64,000 bases of DNA from Orbicella franksi. Taxonomy: Eukaryota. Under the pieces are notes generated by a model that worked only from the letters and a program-made list of their open reading frames with translations, was not told where the DNA came from and did no database searches. The translations under genes were made by a program, and so were the position numbers. This document shows, piece by piece, positions 1-64,000 of this stretch; the first letter of the stretch is position 1, and the number at the start of each line of letters is the position of its first letter. The stretch spans positions 15,748,001 to 15,812,000 of the forward strand of contig OZ116700.1 of the NCBI GenBank assembly GCA_964199315.1, read 5' to 3'.

Positions 1-80
1 GGGAAATAAAAAATCAATTTGAATTCATCATGGTTGCTTGGTTTCAGCCTTGGCCGCTTTAAAAGTTGAAAGTAATACAG

Positions 81-598
81 GTACGATGGCTATAGTTTGC
101 AGCGTTGGTGGCAAAGAGAGAGTTTTGCTCAAGATGTCAGGTAATTAATTGTTCCACGCAATTGCAGTTGGATTATGTTCTAGATTACTCAGTCTCAAAT
201 GAAACATTACTTTTATTTTGTAATAATTATTGAAACTGTTTTGCCTTTGTTACTCAGTCACTCATGTATGCCTCATAAGCGCATGATGTTTTATTCATAG
301 GCCCACCCACTGTAGCTGAACTGAAGAGAGCTCTGGAGGAGAAACTTACAACATTTCAAGATCACAAGAGAAACTGGTATACAACTTTATTCAACTTTTA
401 TCATGTTATTGTTACACTATAATAATGAGATGTGCTGGAAGTGTGTGACTTCAAAATTAAAATTATATCTTAAATTAGAATGTGAAACATTGAGCACGAT
501 TGATGTTATATTTTACTCTGCTCATGAAATAATTCATGTTTTAAATATAAGTGCATGTTACCAGCTATTTTGTCAAGCTATTCGATTACATTCAATCA

Positions 599-630
<32 letters not shown>

Positions 631-2573
631 TATCAATCCATCACCTTTTTATTGTGCAATATTAATTCATAGGCTCAGACTACAAGAGGAGAGGAGAGGG
701 AACTGAAGAGGCAGCAGGATCTTGACTATGAAGAGTCACTCCAGAATGACAGAGAGAAGGTGTGAAAAACTAGCAGCACTTTGGCACTCCATGATATGAA
801 AAGAACTGTACAATACTTTTTAAATACTGGCTAATTATATCAAGTGATGTTCTAGCACATCTGATTAGTTCCTTATTTGCTTCAGGCAAAAAGGCAGAGG
901 AATACAAAAGCCTGTCAAACAGACGATGGACCAACCCCTGAGGTATCACATTTGATATTAGTAATGCAACAGATAAACTATTCTCTTGTTGCTTCTTGCT
1001 AATTCAAGCCATTGCCATGGTTAATGGCTGTAATGCATGTACCCCTATCATGACCTTACCACTGTAGAAAACAGGCTTGTTGGCTTTTTCTGTACCATGA
1101 AAAATACTTCGAAGGCATTATTTTGGAAGCATAGATGTCCAGCATATATATACACCATCTTTCAAGGTGTTTCTCAAGCCTAAATAAGTTATTAATTAAC
1201 AAATCGTACAAGACAAATTTAGATCCAATAATGAATAATGGGTAATACATTTATAGTCTGTGAATTTGTATTCCAGCCACGACCAGAACCAGATGAGGCC
1301 ACAAATCCACCACCAACAAAGAGGCTGAGATCGGATGAATTGACTCGTATCATCGTTATTTTGCCAGATGGAGAAAGGCACCAGTTGGATATTTCACGGG
1401 AAAGTCCATTGAAGGTGGGTAATGTGAATACTCTGAAGAAATGCAGATTTCGATGCCTTTCATTTACCATTAATATTATAACCCAGATGTATGCACAAGA
1501 CCATCTAATAATAGTATAACCCAGATGTATGCACAAGACCACATAATTTGTTGTTTCTAATGTAGCCTGCATCACTTGGTTTGTTGTTGCCCCTTCAATA
1601 TTGGAAAGTTTTGATGGTGAAATTCATTGTGCCCTTGTCTCAAGGCTCCCCTTTTTATTATATGACACCATGGAGTCATGGATATGCTATTCAAAAATAT
1701 CATCCTAAGGGGCTCAATTTATGATGCTATGGGCAGTTAAGGTGCATGTGAACAATGTTTCCCCAAAAATAGGCCTTTGTATTTGAACAAAACTGTGTCA
1801 TGAGCCATCGAAATGGAAACGGCCATGAGTTTGTAAGTCTCAGGCCCATGTTTCTTGTTATTCAATGCGGCCTAATCTTGAATCACACACTTCCAAGAGA
1901 GACAACTGAAACAATGAACCACTATAATGCAATATACTGAAGTCACTATTGGAAAAACTAAGCAGTAATTAGGGAGTAACTACAAAGTTAAGGATATAGA
2001 GTGGTAAAATCAGAGACTTGCCCATATCCTCATTTAAATTCCCAGACCTAGGCTGATTGGAGAACTATTTTTTTTCACAATTCTCGCCTGTCAGATGCCA
2101 TGATTATTCCCATCATAAAATTAATGACCGCAACTGAACTTTTCAAAATTTCCATTATAAAAGAAGTAATCAGGAAATATCAACTTGACATCAATGTACA
2201 GCAGATGTCTTTCTCAGGTGTTTGCAACTCCAGGAGATGGCTGAAATTTAAGCTGTGTATAATCTCTTCTGGTAAATCAAAGAATATTATCAGTGTGATT
2301 GGGTGGGCACAATCCATTGTCTACTAAAATAATATATTTGTTGTCATGTAAAGCAATTTGGTGAGATACTACTTCTAAGGGCCTCTTATCTCATCTGCTT
2401 GCATTTTAAATTAAACACAGGAGTTGTACCAACAAGTCAGAAATTTGCTACCTGAAGGCTCAACAACCATCTCCCTAACCTATCAAGTTGACAGAAACAT
2501 CTGGAGACTAGTCCCTGACCATGAAACAGTTTCAAATGGAGCCAAATTGTGTCCTGAAGTCCAGTTATGGTGA
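81..2573 (+). CDS. 3' part of a spliced FAF1/FAF2-like UAS-coiled coil-UBX domain gene (exons 81-140, 301-376, 673-759, 886-942, 1277-1414, 2421-2573)
   Basis: All exons are bounded by AG/GT. The joined translation gives ..ELKRQQDLDYEESLQNDREK (FAF-type coiled coil 'RQQQD..Y..SL..DREK') followed by the UBX-like TRIIVILPDGERHQLDISRESPLK|ELYQQVRNLL..., with stop TGA at 2571-2573. One frame break occurs near 700-712. Confidence 0.7.
592..639 (+). repeat. (TCAA)n microsatellite in intron
   Basis: tcaatcaaatcaatcaatcaatc... run read directly; it explains the spurious ORF 403..672 (SINQ repeats). Confidence 0.95.
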
Positions 2574-3439
2574 AGACTTGAATGAAACTGATCCCTGAAA
2601 TGACCATTTTCATTTGAGTCAAGAACCTAGCTCAATGAAGGAAATGCCCGACTTGTTTCTTCAGAGAATGGATATGTGGGAAATGCTGACTCCTGAAATT
2701 CACTTGTGAATGTTTCCAGTTGAGACTTGCAGCACACACTATCTTTAGCCAATTTAAAATGCTGACTCCTGAATCAGTTGAGAACTGCAGCATTCATTGA
2801 AATTACAAGGTTTTTCATTGATTTTAGCATATTTAAAACATGCTTTGGCGTGATTTATCAACCAGGGAAACTCAACAGACTTTTTAAACTTTTCTGCACC
2901 AAGCAAATGGAAAATTAATTCACTCACGTTTTAAGAGATTGGGACCACTGAGTTTTTGATTTCATGCATTTCTATCACTACTTAAATGAAAGTCAAGATC
3001 AGCATTCTTTCAATGAGCAATGATTTGAAGCATATTTCCGTTTTATACAAACTAACTGATCTACTCATAGTTTTCACCTGTAAATCTCGCCAGAGCATAA
3101 GTGTGCCATTATTGACCTTTTTACAATCTTTTTATGCCTGGCAACAATGAGTCAAGTTGGTTACTTGATGATACCCCCTGAGACTTGGAATGCTACTCCT
3201 TATCTATTGGGAAACATTTGGTCACACTACACACAGTTGAGTAGAGTAAGAGAATTCCAATGTACATCTGACCAAAGAAAGCAGGATAATACCCTCTTAG
3301 AAATGAGGGGGGGACCAGGAAACCATTGCCATAATAATGGGTCTGTATTTGTTTAGTATAAGTATATAATTGGTATTGTTTGTCTAACTCCACAAAATAT
3401 ACTAACTGCCTTAGCCTTAGGTATGATTAGCAGTCTTAT

Positions 3440-3730
3440 GGTCCCTTCCACACTACACAAGAGAAATTTGAAAACACATGCAACTTTATTTTTAAGTTAG
3501 GCCTACTGTCCAAAATATAATGTCAGGGAAATGGAACTTTTCTAAAATGCTCTGCTCTACAAACTGGAGGAATTTGAAAATGCCAGTATGAATGAAAAAG
3601 TTTGAAAGTGAAGCTTTTCGAAGATGATGATATCACAAAAACCGTGTGATTTCTCTGCACAAGTTTACCTCAAACACAAGCAATCTCAAATTTCTCTGGT
3701 GTAGTGTGAAGGTCACAGTTTGTATTGAAA
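3440..3730. mobile_element. Degenerate MITE (Harbinger-like anthozoan repeat)
   Basis: Motifs ccacactac..gaaatttgaaaa, ggaggaatttgaaaa, cctcaaacac, gtgtagtgtg resemble a common anthozoan MITE (recognised from memory; not searched). Confidence 0.35.
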
Positions 3731-4511
3731 AGTATTCAAAATTAAAAACGGAAAAACATTGAAAAATATCATACTCTTCCTATAGTTAGGGTGTAGCCCA
3801 AACTACAGCTTAATTTGCAGCTAGCTTTTGATGTGTGGCTTATATAGACTACATACGAAAACATGCCAGGATACTTTTCTGTGAAAATTATCTGTTCTGA
3901 GGAGCGCACACAGGTTTTTGAGAGGACCAATGTGCTCTTTGAGGAACAGATGATGTCCATGGACAAATAGATGCGAATATTTTCCTGCCAAATGAAGGCT
4001 GTTGTGTTTATTGTCTATTGAATATTTTTCACAACACGCTAAGTTTTGAAAATTGGGGAACATCACCTCAGTTTTATCTGGTGTATAATCAGTCACGTGA
4101 CACATTTACACCAACTGCGTGCTAGCTAAAATATCTGATGGATTATAATGCCAGATATTAACTTGTCCTCAAGTGTGTAAGAGGGAAAAGTTGTTAATGT
4201 AAATGGTAAGGGAGGTTAAAGTCTTGTGTAGGATGGGTGTATGATTTTCTGCTTTCAAAAGACAGAGCTGTCCAAAATTGTTTTGCTGTTCTCTTTTGAT
4301 ATAAATTCACCAAATATTGCCTGCTTAATGACATTTTGCAGGGCACAGAAAACAAACTGAATACAGTCAGCAGAAGTATGATTATCATTGAAAGTTTAAT
4401 GTTAGGTCTGATTCGATGAATGTGGATTGGAATAATTCTTATAAAAATCCTTATCTCCCTTAGTTGACAAAACAGAACATAGATTCTGAAAAGAAGTATT
4501 TACAAAAATTG

Positions 4512-5030
4512 GGGTGTCTACAAAACGAAGACCGAAGATCGAAGACCGAAGATCGAAGACCGAAAAACGAAGAGCTCATATAATTTTACGCCTTTAAAAC
4601 TCAAGGCAGTTATAATCATCGATAATCAGGCTTAAGTACTTTATCGGACGCTATCACACGCGAAACCGACGGGGTCTTCGTTTTGTAGTTTAGGCCGGGT
4701 CAAACTACAAAACGAAGACCCTCGCTCAAACGCTCTTTAAGACGCCAAAAGACGCGAAACCGACTGGGTCTTCGTTTTGTAGTTTAGGTTGGGTCAAACT
4801 ACAAAACGAAGACCCTTGCTCAAAAGCTCTTTAAGATGCCAAAAGACGCGAAACCGACGGGGTCTTCGTTTTGTAGTTTAGGCCGGGTCAAACTACAAAA
4901 CGAAGACCCTCGCTCAAACGCTCTTTAAGACACCAAAAGACGCGAAACCGACTGGGTCTTCGTTTTGTAGTTTAGGCCGGGTCAAACTACAAAACGAAGA
5001 CCCTCGCTCAAACGCTCTTTAAGACCCCAA
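4512..5030 (+). repeat. Left TIR: CGAAGA(C/T) micro-repeats, unique segment, then 4 x 94-bp hairpin-containing units
   Basis: CGAAACCGAC recurs at 4661, 4755, 4849, 4943 (period 94). Each unit contains GGGTCTTCGTTTTGTAGTTT-N10-AAACTACAAAACGAAGACCC. Confidence 0.95.
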
Positions 5031-5904
5031 AACTCTTTTCCAAATTTCGATCTCACACGATCAGGCGTTTTCTGTTAGGGGTGGACCATTAGATTTTTGA
5101 TGGGGGGGTTGTGCAAATCCCCAAAAAATATCGATCATATGCTTCTAGTTTAAATAAAATATCATGCACATTTAAGATGGAAAAAAATATTGAGCAGCCG
5201 TAATCAGGGCGCGGGAAAAGTGGCTTTGAGTCATCTTAGTTACCATTGGAAGGAAAAAATGCCTGGTACATGTCAGGGATATATATTTTTGATGACTCGT
5301 TTGTCGCCTCCTTATAAGGTACCTTTCAATTGCGATGCCATCAGATAAAGCTACGTTCTTTTTTGGCGAGGTAGCCTGGCTATTGGCGCGGTAATTTATT
5401 CACATCTGAAACTCGAAAAACTACTTAGCCGTTCTTTTTATCCGCTCAATTTGGACACTTAACGTCTCGTAGAAAAGGTATAGAGATGTAAAGGTGTCCA
5501 AATAATTTATTTTAAACACGAACCTTAAATCCTTTGAGTTTTGATGCCTGGAGTTCCGTTGTGTCTGTTTCCAATCACGTGTAAAGATTTGTTAAAACAC
5601 AGATTTCGAGAAAGTTCGAAGATGTGTCAGTCCAAAAAATCGGGTTTGAACTTGCGTCTTTAAACAACCCTTGCTATGAACGACTTAATTTTTTGTTTAT
5701 CTTTGGGTATTTTAAAGAAAAAATCTCTCGAGATGTATTTAAAGCTAACAAAAACTTGCTCCCCAGCGGAAATCACACCTCCATTAAAAAGTCCAATTTG
5801 AGGACTTTTCATTAGTCGATCTTTTCATTCTTCCAGTGGCGATAACAAAGAACGCTTGATCGTAGGCTGCCGCTTTTTAAAATATGACCTAGCGTTGAAC
5901 AACG

Positions 5905-7680
5905 ATGGCAAATTTTCGGAAGTTTAATCTTCCTCAACTTCTGAGAAGGGATCCTGAACCTCATAATGACGGGATACCGCGGTTTGACTGCAACAAATTG
6001 CTTCTTAAAGATCGTGTTGGCCACAGATCATTTGGCGATGTTTATACTACCGATTACCACGCGCCAGGAAAGGACACATCAGAGACGGTAATTATCAAAA
6101 AAATGTTGAATGCCCTGGATTCAGAAGAAAAGAAAATCTTCTCAAAAGTGGCTCTATTGAATGGCCTAAATCATCGCAATGTTGTTAAATTCATGTCAGT
6201 TTGCCATCAGCCGCCAGCCATAATGCTGGAGTACGTGTATTTTGACTTTAAACTCTTCGGTCCAGAGGTACGTGTTAGCGCACTCTCTGATTTCCTTTTA
6301 AAGATAAATGAGCACAACTGCGCCGGATTTCATGAAGTTGTTAATCATGCAGCTACGGAGATAATCGGTGGCCTAGCTTACCTTCACGGCAAAGGGATAG
6401 CCCACAGAGACCTAAAAACAGCGAACATTTTAGTAAGTAATCAACATTACAGCTCGTTGTCTGTGGATACAGAAGAATTCCAGCAGATTTATCAAGCAAG
6501 GCCTATTGCCTGCAAGCTCACTGATTTCAGTGAAAGTAGATCTCTCTTCATTCAAACCCAGGCAGTCCTTTCAACTAAGACCACCACCATTGATCGGGGG
6601 ACAGTGGTTTATATGGCACCAGAGCTTCTGGTGAAAGAGAACATCATACCGAGTGCGTCCATTGCCGATCTCATGCTGGCAGACATTTGGGCCCTAGGCA
6701 TGATAATTTTTTCGATGCTTAACCCCAGCCTTAAAACCCCCTACATCATGGAAGTGCGATCTGAAGGAGGTGTAAGCAGTCAAGAAAAGTTGAAAGAATT
6801 CATCGTCTCTCTTTTACAGAAACAAAAGCTTCCATTACAAGACGAAAAATACGCCATTGATCGTGCTACAGTTTGGTGCGAGTTAGAGAAAGTTTACAGG
6901 GGTTGCACTAATTTTGCCCGAAAGGAAAGATTGCCCCTGCAAGAGGCAGCCCAGATTTTAGCAAGGAGACAAGATAGATTCTCGAGGGACATGCAGGTTG
7001 TTAACCTAAGGGTTAGCCAGGCAACTGCTCTTGAAGAGTTTGATCAAAGGTTAGCCGGCAAACTCGAAGGAGATGTAGAGTCCTTACAGTCGGAGATAAT
7101 GCCAGTGAATGATGCGACGAACACGTGTGCTTTCCTCTCGATTGGTATTGCAGAAAGCATCTTATATGAATCAGAAATGGAGGAATTTTTTGAAAATTTA
7201 CCAAAAGCCGTGGAGTTGACCATTTTGTCTTTACCAGAGAGAATAAATGAGCACCGCGACCTGGGAAAAACCTACGATGCCCTAGAAGCATATGAAATTC
7301 TTAAGCAACAGCAGATTATCAAATACCTGTTGGAATTCTCCGAGAAACTGCCCTATGCAGACGGGGTATTTACTTATGAAGGAAGAGAAAACCTTTTCAC
7401 GAAACTTTGTGTTCTTGGTACTGAGCGCTTCATTGCAATTTATGCAAGTGATCCATTTGTACTGACCATTGGTTGTCATAACAGCAAACCCTTTGTCATC
7501 GACACGCATCCAGTTGCACCCCCCTTCGGAAATGGAAATGGCCTCGTTCTTAGAGGAAATGAAAACACCCCTGAGGTTTGGATGTCTATCTGTGTGTGGC
7601 TTTGGCAGAGACTTTACCATGGCGGAGTGAATCCAACCACAGCTCAATCATTAGCAGTCGTTACACTGGATGCAAAGTAA
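5905..7680 (+). CDS. Protein kinase domain fused to a C-terminal putative papain-fold (C76/herpes tegument USP-like) peptidase; transposon cargo
   Basis: 591-aa ORF. Kinase motifs GHRSFGDVY, VIIKK, HRDLKTANIL, KLTDFSE, YMAPE, DIWALG. C-terminus has TNTCAFL (Cys codon 7126-7128) and FVIDTHP (D 7501, H 7507). The stop TAA lies inside a GTAAGT donor-like motif (7677-7682). Confidence 0.85.
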   Translation: MANFRKFNLPQLLRRDPEPHNDGIPRFDCNKLLLKDRVGHRSFGDVYTTDYHAPGKDTSETVIIKKMLNALDSEEKKIFSKVALLNGLNHRNVVKFMSVCHQPPAIMLEYVYFDFKLFGPEVRVSALSDFLLKINEHNCAGFHEVVNHAATEIIGGLAYLHGKGIAHRDLKTANILVSNQHYSSLSVDTEEFQQIYQARPIACKLTDFSESRSLFIQTQAVLSTKTTTIDRGTVVYMAPELLVKENIIPSASIADLMLADIWALGMIIFSMLNPSLKTPYIMEVRSEGGVSSQEKLKEFIVSLLQKQKLPLQDEKYAIDRATVWCELEKVYRGCTNFARKERLPLQEAAQILARRQDRFSRDMQVVNLRVSQATALEEFDQRLAGKLEGDVESLQSEIMPVNDATNTCAFLSIGIAESILYESEMEEFFENLPKAVELTILSLPERINEHRDLGKTYDALEAYEILKQQQIIKYLLEFSEKLPYADGVFTYEGRENLFTKLCVLGTERFIAIYASDPFVLTIGCHNSKPFVIDTHPVAPPFGNGNGLVLRGNENTPEVWMSICVWLWQRLYHGGVNPTTAQSLAVVTLDAK

Positions 7681-8039
7681 GTGTACTCATTATTAATCTC
7701 TTGCAGAAACCCATAAGGGTTGAAATGTGTAACTCCCTATAATTCGTATTGTACAAAGCGTTTACACATTTGTTGCCATTTATAGTACCATATTTGGAGT
7801 ATCAGGAAAAAAAATTCAATTTTTTTTTTAAATTCACAGCGCGCGCTAGGCTGCGCTTAATGGCGCAATCTTGTTTAGTCTTGTTTTTGAATAAGCTTGG
7901 TTGTATAAAGTTAAATTCGGTTAAATTCTTCTGTTTCGTTGCCATTCAATAGTCTAGAAAACTTATCTTGGATACACTTAATGAGTTCTCTTTTTCGGTT
8001 AATTTACAGTGTTCAGGTGGAAATTCAAGTAACTTACCG

Positions 8040-8297
8040 CGAAACCGAAAATGTTGTTGCGTGTGAAGAACCACGAGCCGCTAGGTGAGTGGATCTACAA
8101 CAAACTTTGACAATATTAGGACGCAAATTTGTGGTATGATTCTCGCCTTATCAAGATTGCAGCGCTGAACCAGTGCTGATATGTTTGACAAAACTTTCGC
8201 TGATTTCGTCAGCTTTCAAATTTCATCCGTCTGTACTCTTATTGACAATAAAAATTAGCCAATTAGCGGGCGAGAAATCGCTCAGTAATTGTAAAAA
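8040..8297. mobile_element. Anthozoan MITE fragment inside the MULE
   Basis: Recognised motifs ccacgagcc..gagtggatctacaacaaactttgacaat and ttattgacaataaaaattagccaat..gcgagaaat..ttgtaaaa. Confidence 0.5.
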
Positions 8298-8566
8298 AAG
8301 TATTCGTGTACAAACTCTTCGTGTTTCCAAATATGGTATTTGGCAAAACTGAATATTCCAACACTGTGAGCGCACGCTACACATTTCAATCCCTTATGTG
8401 CTTTTGTCTCTTGCAAATGACGTTAACTTGTTGTGTTCGACGACAGGAGAAGGCAACCTTAATCTTGTGTAGCTAAGAAAAATCGAGATTTTGTGTGTTC
8501 TGCATTTGCCTCGCTTTCGTTTGGACGCAAATTTGCCTCGCTTTTGTTATTGGCGTGATACCTTAC

Positions 8567-8770
8567 ATGGATTTCCATCACACCACCATTGTCGACAGGG
8601 TGAGGGATTACCACAAGAGACTCCTCCTTGAGGCTTGGCTCTATAGGGGAGACTCAACGTGGTCAATTTCATAATATGGGCGTTGGTCTGACAAACTTCT
8701 AATTTATACTTCATTTGTAAAGTTTTTCTGAACCAGTTGCTGAAGAAGTGTACCCTACTGCACATAACCA
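8567..8770 (+). mobile_element. Penelope-like element 3' fragment (GIY-YIG C-terminus plus tail)
   Basis: Translates MDFHHTTIVDRVRDYHKRLLLEAW, similar to the PLE 'D...T.I.D....Y.KRL.LEAW' segment, followed by the CTGAAGAAG motif (~8740). Confidence 0.6.
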
Positions 8771-8922
8771 GGATAGAAGGGTAAGGAGTAATGCTTAAGT
8801 TTTAGAATATAAGCAGGAAGAAAAAATGTATTTAGTATAGCAACATATGATAAAGTCATTCATTGGTGTAAGGCTTCCAAGTTCTACGCTCGCCCTCCTT
8901 AACTTTTTGGCCTTCATTTCAG

Positions 8923-10572
8923 CGAAAGAACCAAAAAGGCATTGGTGACAGTTCTCGCATGAACGCAGAGCAAAGCAAAACACACGGAGAAAAGGAAAGA
9001 AATGCAGGACTACTAGACAAAGCAAAGGTACGACTCAACATCCTGAATATCTGGGTTACTGTTTAGTAGAGCAATAAATAAATGTTGATGCGAAAGACCT
9101 CCACAGTACCAAATACCAATGGAGATCTTAGTGACATTTCTTCCCTTCTTTCCAGCAAACCGAACGTCCCCGTACGGATGAAGAGAGCATAAAAAAGCAC
9201 CGTCAGAAAACTGCACGCGGAGAAAAGGTACGTTTAAACACTAAGATCGTCTTGAGTATTCATCAACTTTGACATCAGATGGTTTGCGGAATTAACTATG
9301 CACATAGTGCAATGGTCGTTGTATAGCGCCTGTAGGCTTGTTTAATCAAGTATGGCCGTAAAATTATTAAAAAACACCGTCCGCCCTACGCCCCACATGA
9401 CTTTTCATCAAAGCATTTCTTCCCTTCTTTCCAGCAAACCGAACAGCGTCCCCATACGGATGAAGAGAGCGTAAAAAAGCACCATCAGAAAACTGGACGC
9501 GGCGAAAAGGTACGTTTAAACACTAAGATCGTCTTGAGTATTCATCAACTTTGACATCAGATGGGTCGCGGAATTGACTATGCGCATAGTGCAATGTTCG
9601 TTGTATAGCGCCTGCATGCTTGTTTAATCGAGTATGGCTGTAAAATTATTAAAACATACCGTCCGCCCCACGCCCCACCCCAAAAAAAGACGAACGAAAG
9701 CCCCACATAATTGTCTCTCCCGGATATTATTTCAAGGGTTGTCATTCCTGATTATATAGCCCTTATTTTTCATTAGAATATAGAGTAAGACTTCTGATGG
9801 TCATTTATCGACGGAGTGATAAGATCATGTTGTCTCATTTTATGCTCATGAATACAAACATTTATGACACATCGATTCCCATCTATATGTACGAAGCCCA
9901 TCCTGAAATAAAAAAAAATACTCCTGAAAGAGGATAGAAGTTTATGGGTTAACCTCAGGAATGTCCTTCAGCCTTTGCGCCTGTTGTCCGTGTTTCTGTA
10001 CAGTTAAAGCTAGATATTCCCGTACTTTATTAATGTTTTCTTTTTCAGCCAAAAAAACACAATGACACTGGCGATTGTACTGATATGAATAATGGCAGTG
10101 AAACAGAGGAGGAGCAAACGTGTTCGCAAAGAAATGAGGTACAACAGTTAGCGTATTAGGAGTATTTGTTAAGTAGAACAATAGACATGAAATCTGTAAT
10201 GTAAAATACAAGAAAAACAAGGAATGAAATTTGAACGAGTATACACTGCTAGTTGATTTTACCAAGCTGTTGTCGCTTAGGAGTCATCCACACAGTTTAT
10301 CCAATAGAGAAGTTTATCCTAGTGAGCACGTAAAGGCTGATATGATTTTCGCAATGAAAATATCGATGTATTTAAGATTTGGCTTTATTTGTTGGAAAAG
10401 GTATTACTGGCCTATAGTCCTAACTTCGAACATTTTTTACTGTCTTTGCGCTTAGGAGCAATGTAACGATGAAGTGCTTGTGTGCACGGATGATGCTCCG
10501 GTGTTACCCCAAGTTTCAGGTCTCAGTGACTCTGATAGCAGTAATGATGACTTGTTGTGCATCTTATATAAG
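8923..10572 (+). CDS. Five phase-0 internal exons (8923-9027, 9156-9227, 9435-9509, 10049-10138, 10456-10572) encoding a charged linker upstream of the transposase
   Basis: Each has a polypyrimidine-AG acceptor and a GT donor, length divisible by 3 (105, 72, 75, 90, 117 nt) and no stops: RKNQKG..DKAK, QTERP..RGEK, QTEQRP..RGEK, PKKHND..QRNE, EQCNDE..ILYK. Confidence 0.7.
9134..9680 (+). repeat. ~280-bp tandem duplication of an exon plus intron
   Basis: catttcttcccttctttccagcaaaccgaac...cgccccac occurs twice (~9134-9397 and ~9414-9678). Confidence 0.9.
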
Positions 10573-10642
10573 GTAGGCGAAATTCAATCGGGATCTTTTT
10601 TGTATTTAATATACTACAATTTCGTTATTTCGAAAGTGTTAT

Positions 10643-11115
10643 CCCTCGGACGTATAAGCAATTTCCCACCACTACGGCGGTAGGGGATGGTGGTGGGGGG
10701 AAATGATGTACCGCAGTTTCATTCTATTATTGAACAGCTTACTCTACAAGAGGACATCATTTGTGGTGGATGTGACGTCATATATACCTAGGTTCCCCCC
10801 CCCAACCCACTTAGATATGCAATCTTAGATTTGCACTGTTTTCTAAGAAAGTCTGGAAATGACGGACATCGAAAAATGCCAGAAGACTTGTGCAAGGTGG
10901 AATTATGTTGTTTTTTCCCTTGACATGCTGCTAATTATCAAGTCACGGGAACGTCAAACATCGCGGACACATAGCTGACATAATTTCCGCAAGGGATTAA
11001 TTAGCAGCTGCTCAATGTTTTGCATTCATTAAGCGAAATTCCTTATTCAAAACTACTGAAAACTACCTCGAGAAGGGTGGCATCCACCAGCCCCCCTCCA
11101 TTGTGCATCCGGAGG
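10643..11115. mobile_element. piggyBac-like MITE in the last intron, flanked by TTAT on both sides
   Basis: TTAT|CCCTCGGACG ... CATCCGGAGG|TTAT; imperfect short TIRs of a known anthozoan MITE type that normally sits in TTAA. Confidence 0.5.
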
Positions 11116-11506
11116 TTATGTCGGGGATTAAAAGATGTATCTCCTAGGCAGAGCTCTTATCAAATTGACATAGTGAATATATGGAAGACATGAACAGAAC
11201 TGCGGATTAAGAAATAAATGAATGAAGTGAACCTCATTCATTTCGTCGAACCTGTTAGGAAAAACTGCAAGTGTATGCAAGCAGACACTCACGTGGAGAG
11301 GATTTTTGAAACCTTGAAAACTAATTAATAAGGACGTTTTTCTTATTTTTATGTTAGTAAAAACATAAGCCGGGTTCTGCAAGAATTACCTTTAAACAGA
11401 TACAATTTTGACTTTATACTGCACAGTAAAAACAGGACGTATTTTGTAAATCACTTTCCGGCAGTAACTTTGTTTGACTATGTATTGTCCTTCTATACAT
11501 TTGCAG

Positions 11507-13922
11507 ACAAAGGAATGTTGGAATGGTGACGAAAGGATACCGTTGTTTGAGAAGGGATGACCTGAGAGATACACAGTCGATCAAGCCTTAGAAATCATCA
11601 GCGAACACAGCCTCACATGCGCAAAATGCACCTGTCAACCTTTGAAGGTGAGAGAAAATGCTTCGTTCCTGATCAATTTGAAATGGTTTGACAACTGGGA
11701 AGACATAAAAGCCGATATGAATGGTGTATACGACGGCGTCCTAGATGTGCAGTGTGGACAATAGAATGGTATGATGGTATGTGGTCATTACTGCATAAGA
11801 AGAAAGCCCCGCTATCTTCCATGGAAAACTATCATTTAGTTCAGAATTCCAGGAGGAACAAAGCTGCGCCATCTCTTGCGCGTTCAATATTTATATTGAA
11901 AGACATGAAAGGAAACATCGTTAACAATGTTTGTCTTTTACAATACCATGTTGACAACGCTGAAGGACGAGTTGATGATGTAGAGGTGCAGAAGCATGGT
12001 AACAGCCGATCCTCAAACCCAAGGCTGTTCTATCCACTTAAGAAGAGCATGCTTGGGTCAATTAAAGATAACGTGAAGAAGAAAGGATCGCAAGGAGTTT
12101 ACAGCGACCTGAGGAAAAAGGCTGGTGGAGTTTTCGGTGCTTCTGTGTCGGAGCTGCCTCGCGCGAAACAGCAAATTTACAACGCAAAGTCCAGGATGAG
12201 CAGTACTGTCACACAGGATGACGTTGAAGATCTTTTGAAGTATGCCCAAGACAAGGAAGACCTGATTCTGCACCACGCCGACTATCCCGAAGATCTATGG
12301 GTTCTAGGAACTTCCAGCATGTGTTCCGATCTGTCCAAGTACACCACATCAGGCATACTTTCCTACCCATTCTGTGTTGACCCAACATTCAAAATGGGGC
12401 AGTTTGAAGTTACTCCCATTGTGTACAAAAATCAACTCTTGAAGTCTAAGAGGACGAATGAAAGCCCTGTTTTTTTAGGTCCCACAATGATTCATCATAA
12501 GAAGACCTATGCCGCCTACAGGACTCTTGCATCGACGTGTGCAGCAAAATGCAAGGAGATAACAAAGGCAAAAGGTTTTATTACCGACGGAGAAGAGAAT
12601 CTCTATAAAGCCTTTGAACATGAAATGAAAAATGCAAGGAGCCTACGTTGTTTTAAACACTTTGAGACCAACTGCACGGAGAAGCTAAGAACAACGGGAA
12701 TTCGCAAAACAAAGGAACAACGATTCTTCCTGCAATGGGTTTTTGGCGTTCATGGGAAAGAGGAAGGCATACTCGATGCTGATAATCAAGAAGACTTGCG
12801 CCAATGTTTGGACTTGGCAAAGATGGAAATAGAGAGACGAGAGCGGGAGGTTCTGAAGAGGGAGGATGAGGCGTATAAACCGAAGTTTTGGTCCTTTCTC
12901 GACGAGCATTTTGAAATGATGGGTTCTCACATGGTCGTGAATGTCCGAAAGGAAGCTGGAATGGTAGTAGAAGATGACAGCAAACCTGCTCGCTGTTATT
13001 CCAACAATTCAGAATCAATGAATAACGTCATGAGGTCTGCCAAGGAAACGTTCCTCAAAGAAAATCCCTGTATTTCACAGCTGAACAAGATTCAGTTTAC
13101 ACAAAATGTTTTTGAGGTTGTCCATGCACACCAGATGGAAGAGCTTCACTCTGCAATCGCTGGGCTCAGTGATGAATATATACCACCCCAGTGCCATCCA
13201 GCGAAAAGCAAGTATGCAAACTGGTGGAGTTCTGCAATTTGAAGTTGCAAGTGCCGGATCTGAAAACGGAACACTGCAGGTTTCAGTTTACAGTGATCAT
13301 GCGACATGTGTGTAAACGGTACAAGCACGACAACATCTGCAAGCATTCCCTGGCAGTAGCTGCATTGAAGTCAATTCTAGCCGCCCACCTTGATTTCATC
13401 CGAAAGAAATCAAAGAAGGTTTGTAGTAGAATGGCTCTTGCCGAACACAACGTCCGAAAAGAGACAGCCGGGAAGAAGGGAGGCAAGAACAAATATCCCT
13501 ATCGACCAGCACGGGGCAAGCCAACTACAAGCACGAGCGTATCAACAGAAGTAGCTGACACCCCTTTGTACTCTGAGATTTACCACAACGAAAATTCATT
13601 TGTGTTGATGTTCCTGTCGGAGGATGCAAAAAGGTGTAAATCCTGTCATCTAGACTTCTGGCACAAAAAGAAGACAATTCCCTTCGACGTCATCTTCTCC
13701 CACAAAGAACGATGGATGTATCCCATCAATGGAGATTGGGCAAATTGTAGGCCATCCAACCGTGAGACCGTCAGGTACTACCACGCCGCAAAGAAGTGCC
13801 TAATGGGCCGGTTTCCCTACTTCTCCGAAGAGTACATCCACATTCCTGGGGACATCAAGGACAGTCTTCGTGAGTCTCACAAAACATACCTCACGAGCGA
13901 GTTTGAGCTAAACTTTGATTAA
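11507..13922 (+). pseudogene. MULE transposase terminal exon (DDE core, SWIM Zn finger, C-terminal CxxC..HxxxxC), disrupted
   Basis: Acceptor ttctatacatttgcag at 11506, phase 0. Stop TGA at 11558-11560; frameshifts at ~11740 and ~13190. Motifs VDPTF (D 12379), FITDGE (D 12586), CFKH, NNSESMN (E 13012), SWIM-like VCKRYKHDNICKHSLAVA. Confidence 0.88.
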
Positions 13923-14007
13923 ATCTTTCCTCGATATGTGAACACTTACGAGCAAGCCTTGCAGTCGCCCCATTCCGGTGTCAGCATGTTTTATACAATG
14001 TTCGATT

Positions 14008-14278
14008 AAATGCGCGGGCTGTGACTGGTCAGTTTGAGTTCATTATTAAAGAAATAAAAAACGTATCCGAATGCATTGTTGAGTTATATAAGCACGTGGT
14101 GATTTTTAAGAACACAAGAGAAGTGCTAGAAGCACTTGGCTGCGCCTCGTGCTTCTCTATGCACTTCTGTCGTGTTCTAAAAATCACCACGTGCTTAAAT
14201 AACTCAATAATGCATTCGGATACATTTTTTATTTCTTTAATAATGAACTCGAACTGACCAGTCACAGCCTGCGCATTT
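14008..14278. mobile_element. ~271-bp near-perfect palindromic MITE
   Basis: aaatgcgcgggctgtgactggtcag... / ...ctgaccagtcacagcctgcgcattt. Mirror ORFs 14021+ and 14029- begin with identical peptides. Centre ~14143. Confidence 0.85.
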
Positions 14279-15022
14279 TATAAAACATGATGAAAACGCA
14301 CCATTTGTATTTGTATTAGAGAAAATTTACTACAATTTATCTCGATTGGCTGGCTTTCAGTGTACGCATTGTCATAGAAACTGAATTAAGCACAAACAAT
14401 GGTTTATGGCGGAAGAACAGGGTCTTAAGTAATCTAAGTTGGCAGAAGAACAGACAGACGCCGAGATTTCTAAAACAGTTTTCTCGACTGTAAGCACTTT
14501 TGGATCAGGATCCTCAAAATTGGCAACTTTCTCGAAATTATTAACTTAAAATGAGGGCGGGACATTTGTTTGTTGTCTTTTTGTGTCTGTTAGTTGGTTG
14601 CCAAAAGTGTCTTCAAAAATGTAACTCGGTAGATCGCGTTTTAACCACTGGATGAATTGTTTCTTGCGTGAGTTGTTGAATGATACGCGCTGTAGATCGG
14701 GAGTTAAAAAGTAAAATGAAACTGTAAAGCACACATTTTATCATAATATTTCCCCGGGAGGAAATTAAGTTAGTTGATCATCAGACATCTTAGGAGGTTC
14801 TCGTTGAAAGTTAAAAAATAGATATTGTTAAAACATAAAAAGTACACACAGTATATTATAATGAAATTTTTAAGACGCATTTTCGGAATATCGCAAAATC
14901 TACAGTCCGCTGCAATGCGGCAGCAAAAAGAAAATAATCTCGAGGTTCTCGTGGCTCATGTTCATATTTCAAAGTCTTGCATAAGTCAACATGTCAAAAC
15001 TTTTTTAACCGAGTAGTAAAAT

Positions 15023-15540
15023 TAAATTTAACATCTCATACCAAACATTTTACACGTCAAGTTTTCGAGCCTTTTGAAAACGCTAGAATTAGAATGTGGG
15101 AAAGTTGCATTTAAATGTTCACATTTTGGTGGATTATTGTATAAACGACAGCATTATAGACGCCGTTGTTACGGCAATCATTTTGTTACTATCGTAGAAT
15201 ACCGTAACTATGGAATTATATTTTATCATGAGTTCGTTTCAGTTAGCATTATAAGATGTACGTTTGTAATCATAAAGGTAGTAAATTTAAATTGAACATC
15301 TCATACCAATATTTTATACTCACGGTTTCAAGACTTTTGAAGACGCTGGAATTAGAATGTGGGAAACTTGCATTAAAATGTTCACATTTTGATTGATTAT
15401 TGTATGAACAAAACTATAAAAGACGCCGTTGTTACGGCAATCAATTTGTTACTATCGCAGAATACTGTAACTATGGAATTATATTTTATCCCGAGTTCGT
15501 TTCCGTTAGCATTATACGATGTACGTTGTAAATCTTAAAG
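15023..15540 (+). repeat. ~265-bp diverged tandem duplication, non-coding
   Basis: aacatctcatacca...gacgccgttgttacggcaatc...gatgtacgtt occurs at ~15023-15277 and ~15288-15540. Confidence 0.85.
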
Positions 15541-16082
15541 CATTAACTCACTCGAAAATATCAGATCAAAGCTTAACGACAAGCCGGATTGTAGTCTGGA
15601 TATTCACTGGCGCTGAATATTGACCTAGACAAGTTTGTATTTTTGGCACCCGAAGAATTTGTTGTTCCCCACAGGATGCCATTTTCTGTAGCATTACTTT
15701 CGTTTAATCCACATTGTCTGCTCAACATAAATATATACATGTATACGCGTTTCTCATGTCAGTTTCCCTTTGCTATTCCAGCAGCACAGCTCTTGGCTAC
15801 CTATACTATTTTTCGGTCTAGTCTTCGAGCTTTGATCTGACAACCTTTATGGAAAAAAAATTCTTGGCCATGCCCTACTTGGAAGGATACGCCTGTATAT
15901 CAGGACAAGGAAAGGGAATGACATTCGGGTTTCAAATACAATGCATATCGACTATACTTGGATTGAATTGTTGTAAAAATTATTTTTGATACTGTTATTC
16001 AACTGAAAAAAGGCAATAGGGAATCGGAGTATAAGAATAAAATAATCGTTAATTTCATTATTCGTCATGCTTTCTTCAAGGA

Positions 16083-16769
16083 AACTGTTTGAGCGAGGGT
16101 CTTCATTTTGTAGTTTGACCCGGCCTAAACTACAAAACGAAGACCCAGTCGGTTTCGCGTCTTTTGGCGTCTTAAAGAGCGTTTGAGCGTGGGTCTTCGT
16201 TTTGTAGTTTGACCCGGCCTAAACTACAAAACGAAGACCCAGTCGGTTTCGCGTCTTTTGGCATCTAACAAAGCGTTTGAGCAAGGGTCTTCGTTTTGTA
16301 GTTTGACCCGGCCTAAACTACAAAACAAAGACCCCGTCGGTTTCGCGTCTTTTGGCGTCCAACAAAGCGTTTGAGCGAGGGTCTTCGTTTTGTAGTTTGA
16401 CCCGGCCTAAACTACAAAACAAAGACCCCGTCGGTTTCGCGTCTTTTGGCGTCCAACAAAGCGTTTGAGCGAGGGTCTTCGTTTTGTAGTTTGACCCGGC
16501 CTAAACTACAAAACGAAGACCCTGTCGGTTTCGCGTCTTTTGGCGTCCAACAAAGCGTTTGAGCGAGGGTCTTCGTTTTGTAGTTTGACCCGGCCTAAAC
16601 TACAACACGAAGACCTAGTCGGTTTTGCGTGTGATAGTGTCCGATAAAGTACTTAAGCCTGATTATCAATGATTATAACTGCCTTGAGTTTGAAAGGCCT
16701 AAAATTATATGAGCTCTTCGTTTTTCGGTCTTCGGTCTTCGATCTTCGATCTTCGTTTTGTATACACCC
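16083..16769 (-). repeat. Right TIR: 6 x 94-bp hairpin units, unique segment, micro-repeats
   Basis: GAGC(G/A)..GGGTC recurs at 16091, 16185, 16279, 16373, 16467, 16561. The outer ~150 bp is the reverse complement of 4512-4660. Confidence 0.95.
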
Positions 16770-17153
16770 CAAAAATTGATAAGTGAATAATGGATGGAGA
16801 GTTATTTTTCTTGGTAAGCATAGACAAAAGATAAAACATAAAGGTAACTTAGACTAGTAGATTTATACTAAACCAATTAGATTATTTGCTCTTGATTTCT
16901 ATGTGTGATAGTTGACGAGGGCACAGCACGCAATAGAAATCTCTAGCTCATAGTCTAATTGCTTAAAGTAGTTGGTAGACCTTAGCCTTTTGTCCAGGAG
17001 AAAAGGGTCTGGTTGTCAAAATAAGGTTCGGATAACAAGATGTTTGTACATGTCAGTTGCAAAAAGAATGAAATCAAGCAAAACTCGCTATTCTAAGACC
17101 CATCCTGTCCATTTTAATATCTTTTAGTGTTGAACAGTCGGATTTCCTCTTGT

Positions 17154-19265
17154 TCAGCTACACTCCCGCTGAAGTAACATTCCAGTATCACTCAGATCAC
17201 CTATAGCAAGAAAGTATATTATTTTTTAACAGTGAGTTGACATTCAAAGACAATAAAGTCTGACCTGACAAGAAATTTTCATGTTGGTCATGTTTTTAGT
17301 GGAAGGGAGCACAGAGGCAGTTAATGGAAACACTATCAGGGTAGCAAAAGTAAAGTGATAGGGGGTGGCACAAGGAAAGTGATAATTTAAAAAGGGTAAG
17401 GGGAAGCTGTGAAAAGCCTACATGAGAATATATGTAGACCCAAACATAACCCTGCCCAATTTAGTTGCACAGCAAGCTTTCCAAAAAATCAGTTGGAGAC
17501 AAGTAAAAGGCACACTGTGGCAGACATTATAAATCACACCATATACTCATTACAAATTGACTCTAGGGTCAAGGTGTTCATTCGAGCTTATTGCCAATAC
17601 AGTGCCATTGTGAAATCAGTTGTTAAAAATAGCTATTATGGGATTCTCAGGGGGCTAATAAGTAGGTATTTGCCTCCTAAGCATCTGATAATAGCTATTT
17701 GAATCAAAATCAAAATGGCTGCCGTATTGACAAAAAGGTCCCCTTTGAACAATATCATATGCTCGTTTCGGAAAGCATTTGGCCCACAATTTTTTCCAAA
17801 GGAAACAAGTAATCCAAATAAGGAACTTTATTATCAGCAAAAGATACTGGTAATTACAAATTAATTTTCTGCAACAAAATAGTCTTTGATCTAACACAAT
17901 AAACTATTCAAATGATAGAATATGGAACAAGTTGAAGAATTCACTTTATGTGCACATACCCTGAATTTCCTTTAAGAAGTTGCTTAAAGTATGAAAATAA
18001 CTCAAATATCTCAAGCCACAATTTAAAGTTATCTCTTGTGATATACTGTCAGTAGTTACCTGTATGTTGTTCGTGCAACAGAAAAATGTTGACTTCTATT
18101 TTGTCCCTATCAAGCTTCACTGGCAGGGGAGCATGTGCTCGTGCACTCTAATTGAGGCGACAAACTCAGTGAAATAAACTTAACAAACATACTGCAATAC
18201 TGAAAACGAAATTTTGTTTAGTACAGAAAGAGGTGAAAAAATCCTCAAGGGAAAAGTCAGGAAAGTTTAACTGAATAAAGGGAAAAATGACAACGTGAAG
18301 AAAATTCACGGGAAATTTAAAAATGTCAACAGACCTGATTTAATCGTCTGGAAGAAACATTTGGTGTCACCGTGAATTTCATGATATTTTTACATAACAA
18401 AGAAGAACAATTTGATGAAAACTAGCCAGTCTGTTACAGTCATCAGAGTAAAAAAGGGCTGTAATTTGAGGTCAGAAACAGCCACTAAAACTGACATTTC
18501 ATATTTGGTCATGGAAAATTTCATTATGATCAGAGAAGGGAAAGGGAATTTTGAAAAGTGATGTCCATAGCAACCATGTAACTAAGATAACTAGCAAACC
18601 AGCACTTGTCCTGTAGATGTTACCTTTTTTTTTACTTGCAAGCATGTGATTATTGAAAATGAGGAAAAATAAGACAACACCAGTTCGGGTTATTACTGTG
18701 TCATGAATTATGATATTTCTTTAACACTTGAAGCAATCTGTCCTTGCATTTGAAAAAAAGGAAGTGATGACTCACTGTTCCAACAATAATTATGCCAGTT
18801 CAAGAACTCCAGACAAACAAATATCCTTGCACTAAAACATGACTGACAGAAACAAGGTATGATCAATAGCACAAGTGAAACTTATCAAAAAAGCTGCCAT
18901 CCTCAACTGAAATGACACTTGTCTGTAAATTTCAGGAGTCAGCTTTTACCACATACTCCTTGTCTGAGGATAGTGTATGCTGCAACAGTCTCTACTAAAA
19001 TTCCATGCACATGAAATTTAGGAGCCAGCATTTGTCCACATATCCATATTCTTGCAGATCTGAATCCAGCTTTATATTTAAAGTCCACATACGACTTTTT
19101 AAAATAATGTGTGTGAAAGAAGAAACTCAACATTAAAGCAAGGCAAATAGACGGAATTGTAAAAATAAAGATATCTTAATAAGGATCTACATTAAAATTA
19201 TCTCACCTTTCCACATAAACCACAGAAATCAGAATCAAAACCACGAAGATCTTCCTAGGAGTCAT
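17154..19265 (-). pseudogene. Small four-exon gene relic encoding a secreted or membrane-anchored protein
   Basis: Exon 1 19265-19207 MTPRKIFVVLILISVVYVE + GTGAG donor. Exons at ~19090-18950 and ~18200-18061 contain stops. Terminal exon 17200-17154 (DLSDTGMLLQRECS*). Confidence 0.35.
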
Positions 19266-19974
19266 TGCACCACAACACTTTAAAAGTGCAAGATGTGTTG
19301 GTGACCCTCGGTGCGACAAGAAAAAGGAGATTAAAACGATATGGATAAGAAAAGCGACTTCTTTTGCCGAGATAAATCTTCGAAACACCTAAAGTCAACG
19401 ATCAAAATATGGCAGAACTGTATCGAGCCGAGAGAAACTGGGGTAAATAGGCTTCGTGTAGGAGAACAGTTTCCGTCCTTAACAACAGTCGGTAACCAAG
19501 GGTTCGAACGTCACTACCGGCTTCACGTTACATGGTATGAGTCATTACGAGCTTCGCATTACATGGTATAGCCATGACAACCAACTTATTTCAAGATAGA
19601 ATTACATGACATGATGATATCACATTACTTATTTCGACCTATTTCGACCTGTTTCATGTCTTTTCGACACATGATGAGTCGTAATATGTCGTAATATGAG
19701 TCGTAATATGTCGTAATACGTCGAAAAGTAATTTTGCTACAGATGGCGCGTCATAACAACTAACCCTGGTGGATACAGCTCGTCATGATGTTGGCGAAAA
19801 CGTGCACCTGGAAAAGACCATAAAGCGCTTTGTGGAAGGTTTTTAGAGTCGACAGGGAAGGGTCCAAGCACCAAAGAGGTCCATAAATGGCTCCAAGAGG
19901 ATCAATTACAAAGAGCATGAGCCTACAAAAGAGAAATCTTAACAGAAGATTTCAAAGGAGACCCTTACTCTCCA

Positions 19975-20520
19975 GGAAATATTCTCGTAAGTAACCAGCA
20001 TTACTGCAGCATCACTGATGAAAAAGAATTTCAAGACCTGTGGGAATCAAGACCAATTATTTGCAAGCTCACTGATTTTGGTGAGACTAAGTCTCGCAAG
20101 ATCCAAAAACTTTGATGCAAACTAAGACAGCTGCCTTGACAGAGGTATGCCTACTTACACGGCGCCAGAGATCTTGTTATTAGAGAACGACTTCCCGTTG
20201 AAGGAACCATTGAAGACCTTAAAAGAACTGGGCTTATGGAATGGTACTTTTTCTCATCTGTAATCCCCAATTAGGATTCCCTTACCAGGAAGACATGAAG
20301 AAAAGTCAGAACAAGATAGCAGGCATTGAAAGCTTGCTCAAAGAATGCAAGAGGCCAGCCTTTGGCAAGAATTACATCCAACTGGTAAAGACGGGAGAAT
20401 GGTGGCATTTATATCGAGTCCATGAGGCATGCACATGCTTTGAACCAGAACAAAGGCCATCAGCTGCAGACATTATTACACTGTTGCTTGAAAGAGAAGA
20501 GGAGTTTGGCAAATTACACT
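19975..20520 (+). pseudogene. Decayed second copy of the cargo kinase family (C-lobe)
   Basis: NILVSNQHYCSITDEKEFQDLWESRPIICKLTDFGE, DRG..YTAPE, GMVLFLICNP..PY, RPSAADIITLL. Shares the distinctive NILVSNQHY..EEFQ...RPI.CKLTDF insert with ORF 5905. Confidence 0.85.
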
Positions 20521-20737
20521 GTGGAAGCTTCAGAAGTGAGTCAGCTGAACCAATCTGTAGCCAGCACAGTTGCGAATGTACATGACCCTGGCCCCAGAAC
20601 TACTTCAAAGTCAATGAAAGTTGTTGAGAAAAGTATTGTGGTAAATGTAGATGAGGAAGAGAGAATCTTTGATGATAGGTGAGTTTTCGTGGTCAGTCCT
20701 TTCAGGTTTGAAAAGGAGTTGCAATAAAGTGTGCATG

Positions 20738-20867
20738 CAGTGGTGGAACTAGGGGAGGGGTTATTTTGGGTAAAAAAAATCGCAGAAGGAAGAAAAGCCA
20801 GCAGGGCAAGCAAAAAAAACCGACCTAATTTCTTCCCCCATTAGCTCAAGGTCTGGATCCGCCACTG
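20738..20867. mobile_element. Short MITE with CAGTGG(C/T)GGA termini
   Basis: cagtggtggaactagggg ... ggtctggatccgccactg. Confidence 0.65.
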
Positions 20868-21015
20868 GTATGTACGTATTGTATCTCTATGGTATTGTAT
20901 TTGTACTTTGTGCATAAGGAGGCAATAAAAAAACGTCTTCATCTTTTTCTTCTTGGACTTATTTCACAAAGTGTACTGCTATACAACGGTCTTTTTAAAA
21001 ACTTAAAAACCCAGT

Positions 21016-21401
21016 GAGGCCTGTTTCCAAGGAGAGATGGTTAATTACCCTAGCAAGTGGTTTACTGTAGCAAGCTGGTTAACCTAGCACTCACACATTC
21101 CCTCTTGTTTTCTTTGTCCTGTTCACAGGGCAGCTAGGGTTACCAGTGTAGGCAGGTTACCCTATCTACATGCTAGGGTTACCCTGGCAGGGGGGTTAAT
21201 TTTCTCAGTTGTAAACACTCCAGGTAGGGTTAACTTTCTACTTGTTTCAGACCCTTTGAGTGTAACTATGCATTAAGTTGTCCTGGGTTGTAGGGTTACT
21301 CTACCTGTGAAATTGTGCTTGTAATTCCAGGCTATTTTTTGCCCTCTAGCTAGGGTTAACCCGCTTGCTAGGGTAACCCTCCCTCTCAGTCAACAGGCCC
21401 T
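21016..21401. mobile_element. Harbinger/Tourist-like MITE rich in AGGGTTA/TAACCCT motifs
   Basis: Ends aggcctgttt ... aacaggccct; many internal gggtta/taaccc hexamers. Confidence 0.55.
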
Positions 21402-22429
21402 AAAATCTCCCCCCCCCCCAATTACCATTTACCACTTCCTGACTACAGCCAGAAGCTATGTTTTGTCTAGTCAATAAATTTGGCAATTATGCACACACAA
21501 ATCCATGGCTTTGAAATGTTTAATATATTGGCGCTTTCTTGGCTCTATGTCAAATGTTATTTGAAGTTTCTTTCAAATTTTAACCTCATGTTCAGAATTT
21601 TAGGCTCTTTTTAATAGCGAATGTATTTGACACATATGGGTTATCTGATAACCATCTTGTCGCGACTTTGCTCAAATAAATTAAATATTCTGTCTTTACT
21701 CCTTTGATTGACATGGTTGTATTGTATCATTTTTGTGTATAAATTTAAAAAATTACTATATTGCTTCAAAAACTACAAAGGAGTATAGTTATTTCCATTA
21801 AAGTAAGGGATGGTGTTGACTGAAGTAATTCTGCAGTTTTATGGCAGATATCAGCCAGTTTCTGGCTGATGGCTTTAGATGTTAAAAATTGTGTAAATAA
21901 ATCTACTTCTGTCATTATGGTAGCACTTGACTGAAAAAAAACCACCAAAGCCCTATTTATTGCAGTGCCATTTGAATGGAACGAAAACTCGCCTTTTGTT
22001 TTCAAGTGCAACTGTAGCTTTTCCAGACAAATCTTTAGTCAACGGCTGATTTCATCCTGGATTTGTCTGGGACAAATCCCAAATTGTCCTCTGGTGCTAC
22101 TTGGCCCTAATAGATGTGTTAGTTATCGTATCGGACCCCTACCACAAGAGCAAACAAAGCCCGGAACAATCCGAAGTGACTAAGTGTATAATTCATTGCT
22201 TACGTGCAAAGAGAATTAAAGCCCGACAGGAGCCCTGAAAATGTGGAATAATTTTGAGCGCAGCGAGAAAAACTCTTCCACAACAAAAAGTGTGACAAAA
22301 AAGAGCGTGACCGTTTCGGGATAGGTCTGTTCTTCTTATTTTGGCTAGAAACAGACGCCAGCTTTCATCAATTAAATAATCATAGCATGTGAAACTAATG
22401 TGGTGCATGCAAAGTTCACATGGATTGTG

Positions 22430-23623
22430 ACGGCAAAAAACATTTAACTCAAGAATTCAACAAATGTCTACCTTCCCACTCAGAGAATGAACTCCTGAAA
22501 AATAACACCTCTAGAAATCTTAAAAGATTCTTTGCTCTTTAAGAAAATTATTCTACACCACTCCATGACTAAACGCCCTGTGACGGTCAAGTCAAGCTCC
22601 CCAGGCTTGTGATCACAAAATTTGATAGCACCTTCATGGACTGGCCGCGATTTTGGGGACAGTTCACTGAAACCATTGATAAAACAAGCATAGCACCAAT
22701 CATGAAATTCTCATACCTCTAAGGGAGCTACTTGATCCTAGAGTAAAAAGGACTACAGAAGCACTGCCTTTCACTGTTGAGGGGTACAACTGCGCTAAGA
22801 GTATTTTAAAGGAATAATCTGAGAAGGATTCTGAAATAGTAAAAGCCTACACCAGTGAAATACTGCTTCTCCCTACAATAACTGGAGCAAATCCTAACAA
22901 GATAAGCAGGCTCAGTGAGAAACTGACCTATTGTGTTCAAGTATTACAAACATTGAACAAGTTGGAACAAGTAAACGGAGCTACCTTGATGACACTAGAT
23001 AAATTGCCTGGTATCCGTGGGGACCTTGTGCGAATAGACCCTATAGGAAGAAGTGGGATTTTGTGAAACTCAGCAAGGCCATTCGTTTGTGGTTAAGAAG
23101 AAATCTGGCTGATACTAAATCAACTGGGAGAGATTTCACTGAACACCGAATTCCATAGTGGGATTGCTCCAACAAGCTCTACCAAGCGCGTGAAATAGAA
23201 TTTAATCCCAAAGAGTGTGTCTGCTGAGGGCAGGTACGTCATAAACCATCGGACTGCCAGCAGATTAACAAGGTAGATGAAAGAAGACGAACCCTGGTTG
23301 GGGAGAATTTGTGTTTTAATTGTGCCACACCTAATCATCATGCTGTAGAATGCTACAGCAAAGCCACATGTCAACATTACAAGAAACGTCATCACATGTC
23401 AATTTGCGACCGCAAGCAAACACCCCAACCTGGAACTGACGATAAGAAAACCCTGATGACAGGAGATGGAAGTAACGAAGGAATATTGCCGATAATCCCA
23501 ATGAAAGATGACAGGATAATTTGCTGTGCGTTAATTGACACTGGGGCCAGAAGTTTGTATGCTTCAGGAAAGTTAATAGATCTTCTGAAGAAGAAACTGT
23601 GTGAAACCAAAACAAAACGAGTG
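22430..23623 (+). mobile_element. BEL/Pao LTR retrotransposon, 5' part (gag DUF1759-like, Zn knuckles, protease N-half), decayed
   Basis: QVKLPRLVITKFDSTFMDWPRFWGQF; CFNCATPNHHAVEC..CQHYKKRHHMSIC; ALIDTGA. The reading frame resumes at 31055 (..TKTKRV|DMLMS..). Confidence 0.85.
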
Positions 23624-23730
23624 CGGAGGAACATGCGCGGGGCTAGCGTGAGGACGCACACTTTGTGAGGGAGCAATATCGTCCCCAAAGAATAGAGTAA
23701 ATCGCTGGTTACTTCTATAAAAACTACTAT

Positions 23731-24665
23731 ATGCAGGATAAAGGCAAGACCAAAGGAAAACACAAGAGAGGAGAACGTGGCTCTGTCGAAGAAGACCAAC
23801 AAGGATCCAAACGTGCGAAAATCGCGGATGCCGAGCTTCAAATAACGTCTAAGGTTAACAATGACGAAGGGCTGTCTGGCGCCAACGAGCAAGAAACCGC
23901 ATCAAAGGGTAGTGCCGAGGAGACTAATCTTTTAGAACTAAAGGAAATGTTGGTTGATATTCAGATTACGGTCTCCAATATTCTCCGTGAAAACTCAAAA
24001 CTCGCCAACGAGGTCGCTGAGCTACAGAACGCCTTCTTGCAACAGAAAGGTGAGCTTACCAACGTTAAAACCGCCTTAGCCAAGTGTCAGAAACAACAAG
24101 ACGATTTGGAAATTCAGCTAGCCGCAGCGGGAAAAAAAACAACAACCAAGAAGCGGAAATCGCAGAATTATACGATCTCCAAGACGCACTGGAACAATAT
24201 ACTAGAAAAAACTCACTCGAAATCCACGGAGTCCCAGAATCCGCGTACACCTCAACTGAGGAGGTTGTCCTTAAGCTCGCCAAGGCTTTAGACGTGGATA
24301 TAAATCCAAACGACATCGAAATATCACACAAGCTCCACCTGAAAGGTGTAAAACCAATTATTGTAAGGTTTCAAAGCCATAAAGCGAAAACAAGAATGTA
24401 CAAGGGGAGAGCCAAGTTGAAACATGTCCACGTCTCTGACCTATATCCCGACTCAACAGCGGCAACTAGAGCAGAATCAGGACGAATCTACCTAAACGAG
24501 AACCTAACATCCTACAGGCGGGATATCCTTAAACAGGCGAACCAAAAGCAAAAGGATGGTTTGTTGACATCCGTGTGGTCAATGGACGGGAAAATATTTG
24601 TCAAAACCTCCCCGGAGGGAAGCCCGATCAGAATCTATGAAAAAACTGACCTGGAGAATCTCTAA
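23731..24665 (+). pseudogene. Tx1/L1 ORF1 (coiled coil + RRM + CTD), one frameshift
   Basis: Overlapping ORFs 23731..24291 and 24084..24665; EQYTRKNSLEIHGVPE, PIIVRF, IYLNENLT, WSMDGKIFVK. Confidence 0.85.
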
Positions 24666-24830
24666 GGTAACCACAGTAGTATGATGTACTCTTAGACTTG
24701 TAGGTGGGGACAGGAACCAGGTGTCCGAGAGGCCAGAAGGAAAACTCTTAAATAAGTTTTTGTTTACTATTTTTTCTTTTCGTGTTCGCTTTATTTCTTT
24801 ATTAATTTACCATAATTTTCAGTTTTCTGC

Positions 24831-27800
24831 ATGTCTAACAAGCTAACTTATGACATTACATCGTTAAACGTAAGAGGATTAAGAGAACAAAGTAAAAGGA
24901 GGAGTATTTTTTCGTACCTTAAAGATCAAAAATCGAAACTCTATTTTCTACAAGAAACATATTCAGAGGTGAACGATGAAAGTATTTGGAGAAATGAATG
25001 AGGAGGTAAAATATTCTTTTCCCATGGCACCAAACACAGCAAAGGTGTTTGCATTCTGATCCATGCCTCGGTGCAAGACAAAATCAAGTATTCTTTCAGC
25101 GACAAGTTCAGAAGAATTGTGTTAATTACTATTGTTATCAACTCTTTAATGCTATCGCTCTGCAATATTTACGCCCCAAACAATCAAGGTGAACAACTAG
25201 AATTTTTGCAAGAACTAAATAATTGTCTTATAGACAAATCAGAACTGACTACACTGATCGTAGGTGGCGACTGGAATTGCACTTTATTAAAGAATGATAA
25301 AATTGGTGGCAAGCCCTGGAAAGCAACCAATTATAGAAATTTAGTCCTGACTACTATGGAGATACTGGATCTCGTGGACATTCAAAGAGAACGACATCCA
25401 AAATTGCGCAAGTATTCTTACGAATCTAAGGTTTTAAAAGAAAAATCCAGGATAGACTTTTTTTGGTGGCCCAAAACTTGACACAATTCGTCAAAAAGAG
25501 TGAAATCTATCCTGCTATAGCGCCTGATCATAAAGCAATTTACATATCATTGTTTTGTCTAATGAAACACCTAGAGAACACGGACTCTGGAAATTTAATA
25601 ATTCTCTGTTGAATAATGAAGATTATGTCAACAAAATACGTAAAACATATTTTCAAACTTGCTCTTATTACTCCAAGTTAACCGACAAACGGCTTTTTTG
25701 GGAGATGCTCGAAATGGAAATTAGGGCAGCAACCATCTCTTTCAGCAAAAATTTAGCAAAATCAACAAATTGCAGGGAAATGGAAATAACACGTCGACTT
25801 CAGGTGTTAGATGAGTTCATTTGTAATAATTTTCTTTCCCCTGACATTGATCAGGTCTTAAACGAATTTGAGGATCTCAAAACAGAACTTCAAACAATAT
25901 ACACCAAGAAGGGAAAGGCAGCAATCTTTAGATCAAAGTGTAGATGGGTGAAAAAAGGTGAGCGCCCCACCAAATACTTTTTTAACTTAGAGAGAAAAAA
26001 CTACAATAAAAAGACTATATCTGAACTACGGATGGAGGATGAAACGATTATTAAAAGCAAGACCCAGGTTTTAGACGCTATTGAAAATTACTTTAATGAT
26101 TTATACACATCAGCATCTAGCGCAACACAGGAGGAATACGATAGCTTTATTCAGGAATTGCGCCTGCCTAAGCTTTCTGATGAAGAGCGAGATGAACTTG
26201 AAGGCCTTTTAACGTACGACGAATGTAAACAGGTTTTAGAAACTTTCCAAAATGAGAAGTCTCCAGGTGAGGATGGTTTTACGGTAGAATTTTATAAGTT
26301 TTTTTTCGAACTGCTTGGACATAATCTCGTCGAAAGCTTCAATGAAGCTTATGAAACAAATGAGCTTTCCATCTCCCAAAGAAGAGGTATCATTACTCTT
26401 ATACCAAAGGAGGACGGCTCCCTGTTACATTTATCGAACTGGCGACCAATAACTTTACTTAATGTTGACTGCAAGATAGGAACTAAGGCCATAGCTAGGA
26501 GAATAGAAGCTTCGCTGCCAAAGCTAATAAACTCACACCAAACCAGGTTTATAAAAAGGCGCTATATTGGGGAAAATATCCGCCTCATAATCGACATTAT
26601 GGAATATACTAAGAGGCATAACATCCCAGGCATTCTAGTGTCTCTAGACTTCAGAAAAGCCTTTGACTCACTTGAATGGCCCTTTATAATGAGAACACTG
26701 GATGTCTTCAATTTCGATACGAGTATTCAAAAATGGGTTAGCACCTTTTACACCAACATAGAGAGTGCAGCATTAAACAATGGTTTTTTGACAAACTGGT
26801 TTCGGCCGTCTAGAGGAGTCCGTCAGGGGTGCCCACTATCCTTGTATTTGTTTATTCTTTCAGTAGAAATAATGGCCAATAAAATCCGACAAGACCTACA
26901 CGTCAAAGGAATTGAAATATTAGGAAAAGAACTGAAATTGAGCCAGTATGCAGATGATACAAATCTTTTGTGTGCTGACCTGGCCTCTGTCGAAAAGGCC
27001 TTAGAAATAATCGATAACTTTGGTACGCTAGCAGGCCTTAAATTAAACCAGAAGAAAACAAAAGCGCTCTGGTTGGGAAAATTGAAAAATAATAAGGGCA
27101 ATCCATTACAACTGAAATGGTTACATAACCCGGTTAAAATCTTAGGAATCCATGTTTCGTACGACGAAAAAGGAAATAACCAACATAATTTCAACCACAA
27201 GTTACAAAAATTGCAAACAAATCTGGACCTATGGAGGGCACGTGACCTTACACTATTTGAGAGAGTACTAATCATAAAATCTCTGGCACTATCACAACTC
27301 ATTTACTCAGCATCAAATCTCAATGTACCTCAAGAAATAATACCAATAATCAAAACAAAACTGTTTAGATTTCTATGGAAAAACAAAAAAGACAAAATAA
27401 AAAGAGAAGGGCTCTATCAAGATCGAGATAAAGGGGGTATACGTATGATCGATGTAGAAACTATGATAAAGGCACTGAGGTTAGCTTGGATTCCGAGACT
27501 TTTTGCACCGGGAAAAAAAACTGGAAACTGTTCCAGACCATTATCTAGGAAAATACAGCGGTCTGAGCTTTCTTTTAAGATGTAACTACGACACAAAATA
27601 TATCAACGGTTTGCCATCATTTTATAAAGACATTTTAAAATTTTTCAATGAATTGAAAACCTTGTATAACTATGACAGAGGACAGGATATGATCGTATTT
27701 AATAACAAAGAAATCCTCGTTGGAGGGAAGCCCATTTTCATCAGTGAATGGCTTAACAACAACATTCTTTTTATACAAGACCTGTTGAACAACAATGGCC

Positions 27801-28548
27801 AGTTTATGTCTTATCAAGAATTTAAAAACAAATTCACTTGCAAAACAAACTTTCTCCAATTTTATCAAGTTGCAAGTGCGATACCGAAGCATCTAGCCAC
27901 AAAAGCGAAAAACACATTACCACCAGAAAGCGAACCATATATCGAGAACAACCCTCTTTTCCAACTAGACGACTTGACAGAAATTAACTTAGTCAAAGCC
28001 AAAACTAGGAACTTCTATTGTTTAATTAACAAAAAAATTCACACGAGGTGTCAAACTGGCCCAACGAAATGGAATCAAACCATGCAGTTGGATGGGGAGA
28101 CATGGGAAAAAATATTTTCCTCGCTGAAAAACATTTGTAAGGAAACAAAATTAAAAGAATTTCAATTCAAACTTATTCATAGAATTGTTGTAACAAAAAA
28201 GGAACTTTTTAGATACGGAATCAAAACGGATGATGAATGCCTCTATTGCGCTGAACATGATTCAATCGACCACACATTTAATGATTGCGAATTTGTTAAG
28301 AGCTTTGTTAAAAACATCATCGACTGGTTTAATGCTGTCAATAATTCGAATTTTAGTCCAACAATAGAAGAAAAACTATTTGGCATCTGTCCGGCTCATA
28401 CGATAAAACATTATTAAAGAAATTTAATTATACGATCTTGTTTATGAGATTCTACATCTACACTTGTAAGATGCAAAACAAAGCTATTCACCTCTCCATT
28501 TTCGTTGATAAAGTGTTAACCAAATACAGAATAGAACATCTTTCTTAA
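24831..28548 (+). pseudogene. Tx1/L1 ORF2 (APE endonuclease, RT, CCHC Zn finger), several stops and frameshifts
   Basis: SLNVRGLR, LQETY, GGDWN, SRIDFF, KSPGEDG, WRPITLLN, RQGCPLS, QYADD, CLYCAEHDSIDHTFNDC. Confidence 0.92.
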
Positions 28549-28859
28549 TAATAGGAAAAAACACCCCTCCTCCAAAGCATTATAAGTGACATGCACTTGT
28601 ATACACACCTATTTCACTCAGTAAATATTTTAATTGGCACTAGTAACAATGTAAATACTGTACTTGTAAACACACTTATATTATATTATATTATATTACT
28701 TATATATTATAATTAGCACTTGTAATAATGTAAATACTGCTCTTGTAACAATGTCAATACTGTACTTGTAACCACACTTATATTACTTATACACAATAAT
28801 TAGCACTTGTAACTATGTAAATACTGTACCTGTAACCACATGCAGATAACAAATAAAAT

Positions 28860-31016
28860 GTGACCTGATTTGGGAAAACGTACCCTAACGGATATCCGTT
28901 TAACGGTTTGAAAGCGTTTTCTACCCGTTTAGTATCCGTTAAAACGGTTTCCAAAAACGTTTAAACGGTTTCTAGAAGCGTTTAATCCGTTTTTTGATCC
29001 GTTTCATAAAATTGGCAAAACGTTTTTAAAAGACCATTATCCGTTTAAACGGAAGGACAATCCGTTTAAACGGGAGGGCAATCCATTTAAATGGAAGAAC
29101 TATCCGTTTAACAGCAAACTTCTTCCGTTTTATAGAAAGTCTTAGTCCGTTTTATAGAACGGCTCGGTCCGTTTTATAGTAAGCCGTCCCAGTTTACATT
29201 GTCAGAACCAATCCCTCTGTCTTTCCTTTTGCCGTAACCATTGAGCCATAGTTTAGGAAACAACGTACAGCAGTTGCAAATGCCACGAAACAATGTCAAC
29301 AAACAGCGGCAGAAGTTATAATATTTATTACGCTGGATCGTTCGAACACTTCGTTTCACTTCGAACATTTCGTTTGTTGTTTACTTAATATTATTACTTT
29401 GCTGTCTTTTATGTACCTTTCAGATAATTGTAAGACTAAAACAAAGAGTGAATCTTTTTCAAAGTTGAAGGTTTCGCTTTCTATGCCTATCTTATCGCAG
29501 TCACTTTATTCCTGGTTTATTTATTTTATCAATCAATTCGGCAAGCAAAACACACTTCAAATTTGCATACTGTAATTTCACTTTTTCCTAGAAAATCGCT
29601 TCTAGGAAAAAAGCTTCCAGTTTTGTTTATCATTGTTCTGAGCATCAACAGAAACACATGGTTATTGCTCGCAGACAATACTATCAGCTCTCATTTGAAT
29701 ATTCCATCCAGCGTGACTTGTAGCACAACAAGAATTTGTAATCACTGTGATTTGCTTCACTGAATTGAATACCTCACAGCTATTTTAGCTTACCTTGATG
29801 TATTGAGTAAAGATCTCATTTCTAAAAGCTCCCCGCAATCTCTTGTTTGGTGTTGAAACTCTTTAAAAAGCAGAATAAACTCTGATTGTTGACATAACGC
29901 AATTTTGTTGCGATCATCTGCTGGCACGCGCGCGAACTTCTGTTTGGTTAGTGACCAATTAGAAGCCGTGATTTGATCATCGATGACGCGTTGGGTTTAT
30001 TTTCAGTCTGGTCGGTATTAGGCTCGATTTAAGTGTCCATGTAAAACTAAAGGGAACCTATACTAACATAATAAGGATGTGTATGGGAGTTAAAAGTTTT
30101 AAAAGAGATGAGTATAAAATATTGCCGGGAAAAAACGTATAACCTCTAGCTCTCTCTGGTGGAATATTTTGTTTTATTTCCGTGGCAACCAACGACCAAT
30201 CATCGCACACACTATTAACGGAAACCGCTGATCATGGACACAGCAGCTAATATGGCGTGTTACATGGCGACGTGAAAATTATTGCCGTCTTCGCCTTCTT
30301 CGCGGTCTCCGCAGGCTTATTCTCTTTGGACACAGACCAAACGGAAACATTGAGGGAATCTAAACCACTTTTTTATAAGCGATGTATCCTTTATTGAAGC
30401 GAAGTTTTGCCTTCGAACCAGCCATTTGTTCGATCACTGTACTGGCTCAGCTGGACTGGCGATGTGATTACATAATTTCTCAGGCGATCAAAAATAAAGA
30501 AGGAAGGTATATTTTAATGGCATTTGTTCTGTTGACTCGAAATCAATTTCTTCTAATCTTGACTTGGACTCGCTAACTGTAAGGATAAAGCAGACGGCGC
30601 GGTAAGACAATTTTCATGTGGCGATTTGCAATGAACGGAGCAAAATAATCTTGTCATGTCCACGACATTAATACGCACTTAGTGTAGAAATTATTTTACG
30701 TTTGAATGTTGTTCATTTCTACCGTTTCAAGAAAACGTTTGATTGAAGCGACCAACTGTTTAATTATGTCTCTGTCCGTTTAAACGTTTTGTTGACGTTT
30801 TTACGCATCCGTTCGAACGGTTTAGGAAACCGTTTTATGATTTGAGGAAATCGTTTAATTATTTTGCTCATCCGTTTAAACGGTTGCTCAAACCGTTTTA
30901 ACGGTTTGAGCAACCGTTTAAACGCTTTTGATGGCCGTTTTCTATCCGTTTGTTTACCGTTTTTTCAGGCCGTTAAACGGATATCCGTTAGTGTATGTTT
31001 TCCCAAATCAGGTCAC
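28860..31016. mobile_element. Non-autonomous Sola-like DNA transposon (2,157 bp) in the Tx1 3' end
   Basis: 4-bp TSD AAAT (28856-28859, 31017-31020); ~47-bp TIR GTGACCTGATTTGGGAAAAC..; subterminal arrays of CCGTTTAAACGG at both ends; no transposase ORF. Confidence 0.8.
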
Positions 31017-31054
31017 AAATTTAAAAAAAACAAAACAAAAACAAAAAACGAGTG

Positions 31055-34000
31055 GACATGCTGATGAGTTTCCAAGTAACGAAGCTGGAAGTGTACGACA
31101 CATTGATTGAACCATTGGACAGGAATTTTAGCATTAGTGTTAAACTAACTAAGGCTCACAAGGGAGAACTCTTAATTGTTGATAATCCGAAATATCAGCA
31201 GTTAATTGACAACTACAGTCAGCTAAAAGGAATCAAGCTTCATGACTTCAACACAAAGGAACAACTACTGGTGCAGGCGGTACTGGGGAGTGGGGAATAC
31301 TCTCAAATCAAAACTGACACAAAACCGCTCATTGGCAGAGACAGAGATCCCGTAGCTGAGAAAACCAAACTTGGGTGGGTTGTACTGTCACCAGGGCAAG
31401 AATTTAACCACAATCGCATGATGTTGACACAGACAAGCAAAACTGATTATGAAGGACTCTGTTGTCTTATTGGTTTACAGCAAGTCTAAAGAACGACTAG
31501 TGAGAGCTGAGGAAGGATGGTACGAGACAGGTCTACCATGGAGAGAAAATCATCTCCCCTTTGCCTTCCAATAAGCAAGGAAGTCTTCGCCGTCTAAATA
31601 GTCTGAATAACAAACCCAAACACCTCGGTTTGGCAGCTGAATATGACCAAATCATCAGAGAACAGCAGGAGCAAGGAATTATTGAAGGCTGCCCTCCAGA
31701 ACCTACAGGATCCGAGTTCTACATTCCTCACAAGCCTGTCATTTGACAAGAAGCAGCTATGAGTGGTCTACAATGCTTCAGCAAGGGCCTACTCAGATGC
31801 CCCATCCTTGAACGAATGTCTGTATCCATGCCCCACACTACAGAACAAGTTATGGGACGTCTTAGTTTGGCAACGATTTTACCCTGTAGCAATCTTTGGT
31901 GACATCCAGAAAGCCTTTCTGTAGATTTGAATTAAGGAAAAAGAGTGTGACGCACTACATTCCCATTGGTGAATAAACGAACATTCTAATTTAGAGAGTT
32001 ACAGGTTTACACCTGCTTTATTTGGATTTGCTTGCTCACCTTCCTCCTAGGGGCAGTTTTAGAACAACATTTGCAGTCACACAAGAGCAAATTGCTGGAA
32101 GTTGTTGCTGCACTGCGCAAAAGCCTGTACGTGGACGATCTTCTGAATGGTGGTCAGACTGTCAAACAAGCCTGACAATGCAAGAGCACCGCTATTGAGA
32201 TATTTAACGATTCAAAGTTTGTACTACACAAGTGGAACTACAACGTGATCGAGTTAGAAGACACACATGTTCAAGAAGATGGGGACAGCGAACTATCATA
32301 CACCAAGCCGGTGCACAGCCAAACGAATCCAAGGTTCTTGGATTAGCATGGGATAAGCGATTGGATACACTAACCATGACCTTCTTTCAGAACGATACCC
32401 CAACAACTAAGAGAGAAGTGTTAAGAACCCTAGCTAAAGTGTATAACCTTCTGAGGTTGGCTACACGCCTTACTTTGCAAGGCAAGTTGATTTATCGTGA
32501 GATCTGTGACCAGAAGCTTCCTTAGGATACTGAGCTAACCAGACAGCTTGCTGAAAAGGTAAAAAACTGGGAGCAAACTCTACCGACTGGTGTGACAGTG
32601 CCACGAGTGGAACCGACACTTAATTTGGAGTTGCACACCTTCGGTGATGCAAGCACACAGGGAGTAGGCACTGCTGTATATGCCGTGGTGTGGCAACCAA
32701 GGAGAACTACACAACATGTGGTAGCAGCCAAAGGCCGACTGGCTAAACAGGGACTTACTGTGCCTTGCCTGGAACTGGTCACTGCACACATGGCTACGAA
32801 CCTCCTGGTAAACTTGAAAAACACATTGAACGACCCATCCAAGAGTCTACGCCTGGTTAGACAGTACAGTCGCATTGCACTGGATCCTTGGCAATGGACA
32901 ATACAAGCAGTTTGTGACCAACTGAGTTGAGAAAATTTGTCAGCACCCGGAGATTGAATGGAGATATGTACCAACACAAGACAACCAAGCTGACGTGGCG
33001 AGTAGGGGAGGAGGAACTACTAGTCTGTGGTGGAATGGACCCGAATGGCTCGCAAACAAGGAAAACTGGCCCCCCAACCCGGTGACTTCTGCATCAGCAG
33101 TCTCAGAGGAAGAAGTGAAAGTGATCTGGGAGGTGCTCAATGCTTGTCAAACTGAAGAATCTACTGACCTCATGGACCAGCTTCTGGAGAAGCATGACTT
33201 GCATCACGCCTTGCAGGTGGAGGCCTAGGCCACAAGATTCATACGAAACTGCAGAGGGAGGCAGAAGCTATCGGGTCCCCTTATGAAGACTGAGATTGAT
33301 GATGTGAAACGAAGATGGATTCTACTCATACAGCACCAAGATCAACTAAAGCCTCATTTTGAGCAGACTCAGAAGGTACTTAGCCTGCAAACCAATGCTA
33401 GTGGCATACTTGAATGCCACGGAATAATTCAAGGGAAATACCCGATCTACCTGCCAACAAGAGCGGTTTTCACCCAGAAGTTGGTGCTGAAAGTACACTG
33501 CAAAACTCCTCACAAAGTTGTCGGTTTAACCATGGCAGCAGTATGAGAGCAGTACTGGGTCCCTAAATTACTAAATCTGGCCAAATCAGTGCAAAGTGAA
33601 TGTTAGGGCTGGAAGAGGTTCACTACTACACCAGTTACCGCCCCAGCACCAGGACAACTCCTGGAAGATCGCACTACTGTTGGAGCGGCATTCGAAGTTG
33701 TTGGCATAGATTTCACGGGACCCATCAGATACAAGCAGTACACGAAGAGTGAGAGCAAGTGCCACTTAACTATCTTCACCTGTAGCCTGTCTAGAGCTGT
33801 ACATCTAGAATTACTACCAAACGTGGAGACCAACCAGTTCACCTGTCTGAAGCGCTTTATAGTCCACCGAGGCAGACGGTGAGTGATCTATTCTGACAAT
33901 GGTGGTACCTTTGTTAAAACCAACAAGTGGCTTACCCAGTTATGCAAGGATGAACACCTTCAAGATCAACTTGATGAGTATGAAATCAACTGGAAGTTCA

Positions 34001-34843
34001 GCTTGAGCCGTGCCCCATGATGGGGTGGCCAGTTCAAATGGTTGATCGGGGTGGTACAGGCAGCTATGTACAAGGTCATAGGGGAGGAGTACTAACCTGG
34101 GAGGAACTTAGTGAGGTGCTCCTCGATGTGGAGACACAGATTAATCGGCAGCCCTTGAATTATGCAGAGGACGATGTGGAAATACCTGTCCTTACCCCCT
34201 CAAGTTTATTGTTCCAGCGGACCAGCCAGATACCTGAACAAGAAACATGGCAAATCCAAGATCCAGATCTCAGAAAATGTGTGAAGTACTTAAAGAACTG
34301 CAAAGACAACCTTTGGAAATGATGGCAAAAAGAGTATTTGGTTGCCCTGAGGGAGTGTCACAACTTGACACACAAGGTATCTAAGTTCCAACCACAAGTC
34401 GGAGATGTGGTCATTATAAAAACTGATGACAAGAACTGCGGCACCTGGCCGCTAGCCATAGTGAGTGTGACCTACGCCGGGAAAGATGGTATCATCCGTG
34501 CTGTGGAACTGAAGACCACGCGTGGTAGACTGGAACAATCAGTTCAGCACTTATACCCCCTTGAGATAACTTGCGACAAGACCACAGTTGCCGTCTCACT
34601 TAGACAAGCACGTTCTTACAGCTGGACCCTAGTGCAGCCATGGTCAGACCACGATGAGACACTGCAGTCACGGCTAGAGCCAGAATTCAGGAACTTAATG
34701 AATTTAACCAAGATGCATAGACATCGTTGATATAATTTCCTTTCTATTTTCCTTTTTTTGTTCTTTGCTAGATTAGAACTTGACAAGATCTTCATTAAGC
34801 TATTCCATGTGTTTATCTCCTCTGGAGACAAACAGGGGGAGTG
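31055..34843 (+). mobile_element. BEL/Pao 3' part (protease C-half, RT, RNase H, integrase, DUF5641-like) and PPT, decayed
   Basis: LYVDDLL; LHTFGDAS; FEVVGIDFTGP; YSDNGGTF; GDVVIIK..WPLAIV..GKDGIIRAVELKT; purine tract caggggga before TGTCAG at 34844. Confidence 0.88.
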
Positions 34844-35100
34844 TGTCAGTAAACTTTGTACTGCTAAGAGTTAAGTGACAACTACTGAGTGAACGATGAA
34901 AATAATTAGCCGCTGTTATCGGTTACAGCAAAAGTTTTCCATTAGTTCATTAAGTGACTTCTGCAGGTATGTCCAGAAATAAGTTTAGTGATAAAGCGAG
35001 ACAATTATGTATCACTTGTCGTTTATCTTTCAATTAATACTTGTGTAGTCTAACCCGATGCAGTGTTTTTAAAAAGGAGCATTGACAAAAAACGAGTGTA
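34844..35100 (+). repeat. Start of probable BEL 3' LTR (right end not determined; no matching 5' LTR seen)
   Basis: TGT immediately after the PPT-like GGGGGAGTG. Confidence 0.45.
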
Positions 35101-35184
35101 AGGTTGTGATAACTAGGGGATCGTGATCGTGAATATAACTTTCAAAGGGTAAACTATCTGTGACTTCGTTGGAGAATACTGTTT

Positions 35185-35520
35185 GTCCGTACCATATACT
35201 CCACCCTCAAACCAGCTGCCTGTATACTCTGTGCCACCAAACCAGCCCATTCAATGAGTTCTCCAAAACCAGCTTCCTGTTCAGACTACTCCACATACTA
35301 ACTAGATGTCCGTACCATCTACTCCACCCTCGAACCAGCTGCCCATGCATTCTGTACTGCCTAACCAGCCCATTCAATCAGTTCTGCAAAACCAGCTTCC
35401 CGTTCAGTCTACTCCAGTACATCCCAACCAGCTGTCAGCACAATCGACTCTGCCTCTCAACCAGCAGCCCTGACAATCTGCTACTCCCCCAAACCAGTTG
35501 CTATCTCCTACCCCACCATC
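35185..35520 (+). repeat. 123-bp tandem duplication with AACCAGC sub-repeats; decayed Pro/Gln-rich frame
   Basis: gtccgtacca recurs at 35185 and 35308. One frame reads PSNQLP..PNQPIQ..QNQLP with in-frame stops. Confidence 0.75.
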
Positions 35521-36079
35521 AAGACCGTCATCAATGCCATTACTGAATGACAAGGGATAATCATCATCATCATCTTCAACTTCAACCATCCCCATCCGAA
35601 ACGTGCCTGACAGACACAGCGGAAACTTTTTGCACTGCTCTTAATGTGGCAGATGACTTCCTATTATTAGACTACTATCTGTACTTTTCTTCCAGTAGGC
35701 ATGACACAATCCGCAAAGAGGCTGTGGCAGATCAAGTTGACGATGCTTCCCCTCAAGCTATAGTGGCACTGAAACAAGAGAACAACAAGTTGACAAAAGA
35801 AAATGAAGACCTGCGTGTTGTTATCCTGGTAAGTTCCCAAATAGCAATTATTGTGATCTATATCTGCAGTGTAAATGAAGCCAGACATTATGGGACAAAT
35901 ATCTAAACAAACATTTATTTCCTGAAGACCCAAGACAATTATTTTCCCAATAGTTTTCATAATTATTTGACAGTTGCAACAGTGAAGGAGTTGTAACTCA
36001 GTTAGATAAATGATTAATTTGTCCAGTAACAACATATATACAGTATTGTGCAAAAGTAACTGTAGCATCTCTTGTGTTA

Positions 36080-36240
36080 CACTTCCGTTACATCCGGTGA
36101 CGTCATGACTATTGCGCATCGAAGCGTAAAGCAGCGTGCCTCGTGGTTAATGTCGGCAGTGTTCTAGCCCTTTTGATAACACTCGCTCTTCACTGTTCTG
36201 TTCACGTTGTTTGCCCCTGAATCGGGATAGAGGTATGTAA
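36080..36240 (+). promoter_or_regulatory. Possible promoter and non-coding first exon (ETS-like ACTTCCG, CRE TGACGTCA, donor GAG|GTATGT)
   Basis: acttccgttacatccggtgacgtcatg in a CpG-richer patch followed by a splice donor at ~36235. Confidence 0.3.
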
Positions 36241-38107
36241 TGATATTATAATCAAGTTATCGTCGCAATGTAGGCTACGTTTATCATTTGCATGCTATCA
36301 AGGCAGCTTGTAGTTCCACGAATAATCAATTCCTTTTGTTATGAGATTTCAGCAATAGTGATTCATTGTCTATTCAGATCGCATATAGTTTGCAATGTAG
36401 TACAGTTATTGTATTTACTTTTCAGTTTTTACGTATTGGACCAATAAAGATTGTAATTAAACTTGGTTCGATGTCCAATTCAGTCAGAAAACCTATCGCC
36501 GTTACAGTAACACAACCAAATTTCAATGAATTTCTTGGCTTTTTGAAGAAATTTTGCTTCAAACAAAATTTACACGACTTTTCCACCAACCTTTCAAGGC
36601 ACCTACTGTTTTATTCCTTCAGAACTTTTGAACGATAATTCCCTGTGGACACTAACGAGTCATGAAATTCTAAGGGAAAGTTCGCTCTTTTCGATTGTTA
36701 ACCGCAAACTTTTGAAAGACAGAAAGTTTACTCTGGTTGTTAACCATTTTGATACAAACTGAGCGAAATACAGCTACAGTTCGATTTGTTGTTGTGTAAA
36801 GAGACGCAGTGAACATCTGAAATTAGGTTCATCAACTCAATCAACTATTATATCGATCTTACCTGTTGAATGTTTGATTGTTAATGCATCCTAACAGCTA
36901 AAAGCATCAGAGTTTCTGTAAAAACTTGCTGTTTCAACCACGTAAGAACTCCAGGTAAGTAAAACTTGCACAAAGTGCCATTTTGTGAAGGTAAACCCCT
37001 TCATGTAACAGAACATGACATTTCCCGTTGGGATTCCAGTCTGCAAGAGTGAGCATGATCTGCATTGTTTGCAGCCATGTCAACTTTATGAAGGATGCTC
37101 CTGTTAAATAGATTACTCTCAACAAACAAAAACAGAAAGGTAATGTTTTCATTGTTTTTTACTCCAAGAAAGGGCTTGTGTGCGATAGGTAACCAGTTTC
37201 ATCTGCAAAAAGTAACACACTTGATCTAGCTTCCTGAACATGCACCACAGGAAAACCACTTTTGATTACTTTCTAGTAGTATAGCGTAAGTGTGAGTTCA
37301 GTTAAGAATTATCAACCAATTGCTAATTAAGACTGCTAAATACATTTGAACTACTAGTGAAATAACTGGCTAAACTATCGTCAATGCAGATTTTCCGTAG
37401 GACTTGACAAGAATGTTGGTTCCTCAATAATCCCGCACAATTCCCTGCACAATCAAAGGTTTAATTCTTCCGCACAATGTGCCTCCAAATTCACACGTTA
37501 TTTTTTTCCCCTGCACCCTACTTGAAAGCCAACTAACTTGGAGGTAAGATATTTAATTCAAGTTACCAGAAGTGTTATCTTAACAACATTGGAGATCGAC
37601 ATATTTTGCACAGTGTTTTTAATGAGCTACAAGTCCAAAAATGTTTTCATATTTAGCTCGTTTTATTGCAATTTGATTTGTTTTACTGCAATGTTCTAAA
37701 TAATAACAGCAGTAGCCACATACCGTCATTGACTGCATATTTTTTGCCAGCGTTTTCGTAGATTGAACTCAAACTGCAATCGGCTCAGTTAATTGTTATC
37801 TCACGAGAATGATTCGAGCATGAACCTTGCTTACTTGGCTGGCTTTCAAGGAATATAATTCGTGGACCGACCCTTTCTGAAAACGATTGACATCTTTGTA
37901 TGTGAGATGAACACATAAGGCATGATTCTTGCCAAAACTTTCTTCGCAAAACACTGCATTCTGTCATGAAGAGCGAGCAATGTCGCGTTTCTCGTCCCCA
38001 GTTTCAATGGTCTACGCATGGAACGCCTAGGACCATGACCCCCCCTTTTAGCGACCAAGACGCTAGCATTTTAAGACTCGGGCTTTCCTACGGAAGCCCA
38101 AGTAATA

Positions 38108-40345
38108 CAGAATTTACCTGTGTATAAGTCGACCTTTCAAGACCTAAAAATCAGTCTGAAAATTTGCCCTCAACTTGTACATGGGTCAAAACTTGAGATC
38201 CAAGCATTAGTTAAATAATTAGCATAATAATTGTCTTTCAATGTTAACAAACATGTAATAAATGGCAGCACAGTTTACAATGTATGTTCGCTTAGCGATC
38301 TGTTAATCTATATCAGAGCTCCAAGTTGAAATGCATCAACATTTATCTGCTAAATGTTAACCTGAATGTTGTAGATACTCAATGGCTCAATTTTGTCATA
38401 AAGAACCGATATTTTTCCTGTAAATAAAGCTGTAAAGCCTCTCAAAGAAAACATCTTTCGCGCATCAAACTTCTCTGCTTAGTAACCTGGCAGGATATGG
38501 TCTTGAGCACACGAGGACTTCTGTTTGTTATGCGTGCATGTTCTGACAATCAAGTATGGTTGGTAAGTGGTTTTTTTTCTTGTTACATGAGTGAACCAAT
38601 TAAACTGCTGTCGCTAAGTTAGATGTTTGGATTCTTACGAATGTTGCTAGTGTTGGAAAGATCTTTTGTTTTTGGTTATGCATGTGGACCAATTAAAGTA
38701 CTGTTGGTAAGTTCTTTTGTGTTGTTAGCTTTTGGTAACTAAACAAAGACCAATCAAAATGCTTCTTATCGATAGAAACAAACTCACTTGTTAGCGTGTT
38801 CATCATTTCTAACAAGGTCTTGACCGCGTTGCATCAACTGTTTACAAAAATGTCTTCCAAGCAAACAAAGTACATCACGAAGTTTAAGTTGCAAGTTGTG
38901 AAGTTTGCTCAGAAATTGAACAACTGCGCAGCAAATCGAGAGTTTGGTGTCAATGGAAAGTTGGTTCATGACTGGTGAAAGCAAGCCGAGAAACTTGAGT
39001 GTATGCCCAAGGACAAGTGCAGCAACCGAGGGAAAACAGTGCCAGTGGCCAGAACTGGAAGACAAGCTCGTCAACTGGATTGAAGATCAGCGGCAGTTTG
39101 GATACACCGTGACCTGCAACATGATCCAAATCAAGGCACTTGCAATGATTGACGAACTGAACATCACTGGCTTACAGGCATCCAACAACTGGTGCATGCG
39201 ATTTTTACGTCGCAACAACCTAGCTCTTGGCCAGAAGACAAAGATTGCTCAGAAGCTGCTGGGAGACCTAGAGGAGATGATTTTAAACTTTCATTGCTTT
39301 GTGCTGAACTGCAGAAGGAAAGCCAACTACGAACTTGTGAACTCCAGACTCCTGTCTGGTTCGATATGCCTTCGGCCAGAACAGTCAGCACATGAGGAGA
39401 GAAAACCATCTCCATCAATACAACTGGCCATGAGAAGTCCTGCTTCACAGTCGTCCTTTCCTGCCTGGCCGATGATACAAAGTGGAAGCCCACGATCATT
39501 TTCAAGCAAAAGACCAAGCCTAAAGAAACGTTTCTGCCAGGTGTAGTTGTACATCATCCCTAGGGCTGGATGGATGCAGACGGCATGAAGCTGTGGATTC
39601 AGAAAGTCTGGAGTTTGTGACCTGGTGGTTTGCTGAGAAGAAGCCTACTTGTCTGAGATGCATTTAGGGCACCAGTGATGATGAGGAAGACTTCGACGGC
39701 TTTTAGCAAGCAGGGACTGTGCTTGCTTACAAAACGGTTCCTTTAGGAGCCACCAAAATAAAACAAAAGTCAATGACCAACTGTAAAATTGTTTTAATTG
39801 TTTTTTTTAATGTTTTGCATGCAGGCGAATGCAAAATTTTCAAGCAATTGAAAGCCCAGGTAAGCAAGCCACCTGTAGCTTTAGTTTTATTTCAGTTACC
39901 AGTACTTGACCGATTTCGAGGATTGGCTACCAAGTTCCCCAACTTTGTTTATCGACTCGTTTTGGAAGAGTCTTGAGCTTCTTTGGTGTTTTGCCTGTCT
40001 TGTAAAGCCACTTCTTATCTCTTCACACTTAAAAAGGATCGTTTGAAATCATCATGTTTGATTTTGTGAGCATTTCATAAAAATTATCGTCAAAAAGCCC
40101 GCATACACACATGTTGCTAAACTGGATAAAACACTTTTTTACGTGCCATAATAAGCTTACTAAAACTTAATGTTGAAAGTTCCTGTGATTTGTTCACATA
40201 TCCGTAGTAGCTGAAAGAAAATTCTAAGAAATACAAAATAAGTTTTCCAGAAATTCTTACCTGGAAATTAGGAAAATCTAGTTTTTTGCCTCAAAAATGG
40301 GGGGCGACTTATACACAGGATCAACTAATACATGGGTAAATACGG
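38108..40345 (+). mobile_element. pogo/Tigger-type (Tc1/mariner superfamily) transposon, decayed
   Basis: TA TSD (38106-07, 40346-47); TIR CAGAATTTACCTGTGTATAAGTCGACC / ...CATGGGTAAATACGG. Confidence 0.85.
38850..39670 (+). pseudogene. pogo (POGK-like) transposase: Brinker DBD, CENP-B HTH, partial DDE
   Basis: KFKLQVVKFA..AANREFGV; QWPELEDKLVNWI; ASNNWCMRFLRR; QTPVWFDMP; GWMDADGMKLWIQKVW; frameshifts, stops and truncation after the second D region. Confidence 0.88.
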
Positions 40346-42009
40346 TAAGCGTTTTGTCCAGCTTGTGAAAACGTTTGCATCGTTCGTTTGGTTCCTTTCG
40401 TTTCCATCGTTTGGATTGTTTGCAATGTTTCTATTGTACGTTTTGTTTTTATCGTACGTTTCTATTATTCATTTGATTTCTATTTTGAGTATCGTTTAGA
40501 ACCTGGGTTTTGAACTATCTTTGGCATTGTTGTTCTTGCGTCTGTTACTTGGTGACTTGCCACTGGCACATGAATCTTGACTTCAGCTTCAATTGATGCA
40601 CAGTTCAGGCACAGGCAGGCACAGTTTAGGCACAACGAATGCAAATTTTACATAACAATTTATGAATCTACCGACGTGAAGATCATTTAAAATGTTCATC
40701 AACATTGTTCAAGGATGGGTTTAGAGTTATTTCACTGAAAGCATTAGCAAGCATGCTTTCCCAATGCATTGAAAAAATGTGCAAAATGTTTGAAGTAAAT
40801 TGCTTGTAAACGGTACTTAGAAGACTGTTGGAGTATCATTTTTGTTCCTAAGCTGGACCAGAACCACGCTGCTCTTCCTAAATTTATTGTGTGACCAGCC
40901 AGTGCTATGAGAGGTTTCAACTCAGAGAACTTGGGATCAGCTGAAAGTTTTATGGCTTTCAGCGGCAGCATTAAGTTACTCATGTCATGTCAATTTCTGT
41001 TACATTAAGGCATGTTTAACATGACAACTTGTTTTAAACTACAAACGAAACTTCCTGTGCCTTCATGAAAACCCTAGACGGATCTCAGACGAAACGATCG
41101 TGTTGACTCTTTTTGTTGACTTTTGATAAGATACAATTACAGTCTGGCCAATCAGAATCATTGGTTCCCACAGCTAGTAAAATTTCAGATTGAATGAAGC
41201 AGAAAGGTTTACCATTGATTTATCCATTTTTTTTATTTAACAGCTTTATCAGTTGATATCTTAATTTTTGTGGCATTATTTATAGGAAATCAAGCAATCG
41301 ATCTTAACTTCAGCGGAAGATAAGCTCTTTCAGTTTTGACGTGTATTTTCTCATCTAAACAAAACAACCGGTTAGAAGTTTTTTTCAACATTTCAAAACA
41401 TTACAAAATTGGTTGCAAGAAACAGATGATCATTTTGTTTACAAAGCCAGTTTTTTGCATGAAGGGTCCCTGGAAATCCCTCATGATGTCAACCGATCAC
41501 GTAGGTCTTTGAAGAAATAAACTTGAGGTGCGCAATTAAACGTTTGAAACGAAAGGAACGATAGAAGGAAAGCGAACGATAGAAACGATAGAAATGGAAC
41601 ATTTGACGCATTTAACACCAGGAAACCAAACAAATGTTAAACATGTTGTAAACATTGCAAACTCTGCACCGTTTGGGATTGAAAATGTAATGCCGCTTAC
41701 AAGAATTTCAGTGAGTCGTGTAAATTTTTCTCCTTGTTACTCACTAACCTGGCAAAAAAGAGGAGATTCAAACAACAACACCACAAGCTGATATAACAGA
41801 GAATCTATGACTACGATTGTTTTCATTCACATTCAGTCCATAAAAAAAATATTTGAGTAAAAGTTGGACATTTGTCAATGATTGGTGACTGTACACCAAC
41901 ACCATGCGCATGGCCATATACTTCATATTTAATAAACATATCTGACATATGAAAAAGTTTGCATGCATTACAGGGCCTAATATTAAGTGTGACTGATATT
42001 ATGGATCAA

Positions 42010-42505
42010 TCACTGTCGGTCATGGCCAGTTTTGCATGACGTACCACGAGCCTTTGGCAGAAGAGGCTTCTTGTCATTACTGTAACACATAACTGTTACT
42101 GGTTCCGATGTTTAACCAAACGGTGCAAATAAAATAGATGGGGTACATTCGGCATAGCACAATATTTTCTTGAATCAGGATAGCCATACAAATGTTTGTT
42201 CAGCTGCCATTGTATTTCCTTCTGGAAGTTCCTCTTTCAGTGTGGCTGGGCTGTACTTTTCCTGGCACATTTTGTCCTTGTGGTTGCGAATATGCAGACT
42301 ATTAATAATCTTTTTTATTGACAGCCACGCTTTGTCCCAAGGAGATGGCCATGGCAGAGAATTCCTCGCTGCTTTCAAGCCATCTAAATGGCACATGTTG
42401 TCGTAGGTCAAAAACACTTTGCCCCAGTTGAGTGGATTTATCCCCTTCAAAATGGTAAACAGCCATGACAGAATGATGATAAACACCTGAGATGGGCTTT
42501 CTGAC
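42010..42505 (-). pseudogene. Terminal exon of a KDZ (Kyakuja-Dileera-Zisupton)-like transposase gene
   Basis: Acceptor gatacaatag, then (K)SESPSQVFII..YDNMCHL..INSLHIRNHKD..CQEKYSP..NTMAAEQTFVWLS*FKKILC..HLFYLHRLVKHRN; one stop and one frameshift. Confidence 0.6.
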
Positions 42506-45500
42506 CTATTGTATCATAGATTAATTAATTATTTATAGGTGAGTTCAGAGATTTTACAATATTTATGGACATATGATACATGTACATATATTAATAGGGT
42601 TACCATTAGGCTGACTATAGAACATTTCTTATAAGTGGCCTACTGTACATGTATATTCTTAAATGGTTTCATCAGTTGAATAATTGAACTTCTGACCGAA
42701 TATTCCAAAACAAGCATCTGGAATAAAATAAAATTCTGATCTTCACCATCTTGAGTCAGTTTCTCTGGCACTTTCCTGTTAAAAAGAAAGAAGTAATTCA
42801 GGATAATTCGATTTATGTCGCATTATAGGAGGAAAAGCAAATATGCGTAAGCAAGTTTGAACAGAGACAGGATCGTAAGATTGAGAATTCACCTGGTTAG
42901 GTCGACAAATAGTTCATCAGCAGTTTAATGGCGACTGGTTGTGTCTTTTTGTGCTCTGAAATTCTTGCTATTCTTCTGCTGTTTTGCTGCTACAAAACAG
43001 CAAACACGAGACTCCCAGCAAAAGTAAGTAAGGCATTTCCAAGTCGTCCTACATTTAATGTGGCTGAACTGCAAAATGATATCAATACGGCCATGATTAT
43101 GCCAATGCTTACCAGCCGCCATCTTGGATCTACACGTGGTCTAAGAGTAAAGCACTTCCTTTCTTCAAGAGTCAATTATTACACAAACGCAATTACCAGT
43201 TTCCAGATTGCCCGACTCTTAATTTCTGAGGATATTTGTCCAAATCCAGGGCCTAATCCAATAACAAATTGCTCAATCTGTACACGAACCATAGGTCGAA
43301 ACCACTGAGCAATAAGCTGTGACTCGTGCACTTTGTGGTGCCACATCAACTGTGGAAATGTGAATCCCGCCAATATAAATGGATGAAACTGGCCAATGAT
43401 ATTTATTGGACTTGTCCTCGCTGCCTTTTATCTGCATTACCTTTTGCTGTTAGTAATATTGAGCTCGTCAACAACCTCTCCATAGCGAACTCCACGCAGA
43501 CCACTGAAACCATGGGCCAACTACTTCACTCTGCAAACACCTGCTCTCCAAAGCCTGCCTATGGATCAGGAAAGTTTTGATGCTTACTTGCTAATGCTAG
43601 ATCACTAAGAAACAAATTGCTGGATTTTCAAGCTGCAGTTTATGGTGCAGACTTTGATATCATCGCCGTAACTGAAACATGGTTAAATTTGTGTATCTTA
43701 GACCATGAAATCCTTCCCTCAGGATACCAGTTGCACAGGAAAGATCGCCAGGATCGTCGAGGTAGAGGAATTCTGTTTGCATCACGAAGTGATCACGTGG
43801 TAATCAGAAGAAACGATCTGGAGACTGACTGTGAGCTAATGTGGAATGAACTACAAACTGCCTCTGGTCTTAAGATTTTGTTTGGTACCTTTTACCGTCC
43901 CCCAAATACTGGTAAAGACTACCTACTTCTCCTTCAAGAATCCTGCTCCCGTATAAACTACTTCAATTTCAACAAGATTTGCCTTGTTGGAGATTTCAAT
44001 CTACCCAACTTTGACTGGATAAATCAGATTCCTCTCTCTTCTGATCAACTATACCTAAAGACCTATGAAATCACGAATGACCTATTCCTCACTCAAGTAA
44101 ACACATTTGCTACCCGTGATAAAAACATTCTGGACCTGGTTCTAACTTCCATGCCTGACTTAGTTACTGATCTGTCCATGAGTGAAGGGTTTCTTACATT
44201 CTGACCACCTCAGCATATCCTTCAATATCTCTACCAAACCAACATGTACCAGAGCTATGGCAAAAGAAATCCTAAATTTCAAAAAAGCAGATATGGATGA
44301 ACTAAAGAAAACCCTGTTCTACATACTGTGGCATGTTGCTATGTTAGATGATGACATAAACATGAATGTAATCAAGTGGGAGGACCTTTTCTGGGCAGCA
44401 GTAAATGAATTTGTTCTTCGCAAAAGGGTCAGGGACAAGCAGACACCCCCCTGGATTGACCCTGAAGTAAAGGCACTGTGCAGAAAGAAGGACAAGGCCA
44501 GTTGAACAGCTTTGACAACCAAAAACCAAGACCATATAGACAATTTTAAATCTCTGAGAAGAAATGTAAAGAAACTGATCCACAAAAATTACACTGACTA
44601 CCTTCACAACCTCGCTGATTCAGTGGAAAAAGAACCAAAAAAGTTTTGGAGCTTTTACAGCATTAAAACAAAATCCAGAAAACTCCCACTGGCTATCAAG
44701 AGAAACAAAGATGACATAAACCCAGTCACTGCATCTTAAAGAAGAGCAAATCTCTTTAATGATTACTTCCACTCAGTTTACAGACACACCAGTGCTGAGC
44801 CCCCACCACCAGGATCCCATCCTGTTGTACCTATTCACAAACTTTCAAGTGTGGCTGTATCTGCTTCTGAAGTAAAATCCATCCTCAACAATCTGGATGC
44901 ATCATAAAGCCCCCGACCAGATGGATTAACTGCAAGGCTACTTAAGAGCATAAATCCGAAAATTTCGAGAATCGGCCGACAGAAGCAAAATGACGAATTT
45001 TTTCTTATTTGACCAAAAGAACCCTTTTGGTGAACTATTTTCAGAGATGATATCAAAAGGTTCGATTTCCTTTTCCTTTCTTCAAAATTTGCAAAAGTTG
45101 AAAATTCGGCCACAGGGTCTTCAGCAGCAGGCCTGAGGCTTGAAATTTGGCACATGTTTGACATGCTCATATGGACGTACCAAACATTGTCTTAACATGT
45201 CCTTTACACAGCATGTGGGGCATCTCTTAAACTTAACTGGGGACTAAATTTTGTTTAAAAATGTTTCCTTTTACAAAATAGTTGAACTTCGGAAACTGAA
45301 CCATTTACGGACCTAAAGTCATAAGGCCAATATTAGCAAACTTTGAACTTGTCAAATGCTCTCTGTTATATTACAGTCAAGTAAAAAAAATATAACCAAA
45401 TCAAAGCAGGTTCTTTATTCTACTCGCCTGGAAAAAATTACAAGTGGCCCGTAAAAACTGTTCCGTTGAAAGAATTTTCTGTGAGGTCACTTTAACGCAT

Positions 45501-46434
45501 ATCTCCCTTAATGAATTAATTGTTAATTTTTGCGCAATTGTTATTCTTTCCGACCTTTATTTATTTTGTACATTTCCACTAAATCTTTCAAGGTAAAGAA
45601 TTGAAATAACTTCAAGATAAGAAGTTCAAACACGTTTTTACAACTCAGCTTATCAATGGACCAATCTGTTTGTTTTTTCAATAGCACTAGTCCTTTATCA
45701 GGAGTCACACAAACTATTTCACACAGTAGGGAGCTTGACTCTGGCTTCGATGGATCCTTTTTGACATGGATCTTATGCAATATAACTAATACTTTTGCTA
45801 CAACGAGTACAGATAGCCAATCAAGCAATGGAAATACAAAATCCGTGAACTGTGAAAGGGATTTTTTTAAACACAGACAACGATCATAATTTAATCGAAC
45901 AAGGAACGTCGCGTTTAACTTTACAGTATCACTACCATTAGTAAACACTTGCCTGCCTTGTTGTAGTATTTCTAAAGGGCAAAATTTCCATTTACCAAAA
46001 AGTTTGACATAGTATATTCCAGAATTGGTGTATATTAGTAAGATGTTATTTATGTTTCTTACTTTATGATTAAATATTTCACTGAGCTTCGGAAATTAAA
46101 ATAGTAGACATTATTAAGTTAAACAAAAATCCTTGAAAACGTTAATTAAGAGATTCATTCTTAGCTTTGGAATTCTCAATACGTTATTCATCACATTGCT
46201 ACTTTTTTCATGAAGTTTACCTTGATAAAGATACTACTTTTAGGCCAGTGAAAATACATATTCCCCAATCACACCCCTAAATTGTGTTGCGTGATAATGT
46301 AATCAGCAATAACTTGCCTGAGATACGGATCGATTTAACTAGCTACTGAACGTGAGTGGTTCAGGTAAAAGTTATTTGCATCAAACACTTCACTTCACAG
46401 CGAGCGCTTTCTGACCAGCTATTTATATTCTATC

Positions 46435-47090
46435 ATGGCATGCGCATGTGGCTATTCATCGCTAGTGGGTGGAGAGTGCGGTTCGAGTAAAGAGAGACCC
46501 GCGGATATAAAATGCGTTACCATACGAGAGGGTACAAAGGAATTGTATAAACATCTTGCATTCCACAAAATCAGCGATGATTCCACTGTTGACTCCGAGT
46601 GGAAGCTGCTTCTTGCAAGGGCAGGTAACGTGCAATGGTCAATTTACTGTAATCCTAAGATGCCATTTTAACCTGTTTTTTCCAACGTAGCATCACTTTT
46701 TTCTGACGAAGGTTGGGCCTTCATCATGGGAATGTTTCGAGGCAAAGTTCGATATCGGGCATGGAACAGGGAGAAAAGAAGTCCCGAGTTTGTTGCCAGG
46801 GAAATGAGACACGCCAAAGATGCTGGCGGGGAAAAACTGTTTTCAAGCTCTGAATTTCTTTCCGCCTAGCAGATTTCCTCGTAATTTTCCCGCCTTCCTG
46901 CAAAAGGGCGCTCTCAACTAGTTTCCGAAATAGATCTTTGTGCAGTAGAGGAAGAATATAACTTTGCCTCAGCAAGGGAAGCAGTCCTTTTTACCCTAGA
47001 TTTGCTGCATCCAATAACATATGACCAGTTTAATATTTACAGGTTAGTTCGGCATAGAAAGCTTAGTAAGCTGAAAGTTGGCATGCTGTA
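46435..47090 (+). pseudogene. Sola3 transposase remnants (N-terminal exon plus C-terminal fragment; catalytic core deleted)
   Basis: MACACGYSSLVGGECG...LLLARAG|GTAACG, then KFDIGHGTGRK..PEFVAREMRHAKDAGGEKLFSSSEFLSA*QISS*FSRL. Confidence 0.6.
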
Positions 47091-48189
47091 AATGATTGTT
47101 GATGCTTTAAATCTGGAATCACTAGTACCACTTGTCAGGAGAAAAGCTCCTAACCTCACTACTCTTGAGGAAGCTGTAAAAAATGATCATGCACTGGTGG
47201 TGTTTAATATTACTGATATCATTAACTCTCTTAAAATGTTAAGAGGACTGTTCTTTGAGATGCCAATTTTAATGTTTTTTCAACCCTCCCTTTAACCTGC
47301 AGACCGCCGCTTTGCGCTGTAGTTGTTTTTCATGAGCATAGGGCATCGGTACTGAGAAAATAGCGTGCTGTGTTACAAGGCACTCTTGCTTTGGGTGACC
47401 TCAAAAATCTGCCAGGAGAAAAGACGAAGGAAAGAAGATAGGTAGTGATGGTTTACTGCCTCTCAATTCCAAATTTTTCTTTTATTGGTCTCCTGTCGTT
47501 GATGAGTATACATGCGTGACTATTGTCACGCAACAACCCTGAAATGGCAAAACTGTTTGACGGTTCACAATGCAGGTTGACCTTTTTGCATAATGCAGAA
47601 CTTTACTTAGCAAGCTAAACTGTCATCAAGTGAGAATTTTCACTCGTGTAGGTTTTAAATTTACAATAGGCCCATCAATTTCAGTGGAAAAGTAGCAGTA
47701 GGAACAGAAGTGTTAAACACTAAAATCAAATCAGAGGTGAATGCGTCAAGTTTAAAAGTACGCCAGTCAAACAAAGTAGTAAATATTTATCTTGTTTAAG
47801 TTTGGTTGCCACGTAAACGTTACTGCATGACTGTAAATAAAGGAGATTTATTTACCCCACCGGGGAATAAATGGTTTTATGCATCTGGTTAATGCCAGTC
47901 TCCCAGCAAAGGGTTGGGGGGACATCTGGGTCCTTGGGAAACCTATATTTAAGCAGACGAGGCCAGGCTACTGTCCTCTTTTCCCAAACACTCATGCTTT
48001 ACACACAGTTCGTAATTTTTTGCAAGTAGAGCAGGATTTGTGCAGGATTTGTCTGCTTGACTTCTGGAAAAGAGAGCCCCTAATTCGGAGAGCAGACGCC
48101 AAAACAAGTTAAGTATAAACATTGTTCTTTACTGAGACGAACTCTTGTCCGTGCAGTAAAACTTGCGGTGTGACTCGATGGCTCACATG

Positions 48190-48756
48190 CCATGTGCTTT
48201 GTTAGTGGGCCATTCCTTCGTGTGAAGAATGACCGAATTCATTGAACGTAACCAAGAAGAGGGTCGCTATTCGCACACATTTGGTCTAGAAGGTACGTGT
48301 ACCGTCAAAACAATTGGAATCGGGGAAAGAACAGTGGACAAACTGATAAAGCATGACTTACAAGACATTCGTGTCACCGCCCCCAATGTTGTGATTTTTG
48401 ACATTGGCTCAAACGATTTATGCGACGAGCAATCGGACCCTAACACGGTCGCGTTGTCAATTATCGCGCTTGTGGAGATTCTGATAAAGGATGTGAAGCT
48501 TTGATGTTTAATTTTGTGCCAAGTTTTACCCCGGAAAAAACAACCATTTACAGAATACAATGAAAGGGTTTGGCAATTAAATGGTTTACTAAAGGAAGCT
48601 GTCAAAAGCATTCATGCGACGAAGTTCTGGATTCACCGTGGCTTATGTAATCCGTCGCAAAACATTTTTACCCGGGATGGGATTCATTTGAAAGCTGCAG
48701 GTCAGCAGGCGCTGTATAGAAGTTACCGAGGATCGATTGTATTTGCCCTGAACTGA
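48190..48756 (+). pseudogene. SGNH/GDSL hydrolase domain of the Ngaro/DIRS element
   Basis: Block I LLVGHSFV, block III DIGSNDL, block V DGIHL; two in-frame stops. Confidence 0.8.
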
Positions 48757-49056
48757 AAGAGAGATGGGCATGAACTTATAGCTCAGTTATTAGGGCTCGT
48801 ATTTCACAGCAGATCTCAGCTATCTGGAATGTTTTTTCGCTGCTGTTTTTCAATCCTTGTTAATTCGGGGCAAACCAAGCTAGATTAGGGGTATACGTTT
48901 AAGATACTCTTGCCTTCTGTTCTAAATGAAATGTAATTAATAATTTTGAGATTATTATGGCCATGGCCTTGGTACTGTGTGTGTGTACAAGATTATGTCT
49001 CGTATCGTTAATGTCATAGTTAGTTAGGGTAAAGTGTACCCCCCTCCCATATTTTT

Positions 49057-49400
49057 ATCTCCCGTGGTACTGTGTACCATGAGACTGTGTCCCAGAATAT
49101 CTCCCGTGGTACTGTGTAGTGTGAGACTGTGTCTCAGAATATCTCCCATGGTACTGTGTACCGTGAGACTGTGTCTCAGAATATCTCCCGTGGTACGGTG
49201 TACAGTGAGACTGTCTCAGTATGATATTGTTTATGCTGGGGTACTGTGTTACCCCCTCCCCCTCCCCCTCCCCGTTATCTCCCGGGGTATTGGGTACCAT
49301 GAGACTGTGTCTCAGAGTGTTATCATTTATGCTGGGGTCCCGGGTTACCCCCTTTATCTCCCTTGGTACTGTGTATCATGAGACAGTGTCTTAGAATATT
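49057..49400 (+). repeat. 42-bp minisatellite (4 good plus several degenerate units)
   Basis: atctccc(g/a)tggtac recurs at 49057, 49099, 49141, 49183. Confidence 0.9.
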
Positions 49401-49717
49401 ATTGTTATGTTCCTCAATTTCAATAGTGCATGGGGGATTAAGTGGGTGCTATGTTCCCAATTAAATGGGTGTACCTGACACCCCCTTTTGCAGGTACAAG
49501 GGTGCGGTTTCTGGCATGATAAATTTTTGGCAGGGGCTGCTTGCTTCAAGCCAATTATGCAATTACAGGGCCGCTGAGAGAATGAAAACTCAAGGGAGAC
49601 TCTGGAAAGTCTAATACACATACATGGTAATATCACCAGGGTCTGAACATGCCTTGGGGTGACTAGATATTGGAACATGATGGTACTATATAAAATTTTT
49701 TAACATCTGTTAACAGT

Positions 49718-64000: not shown

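Follow-up and report, generated by a model that had tools for sequence, protein, structure and literature searches.

The window analysed here, a 64,000-nt stretch of Orbicella franksi contig OZ116700.1, contains at positions 4512-16769 a single insertion of a two-gene foldback-type MULE (12,258 bp, termini GGGTGT.../...ACACCC), in which a gene encoding a protein kinase joined to a VTD-like deubiquitinase precedes a transposase pseudogene on the same strand (Table 1). The insertion is flanked by a perfect 9-bp duplication of CAAAAATTG, a length within the range of Mutator-type target-site duplications (TSDs; 8-11 bp, typically 9-10), and a random 9-mer match is expected at ~5.6e-6 with this base composition.

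The terminal inverted repeats (TIRs) are built, in order, of a terminal 22-mer, a 7-mer array and repeats of a 94-bp unit, and their arms (4533-5032 and 16256-16755) match at 92% over 500 nt. Each 94-bp unit holds a hairpin with a 20-bp stem (DNA fold -24.5 kcal/mol, z -6.0), so that the TIRs consist of subterminal tandem repeats with predicted secondary structure, the defining trait of foldback (type 2) elements; about 20 units of this type are found in a related locus, L009. The 16-mer CTACAAAACGAAGACC has 22 matches, every one within the TIRs (0.06 expected), located at each terminus and twice in each 94-bp subterminal unit. A preliminary description of this stretch had reported a perfect 9-bp TSD, modular TIRs of ~520 and ~690 bp and an intronless 1.8-kb kinase ORF between them, all of which were recovered.

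Table 1 Features of the element (positions in the window)
Feature	Position	Strand	Description
TSD, left copy	4503-4511	.	CAAAAATTG, identical to 16770-16778; abuts GGGTGT at 4512
Left TIR	4512-5032	+	521 bp; terminal GGGTGTCTACAAAACGAAGACC, 7-mer array, 94-bp hairpin unit x4.0
7-mer array, left	4526-4573		CGAAGAC/T
94-bp units, left	4658-5032		x4.0
Kinase-deubiquitinase ORF	5905-7680	+	single open 591-aa frame
Kinase domain	6010-6948	+	residues 36-348; Pfam Pkinase PF00069, E 3.7e-27
Kinase Gly loop	6016-6042		G to R, reads GHRSFG
Kinase alphaC	6136-6159		Glu codon deleted
Kinase DFG motif	6520-6537		DFG to DFS
VTD-like cysteine peptidase domain	6988-7677	+	residues ~362-591; predicted fold and motif
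Putative catalytic Cys408	7108-7134	+	in NDATNTCAF, peptidase domain
Asp533-x-His535	7495-7512	+	in VIDTHP, peptidase domain
Non-coding spacer	7681-11560	.	between the two genes
282-bp tandem duplication	9135-9678	.	inside the spacer
MULE/SWIM transposase pseudogene	11561-13922	+	four frame pieces
Transposase frame pieces	11561-11743; 11743-13181; 13182-13306; 13307-13922	+	frames 2; 1; 2; 3
1-bp deletion	near 11743		vs intact sister L182
In-frame 3-bp deletion	near 12139		vs intact sister L182
Core, first D	12373-12390	+	CVDPTF
Core, second D	12580-12597	+	ITDGEE
Core, CxxH	12646-12660	+	RCFKH
Core, E	13006-13023	+	NSESMN
278-bp deletion	at 13181		~90 profile positions gone; vs L182
2-bp deletion	near 13306		within SWIM finger, cuts CxC; vs L182
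Hairpin, 111-nt arms	13998-14108 / 14178-14288	.
~580-bp block	14033-14612	.	overlaps hairpin (whole feature 13998-14612); no counterpart in L182
263-bp tandem duplication	15013-15540	.	3' non-coding part; also in L182
Right TIR	16087-16769	-	683 bp; 94-bp unit x5.8, 7-mer array, terminus ...TATACACCC
94-bp units, right	16087-16630		x5.8
7-mer array, right	16715-16755
TSD, right copy	16770-16778	.	CAAAAATTG; abuts ACACCC ending at 16769

Comparison with other families by tblastx revealed no conserved third ORF. The ~580-bp block downstream of the transposase is either a nested small insertion or else the counterpart of a deletion in L182, a sister copy at another site.

Kinase-VTD and transposase genes of the window copy

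The kinase ORF aligns end to end with its homologues and is therefore intronless. Across 28 full-length proteins, aligned down to 31% identity, the kinase motifs K65, HRDLKxxN, N174, DF(G) and APE are invariant or nearly so; the family is a divergent one within the eukaryotic protein kinase superfamily, and its match to solved kinases is distant (E ~1e-11). The window copy departs from both its sibling P0001 and the family consensus in the Gly loop, the alphaC Glu and the DFG motif; since all three motifs are intact in P0001, the kinase of the window copy, having lost three core-motif residues, is probably impaired.

The C-terminal domain is confidently modelled as a herpes-tegument/VTD-type (peptidase C76-like) deubiquitinase fold, a predicted structure with moderate TM-scores. 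Namely, the AF2 model (pLDDT 89.6, pTM 0.87) has as its best Foldseek matches 2j7q (MCMV M48 USP) and the VTD DUBs 8adb, 8adc and 8add (E 7e-5 to 8e-4, TM 0.51-0.60), and its BFVD matches include herpes UL36 homologues (E down to 1.5e-5). In the same 28 sequences C408 and T534-H535 do not vary and D533 is kept in at least 90%, with no invariant acidic or amide residue after the His; the Asp-x-His arrangement, in which His and Asp are adjacent, unlike in other DUBs, is a hallmark of VTDs (PMC9741609). The Cys and Asp-x-His residues are all kept in the window copy. Pfam gave no match for this domain, even at E<=10, and a family profile searched against PDB retrieved no VTD chain; because of this lack of a sequence-level profile match, we assign it to the VTDs at the level of fold and motif only, as a new divergent subfamily. 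The peptidase named in the preliminary description is thus real, with a predicted VTD/herpes-tegument-like cysteine deubiquitinase fold.

Judged from its sequence, the transposase of the window copy is inactivated by three frame-disrupting deletions (1-bp, 278-bp and 2-bp), and CKRYKHDNICKH is all that remains of its SWIM finger; in L182 the frame is intact (887 aa). The MULE DDE/SWIM transposase of the preliminary description therefore stands as to its D..D..CxxH..E core, and not as a single ORF, being split into four frame pieces with the SWIM CxC cut. Taken alone, it scores below the Pfam MULE threshold (E 0.033), and we assign it to the MULEs because of its relatives rather than its own score: MULE PF10551 matches 13 of the 21 relatives (best E 3.6e-8), SWIM PF04434 matches 3 (8.9e-5), and the window sequence is 41-80% identical to the PF10551-matching members. 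The element's own family and many related ones encode transposases of ~830-890 aa with DDE, C(2)H and a C-terminal SWIM finger. In the family alignment the DDE columns D239, D309 and E444 are invariant, as is H333 of the C(2)H motif, whose C330 is nearly so; of the SWIM CxC..CxH columns, C635 and C637 are invariant and C646 and H648 at least 90% conserved. The (C/D)(2)H motif, which in MULE transposases follows the second D and precedes the E, is shared with hAT (PMC5499845). The window copy is a non-autonomous, decayed relic, which could be mobile only if a sister copy supplies transposase.

Related copies, selection and module exchange

The sister copy L182 is collinear with the window element over its whole length (91-95% nt identity) and carries both the kinase gene and the transposase gene, enclosed by the same TIRs and flanked by a 9-bp TSD of its own, GAATATCTA. 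Counting L182, 9 of 10 informative external loci have the two genes on one strand with the kinase first (L001, L002, L003, L005, L006, L007/8, L009, L010 and L182); these loci come from different assemblies and families, and their transposases diverge to ~25% identity. When the search started from the transposase, an upstream co-oriented kinase gene was present in 5/5 look-ups, and six single gene models (P0193, P0200, P0267, P0277, P0295, P0350) join Pkinase, VTD and MULE/SWIM.

TSDs of 9 bp (L004), 9-10 bp (L001), 10 bp (L112) and 10 bp with one mismatch (L152) were found; a clean TSD was absent at L007, and no TIRs were found at L006. Locus L004 keeps its TIRs, TSD and kinase gene, with no detectable transposase. 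In metagenomes, the similarity of 82 related element ends stops exactly at GGGTGT, with 68 different flanks beyond it, which lends indirect support to cut-and-paste transposition, and the elements are multicopy and mobile, in clusters of 74-381 members. The lineage is widespread in corals and other cnidarians. Which gene has decayed differs by insertion: the transposase in the window, the kinase-VTD gene in L182 and L009.

Both the kinase-VTD gene (dN/dS 0.19-0.28) and the transposase gene (0.10-0.22) are under purifying selection. Their trees conflict: the kinase tree groups {window, L009, L001, L006} (support 100/99), the transposase tree {L001, L006, L003, L007} (100/100), and each data set rejects the clade of the other (p-AU 9.6e-4 and 5.6e-209, for groups picked after viewing the trees). 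The kinase-VTD gene has therefore been exchanged at least once between transposase lineages, which are only ~43% identical. As this full-length gene keeps both of its domains to 31% identity and is under purifying selection, it is not a captured fragment; this gene of ~590 aa is a conserved, dedicated component of the lineage, as the preliminary description had proposed for a module co-oriented with the transposase.

Proposed role of the kinase-VTD protein

The whole is probably best explained by a two-gene foldback MULE with a kinase-VTD accessory factor acting on host post-translational marks. The transposase would bind the 16-mer at the termini and subterminal units; subterminal repeats enhance transposase binding in the foldback MULE Muta1 (PMC5499845). 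Excision and integration would follow the MULE pathway: hairpins would form on the flanking DNA, as known for cut-and-paste transposition of Muta1 (PMC5499845), and the target would be cut with a stagger of 9-10 bp. The kinase-VTD protein would rewrite host marks for the benefit of the element: its VTD domain may act on the transposase, or on host factors for restriction or DNA damage, and free these of ubiquitin or of a ubiquitin-like modifier, with the kinase half targeting or regulating this activity, in parallel to the role proposed for Helitron VTD/OTU domains and herpesviral UL36. Such a protein might serve as signalling or anti-defence cargo.

A direct transposition co-factor, a MURB-like analogue that phosphorylates the transposase or sits in the transpososome while host pathways are left alone, strikes us as rather unlikely. 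It would suit the fixed position and orientation beside the transposase in nine of the ten informative loci, selection on kinase-VTD comparable to that on the transposase, and the precedent of Oxytricha TBE, with a kinase-domain accessory ORF under selection (10.1101/2025.03.17.643836). However, Muta1 and other MULEs transpose with transposase alone (PMC5499845), and a swap between such divergent transposase lineages is easier with conserved host targets than with a co-evolving transposase.

It is improbable that the gene is a selfish hitch-hiker, of use to itself or the host alone and with no part in the life cycle of the element, for example a signalling or immune gene that was domesticated and dispersed by MULEs, since in the window, L182, L001 and L004 the TIRs enclose it and the TSD lies beyond them, and since it has been kept across the full transposase divergence. 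Movement of the module between elements, seen in the tree incongruence, would agree with such a passenger, as would a kinase without transposase in L004, the high-copy kinase genes adjoining MULEs in Rhizophagus, for which a spread of this sort has been proposed, and the kinase fragments in maize MULEs (PMC8647823), yet decay of either gene from insertion to insertion is expected for TE genes selected only via active master copies. Pack-MULEs do take up pieces of host sequence, among them kinase fragments in the case of maize (PMC6431247, PMC8647823), but a one-off capture of this kind, or two unrelated elements that are nested or adjacent by chance, is very improbable here: the two-gene order recurs in nine external loci, including every transposase-first look-up, catalytic residues are invariant in both domains of a full-length ORF, dN/dS is well below 1, and inverted-repeat and tblastx comparison found no TIR or TSD around the kinase gene itself.

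Relation to known elements

In the open literature outside Repbase and Dfam we found no description of a kinase-VTD accessory gene in the Mutator superfamily. Foldback-type MULEs are already known (Muta1; PMC5499845). The Muta1/Phantom-type elements, such as Muta1 of Aedes aegypti, are likewise animal MULEs with long fold-back TIRs of subterminal tandem repeats, which serve Muta1-type MULEs as extra transposase-binding sites (PMC5499845), and they have an 8-10-bp TSD; their transposase is of the DDE + (C/D)(2)H kind and frequently includes a SWIM finger (Liu & Wessler 2017, PMC5499845; Dupeyron 2019, PMC6446971). Compared feature by feature, TSD length range and DDE + C(2)H + SWIM transposase are alike; Muta1 encodes transposase only, whereas the elements described here also have the conserved kinase-deubiquitinase gene of ~590 aa.

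Maize MuDR is a two-gene autonomous Mutator, with the mudrA transposase and the element-specific helper mudrB convergently transcribed, and MURB has neither a kinase nor a peptidase domain. The second gene encodes an element-specific accessory protein in both cases, but in the present element both genes run in the same direction, and two enzymatic domains can be recognised in the accessory protein. Papain-fold ubiquitin or ubiquitin-like proteases inside DNA transposons form a further parallel, and plant KI-MULEs carry ULP1. A MULE with a protease domain is already known in Hydra MuDR-6_HM (OTU; PMC6446971), and Helentrons carry VTD and/or OTU (Erven 2022, PMC9741609). Transposons are known to have disseminated the VTD class, and VTD fusions have been noted in cnidarians (PMC9741609), in a paper that, with its supplements, mentions neither 'kinase' nor 'Mutator'. 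In Helentrons the VTD belongs to the RepHel polyprotein, whereas here it forms the C-terminal half of a separate kinase-bearing protein, in a MULE.

Oxytricha TBE is likewise a DNA transposon with a selected kinase-domain accessory gene beside its transposase, a 57-kDa zinc-finger + kinase ORF under purifying selection (10.1101/2025.03.17.643836); by description it differs in being Tc1/mariner rather than MULE, from a ciliate rather than animals, and ZnF-kinase rather than kinase-VTD. In Pack-MULEs and MULE-adjacent kinase genes of rice, maize and Rhizophagus, kinase-related sequence is also physically tied to MULE TIRs (PMC6431247, PMC8647823). Membership of the Pack-MULEs was rejected on the full-length gene, its recurrence in 9/10 informative related loci and its dN/dS of 0.19-0.28. 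The rice, maize and Rhizophagus cases are captured fragments or host genes nearby, not conserved across element lineages, whereas the present kinase gene is full-length, selected, lineage-wide and inside the TIRs.

Architecture and state of the window copy

The element is bounded by inverted termini, the left beginning with GGGTGTCTACAAAACGAAGACC and the right being its near-identical reverse complement, and the 9-mer CAAAAATTG abuts both as a target site duplication (TSD); the chance of such a match is ~5.6e-6 at the given base composition. The inverted ends pair over 500 nt at 92% identity. Both terminal inverted repeats (TIRs) are built from a terminal motif, an array of CGAAGAC/T 7-mers, a unique stretch of ~85 bp and a repeated 94-bp unit, which is present in 4.0 copies on the left and 5.8 on the right. 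Each unit holds a perfect 20-bp-stem hairpin (predicted DNA fold -24.5 kcal/mol, z = -6.0). The 16-mer CTACAAAACGAAGACC, found once per terminus and twice, inverted, per unit, has 22 matches, every one within the TIRs, where 0.06 are expected. No further element copies or TIR units were found in the remainder of the window. This TIR design fits the type 2 foldback class of Liu and Wessler, exemplified by Muta1 of Aedes, whose subterminal repeats enhance binding of the transposase (PMC5499845). At L009, a locus of a sister family (77-80% nt identity), the unit forms a one-sided array; since 4, 5.8 and ~20 copies are seen, unit number in these TIRs is highly variable.

The kinase-VTD gene is one uninterrupted frame, with residues 36-348 matching Pfam Pkinase (E 3.7e-27) and no Pfam match over the last ~230 residues. 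Compared with a sibling (P0001, encoded at L091, 98% identical) and the family consensus, the window kinase is altered at three sites: G to R in the Gly-loop, loss of the alphaC-helix Glu codon, and DFG to DFS. The ORF differs from this sibling by 13 non-synonymous and 8 synonymous changes and one codon deletion, and the peptidase Cys and Asp-x-His are preserved. The window kinase is slightly decayed.

The transposase lies 3' of the kinase gene on the same strand, and the family HMM finds it split into four pieces across three frames. Its core motifs are still legible (CVDPTF, ITDGEE, RCFKH, NSESMN), and alignment to the intact sister copy L182 located four lesions. The window copy is therefore non-autonomous, a decayed relic. 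Pfam gave no significant match to the window's pieces (MULE on this copy alone: E 0.033, sub-threshold), and the family was assigned via its 86 relatives, whose full-length members span 830-890 aa. Among 21 aligned relatives, 13 match PF10551 MULE (best 3.6e-8) and three match PF04434 SWIM (8.9e-5). This alignment shows little or no variation at the D, D, E and C(2)H residues and retains the SWIM CxC..CxH columns (C635 and C637 invariant; C646 and H648 in >=90%); the derived profile had no match in PDB. Because of the Pfam matches in relatives, the conserved catalytic columns and the 9-10-bp TSDs, we place the lineage in the MULE superfamily, whose defining features it carries.

The preliminary description was therefore correct about the ends, the TSD and the extent of the element, and its kinase ORF is likewise borne out. 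Its MULE DDE/SWIM transposase stands in core motifs and family, but is broken here rather than a single ORF.

Several further features accompany these genes. Two internal tandem duplications are non-coding, the second also being present in L182. A block missing from L182 overlaps an inverted repeat and is either a small nested foldback/MITE-like insertion in the window copy or a deletion in L182. About 3 kb beyond the element, a second, decayed kinase-family fragment retains NILVSNQHY..CKLTDFGE, APE and C-lobe motifs. Since its identity to the kinase of the element is 30-40% and its position is outside the element, it is a remnant of a different, older lineage within the same transposon group. 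The rest of the window is TE-rich, with no obvious host gene seen there.

Coordinates of the features described (window positions unless a locus is named)
Feature	Position	Strand	Frame	Remarks
TSD copies	4503-4511; 16770-16778
Left TIR, full extent	4512-5032			521 bp
Right TIR, full extent	16087-16769			683 bp
Kinase-VTD ORF	5905-7680	+		591 aa
Tandem duplication	9135-9678			282 bp x1.9
Tandem duplication	15013-15540			263 bp x2.0
Transposase piece	11561-11761	+	2	HMM positions 1-34
Transposase piece	11692-13239	+	1	HMM positions 33-509
Transposase piece	13085-13312	+	2	HMM positions 599-646
Transposase piece	13176-13919	+	3	HMM positions 621-846
Transposase lesion	near 11743			1-bp deletion
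Transposase lesion	near 12139			in-frame 3-bp deletion
Transposase lesion	13181			278-bp deletion, ~90 profile positions lost
Transposase lesion	near 13306			2-bp deletion within SWIM finger
Block missing from L182	14033-14612			about 580 bp
Inverted repeat at this block	13998-14108 / 14178-14288			111-nt arms
Second kinase-family fragment	19921-20582	+		three frames
TE-rich stretches	23392-28417; 38944-39546; 49944-53000; 62122-63351
ORF with baculovirus FP-like domains	24084-24665
RVT_1 ORF	25555-27585			E 2.6e-37
zf-RVT	27503-28417
Tc5/pogo HTH ORF	38944-39546
RVT_1 ORF	51133-51804
DUF7869 ORF	62122-63351
Sister copy	L182, 8784-21071
94-bp unit array	L009, 12302-14208			~20 tandem copies
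Nested insertion in transposase	L002, 15349-20175			~4.7 kb, 72-nt TIRs
Concentric inverted-repeat structure	L004, 1862-19089
Kinase-only element	L004, 7187-16484
Outer inverted repeats	L004, 4087-5134 / 17752-18799			1070 nt, 93%
Outer inverted repeats	L004, 1862-2143 / 18808-19089			282 nt, 97.5%

A VTD-like domain fused to the kinase

Across 28 full-length homologues (31-75% identity), the C-terminal domain keeps an invariant Cys (within NDGTNACAF) and an Asp-Thr-His motif (within IDTHP); Thr and His of the motif are invariant, Asp is kept in >=90%, and the positions after the His lack a conserved acidic residue. The VTD family is defined by the same unusual 'invariable Asp-x-His' arrangement, and its fold is related to YopT/AvrPphB-type proteases (Erven et al. 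2022, PMC9741609). From a 27-sequence alignment, AlphaFold2 gave a confident model, with pLDDT 89.6 and pTM 0.87. In Foldseek, the model matched the murine cytomegalovirus M48 ubiquitin-specific protease (2j7q, E 7e-5), the 'viral tegument-like DUBs' 8adb, 8adc and 8add (E 1.4e-4 to 8.2e-4, TM 0.51-0.60) and, in BFVD, herpesvirus UL36 large tegument proteins (E down to 1.5e-5), and was also placed near AvrPphB. By sequence, the domain had no Pfam match and its profile none in PDB, so its placement relies on fold and motif: the predicted structure points to a divergent VTD-like subfamily. A scan of IMG/VR viral contigs with the kinase-VTD alignment returned generic giant-virus kinases only, at 22-34% identity over the kinase part only, and none with the kinase-VTD architecture; a viral origin or viral relative of the gene is thus unsupported.

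The protein family is large. Clusters at 90% identity hold 74-381 distinct members each, many truncated, and the VTD-domain profile recovered 855 clusters at 50% identity (537 at E<=1e-10), with the domain at ~350-580 in ~600-aa proteins. An exact search of JGI metagenomes with the terminal 20-mer gave 90 stretches, in which similarity ends exactly at GGGTGT and the flanking 9-mers differ in 68 of the 82 element ends read; two short two-ended derivatives there have 10-bp TSDs. The family is therefore multicopy and mobile. Named relatives come from Scleractinia (Acropora, Stylophora, Porites, Desmophyllum) and Octocorallia (Dendronephthya, Paramuricea), which supply the closest ones, and, outside Cnidaria, from the sea cucumber Holothuria, whose presence hints at wider distribution or horizontal transfer.

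Seven of these proteins (P0022, P0039, P0040, P0074, P0090, P0193, P0200) are publicly annotated as host kinases, under labels such as 'cyclin-dependent kinase 8' (Acropora millepora), 'BCK1/SLK1/SSP31' (Holothuria leucospilota), 'SSN3' (Stylophora), 'ulk2' (Desmophyllum) and 'CDK2' (Paramuricea). The labels probably reflect systematic mis-annotation of transposon genes, and such mislabelled kinases inflate coral kinome counts.

Linkage and exchange of the kinase-VTD gene

The same-family copy L182 (ENA ERZ25072724) matches the window element collinearly from terminus to terminus (91-95% nt) and is inserted elsewhere, with its own perfect 9-bp TSD GAATATCTA. Its transposase frame is intact (887 aa) and its kinase-VTD gene is frameshifted near residue 481; decay in the two copies is reciprocal, implying a master copy in which both genes are intact. 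Kinase-first look-ups led to loci of other families. L001 has a kinase 75% identical to the window's, an intact transposase (831 aa), TIRs starting GGGTGTCC..AAAAC with TAAGACC 7-mers, and a TSD of 9-10 bp. L002 has a 35% identical kinase and a ~25% identical transposase interrupted by a nested insertion, L003 a 57% identical kinase, and L004 a 32% identical kinase with TIRs and a 9-bp TSD ATGAATATG, HMM and Pfam searches detecting no transposase there. Transposase-first look-ups found an upstream, co-oriented kinase gene in all five cases (L005, L006, L007/L008, L009, L010); a clean TSD was not found at L007, nor long TIRs at L006 or at L005, a short scaffold. Kinase then transposase on the same strand holds at nine of ten informative external loci. 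Single gene models joining Pkinase, VTD and MULE/SWIM, in P0193 (Stylophora), P0200 (Paramuricea), P0267, P0277, P0295 and P0350, extend the linkage to further lineages. Between families, dN/dS is 0.19-0.28 for kinase-VTD and 0.10-0.22 for the transposase, and comparing the whole element with other families by tblastx revealed no third conserved gene.

Two of these loci have structures of their own. The insertion in L002 has genes for THAP, DDE_Tnp_4 (Harbinger/PIF-type) and YqaJ/viral alkaline exonuclease, a combination that is unusual among Harbinger-like elements. Concentric inverted-repeat pairs surround the kinase-only element of L004, which suggests that it is nested in a larger foldback structure.

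The two genes have different nearest relatives. The window kinase-VTD is closest to L001/L006 (75-76% aa, 81% nt, with similarity limited to the ORF); the window transposase is nearest to L009/L010/L005 and only 43% identical to L001/L006. Maximum-likelihood trees group {window, L009, L001, L006} for the kinase (support 100/99) and {L001, L006, L003, L007} for the transposase (100/100), and both data sets reject the grouping obtained from the other gene (p-AU 9.6e-4 and 5.6e-209, for groups named after the trees were seen). Synonymous divergence agrees with this conflict: dS for window-L001 is 0.62 in the kinase, against ~1.05 for window-L009, where the transposase stands at ~1.18. The simplest reading is that the kinase-VTD gene has undergone at least one recombinational exchange between MULE lineages, a case of modular exchange of an accessory gene among transposase lineages.

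Linkage at nine of ten loci, dN/dS below 1 and many copies exclude a one-off capture of the kinase gene. The preliminary proposal of a dedicated module co-oriented with the transposase, rather than a captured fragment, is supported, with two corrections: the window copy is a decayed, non-autonomous one, and the peptidase is confirmed and refined, by its Asp-x-His motif and predicted fold, to a VTD-type putative deubiquitinase.

Possible role and comparison with known systems

Eukaryotic cut-and-paste transposons are usually pictured as a transposase and its ends, and few accessory genes are, to our knowledge, well supported (maize mudrB, Oxytricha TBE ORFs, protease domains in some MULEs/Helitrons). 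In the mechanism we propose, the transposase would recognise the 16-mer that recurs at both termini and within the subterminal hairpin units, and excise and integrate by the MULE route, with a hairpin formed on the flank and a staggered cut of 9-10 bp in the target (after PMC5499845); the window copy would be mobile only in trans. The kinase-VTD protein would act as an accessory factor. Its VTD would strip the transposase, or host factors of restriction or DNA damage, of ubiquitin or NEDD8, and its kinase would target or regulate VTD activity. Ubiquitin/NEDD8 removal is our leading hypothesis for this function, modelled on herpesviral UL36 and on what has been proposed for VTD/OTU domains of Helitrons (PMC9741609).

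The protein might instead be a direct, MURB-like transposition co-factor; the module has, however, been swapped between divergent transposase lineages, which fits targets in the host better than a transposase partner with which it co-evolves. It could also be selfish cargo. Simple capture is contradicted by the linkage, the purifying selection and the high copy number. Tentatively, and as a possibility we rate below even chances, the kinase-VTD protein may be a transposon-encoded counter-defence or host-manipulation effector: a portable two-enzyme module (phosphorylation plus deubiquitination/deneddylation), exchanged by recombination among cnidarian and at least one echinoderm MULE lineages, that shields the transposase or blunts ubiquitin-dependent restriction or DNA-damage signalling, in the manner of UL36 in herpesviruses. 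If true, the counter-defence reading would describe the first kinase-DUB 'anti-host' gene in a eukaryotic cut-and-paste transposon and a new transposon-herpesvirus VTD link. Two enzymatic domains with clear catalytic residues can be recognised in the accessory gene, which is under strong purifying selection and belongs to a large family with intact natural copies, so the role of transposon-encoded deubiquitinases becomes directly testable.

In the open literature (Repbase/Dfam entries apart), we could not find a kinase or kinase-VTD gene described in a MULE, and the conserved fusion, as a regular part of such a lineage, is apparently undescribed there. The Dupeyron survey reports a kinase in no MULE group (PMC6446971), and neither kinase nor Mutator occurs in the text and supplements of the VTD paper (PMC9741609). 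The separate ingredients have precedents: a DUB-type protease in a MULE (OTU in MuDR-6_HM of Hydra, PMC6446971), foldback MULEs of animals (Muta1/Phantom, PMC5499845), kinase fragments or genes in or near MULEs of maize and Rhizophagus (PMC8647823), and a kinase-domain accessory ORF in the Tc1/mariner TBE elements of Oxytricha (10.1101/2025.03.17.643836). VTDs themselves are known to spread via transposons, mainly Helentrons (Erven et al. 2022, PMC9741609); with the domain predicted here, this herpes tegument-like deubiquitinase family would gain a new architecture and a new transposon superfamily.

Follow-up and report, generated by a model that had tools for sequence, protein, structure and literature searches.

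What is a protease-like domain doing behind a protein kinase in a coral transposon? The question is raised by a 64,000-nucleotide stretch of the Orbicella franksi genome (the window; contig OZ116700.1 of assembly GCA_964199315.1, forward strand), in which an ORF at 5905-7680 on the plus strand encodes 591 aa, a kinase followed by a 230-aa domain without a Pfam name. An earlier inspection of the letters had taken this domain for a deubiquitinase of the herpes-tegument type. Our analysis leads us to an account, held as a whole with a probability of about 0.6, in which the domain is the VTD of a kinase-VTD-transposase protein and would deubiquitinate the transposase or proteins located at its DNA sites. 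The features of the first exon, in window coordinates, are:

5905 to 7676, plus strand: exon 1, kinase and VTD, with a phase-2 donor and a GT-AG joint 7676|8723 in run X3
7678 to 7680, plus strand: stop to which the unspliced exon 1 ORF runs on (591 aa)
6010 to 6948, plus strand: protein kinase domain, degenerate in the window copy (Pfam Pkinase, E 3.7e-27)
6985 to 7676, plus strand: putative VTD, a peptidase C76-like cysteine protease domain, from conservation and predicted fold
7018, 7126, 7285, 7501 and 7507, plus strand: VTD residues Gln372, Cys408, Glu461, Asp533 and His535

The motif N-T-C-A-F-L in the exon 1 ORF contains Cys408 (TGT at 7126). Further on, F-V-I-D-T-H-P places Asp533 125 residues and His535 127 residues past the cysteine. 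The original prediction had named both motifs, and both are present; its range of 7501-7509 is right for the D-T-H core, whereas the whole F-V-I-D-T-H-P occupies 7492-7512. Taken alone, the pair is modest evidence, as 4.3% of 20,000 shuffles of the domain yield some Cys with a D-x-H 105-145 residues further on. The case therefore had to rest on conservation and on the fold.

The genome (497 Mb) holds 15 matches to the domain, the window copy included, with the others at 25-55% identity. A profile built from eight genome copies retrieved 787 library representatives at E up to 0.001, and the best 150 of these were examined. Among them, the Cys is kept in 120 of the 121 stretches spanning its site and the His in 137 of 141; the Asp is kept in 126 of 141, with Glu in 13 more. 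The 108 stretches that span both sites comprise 92 with C/D/H, 13 with C/E/H and three with one residue lost. Gln372, upstream, is kept in all 91 stretches covering it, and it may serve the oxyanion hole. The position of Glu461 is acidic in 116 of the best 150 (100 Glu and 16 Asp). Because Cys and Asp-x-His are conserved across relatives, we judge the motif pair to be real; a loss of Cys or His from the family, the outcome that would have spoken against a catalytic pair, was not observed.

A structure model was built from an alignment of 84 VTD relatives and reached a pLDDT of 95.5 and a pTM of 0.92. Foldseek ranks 1-6 are all VTD structures, namely M48 (2J7Q, E 1e-5), Wc-VTD1 (8ADC and 8ADB) and DrT1-VTD2 (8ADD), with E values from 1e-5 to 3e-4. 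VIA-align, an independent aligner, places 8ADD best (Z 18.0, rmsd 3.0, 188 residues aligned), followed by 2J7Q (Z 15.4, rmsd 3.4, 184 aligned) and 8ADB (Z 12.9). The YopT-type protease AvrPphB (1UKF), at Z 11.8, falls below all three VTD structures and 6 Z units under the best. Furthermore, the top match in the ESM Atlas is a Herpes_teg_N cluster, with PF04843 in 73% of its members (score 0.95, 202 of 256 features). In the numbering of the model, Cys48 starts the helix 48-62 and Asp173 ends the strand 168-173. The domain is thus predicted to fold like DrT1-VTD2 and M48, with Cys408 at the start of a helix and Asp533-x-His535 past a strand. The predicted fold is almost certainly that of a VTD. 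The proposed herpes-tegument, or peptidase C76, type, which implies a papain-like fold, is borne out by the model, whose fold is closest to M48 and DrT1-VTD2.

At the sequence level the domain is remote from its published relatives, with ~10% identity to the tested VTDs in the structure alignments. Pfam PF04843 gives no match to the window protein; when E values as high as 1 are allowed, it matches seven of the 84 relatives in the alignment, the best (0.0077) still under the cut-off. Searches of PDB sequences with the single sequence and with an 8-sequence profile returned chance matches only, and the 84-sequence profile found 8ADB at E 0.041. PF04843 also matches 22 loci in the genome, all of them other than loci of the kinase-VTD family. 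Twenty of these (L036-L055) are canonical VTDs, most with Cys and D-S/A-H, and several stand at the start of long Helitron-like ORFs. Alignment to the Helitron-like VTDs of the genome by hhalign gave a probability of 50 and covered the D-x-H half alone. In a tree of 38 rows, a very long branch sets the kinase-VTD family apart from five Helitron-like VTDs. By predicted fold and conserved residues, the domain is a divergent member or subfamily of the published VTD (peptidase C76) family.

In the accessible text of Erven et al., DrT1-VTD2 uses C322/D451/H453, and D376/E377 bind the RxR tail of ubiquitin (PMC9741609). The same text reports a YopT relationship for VTDs as well, and notes that a D-x-H also serves UFSP2 and ATG4, which act on modifiers other than ubiquitin (PMC9741609). 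Glu461 lies 53 residues past Cys408, and D376/E377 lie 54 and 55 residues past their Cys; the equivalence is one of spacing only.

The kinase-VTD exon lies within a transposon with the following parts:

4503 to 4511, no strand: left 9-bp TSD, the same 9 bases as at 16770-16778
4512 to 16769, plus strand: whole Mutator-like (MULE) DNA transposon, 12,258 bp, delimited by TIRs, TSD and an empty site in related corals
4512 to 5032, plus strand: left long TIR with 94-bp subterminal repeats
11507 to 13922, plus strand: MULE transposase exon (D 12379, D 12586, CxxH 12649-12660, E 13012)
16256 to 16769, minus strand: right long TIR, its 94-bp repeats starting near 15988
16770 to 16778, no strand: right 9-bp TSD

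The TIRs measure ~520 bp, and their arms are 92% complementary at 4533-5032/16256-16755 and 91% at 4509-4564/16717-16772. The empty-site joint 4502->16770 is found, with 9 ambiguous letters, in three of the four runs compared. These runs also hold a near-identical element and show 1-2% divergence from the window, in the flanks as well; they may come from a sister species and not from the same population. The RNA runs that match the genome are labelled coral metagenome. In addition to its DDE residues, the transposase exon encodes SWIM-type and C-terminal zinc motifs, and both Asp, the CxxH and the Glu align across the eight transposases compared. Pfam MULE (PF10551) reaches E 0.034 in the window and E 1.3e-4 in the best relative (22.8 bits against a cut-off of 27.6). 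CxxH is found in hAT, P, Kolobok and Dada as well, according to the accessible text of PMC9587614. With its 9-bp TSD, long TIRs and DDE plus CxxH, the element belongs to the Mutator/MULE superfamily; a Helitron or Helentron identity was ruled out by the DDE transposase, the TIRs and the 9-bp TSD.

The window copy is decayed. Its transposase exon is broken by a stop at 11558, by frameshifts and by a 278-nt loss at 13181, and its kinase motifs have eroded; the VTD triad is intact despite this decay. Compared with P0003 the window copy is 96% identical, with 14 residues differing. Among the A>G and T>C differences listed, 28 of 33 lie in CpG context, against ~22% expected, an excess that suggests methylation-driven decay.

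Other repeats were noted along the way. Six or more further TIR pairs are present in the genome, spaced 0.5-7 kb apart and with 91-97% identity to those of the element (on C7, C5, C9, C6, C10 and C2; L063-L073); they are probable non-autonomous derivatives. A 111-bp inverted repeat (93%) occupies window positions 13998-14288, just past the transposase stop. Elsewhere in the window, we take the ORFs within 23700-28400, 49900-53000 and 61600-63350 to be mobile-element remnants, comprising a LINE (ORF1, endonuclease, RT), a DIRS-like set of RT/RNase H and recombinase, and a further DDE transposase.

Is the exon 1 ORF a gene of its own within this element? Its last codon and stop (7678-7680) overlap a GTAAGT splice donor, so the main product probably continues beyond the VTD. 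The C6, C10 and C7 copies likewise have a phase-2 GT donor where the VTD ends (four copies with the window). Contigs from four RNA runs provided seven GT-AG joints, with run X1 examined separately, and define the following exons:

8723 to 8780, plus strand: linker exon 2, phase 2 to 0 (joints 7676|8723 in 1/4 runs, 8780|8923 in 4/4)
8923 to 9027, plus strand: linker exon 3 (joint 9027|9435 in 4/4 runs)
9156 to 9227, plus strand: optional duplicated linker exon in a tandem 282-bp repeat (joint 9227|9435 in 3/4 runs; putative acceptor)
9435 to 9509, plus strand: linker exon 4 (joint 9509|10049 in 2/4 runs and in X1)
10049 to 10138, plus strand: linker exon 5 (joint 10138|10456 in 3/4 runs)
10456 to 10572, plus strand: linker exon 6 (joint 10572|11507 in 3/4 runs)

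The reading frame is kept over six introns from the ATG to the transposase exon, with 739 codons before the latter, and the spliced chain totals ~1,600 residues. The message was pieced together joint by joint from contigs that each cover a part of it. The first joint, 7676|8723, occurs in one of eight runs (X3), with 30 letters on its short side, and contigs of X1, X2, X4 and X14 read through the donor into intron 1, as would be seen with a short isoform, with pre-mRNA or with DNA. Runs X6 and X10 look like DNA, with flat depth and no splice joints. X23, a run of poly-A reads of which 12% was analysed, has zero cover inside the element, which fits silence or absence of the element. Splice signals had also pointed to an exon near 8011-8085, which was discarded; no joint uses it and X3 skips it. 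Two repeats lie in this region: the 282-bp tandem duplication at 9135-9678, which copies one linker exon and of which both forms are spliced, and a short high-copy repeat at 8190-8300 in intron 1, marked by depth spikes and many loose contig ends.

Exon 1 is likely the front of one spliced kinase-VTD-transposase gene. Since GT-AG joints keep the frame and single-ORF relatives carry all three domains, we hold with considerable confidence that the fusion is a real product. The original prediction had described a C-terminal domain of a cargo kinase. The domain does end the unspliced ORF, but with the stop inside the donor it is probably internal in the main product. Similarly, the kinase-VTD fusion and its transposon setting stand, while the term 'cargo' is probably wrong for a module in frame with the transposase.

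Single ORFs elsewhere hold kinase, VTD and MULE transposase in one chain: three such ORFs, called by ENA, are P0121 (contig of 47 kb), P0092 (3.0 Mb) and P0177 (6.7 kb). When 16 long relatives were compared, 10 matched exon 1 as well as the transposase region (one of them weakly), and Pfam recognizes a kinase in seven of the 10. The relatives include gene models from two jellyfish, Sanderia (P0082) and Rhopilema (P0144), and from the sea anemone Actinostola (P0192); P0152 and P0131 carry transposase-like parts. The fusion is shown in the long relatives that match both regions; among the best 150 of the 787, most of which are short pieces, 53 match the kinase, eight the C6 transposase and four RecQ. 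From these comparisons, the design appears to be common to corals, jellyfish and sea anemones. In the same genome, the C6 copy shares this layout, is bounded by TIRs and a 9-bp TSD of its own, and looks naturally intact.

A second type of element combines kinase, VTD, RecQ helicase and MULE-like transposase in one frame of 2,030 codons on C12 (L020/L021), with further loci on C5 (L018/L019) and C2 (L022/L023). The C5 copy lies between TIRs of ~1.5 kb built of tandem repeats, and a search for its TSD found none. The RecQ-bearing VTDs form one clade (96/90) in the 38-row tree, and P0191 and P0195 match the transposase part of this type at 44-45%. An assignment of these relatives to 'Academ' was dropped, as their downstream domain is MULE-like (Atlas 0.95; Pfam MULE E 0.02). 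A profile of transposases from the window clade does not detect the transposase domain of the RecQ type. Within the window's own type, the modules differ in their degree of divergence. Compared with the window, the C10 copy (L024/L025), whose second TIR was not in the stretch examined, is 78% identical in the transposase, 40% in the kinase and 31% in the VTD; the C6 copy is 52%, 62% and 53% identical, respectively. The pattern suggests that the kinase-VTD module has been exchanged between elements.

The kinase of the window copy has Arg41 at the second Gly position of the Gly-loop, lacks the alphaC Glu and reads DFS in place of DFG. These motifs are intact in relatives and in the allele of runs X1, X6 and X10. 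Across 44 proteins with a kinase before the VTD, many of them close coral relatives, the Lys, HRD-Asp, Asn and DFG-Asp have been lost in none, and every protein but the window copy retains the alphaC Glu and the DFG Gly (43 of 44). The Gly-loop positions are kept in 34-35 of 37-38 kinases. Judged by these motifs, the kinase is catalytically complete in relatives and degenerate in the window copy. Its nearest solved kinase is RIPK1, at E 5e-14 and only ~5-7 bits above CDK2; a search for the subtype gave no PDB match at 1e-15. One protein of the family, P0032 from Acropora cervicornis, is named 'Cyclin-dependent kinase A-2' at source.

Taken together, these features suggest how the protein might work. 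As a member of its family, the VTD would cleave isopeptide bonds of ubiquitin and perhaps of NEDD8, and we consider it probable that one of these two is the substrate. Glu461 would be the likely partner of the RLRGG tail of ubiquitin. The VTD would act in cis, so that the transposase escapes proteasomal turnover or ubiquitin marks are cleared at its own breaks; we favor action in cis because attachment to the transposase gives the protease the best position for it. The fusion of the kinase-VTD module to the transposase makes transposase protection the more natural reading, and we lean, without strong conviction, toward the transposase or its DNA site as the main target. The kinase, in turn, may phosphorylate the polyprotein or a host factor. 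Protection from the proteasome has been proposed for Helitron VTDs by Erven et al. in the accessible text (PMC9741609). A separate observation concerns the genome at C15:2.38-2.50 Mb, which contains a large cluster of divergent tandem ubiquitin-like domains.

The same domains could serve other ends. If intron 1 were mostly retained, the main product would be a stand-alone kinase-VTD of 591 aa working in trans, with host signalling (ubiquitin, stress or immune) or silencing factors as its targets and the fusion as a minor form. The unspliced ORF does stop cleanly right past the domain, and the contigs of four RNA runs that read through the donor agree with such a product; these contigs may, however, be DNA or pre-mRNA, and the stop lies within a donor that is conserved in the four copies checked. 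An immune role would suit the match to RIPK1, a ubiquitin-regulated immune kinase, and the action of herpes VTDs on NF-kB and interferon signalling described in the accessible text of PMC9741609, but the narrow lead of RIPK1 over CDK2 weakens the first of these points. Single-ORF relatives fuse the module to the transposase, where intron retention is impossible, and we regard a mainly stand-alone product as unlikely. Passive capture of host DNA in the manner of Pack-MULEs, with no role in transposition, has in its favor the decay of the window copy and the known capture of gene fragments by MULEs (PMC6431247, accessible text). It is largely refuted by conservation, as both enzymes retain their catalytic residues in proteins that are 25-35% identical overall. 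Corals, two jellyfish and a sea anemone all carry the module in frame with a transposase, and it recurs in the second, RecQ-bearing MULE type. We give this origin very little credence.

A VTD-fold protease might also have a target other than ubiquitin, either cutting the polyprotein to free the transposase or removing NEDD8, UFM1, ATG8 or SUMO. The distance of the subfamily from tested VTDs, in both identity and branch length, leaves room for this, as do the YopT-type non-DUB proteases that are its next fold neighbors and the long acidic linker that follows the domain. Against it, VTD structures outrank the YopT types, the best by 6 Z units, an acidic residue is conserved at the spacing of ubiquitin-tail binding, and all VTDs characterized in the accessible text of PMC9741609 cleave ubiquitin. 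A Gly-Gly site common to the linkers was not found: it is absent from eight of nine relatives' linkers and from the linker exons of the window, which fits a lack of self-cleavage there. Since eight of nine linkers have no such site, self-processing appears less likely, and a non-ubiquitin target as a whole seems rather improbable to us.

Deubiquitination at the transposase or its DNA site, our preferred reading, has its closest parallel in the zebrafish Helentron VTD, DrT1-VTD2 (8ADD), which shares the Cys and Asp-x-His at similar spacing and is likewise in frame with a transposition protein (accessible text of PMC9741609). Unlike that domain, the coral VTD is carried by a MULE, which moves by cut and paste and has TIRs and a 9-bp TSD, rather than by a rolling-circle element, is preceded by a protein kinase, is missed by PF04843 and falls in a clade separate from the Helitron-like VTDs of its genome. 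The large tegument deubiquitinases of herpesviruses (M48, UL36, BPLF1; peptidase C76, PF04843) are alike in fold and in the order Cys...Asp-x-His, but the coral domain is 8-10% identical to them, is not viral and has no tegument protein context. With Mutator/MULE transposons the element shares the DDE with CxxH, the 9-bp TSD, the long TIRs and the SWIM finger; in it, a kinase and a VTD precede the transposase. Plant MULEs bearing Ulp1 are known.

The VTD family has already been published with transposon members, and the Discussion of the same report describes VTD domains of corals and sea anemones fused to various regions, including transposon-associated domains (PMC9741609). A Cnidaria group is labelled in its Supplementary Fig. 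2, and the coral kinase-VTD family may be part of this group. In their accessible form, the main text contains no occurrence of 'kinase', 'MULE' or 'Mutator', and three supplementary PDFs contain none of 'kinase', 'MULE' or 'transposase'. The accessible text of PMC5751038 names OTU, helicase and C48 among the accessory domains of DNA transposons, and that of PMC9587614 places RecQ in KolobokH. The accessible main texts of two MULE surveys (PMC6446971, PMC13359780) mention no kinase, protease, Ulp1 or helicase, and 'kinase' does not occur in the accessible texts of these two or of PMC6431247, PMC9587614 and PMC5751038. A search of the literature outside subscription journals and Repbase found no kinase-VTD-MULE fusion and no kinase-bearing eukaryotic transposase.

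VTD deubiquitinases have been described in herpesviruses and in rolling-circle transposons; these findings would add cut-and-paste Mutator elements to their carriers and join the VTD to a conserved kinase inside a transposase. Coral genes annotated as ordinary kinases, such as P0032, would be explained as parts of transposons. Put more broadly, and tentatively at slightly below even odds, there may be a cnidarian-wide Mutator lineage in which an exchangeable N-terminal module of active kinase and active deubiquitinase, present on at least two distant MULE types (one with RecQ), rewrites phosphorylation and ubiquitin marks on the element's own protein or on host repair or silencing factors so that the element jumps. 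That unrelated transposons have recruited deubiquitinases more than once suggests that transposases are held in check by their hosts via ubiquitin, an idea that the intact-looking C6 relative makes testable.

Follow-up and report, generated by a model that had tools for sequence, protein, structure and literature searches.

A Mutator-type transposon family of corals likely to encode a kinase-deubiquitinase-transposase protein through a splice donor that overlaps a stop codon

Main finding and proposed mechanism

The window (the whole stretch of 64,000 nucleotides of Orbicella franksi DNA that was analysed, GCA_964199315.1 OZ116700.1:15748001-15812000) contains at positions 4512-16769 a copy of a Mutator (MULE) superfamily DNA transposon that is dead and has suffered an internal deletion. 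We consider it likely that the family of this element is expressed as one transcription unit, in which splicing at a donor that overlaps a stop codon yields a kinase-VTD-linker-transposase protein. The features of the window copy are listed in Table 1.

The proposed mechanism is as follows: the single unit would lie on the sense strand and start just inside the left inverted repeat, and its exon 1 encodes a protein kinase of the active type and, behind it, a VTD cysteine deubiquitinase. Exon 1 is followed directly by a stop codon that forms part of a phase-2 GTRAGT donor, so that two products are predicted. With intron 1 retained, translation would stop and give a kinase-deubiquitinase protein of ~590 aa. 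With intron 1 spliced, a short exon would restore phase 0 and lead through duplicating phase-0 linker exons to a DDE transposase with a SWIM finger, giving a single protein of ~1500 aa (kinase, deubiquitinase, linker and transposase). A switch between the short and the long isoform is what we infer from this arrangement, and the two accessory enzymes may act on the transposase itself, or on the host's ubiquitin and DNA-damage signalling at the break site.

Table 1. Coordinates of the element and its features in the window
Feature	Position	Strand	Evidence or remark
Target-site duplication, left copy, CAAAAATTG	4503-4511	.	9 bp identical to 16770-16778
Left terminal inverted repeat, begins GGGTGTCTACAAAACGAAGACC	4512-5032	+	~500 nt, 92% complementary to 16256-16755
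Protein kinase domain of the first coding exon	5905-6960	+	Pfam Pkinase, 95.8 bits
VTD-type (herpes-tegument-like, peptidase C76-like) cysteine deubiquitinase domain	6967-7676	+	AlphaFold2, Foldseek and residue conservation
Phase-2 donor GTAAGT overlapping the TAA stop of the kinase-VTD ORF	7677-7682	+	conservation, and use in relatives
Nested MITE in intron 1, contains 8010-8028	7704-8406	.	28-nt inverted ends, 7-bp TCTCTTG duplication on both sides
Linker exon ending at 8780	8723-8780	+	donor at 8781 confirmed; start at 8723 inferred
Linker exon, phase 0-0, 105 nt	8923-9027	+	both junctions in L012
Linker exon, phase 0-0, 72 nt, copy 1 of a tandem duplication of exon and intron	9156-9227	+	L012 junctions
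Linker exon, phase 0-0, 75 nt, copy 2 of that duplication	9435-9509	+	L012 junctions
Linker exon, phase 0-0, 90 nt	10049-10138	+	L012 junctions
Linker exon, phase 0-0, 117 nt, acidic, Ser-rich	10456-10572	+	L012 junctions
Mutator-type transposase exon with SWIM-like zinc finger and C-terminal Cys/His region, decayed	11507-13922	+	acceptor confirmed by L012
Right terminal inverted repeat, 5.8 copies of a 94-nt subterminal repeat	16087-16769	-	
Target-site duplication, right copy, CAAAAATTG	16770-16778	.	perfect 9-bp match to the left copy

Borders and superfamily of the element

The element is 12.3 kb long and encloses the whole region studied. Its terminal inverted repeats measure ~500-520 nt, and the left one carries CGAAGAC 7-mer repeats (4526-4573) and four copies of the 94-nt subterminal repeat (4658-5032). 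Long terminal inverted repeats and a target-site duplication of ~9 bp (range 8-11) are hallmarks of Mutator elements, and the window element has both. The same layout was found between inverted repeats in three further loci (L002, L011 and L031). The arms of L002 are 100% identical over 179 nt, its target duplication is (G)ATTTTTTTC (9-10 bp) and its transposase ORF is intact (831 aa).

A Mutator-type DDE transposase was recognised in the family by Pfam and by the D..D..E triad with CxxH: when 29 transposases of the family were aligned, D298, D368, E503 and H392 proved invariant and C389 was kept in at least 90%. Across these, Pfam matched MULE in 20 (best E 5e-6), Transposase_mut in eight and SWIM in three, the SWIM matches all being below cut-off. 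P0178 passes the curated Pfam cut-off (22.5 vs 21 bits); no member that was scanned individually had a MULE match reaching the curated threshold, and the window transposase alone reached 15 bits only. A CxC...CxH pattern is seen in L002 and in the family consensus, and is broken in the window by the frameshift at ~13307.

Kinase and deubiquitinase domains of the first coding exon

The kinase ORF of the first-pass annotation was recovered (5905-7680, 591 aa). A motif alignment showed that the elements of a eukaryotic protein kinase (Gly loop, VAIK Lys, alpha-C Glu, HRD, DFG and APE) are all kept in 20 relatives, including fused ORFs. The window copy has three private lesions (GHG to GHR in the Gly loop, loss of the alpha-C Glu, and DFG to DFS). 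Its kinase domain has a 3-nt deletion at 6145/6146 relative to L012, a transcript-like contig. Because three catalytic motifs are lost, the kinase of this copy is probably inactive, judging from its sequence.

The "peptidase" half of the ORF is, according to its structural model, a domain with the fold of the herpesvirus-tegument-like deubiquitinases (VTD), for which ubiquitin cleavage is predicted. The AlphaFold2 model (pLDDT 93.4) has a papain-like fold that matches solved VTD and M48 USP structures: Foldseek returned 8adc, 8adb, 8add and 2j7q (E 7e-6 to 1e-4, TM 0.48-0.64) and ~25 herpesvirus large tegument proteins (E below 1e-3). In residues 350-591 of the ORF, Pfam (including Peptidase_C76) gave no match, and a profile search against PDB sequences returned nothing relevant for the domain. 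The window domain contains a Cys within NDATNTCAF and an Asp-x-His within IDTHP. Among 36 sequences, the putative catalytic residues C54 and H181 never vary, while D179 and the upstream Gln (Q18) are kept in at least 90%.

Stop-overlapping donor and first intron

As first annotated, the kinase ORF ends in a phase-2 donor (AA/GTAAGT at 7676/7677), which overlaps the TAA stop. This donor is kept in 33 of 40 loci and in 19 of 24 distinct contexts. At its positions +5 and +6, which are outside the stop codon, G (+5) and T (+6) are each found in 14 of the 19 distinct contexts. An NNG codon would fit the final residues of 50 of 51 homologous ORFs.

Use of the homologous donor was observed in two sister subfamilies: L010 lacks exactly positions 11598-12206 of L011 and continues in frame, and a 151-nt intron that is kept in L039 is absent from L037, at the same place and in the same phase. 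The frame stays open for ~100 codons or more in the spliced forms L010 and L037, and for ~270 codons in the genomic, unspliced L011. L010 and L012 are contigs from JGI samples, whose intron-less state indicates an RNA origin and says nothing of abundance. The window's own subfamily is represented by a single transcript-like contig, L012, which retains intron 1; the kinase stop codon therefore stays in its RNA, and the kinase-to-linker join in this subfamily stays a predicted one.

The first-pass annotation had made this join through a micro-exon (8010-8028) converting phase 2 to phase 0, with a MITE starting just after it. The letters of the micro-exon exist, but both of its splice sites score low (2.8 bits for the acceptor, 4.7 bits for the donor), it is not used in L012, and it lies inside the MITE, which begins upstream of it. 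The micro-exon is not supported; in its place L012 has an exon with its 3' end at 8780, which had been overlooked. The donor of that exon, at 8781, scores 9.5 bits, and the junction 8780/8923 is present in L012 with 0 mismatches. When candidate exons were enumerated, the one starting at 8723 was the sole stop-free exon ending at 8780 that turns phase 2 into phase 0, the frame being closed upstream of 8721. Its acceptor (aag/) is weak (-2.0 bits), and a rival cag/ acceptor (exon start 8737) appears stronger on reading the sequence; an exon from there would be out of frame and meet a stop. The intron 1 acceptor of the window subfamily is thus probably the one that sets the exon start at 8723. 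The length of exon 2 is 1 mod 3 in three elements (58 nt in the window, 97 nt in L002 and 709 nt in L011), and phase 0 is restored each time.

Linker exons and transposase exon

L012 is 98% identical to the window and lacks exactly six GT..AG introns, with junctions 8780/8923, 9027/9156, 9227/9435, 9509/10049, 10138/10456 and 10572/11507. The five linker exons described earlier (phase 0, stop-free, with lengths that are multiples of 3) and the transposase acceptor before 11507 are hence used in L012 to the base. The duplicated linker exons are covered by a tandem repeat of 282 nt over 9135-9678. For L002, a simple splice-site matrix predicted an open chain of one 97-nt exon and then four 81-nt exons, such chains not being unique.

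The transposase exon of the window carries one in-frame stop, three frameshifts and one internal deletion; these, like the three kinase lesions, had been overlooked earlier. The stop (TGA, 11558-11560) is 17 codons past the acceptor. The frameshifts are two small deletions relative to L012, of 1 nt at 11743/11744 and of 2 nt at 13306/13307, and a frame change at ~13157-13180, near which ~85-90 aa are missing in comparison with P0303 and P0296. Because its transposase and its kinase are both degenerate, the window copy cannot encode the fusion.

Fusion in relatives and alternative explanations

Single proteins with Pkinase and MULE, for which a search had been proposed, were found as four uninterrupted ORFs, P0130 (1304 aa), P0136 (1200 aa), P0273 (1409 aa) and P0278 (1250 aa). 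By alignment, these have the order of the window (kinase, VTD, transposase); they also contain the cysteine-peptidase domain and the linker, SWIM being found in some only, and are only ~30% identical to the window proteins. Of 15 metagenome contigs that extend 3 kb or more past the VTD domain, 11 have kinase, VTD and transposase on one strand, and an Acropora cervicornis gene model (P0040) joins kinase and VTD to the linker. Order, strand and junction phase are kept across subfamilies down to ~30% identity, in cnidarians and echinoderms. The single fused ORFs of distant relatives, together with a donor that is conserved and used, indicate that the fusion protein is real for the family. The original proposal of one fusion protein accordingly stands at the family level and, through L012, for the chain from linker to transposase; it finds no support for the micro-exon, it stays a prediction for the kinase-to-linker join, since L012 retains intron 1, and it cannot hold for the decayed window copy.

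A coral subfamily that makes a kinase-deubiquitinase and a linker-transposase as two separate proteins (from separate transcripts or a two-ORF RNA), never fused, with a donor that serves only a 3' UTR intron or a short alternative tail, appears unlikely to us. The stop codon retained with intron 1 in L012 speaks for such a subfamily, but the spliced forms of the two sister subfamilies and L011 stay open well beyond the donor. A separate linker-transposase protein could begin at an ATG at 8959 that shares the linker frame; in L002, the predicted linker exons contain no Met, and the first Met lies downstream of the conserved transposase N-terminus. The weakness of the acceptor at 8723 is set against the length of exon 2, which restores phase 0 in the window, L002 and L011 alike. 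An Acropora millepora RefSeq model (P0022, 598 aa) ends at the canonical stop, whereas a Porites lobata model (P0183) links a VTD exon through a linker exon to a transposase exon with the homologous acceptor. Finally, kinase-VTD ORFs of ~570-600 aa that end at the same place form more than 50 clusters, yet other relatives have the fused single ORFs.

Two further explanations were weighed against the single spliced unit. Host-gene capture in the style of Pack-MULEs, by which the kinase-peptidase gene would be a passenger without a role in the element, is very improbable: MULEs do capture fragments of host genes (PMC6431247), and the identities between window and L002 (75% for the kinase, only 41% for the transposase) could mean separate histories of the modules, but the conserved order, strand and junction phase, the fusion of the modules into one ORF in several lineages and the family-wide conservation of the catalytic motifs argue against it, as does the nature of Pack-MULEs, non-autonomous elements that carry fragments instead of complete conserved enzymes. 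A chance splice chain, made of open stretches between GT and AG in AT-rich non-coding DNA, has a negligible probability, since all six junctions recur exactly in the independent contig L012. Single stop-free stretches of 24-39 codons are not rare, and the exon-chain search gave alternative chains for any starting phase; chance is ruled out for the five linker exons and still holds for the micro-exon.

Comparison with known systems

Plant KI-MULEs (Kaonashi) carry a ULP1/C48 SUMO-protease domain, and Pack-MULEs are non-autonomous elements with captured host gene fragments and without a transposase. In the P element, retention of the intron IVS3 gives a truncated product without transposase, and splicing gives the full-length transposase. 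The window family resembles the P element in that retaining one intron would give a product without the transposase, and differs in that the short product would be a complete two-enzyme protein and that the stop codon is inside the donor itself.

Like other Mutator-like elements (MuDR/MULE, including the cnidarian MuDR-1_NV), the family has long inverted and subterminal repeats, a 9-bp duplication and a DDE triad with CxxH followed by a putative SWIM-type zinc finger; unlike them, it has a protein kinase and a deubiquitinase before the transposase in the same reading frame. A survey of MULE diversity mentions no kinase, and describes the Hydra element MuDR-6_HM as a Mutator element with an OTU domain (PMC6446971). 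With KI-MULEs and MuDR-6_HM the family shares a cysteine protease of the ubiquitin or ubiquitin-like system in a Mutator coding region, but the protease has a VTD (peptidase C76-like) fold, not ULP1 or OTU, and is coupled to a kinase. Identity with KI-MULEs was rejected (no Pfam match to Peptidase_C48, VTD/C76 fold), as was identity with Pack-MULEs: the transposase is in the same element, and kinase and VTD domain together form a complete, conserved module, which relatives carry as an in-frame fusion.

In corals and sea anemones, VTD domains occur as fusions with domains associated with transposons (Erven et al. 2022, PMC9741609); the transposon hosts named there are Helitrons and Helentrons, and kinase, Mutator and MULE are absent from the text. 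The window domain has the same fold and apparently the same Cys / Asp-x-His arrangement as these Helentron and cnidarian deubiquitinases, with a DDE Mutator transposase plus a kinase as partner instead. Its best structural match is the herpesvirus UL36 / M48 USP domain (peptidase C76; TM ~0.5-0.59, Foldseek probability 1.0), from which it differs in sequence (~10% identity) and in its cellular, transposon-borne context. No paper describing the combination of a kinase, a VTD deubiquitinase and a Mutator transposase was found.

A wider reading, for which we hold the chances to be evenly balanced, is that of a still-active Mutator clade of cnidarians and echinoderms with a three-enzyme kinase-VTD-DDE transposase. 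Retention or splicing of intron 1 would set the ratio of accessory to full-length protein, and the cassette would itself be mobile, with a RecQ-type helicase (L060) as another partner.

Organization of the Mutator element

The window DNA is eukaryotic, with a G+C content of ~40%, and is rich in transposons. The kinase ORF and the downstream transposase belong to one Mutator (MULE) transposon of 12,258 bp. Its inverted repeats carry 7-mer repeats at their ends and 94-nt subterminal repeats, and a perfect 9-bp duplication (CAAAAATTG) is found on both sides of them. In the feature names used here, VTD is the herpesvirus-tegument-like cysteine deubiquitinase domain that forms the C-terminal half of the kinase ORF.

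Coordinates of the element features in the window
Feature	Position	Description
Left inverted repeat	4512-5032	arms ~500 nt, 92% complementary
Kinase-VTD ORF	5905-7680	591 aa
Nested MITE	7704-8406	703 bp, 28-nt inverted ends, 7-bp TCTCTTG duplication; within intron 1
Mutator-like transposase	11507-13922	broken
Right inverted repeat	16087-16769	arms ~500 nt, 92% complementary

The same order on one strand (inverted repeat, kinase ORF, small exons, transposase, inverted repeat) recurs in three related loci (L002, L011 and L031). The L002 kinase is 75% identical to that of the window. Because 179 nt of its inverted repeats are 100% identical between the arms, with a 9-10-bp duplication, and because its transposase ORF (831 aa) is intact, L002 is a young and possibly active copy. 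Metagenome contigs were retrieved with the VTD domain as query (64 contigs), and a same-strand transposase was found in 11 of the 15 that had at least 3 kb of sequence downstream of the VTD. No transposase was seen there in the other four: L016 and L072 encoded kinase and VTD with the conserved donor, and L066 and L074 gave a VTD match only. These four contigs could have long introns, be non-autonomous copies or represent kinase-deubiquitinase genes that were domesticated.

Across the transposase family, the D..D..E residues and the His of the CxxH motif are invariant and the Cys is at least 90% conserved; the Pfam models MULE and Transposase_mut matched 20 and 8 of the 29 members, respectively. 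Past the transposase stop, the 3' part of the window element contains a near-perfect 245-nt palindrome (14021-14265), a hairpin-type MITE or foldback in which each strand reads a mirror-image 78-aa ORF. In the stretch separating the transposase from the right inverted repeat, two tandem copies of a 263-nt unit (87% identity) occupy 15013-15540.

Kinase and deubiquitinase domains

Pfam placed a Pkinase domain at residues 36-348 of the kinase-VTD ORF (95.8 bits) and gave no match for the C-terminal ~240 aa. From conserved residues and a structural model, this half, termed a peptidase in the first-pass annotation, is predicted to be a remote VTD / peptidase C76-like cysteine deubiquitinase. In an alignment of 36 homologues (residues 355-591), Cys54 and His181 were invariant, and Asp179 (Asp-x-His) and Gln18 were nearly so. 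The AlphaFold2 model was confident (pLDDT 93.4) and its top matches among solved structures were the viral tegument-like deubiquitinases 8adc, 8adb and 8add, with the murine cytomegalovirus M48 ubiquitin-specific protease (2j7q) also among the best (E 7e-6 to 1e-4, TM-score ~0.5-0.64). In a viral structure library, ~25 herpesvirus large tegument proteins matched with E <1e-3.

Against solved structures, the kinase showed generic likeness only, to JAK2, CDK2 and EGFR (E 1e-14 to 1e-21), and no orthology. In public annotation, family members bear unrelated names such as CDK8, CDK A-2, BCK1/SLK1, ULK2 and myosin light chain kinase; these seem to have been assigned wrongly by automatic annotation to an orphan kinase carried by a transposon. 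Outside the element, on the + strand (19975-20513), a fragment of a second kinase homologue shares 30-40% identity with residues 173-361 of the kinase ORF; it probably derives from another member of the family.

Evidence for a kinase-deubiquitinase-transposase fusion in the family

We think that the kinase-VTD-linker-transposase fusion is real for the family. The single protein proposed in the first-pass annotation was found in distant relatives, on metagenome-labelled contigs: kinase, VTD, linker and transposase are encoded by one uninterrupted ORF in P0130 (1304 aa), P0136 (1200 aa), P0273 (1409 aa) and P0278 (1250 aa). These proteins matched Pkinase together with MULE, or Pkinase together with SWIM, and their kinase and VTD motifs are intact. 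Kinase, VTD and transposase align with the window in the same order, separated by a linker gap of 115-185 aa; the linker exons of the window contribute ~170 aa. No inverted repeats were found in the available flanks of the intron-less fused ORFs (L004, L006, L007 and L009).

A splice donor overlaps the stop codon of the kinase-VTD ORF in 33 of the 40 loci with a canonical end (19 of 24 distinct sequence contexts). At the two donor positions outside the stop codon, +5 is G and +6 is T, each in 14 of the 19 contexts, and an NNG codon was compatible with the last residues in 50 of 51 homologous ORFs. Comparison of closely related loci shows that this donor is used in two further subfamilies. L010 lacks exactly positions 11598-12206 of L011 (AT/GTAAGT ... 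TAG/G) and its frame stays open into a linker. In a second subfamily, only ~30% identical, the 151-nt intron retained by L039 is absent from L037 (99.6% identical to L039), with unchanged position and phase.

The L002 transposase frame opens exactly at the predicted acceptor (15158), and 59 conserved N-terminal residues precede its first Met. As the predicted linker exons of L002 (one of 97 nt followed by four of 81 nt) likewise lack a Met, translation must enter from upstream. Exon 2 measured 58, 97 and 709 nt in the three subfamilies compared, each 1 mod 3. Three public gene models each join parts of the chain: VTD exon, linker exon and transposase exon with the homologous acceptor in Porites lobata (P0183), kinase and VTD joined to linker in Acropora cervicornis (P0040), and kinase, linker and transposase N-terminus in Dendronephthya (P0097).

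The linker has grown by tandem duplication of exon-plus-intron units, as follows: in the window (9135-9678), a 282-nt unit is present twice (92% identity; the exon copies differ by an in-frame 3-nt indel), and in L002 (13400-14700), the repeated 81-nt exons encode near-identical 27-aa modules. Within the modules, basic runs of the KRK type precede hydrophobic and acidic stretches (e.g. VQILDND, EVIAIDLDESS); any likeness to nuclear-localisation and SUMO-interaction motifs is speculative. Divergence between the window and L002 is discordant, with 75% identity in kinase-VTD and only 41% in the transposase, and the window transposase is nearer (~50%) to the sea-cucumber proteins P0121 and P0280 than to that of L002. 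Very different rates or re-assortment of modules could account for this. A single 1132-aa ORF (L060:1861-5259) links the same kinase-VTD module, via a linker, to a RecQ-type helicase (Pfam DEAD, Helicase_C and RecQ_Zn_bind) in place of the transposase; the kinase-deubiquitinase cassette thus apparently serves with other DNA enzymes as well.

Splicing of the linker and transposase exons

The JGI contig Ga0099807_1079765 (L012; 6345 nt, 98% identical to the window) is co-linear with window positions 5216-8780 and then lacks exactly six segments (8781-8922, 9028-9155, 9228-9434, 9510-10048, 10139-10455 and 10573-11506), all of which start with GT and end with AG. Judged from these gaps, L012 is an RNA-derived sequence of another copy of the same family. 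Because exactly these six pieces are skipped, the five linker exons and the transposase acceptor predicted in the first-pass annotation are confirmed to the base; a further exon, ending at 8780, had been overlooked.

A literature search for JGI sample 3300008039 as a metatranscriptome found no paper. When the linker-transposase ORF of L012 was used as query for a fully spliced protein of the subfamily, nothing was recovered beyond the Porites lobata model and fragments that were unspliced. Loci L001 and L003 were dropped as splicing evidence, as they are unspliced and co-linear with genomic sequence.

Kinase-to-linker junction in the window subfamily

Intron 1 starts at 7677. The proposal that the kinase is joined to the linker through a micro-exon (8010-8028) found no support: the splice sites of this exon score low (2.8 and 4.7 bits), it lies inside the nested MITE and it is not used by L012. 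A tblastx match that had suggested conservation of the micro-exon (window 8020-8076, L002 13027-13083) proved to be noise upon direct alignment. Upstream of 8721, the linker frame ending at 8780 is closed, and a 58-nt exon from 8723 is the sole stop-free one that ends at 8780 and converts phase 2 to phase 0. The junction probably uses the acceptor of this exon, which is weak.

L012 keeps 7677-8780 whole and so gives no indication of whether intron 1 is spliced out in its subfamily, or of which sites this would use. The nested MITE is common to the window and L012, and L001 is co-linear with it up to the contig end (8074); the MITE may be the reason for intron retention in L012. An exon-chain search with a simple splice-site matrix recovered the five exons, but chains exist for any starting phase and the search therefore cannot decide the first junction; its best window chain used an exon (8010-8084) located inside the MITE.

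Proposed mechanism and relation to known systems

One transcription unit would yield two products. Retention of intron 1 would let the stop codon built into the donor end translation, giving a kinase-deubiquitinase protein, and splicing would give the full-length kinase-deubiquitinase-linker-transposase. Both this putative switch and a role for the two accessory enzymes are inferences.

To our knowledge, eukaryotic DNA transposons rarely carry accessory enzymes. Examples include the ULP1 of plant MULEs, and Helentrons with OTU or VTD domains; the cases that have been studied point to how elements cope with the chromatin, silencing or repair systems of their host. Proteases in MULEs and VTD domains in Helentrons are already known, and the Mutator element described here adds a kinase. 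Searches of a paper library brought up neither a Mutator element with a kinase nor a kinase-transposase fusion. In the paper that defined the VTD family, most non-viral members are in Helitrons and Helentrons, corals and sea anemones are noted to have VTD domains fused to transposon-associated domains, and kinases and Mutator elements are unmentioned (PMC9741609).

If the fusion is true, a transposase physically coupled to a conserved, catalytically intact kinase and a deubiquitinase would be a new self-regulating or host-manipulating kind of transposase, and the VTD family would gain a second transposon host. The element family may explain part of the many orphan-kinase copies in coral genomes, and elements of the L002 type, intact and with identical inverted repeats, offer a testable candidate for an active element.

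Decay of the window copy

The window transposase has an in-frame TGA (11558-11560), and frame changes near 11743, 13157-13180 and 13307. Relative to the 75% identical P0303 and P0296, it lacks ~85-90 of the residues that separate the catalytic core from the zinc finger. Three private changes hit kinase motifs that are otherwise universal: GHG has become GHR in the Gly loop, the alpha-C Glu is deleted and DFG reads DFS. A further change adjoins the catalytic Cys of the VTD. All four of these kinase/VTD positions are consensus in the 98% identical protein P0001, as are the two motifs covered by the L012 ORF translations (Gly loop and alpha-C Glu).

L012 has CGA in place of the window TGA at 11558 and is without the 1-nt deletion at 11743/11744; it is itself a decayed copy with private lesions, namely frameshifts in the kinase and at 12470. 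Because the internal transposase deletion is common to the window and L012, their lineage was probably non-autonomous. Remnants of other mobile elements are dense in the rest of the window (25555-28417, 38944-39546, 43617-44204, 49944-53000 and 62122-63351) and include reverse-transcriptase ORFs (RVT_1, zf-RVT, endonuclease-RT), a Tc5/pogo-type HTH and a DUF7869 ORF.
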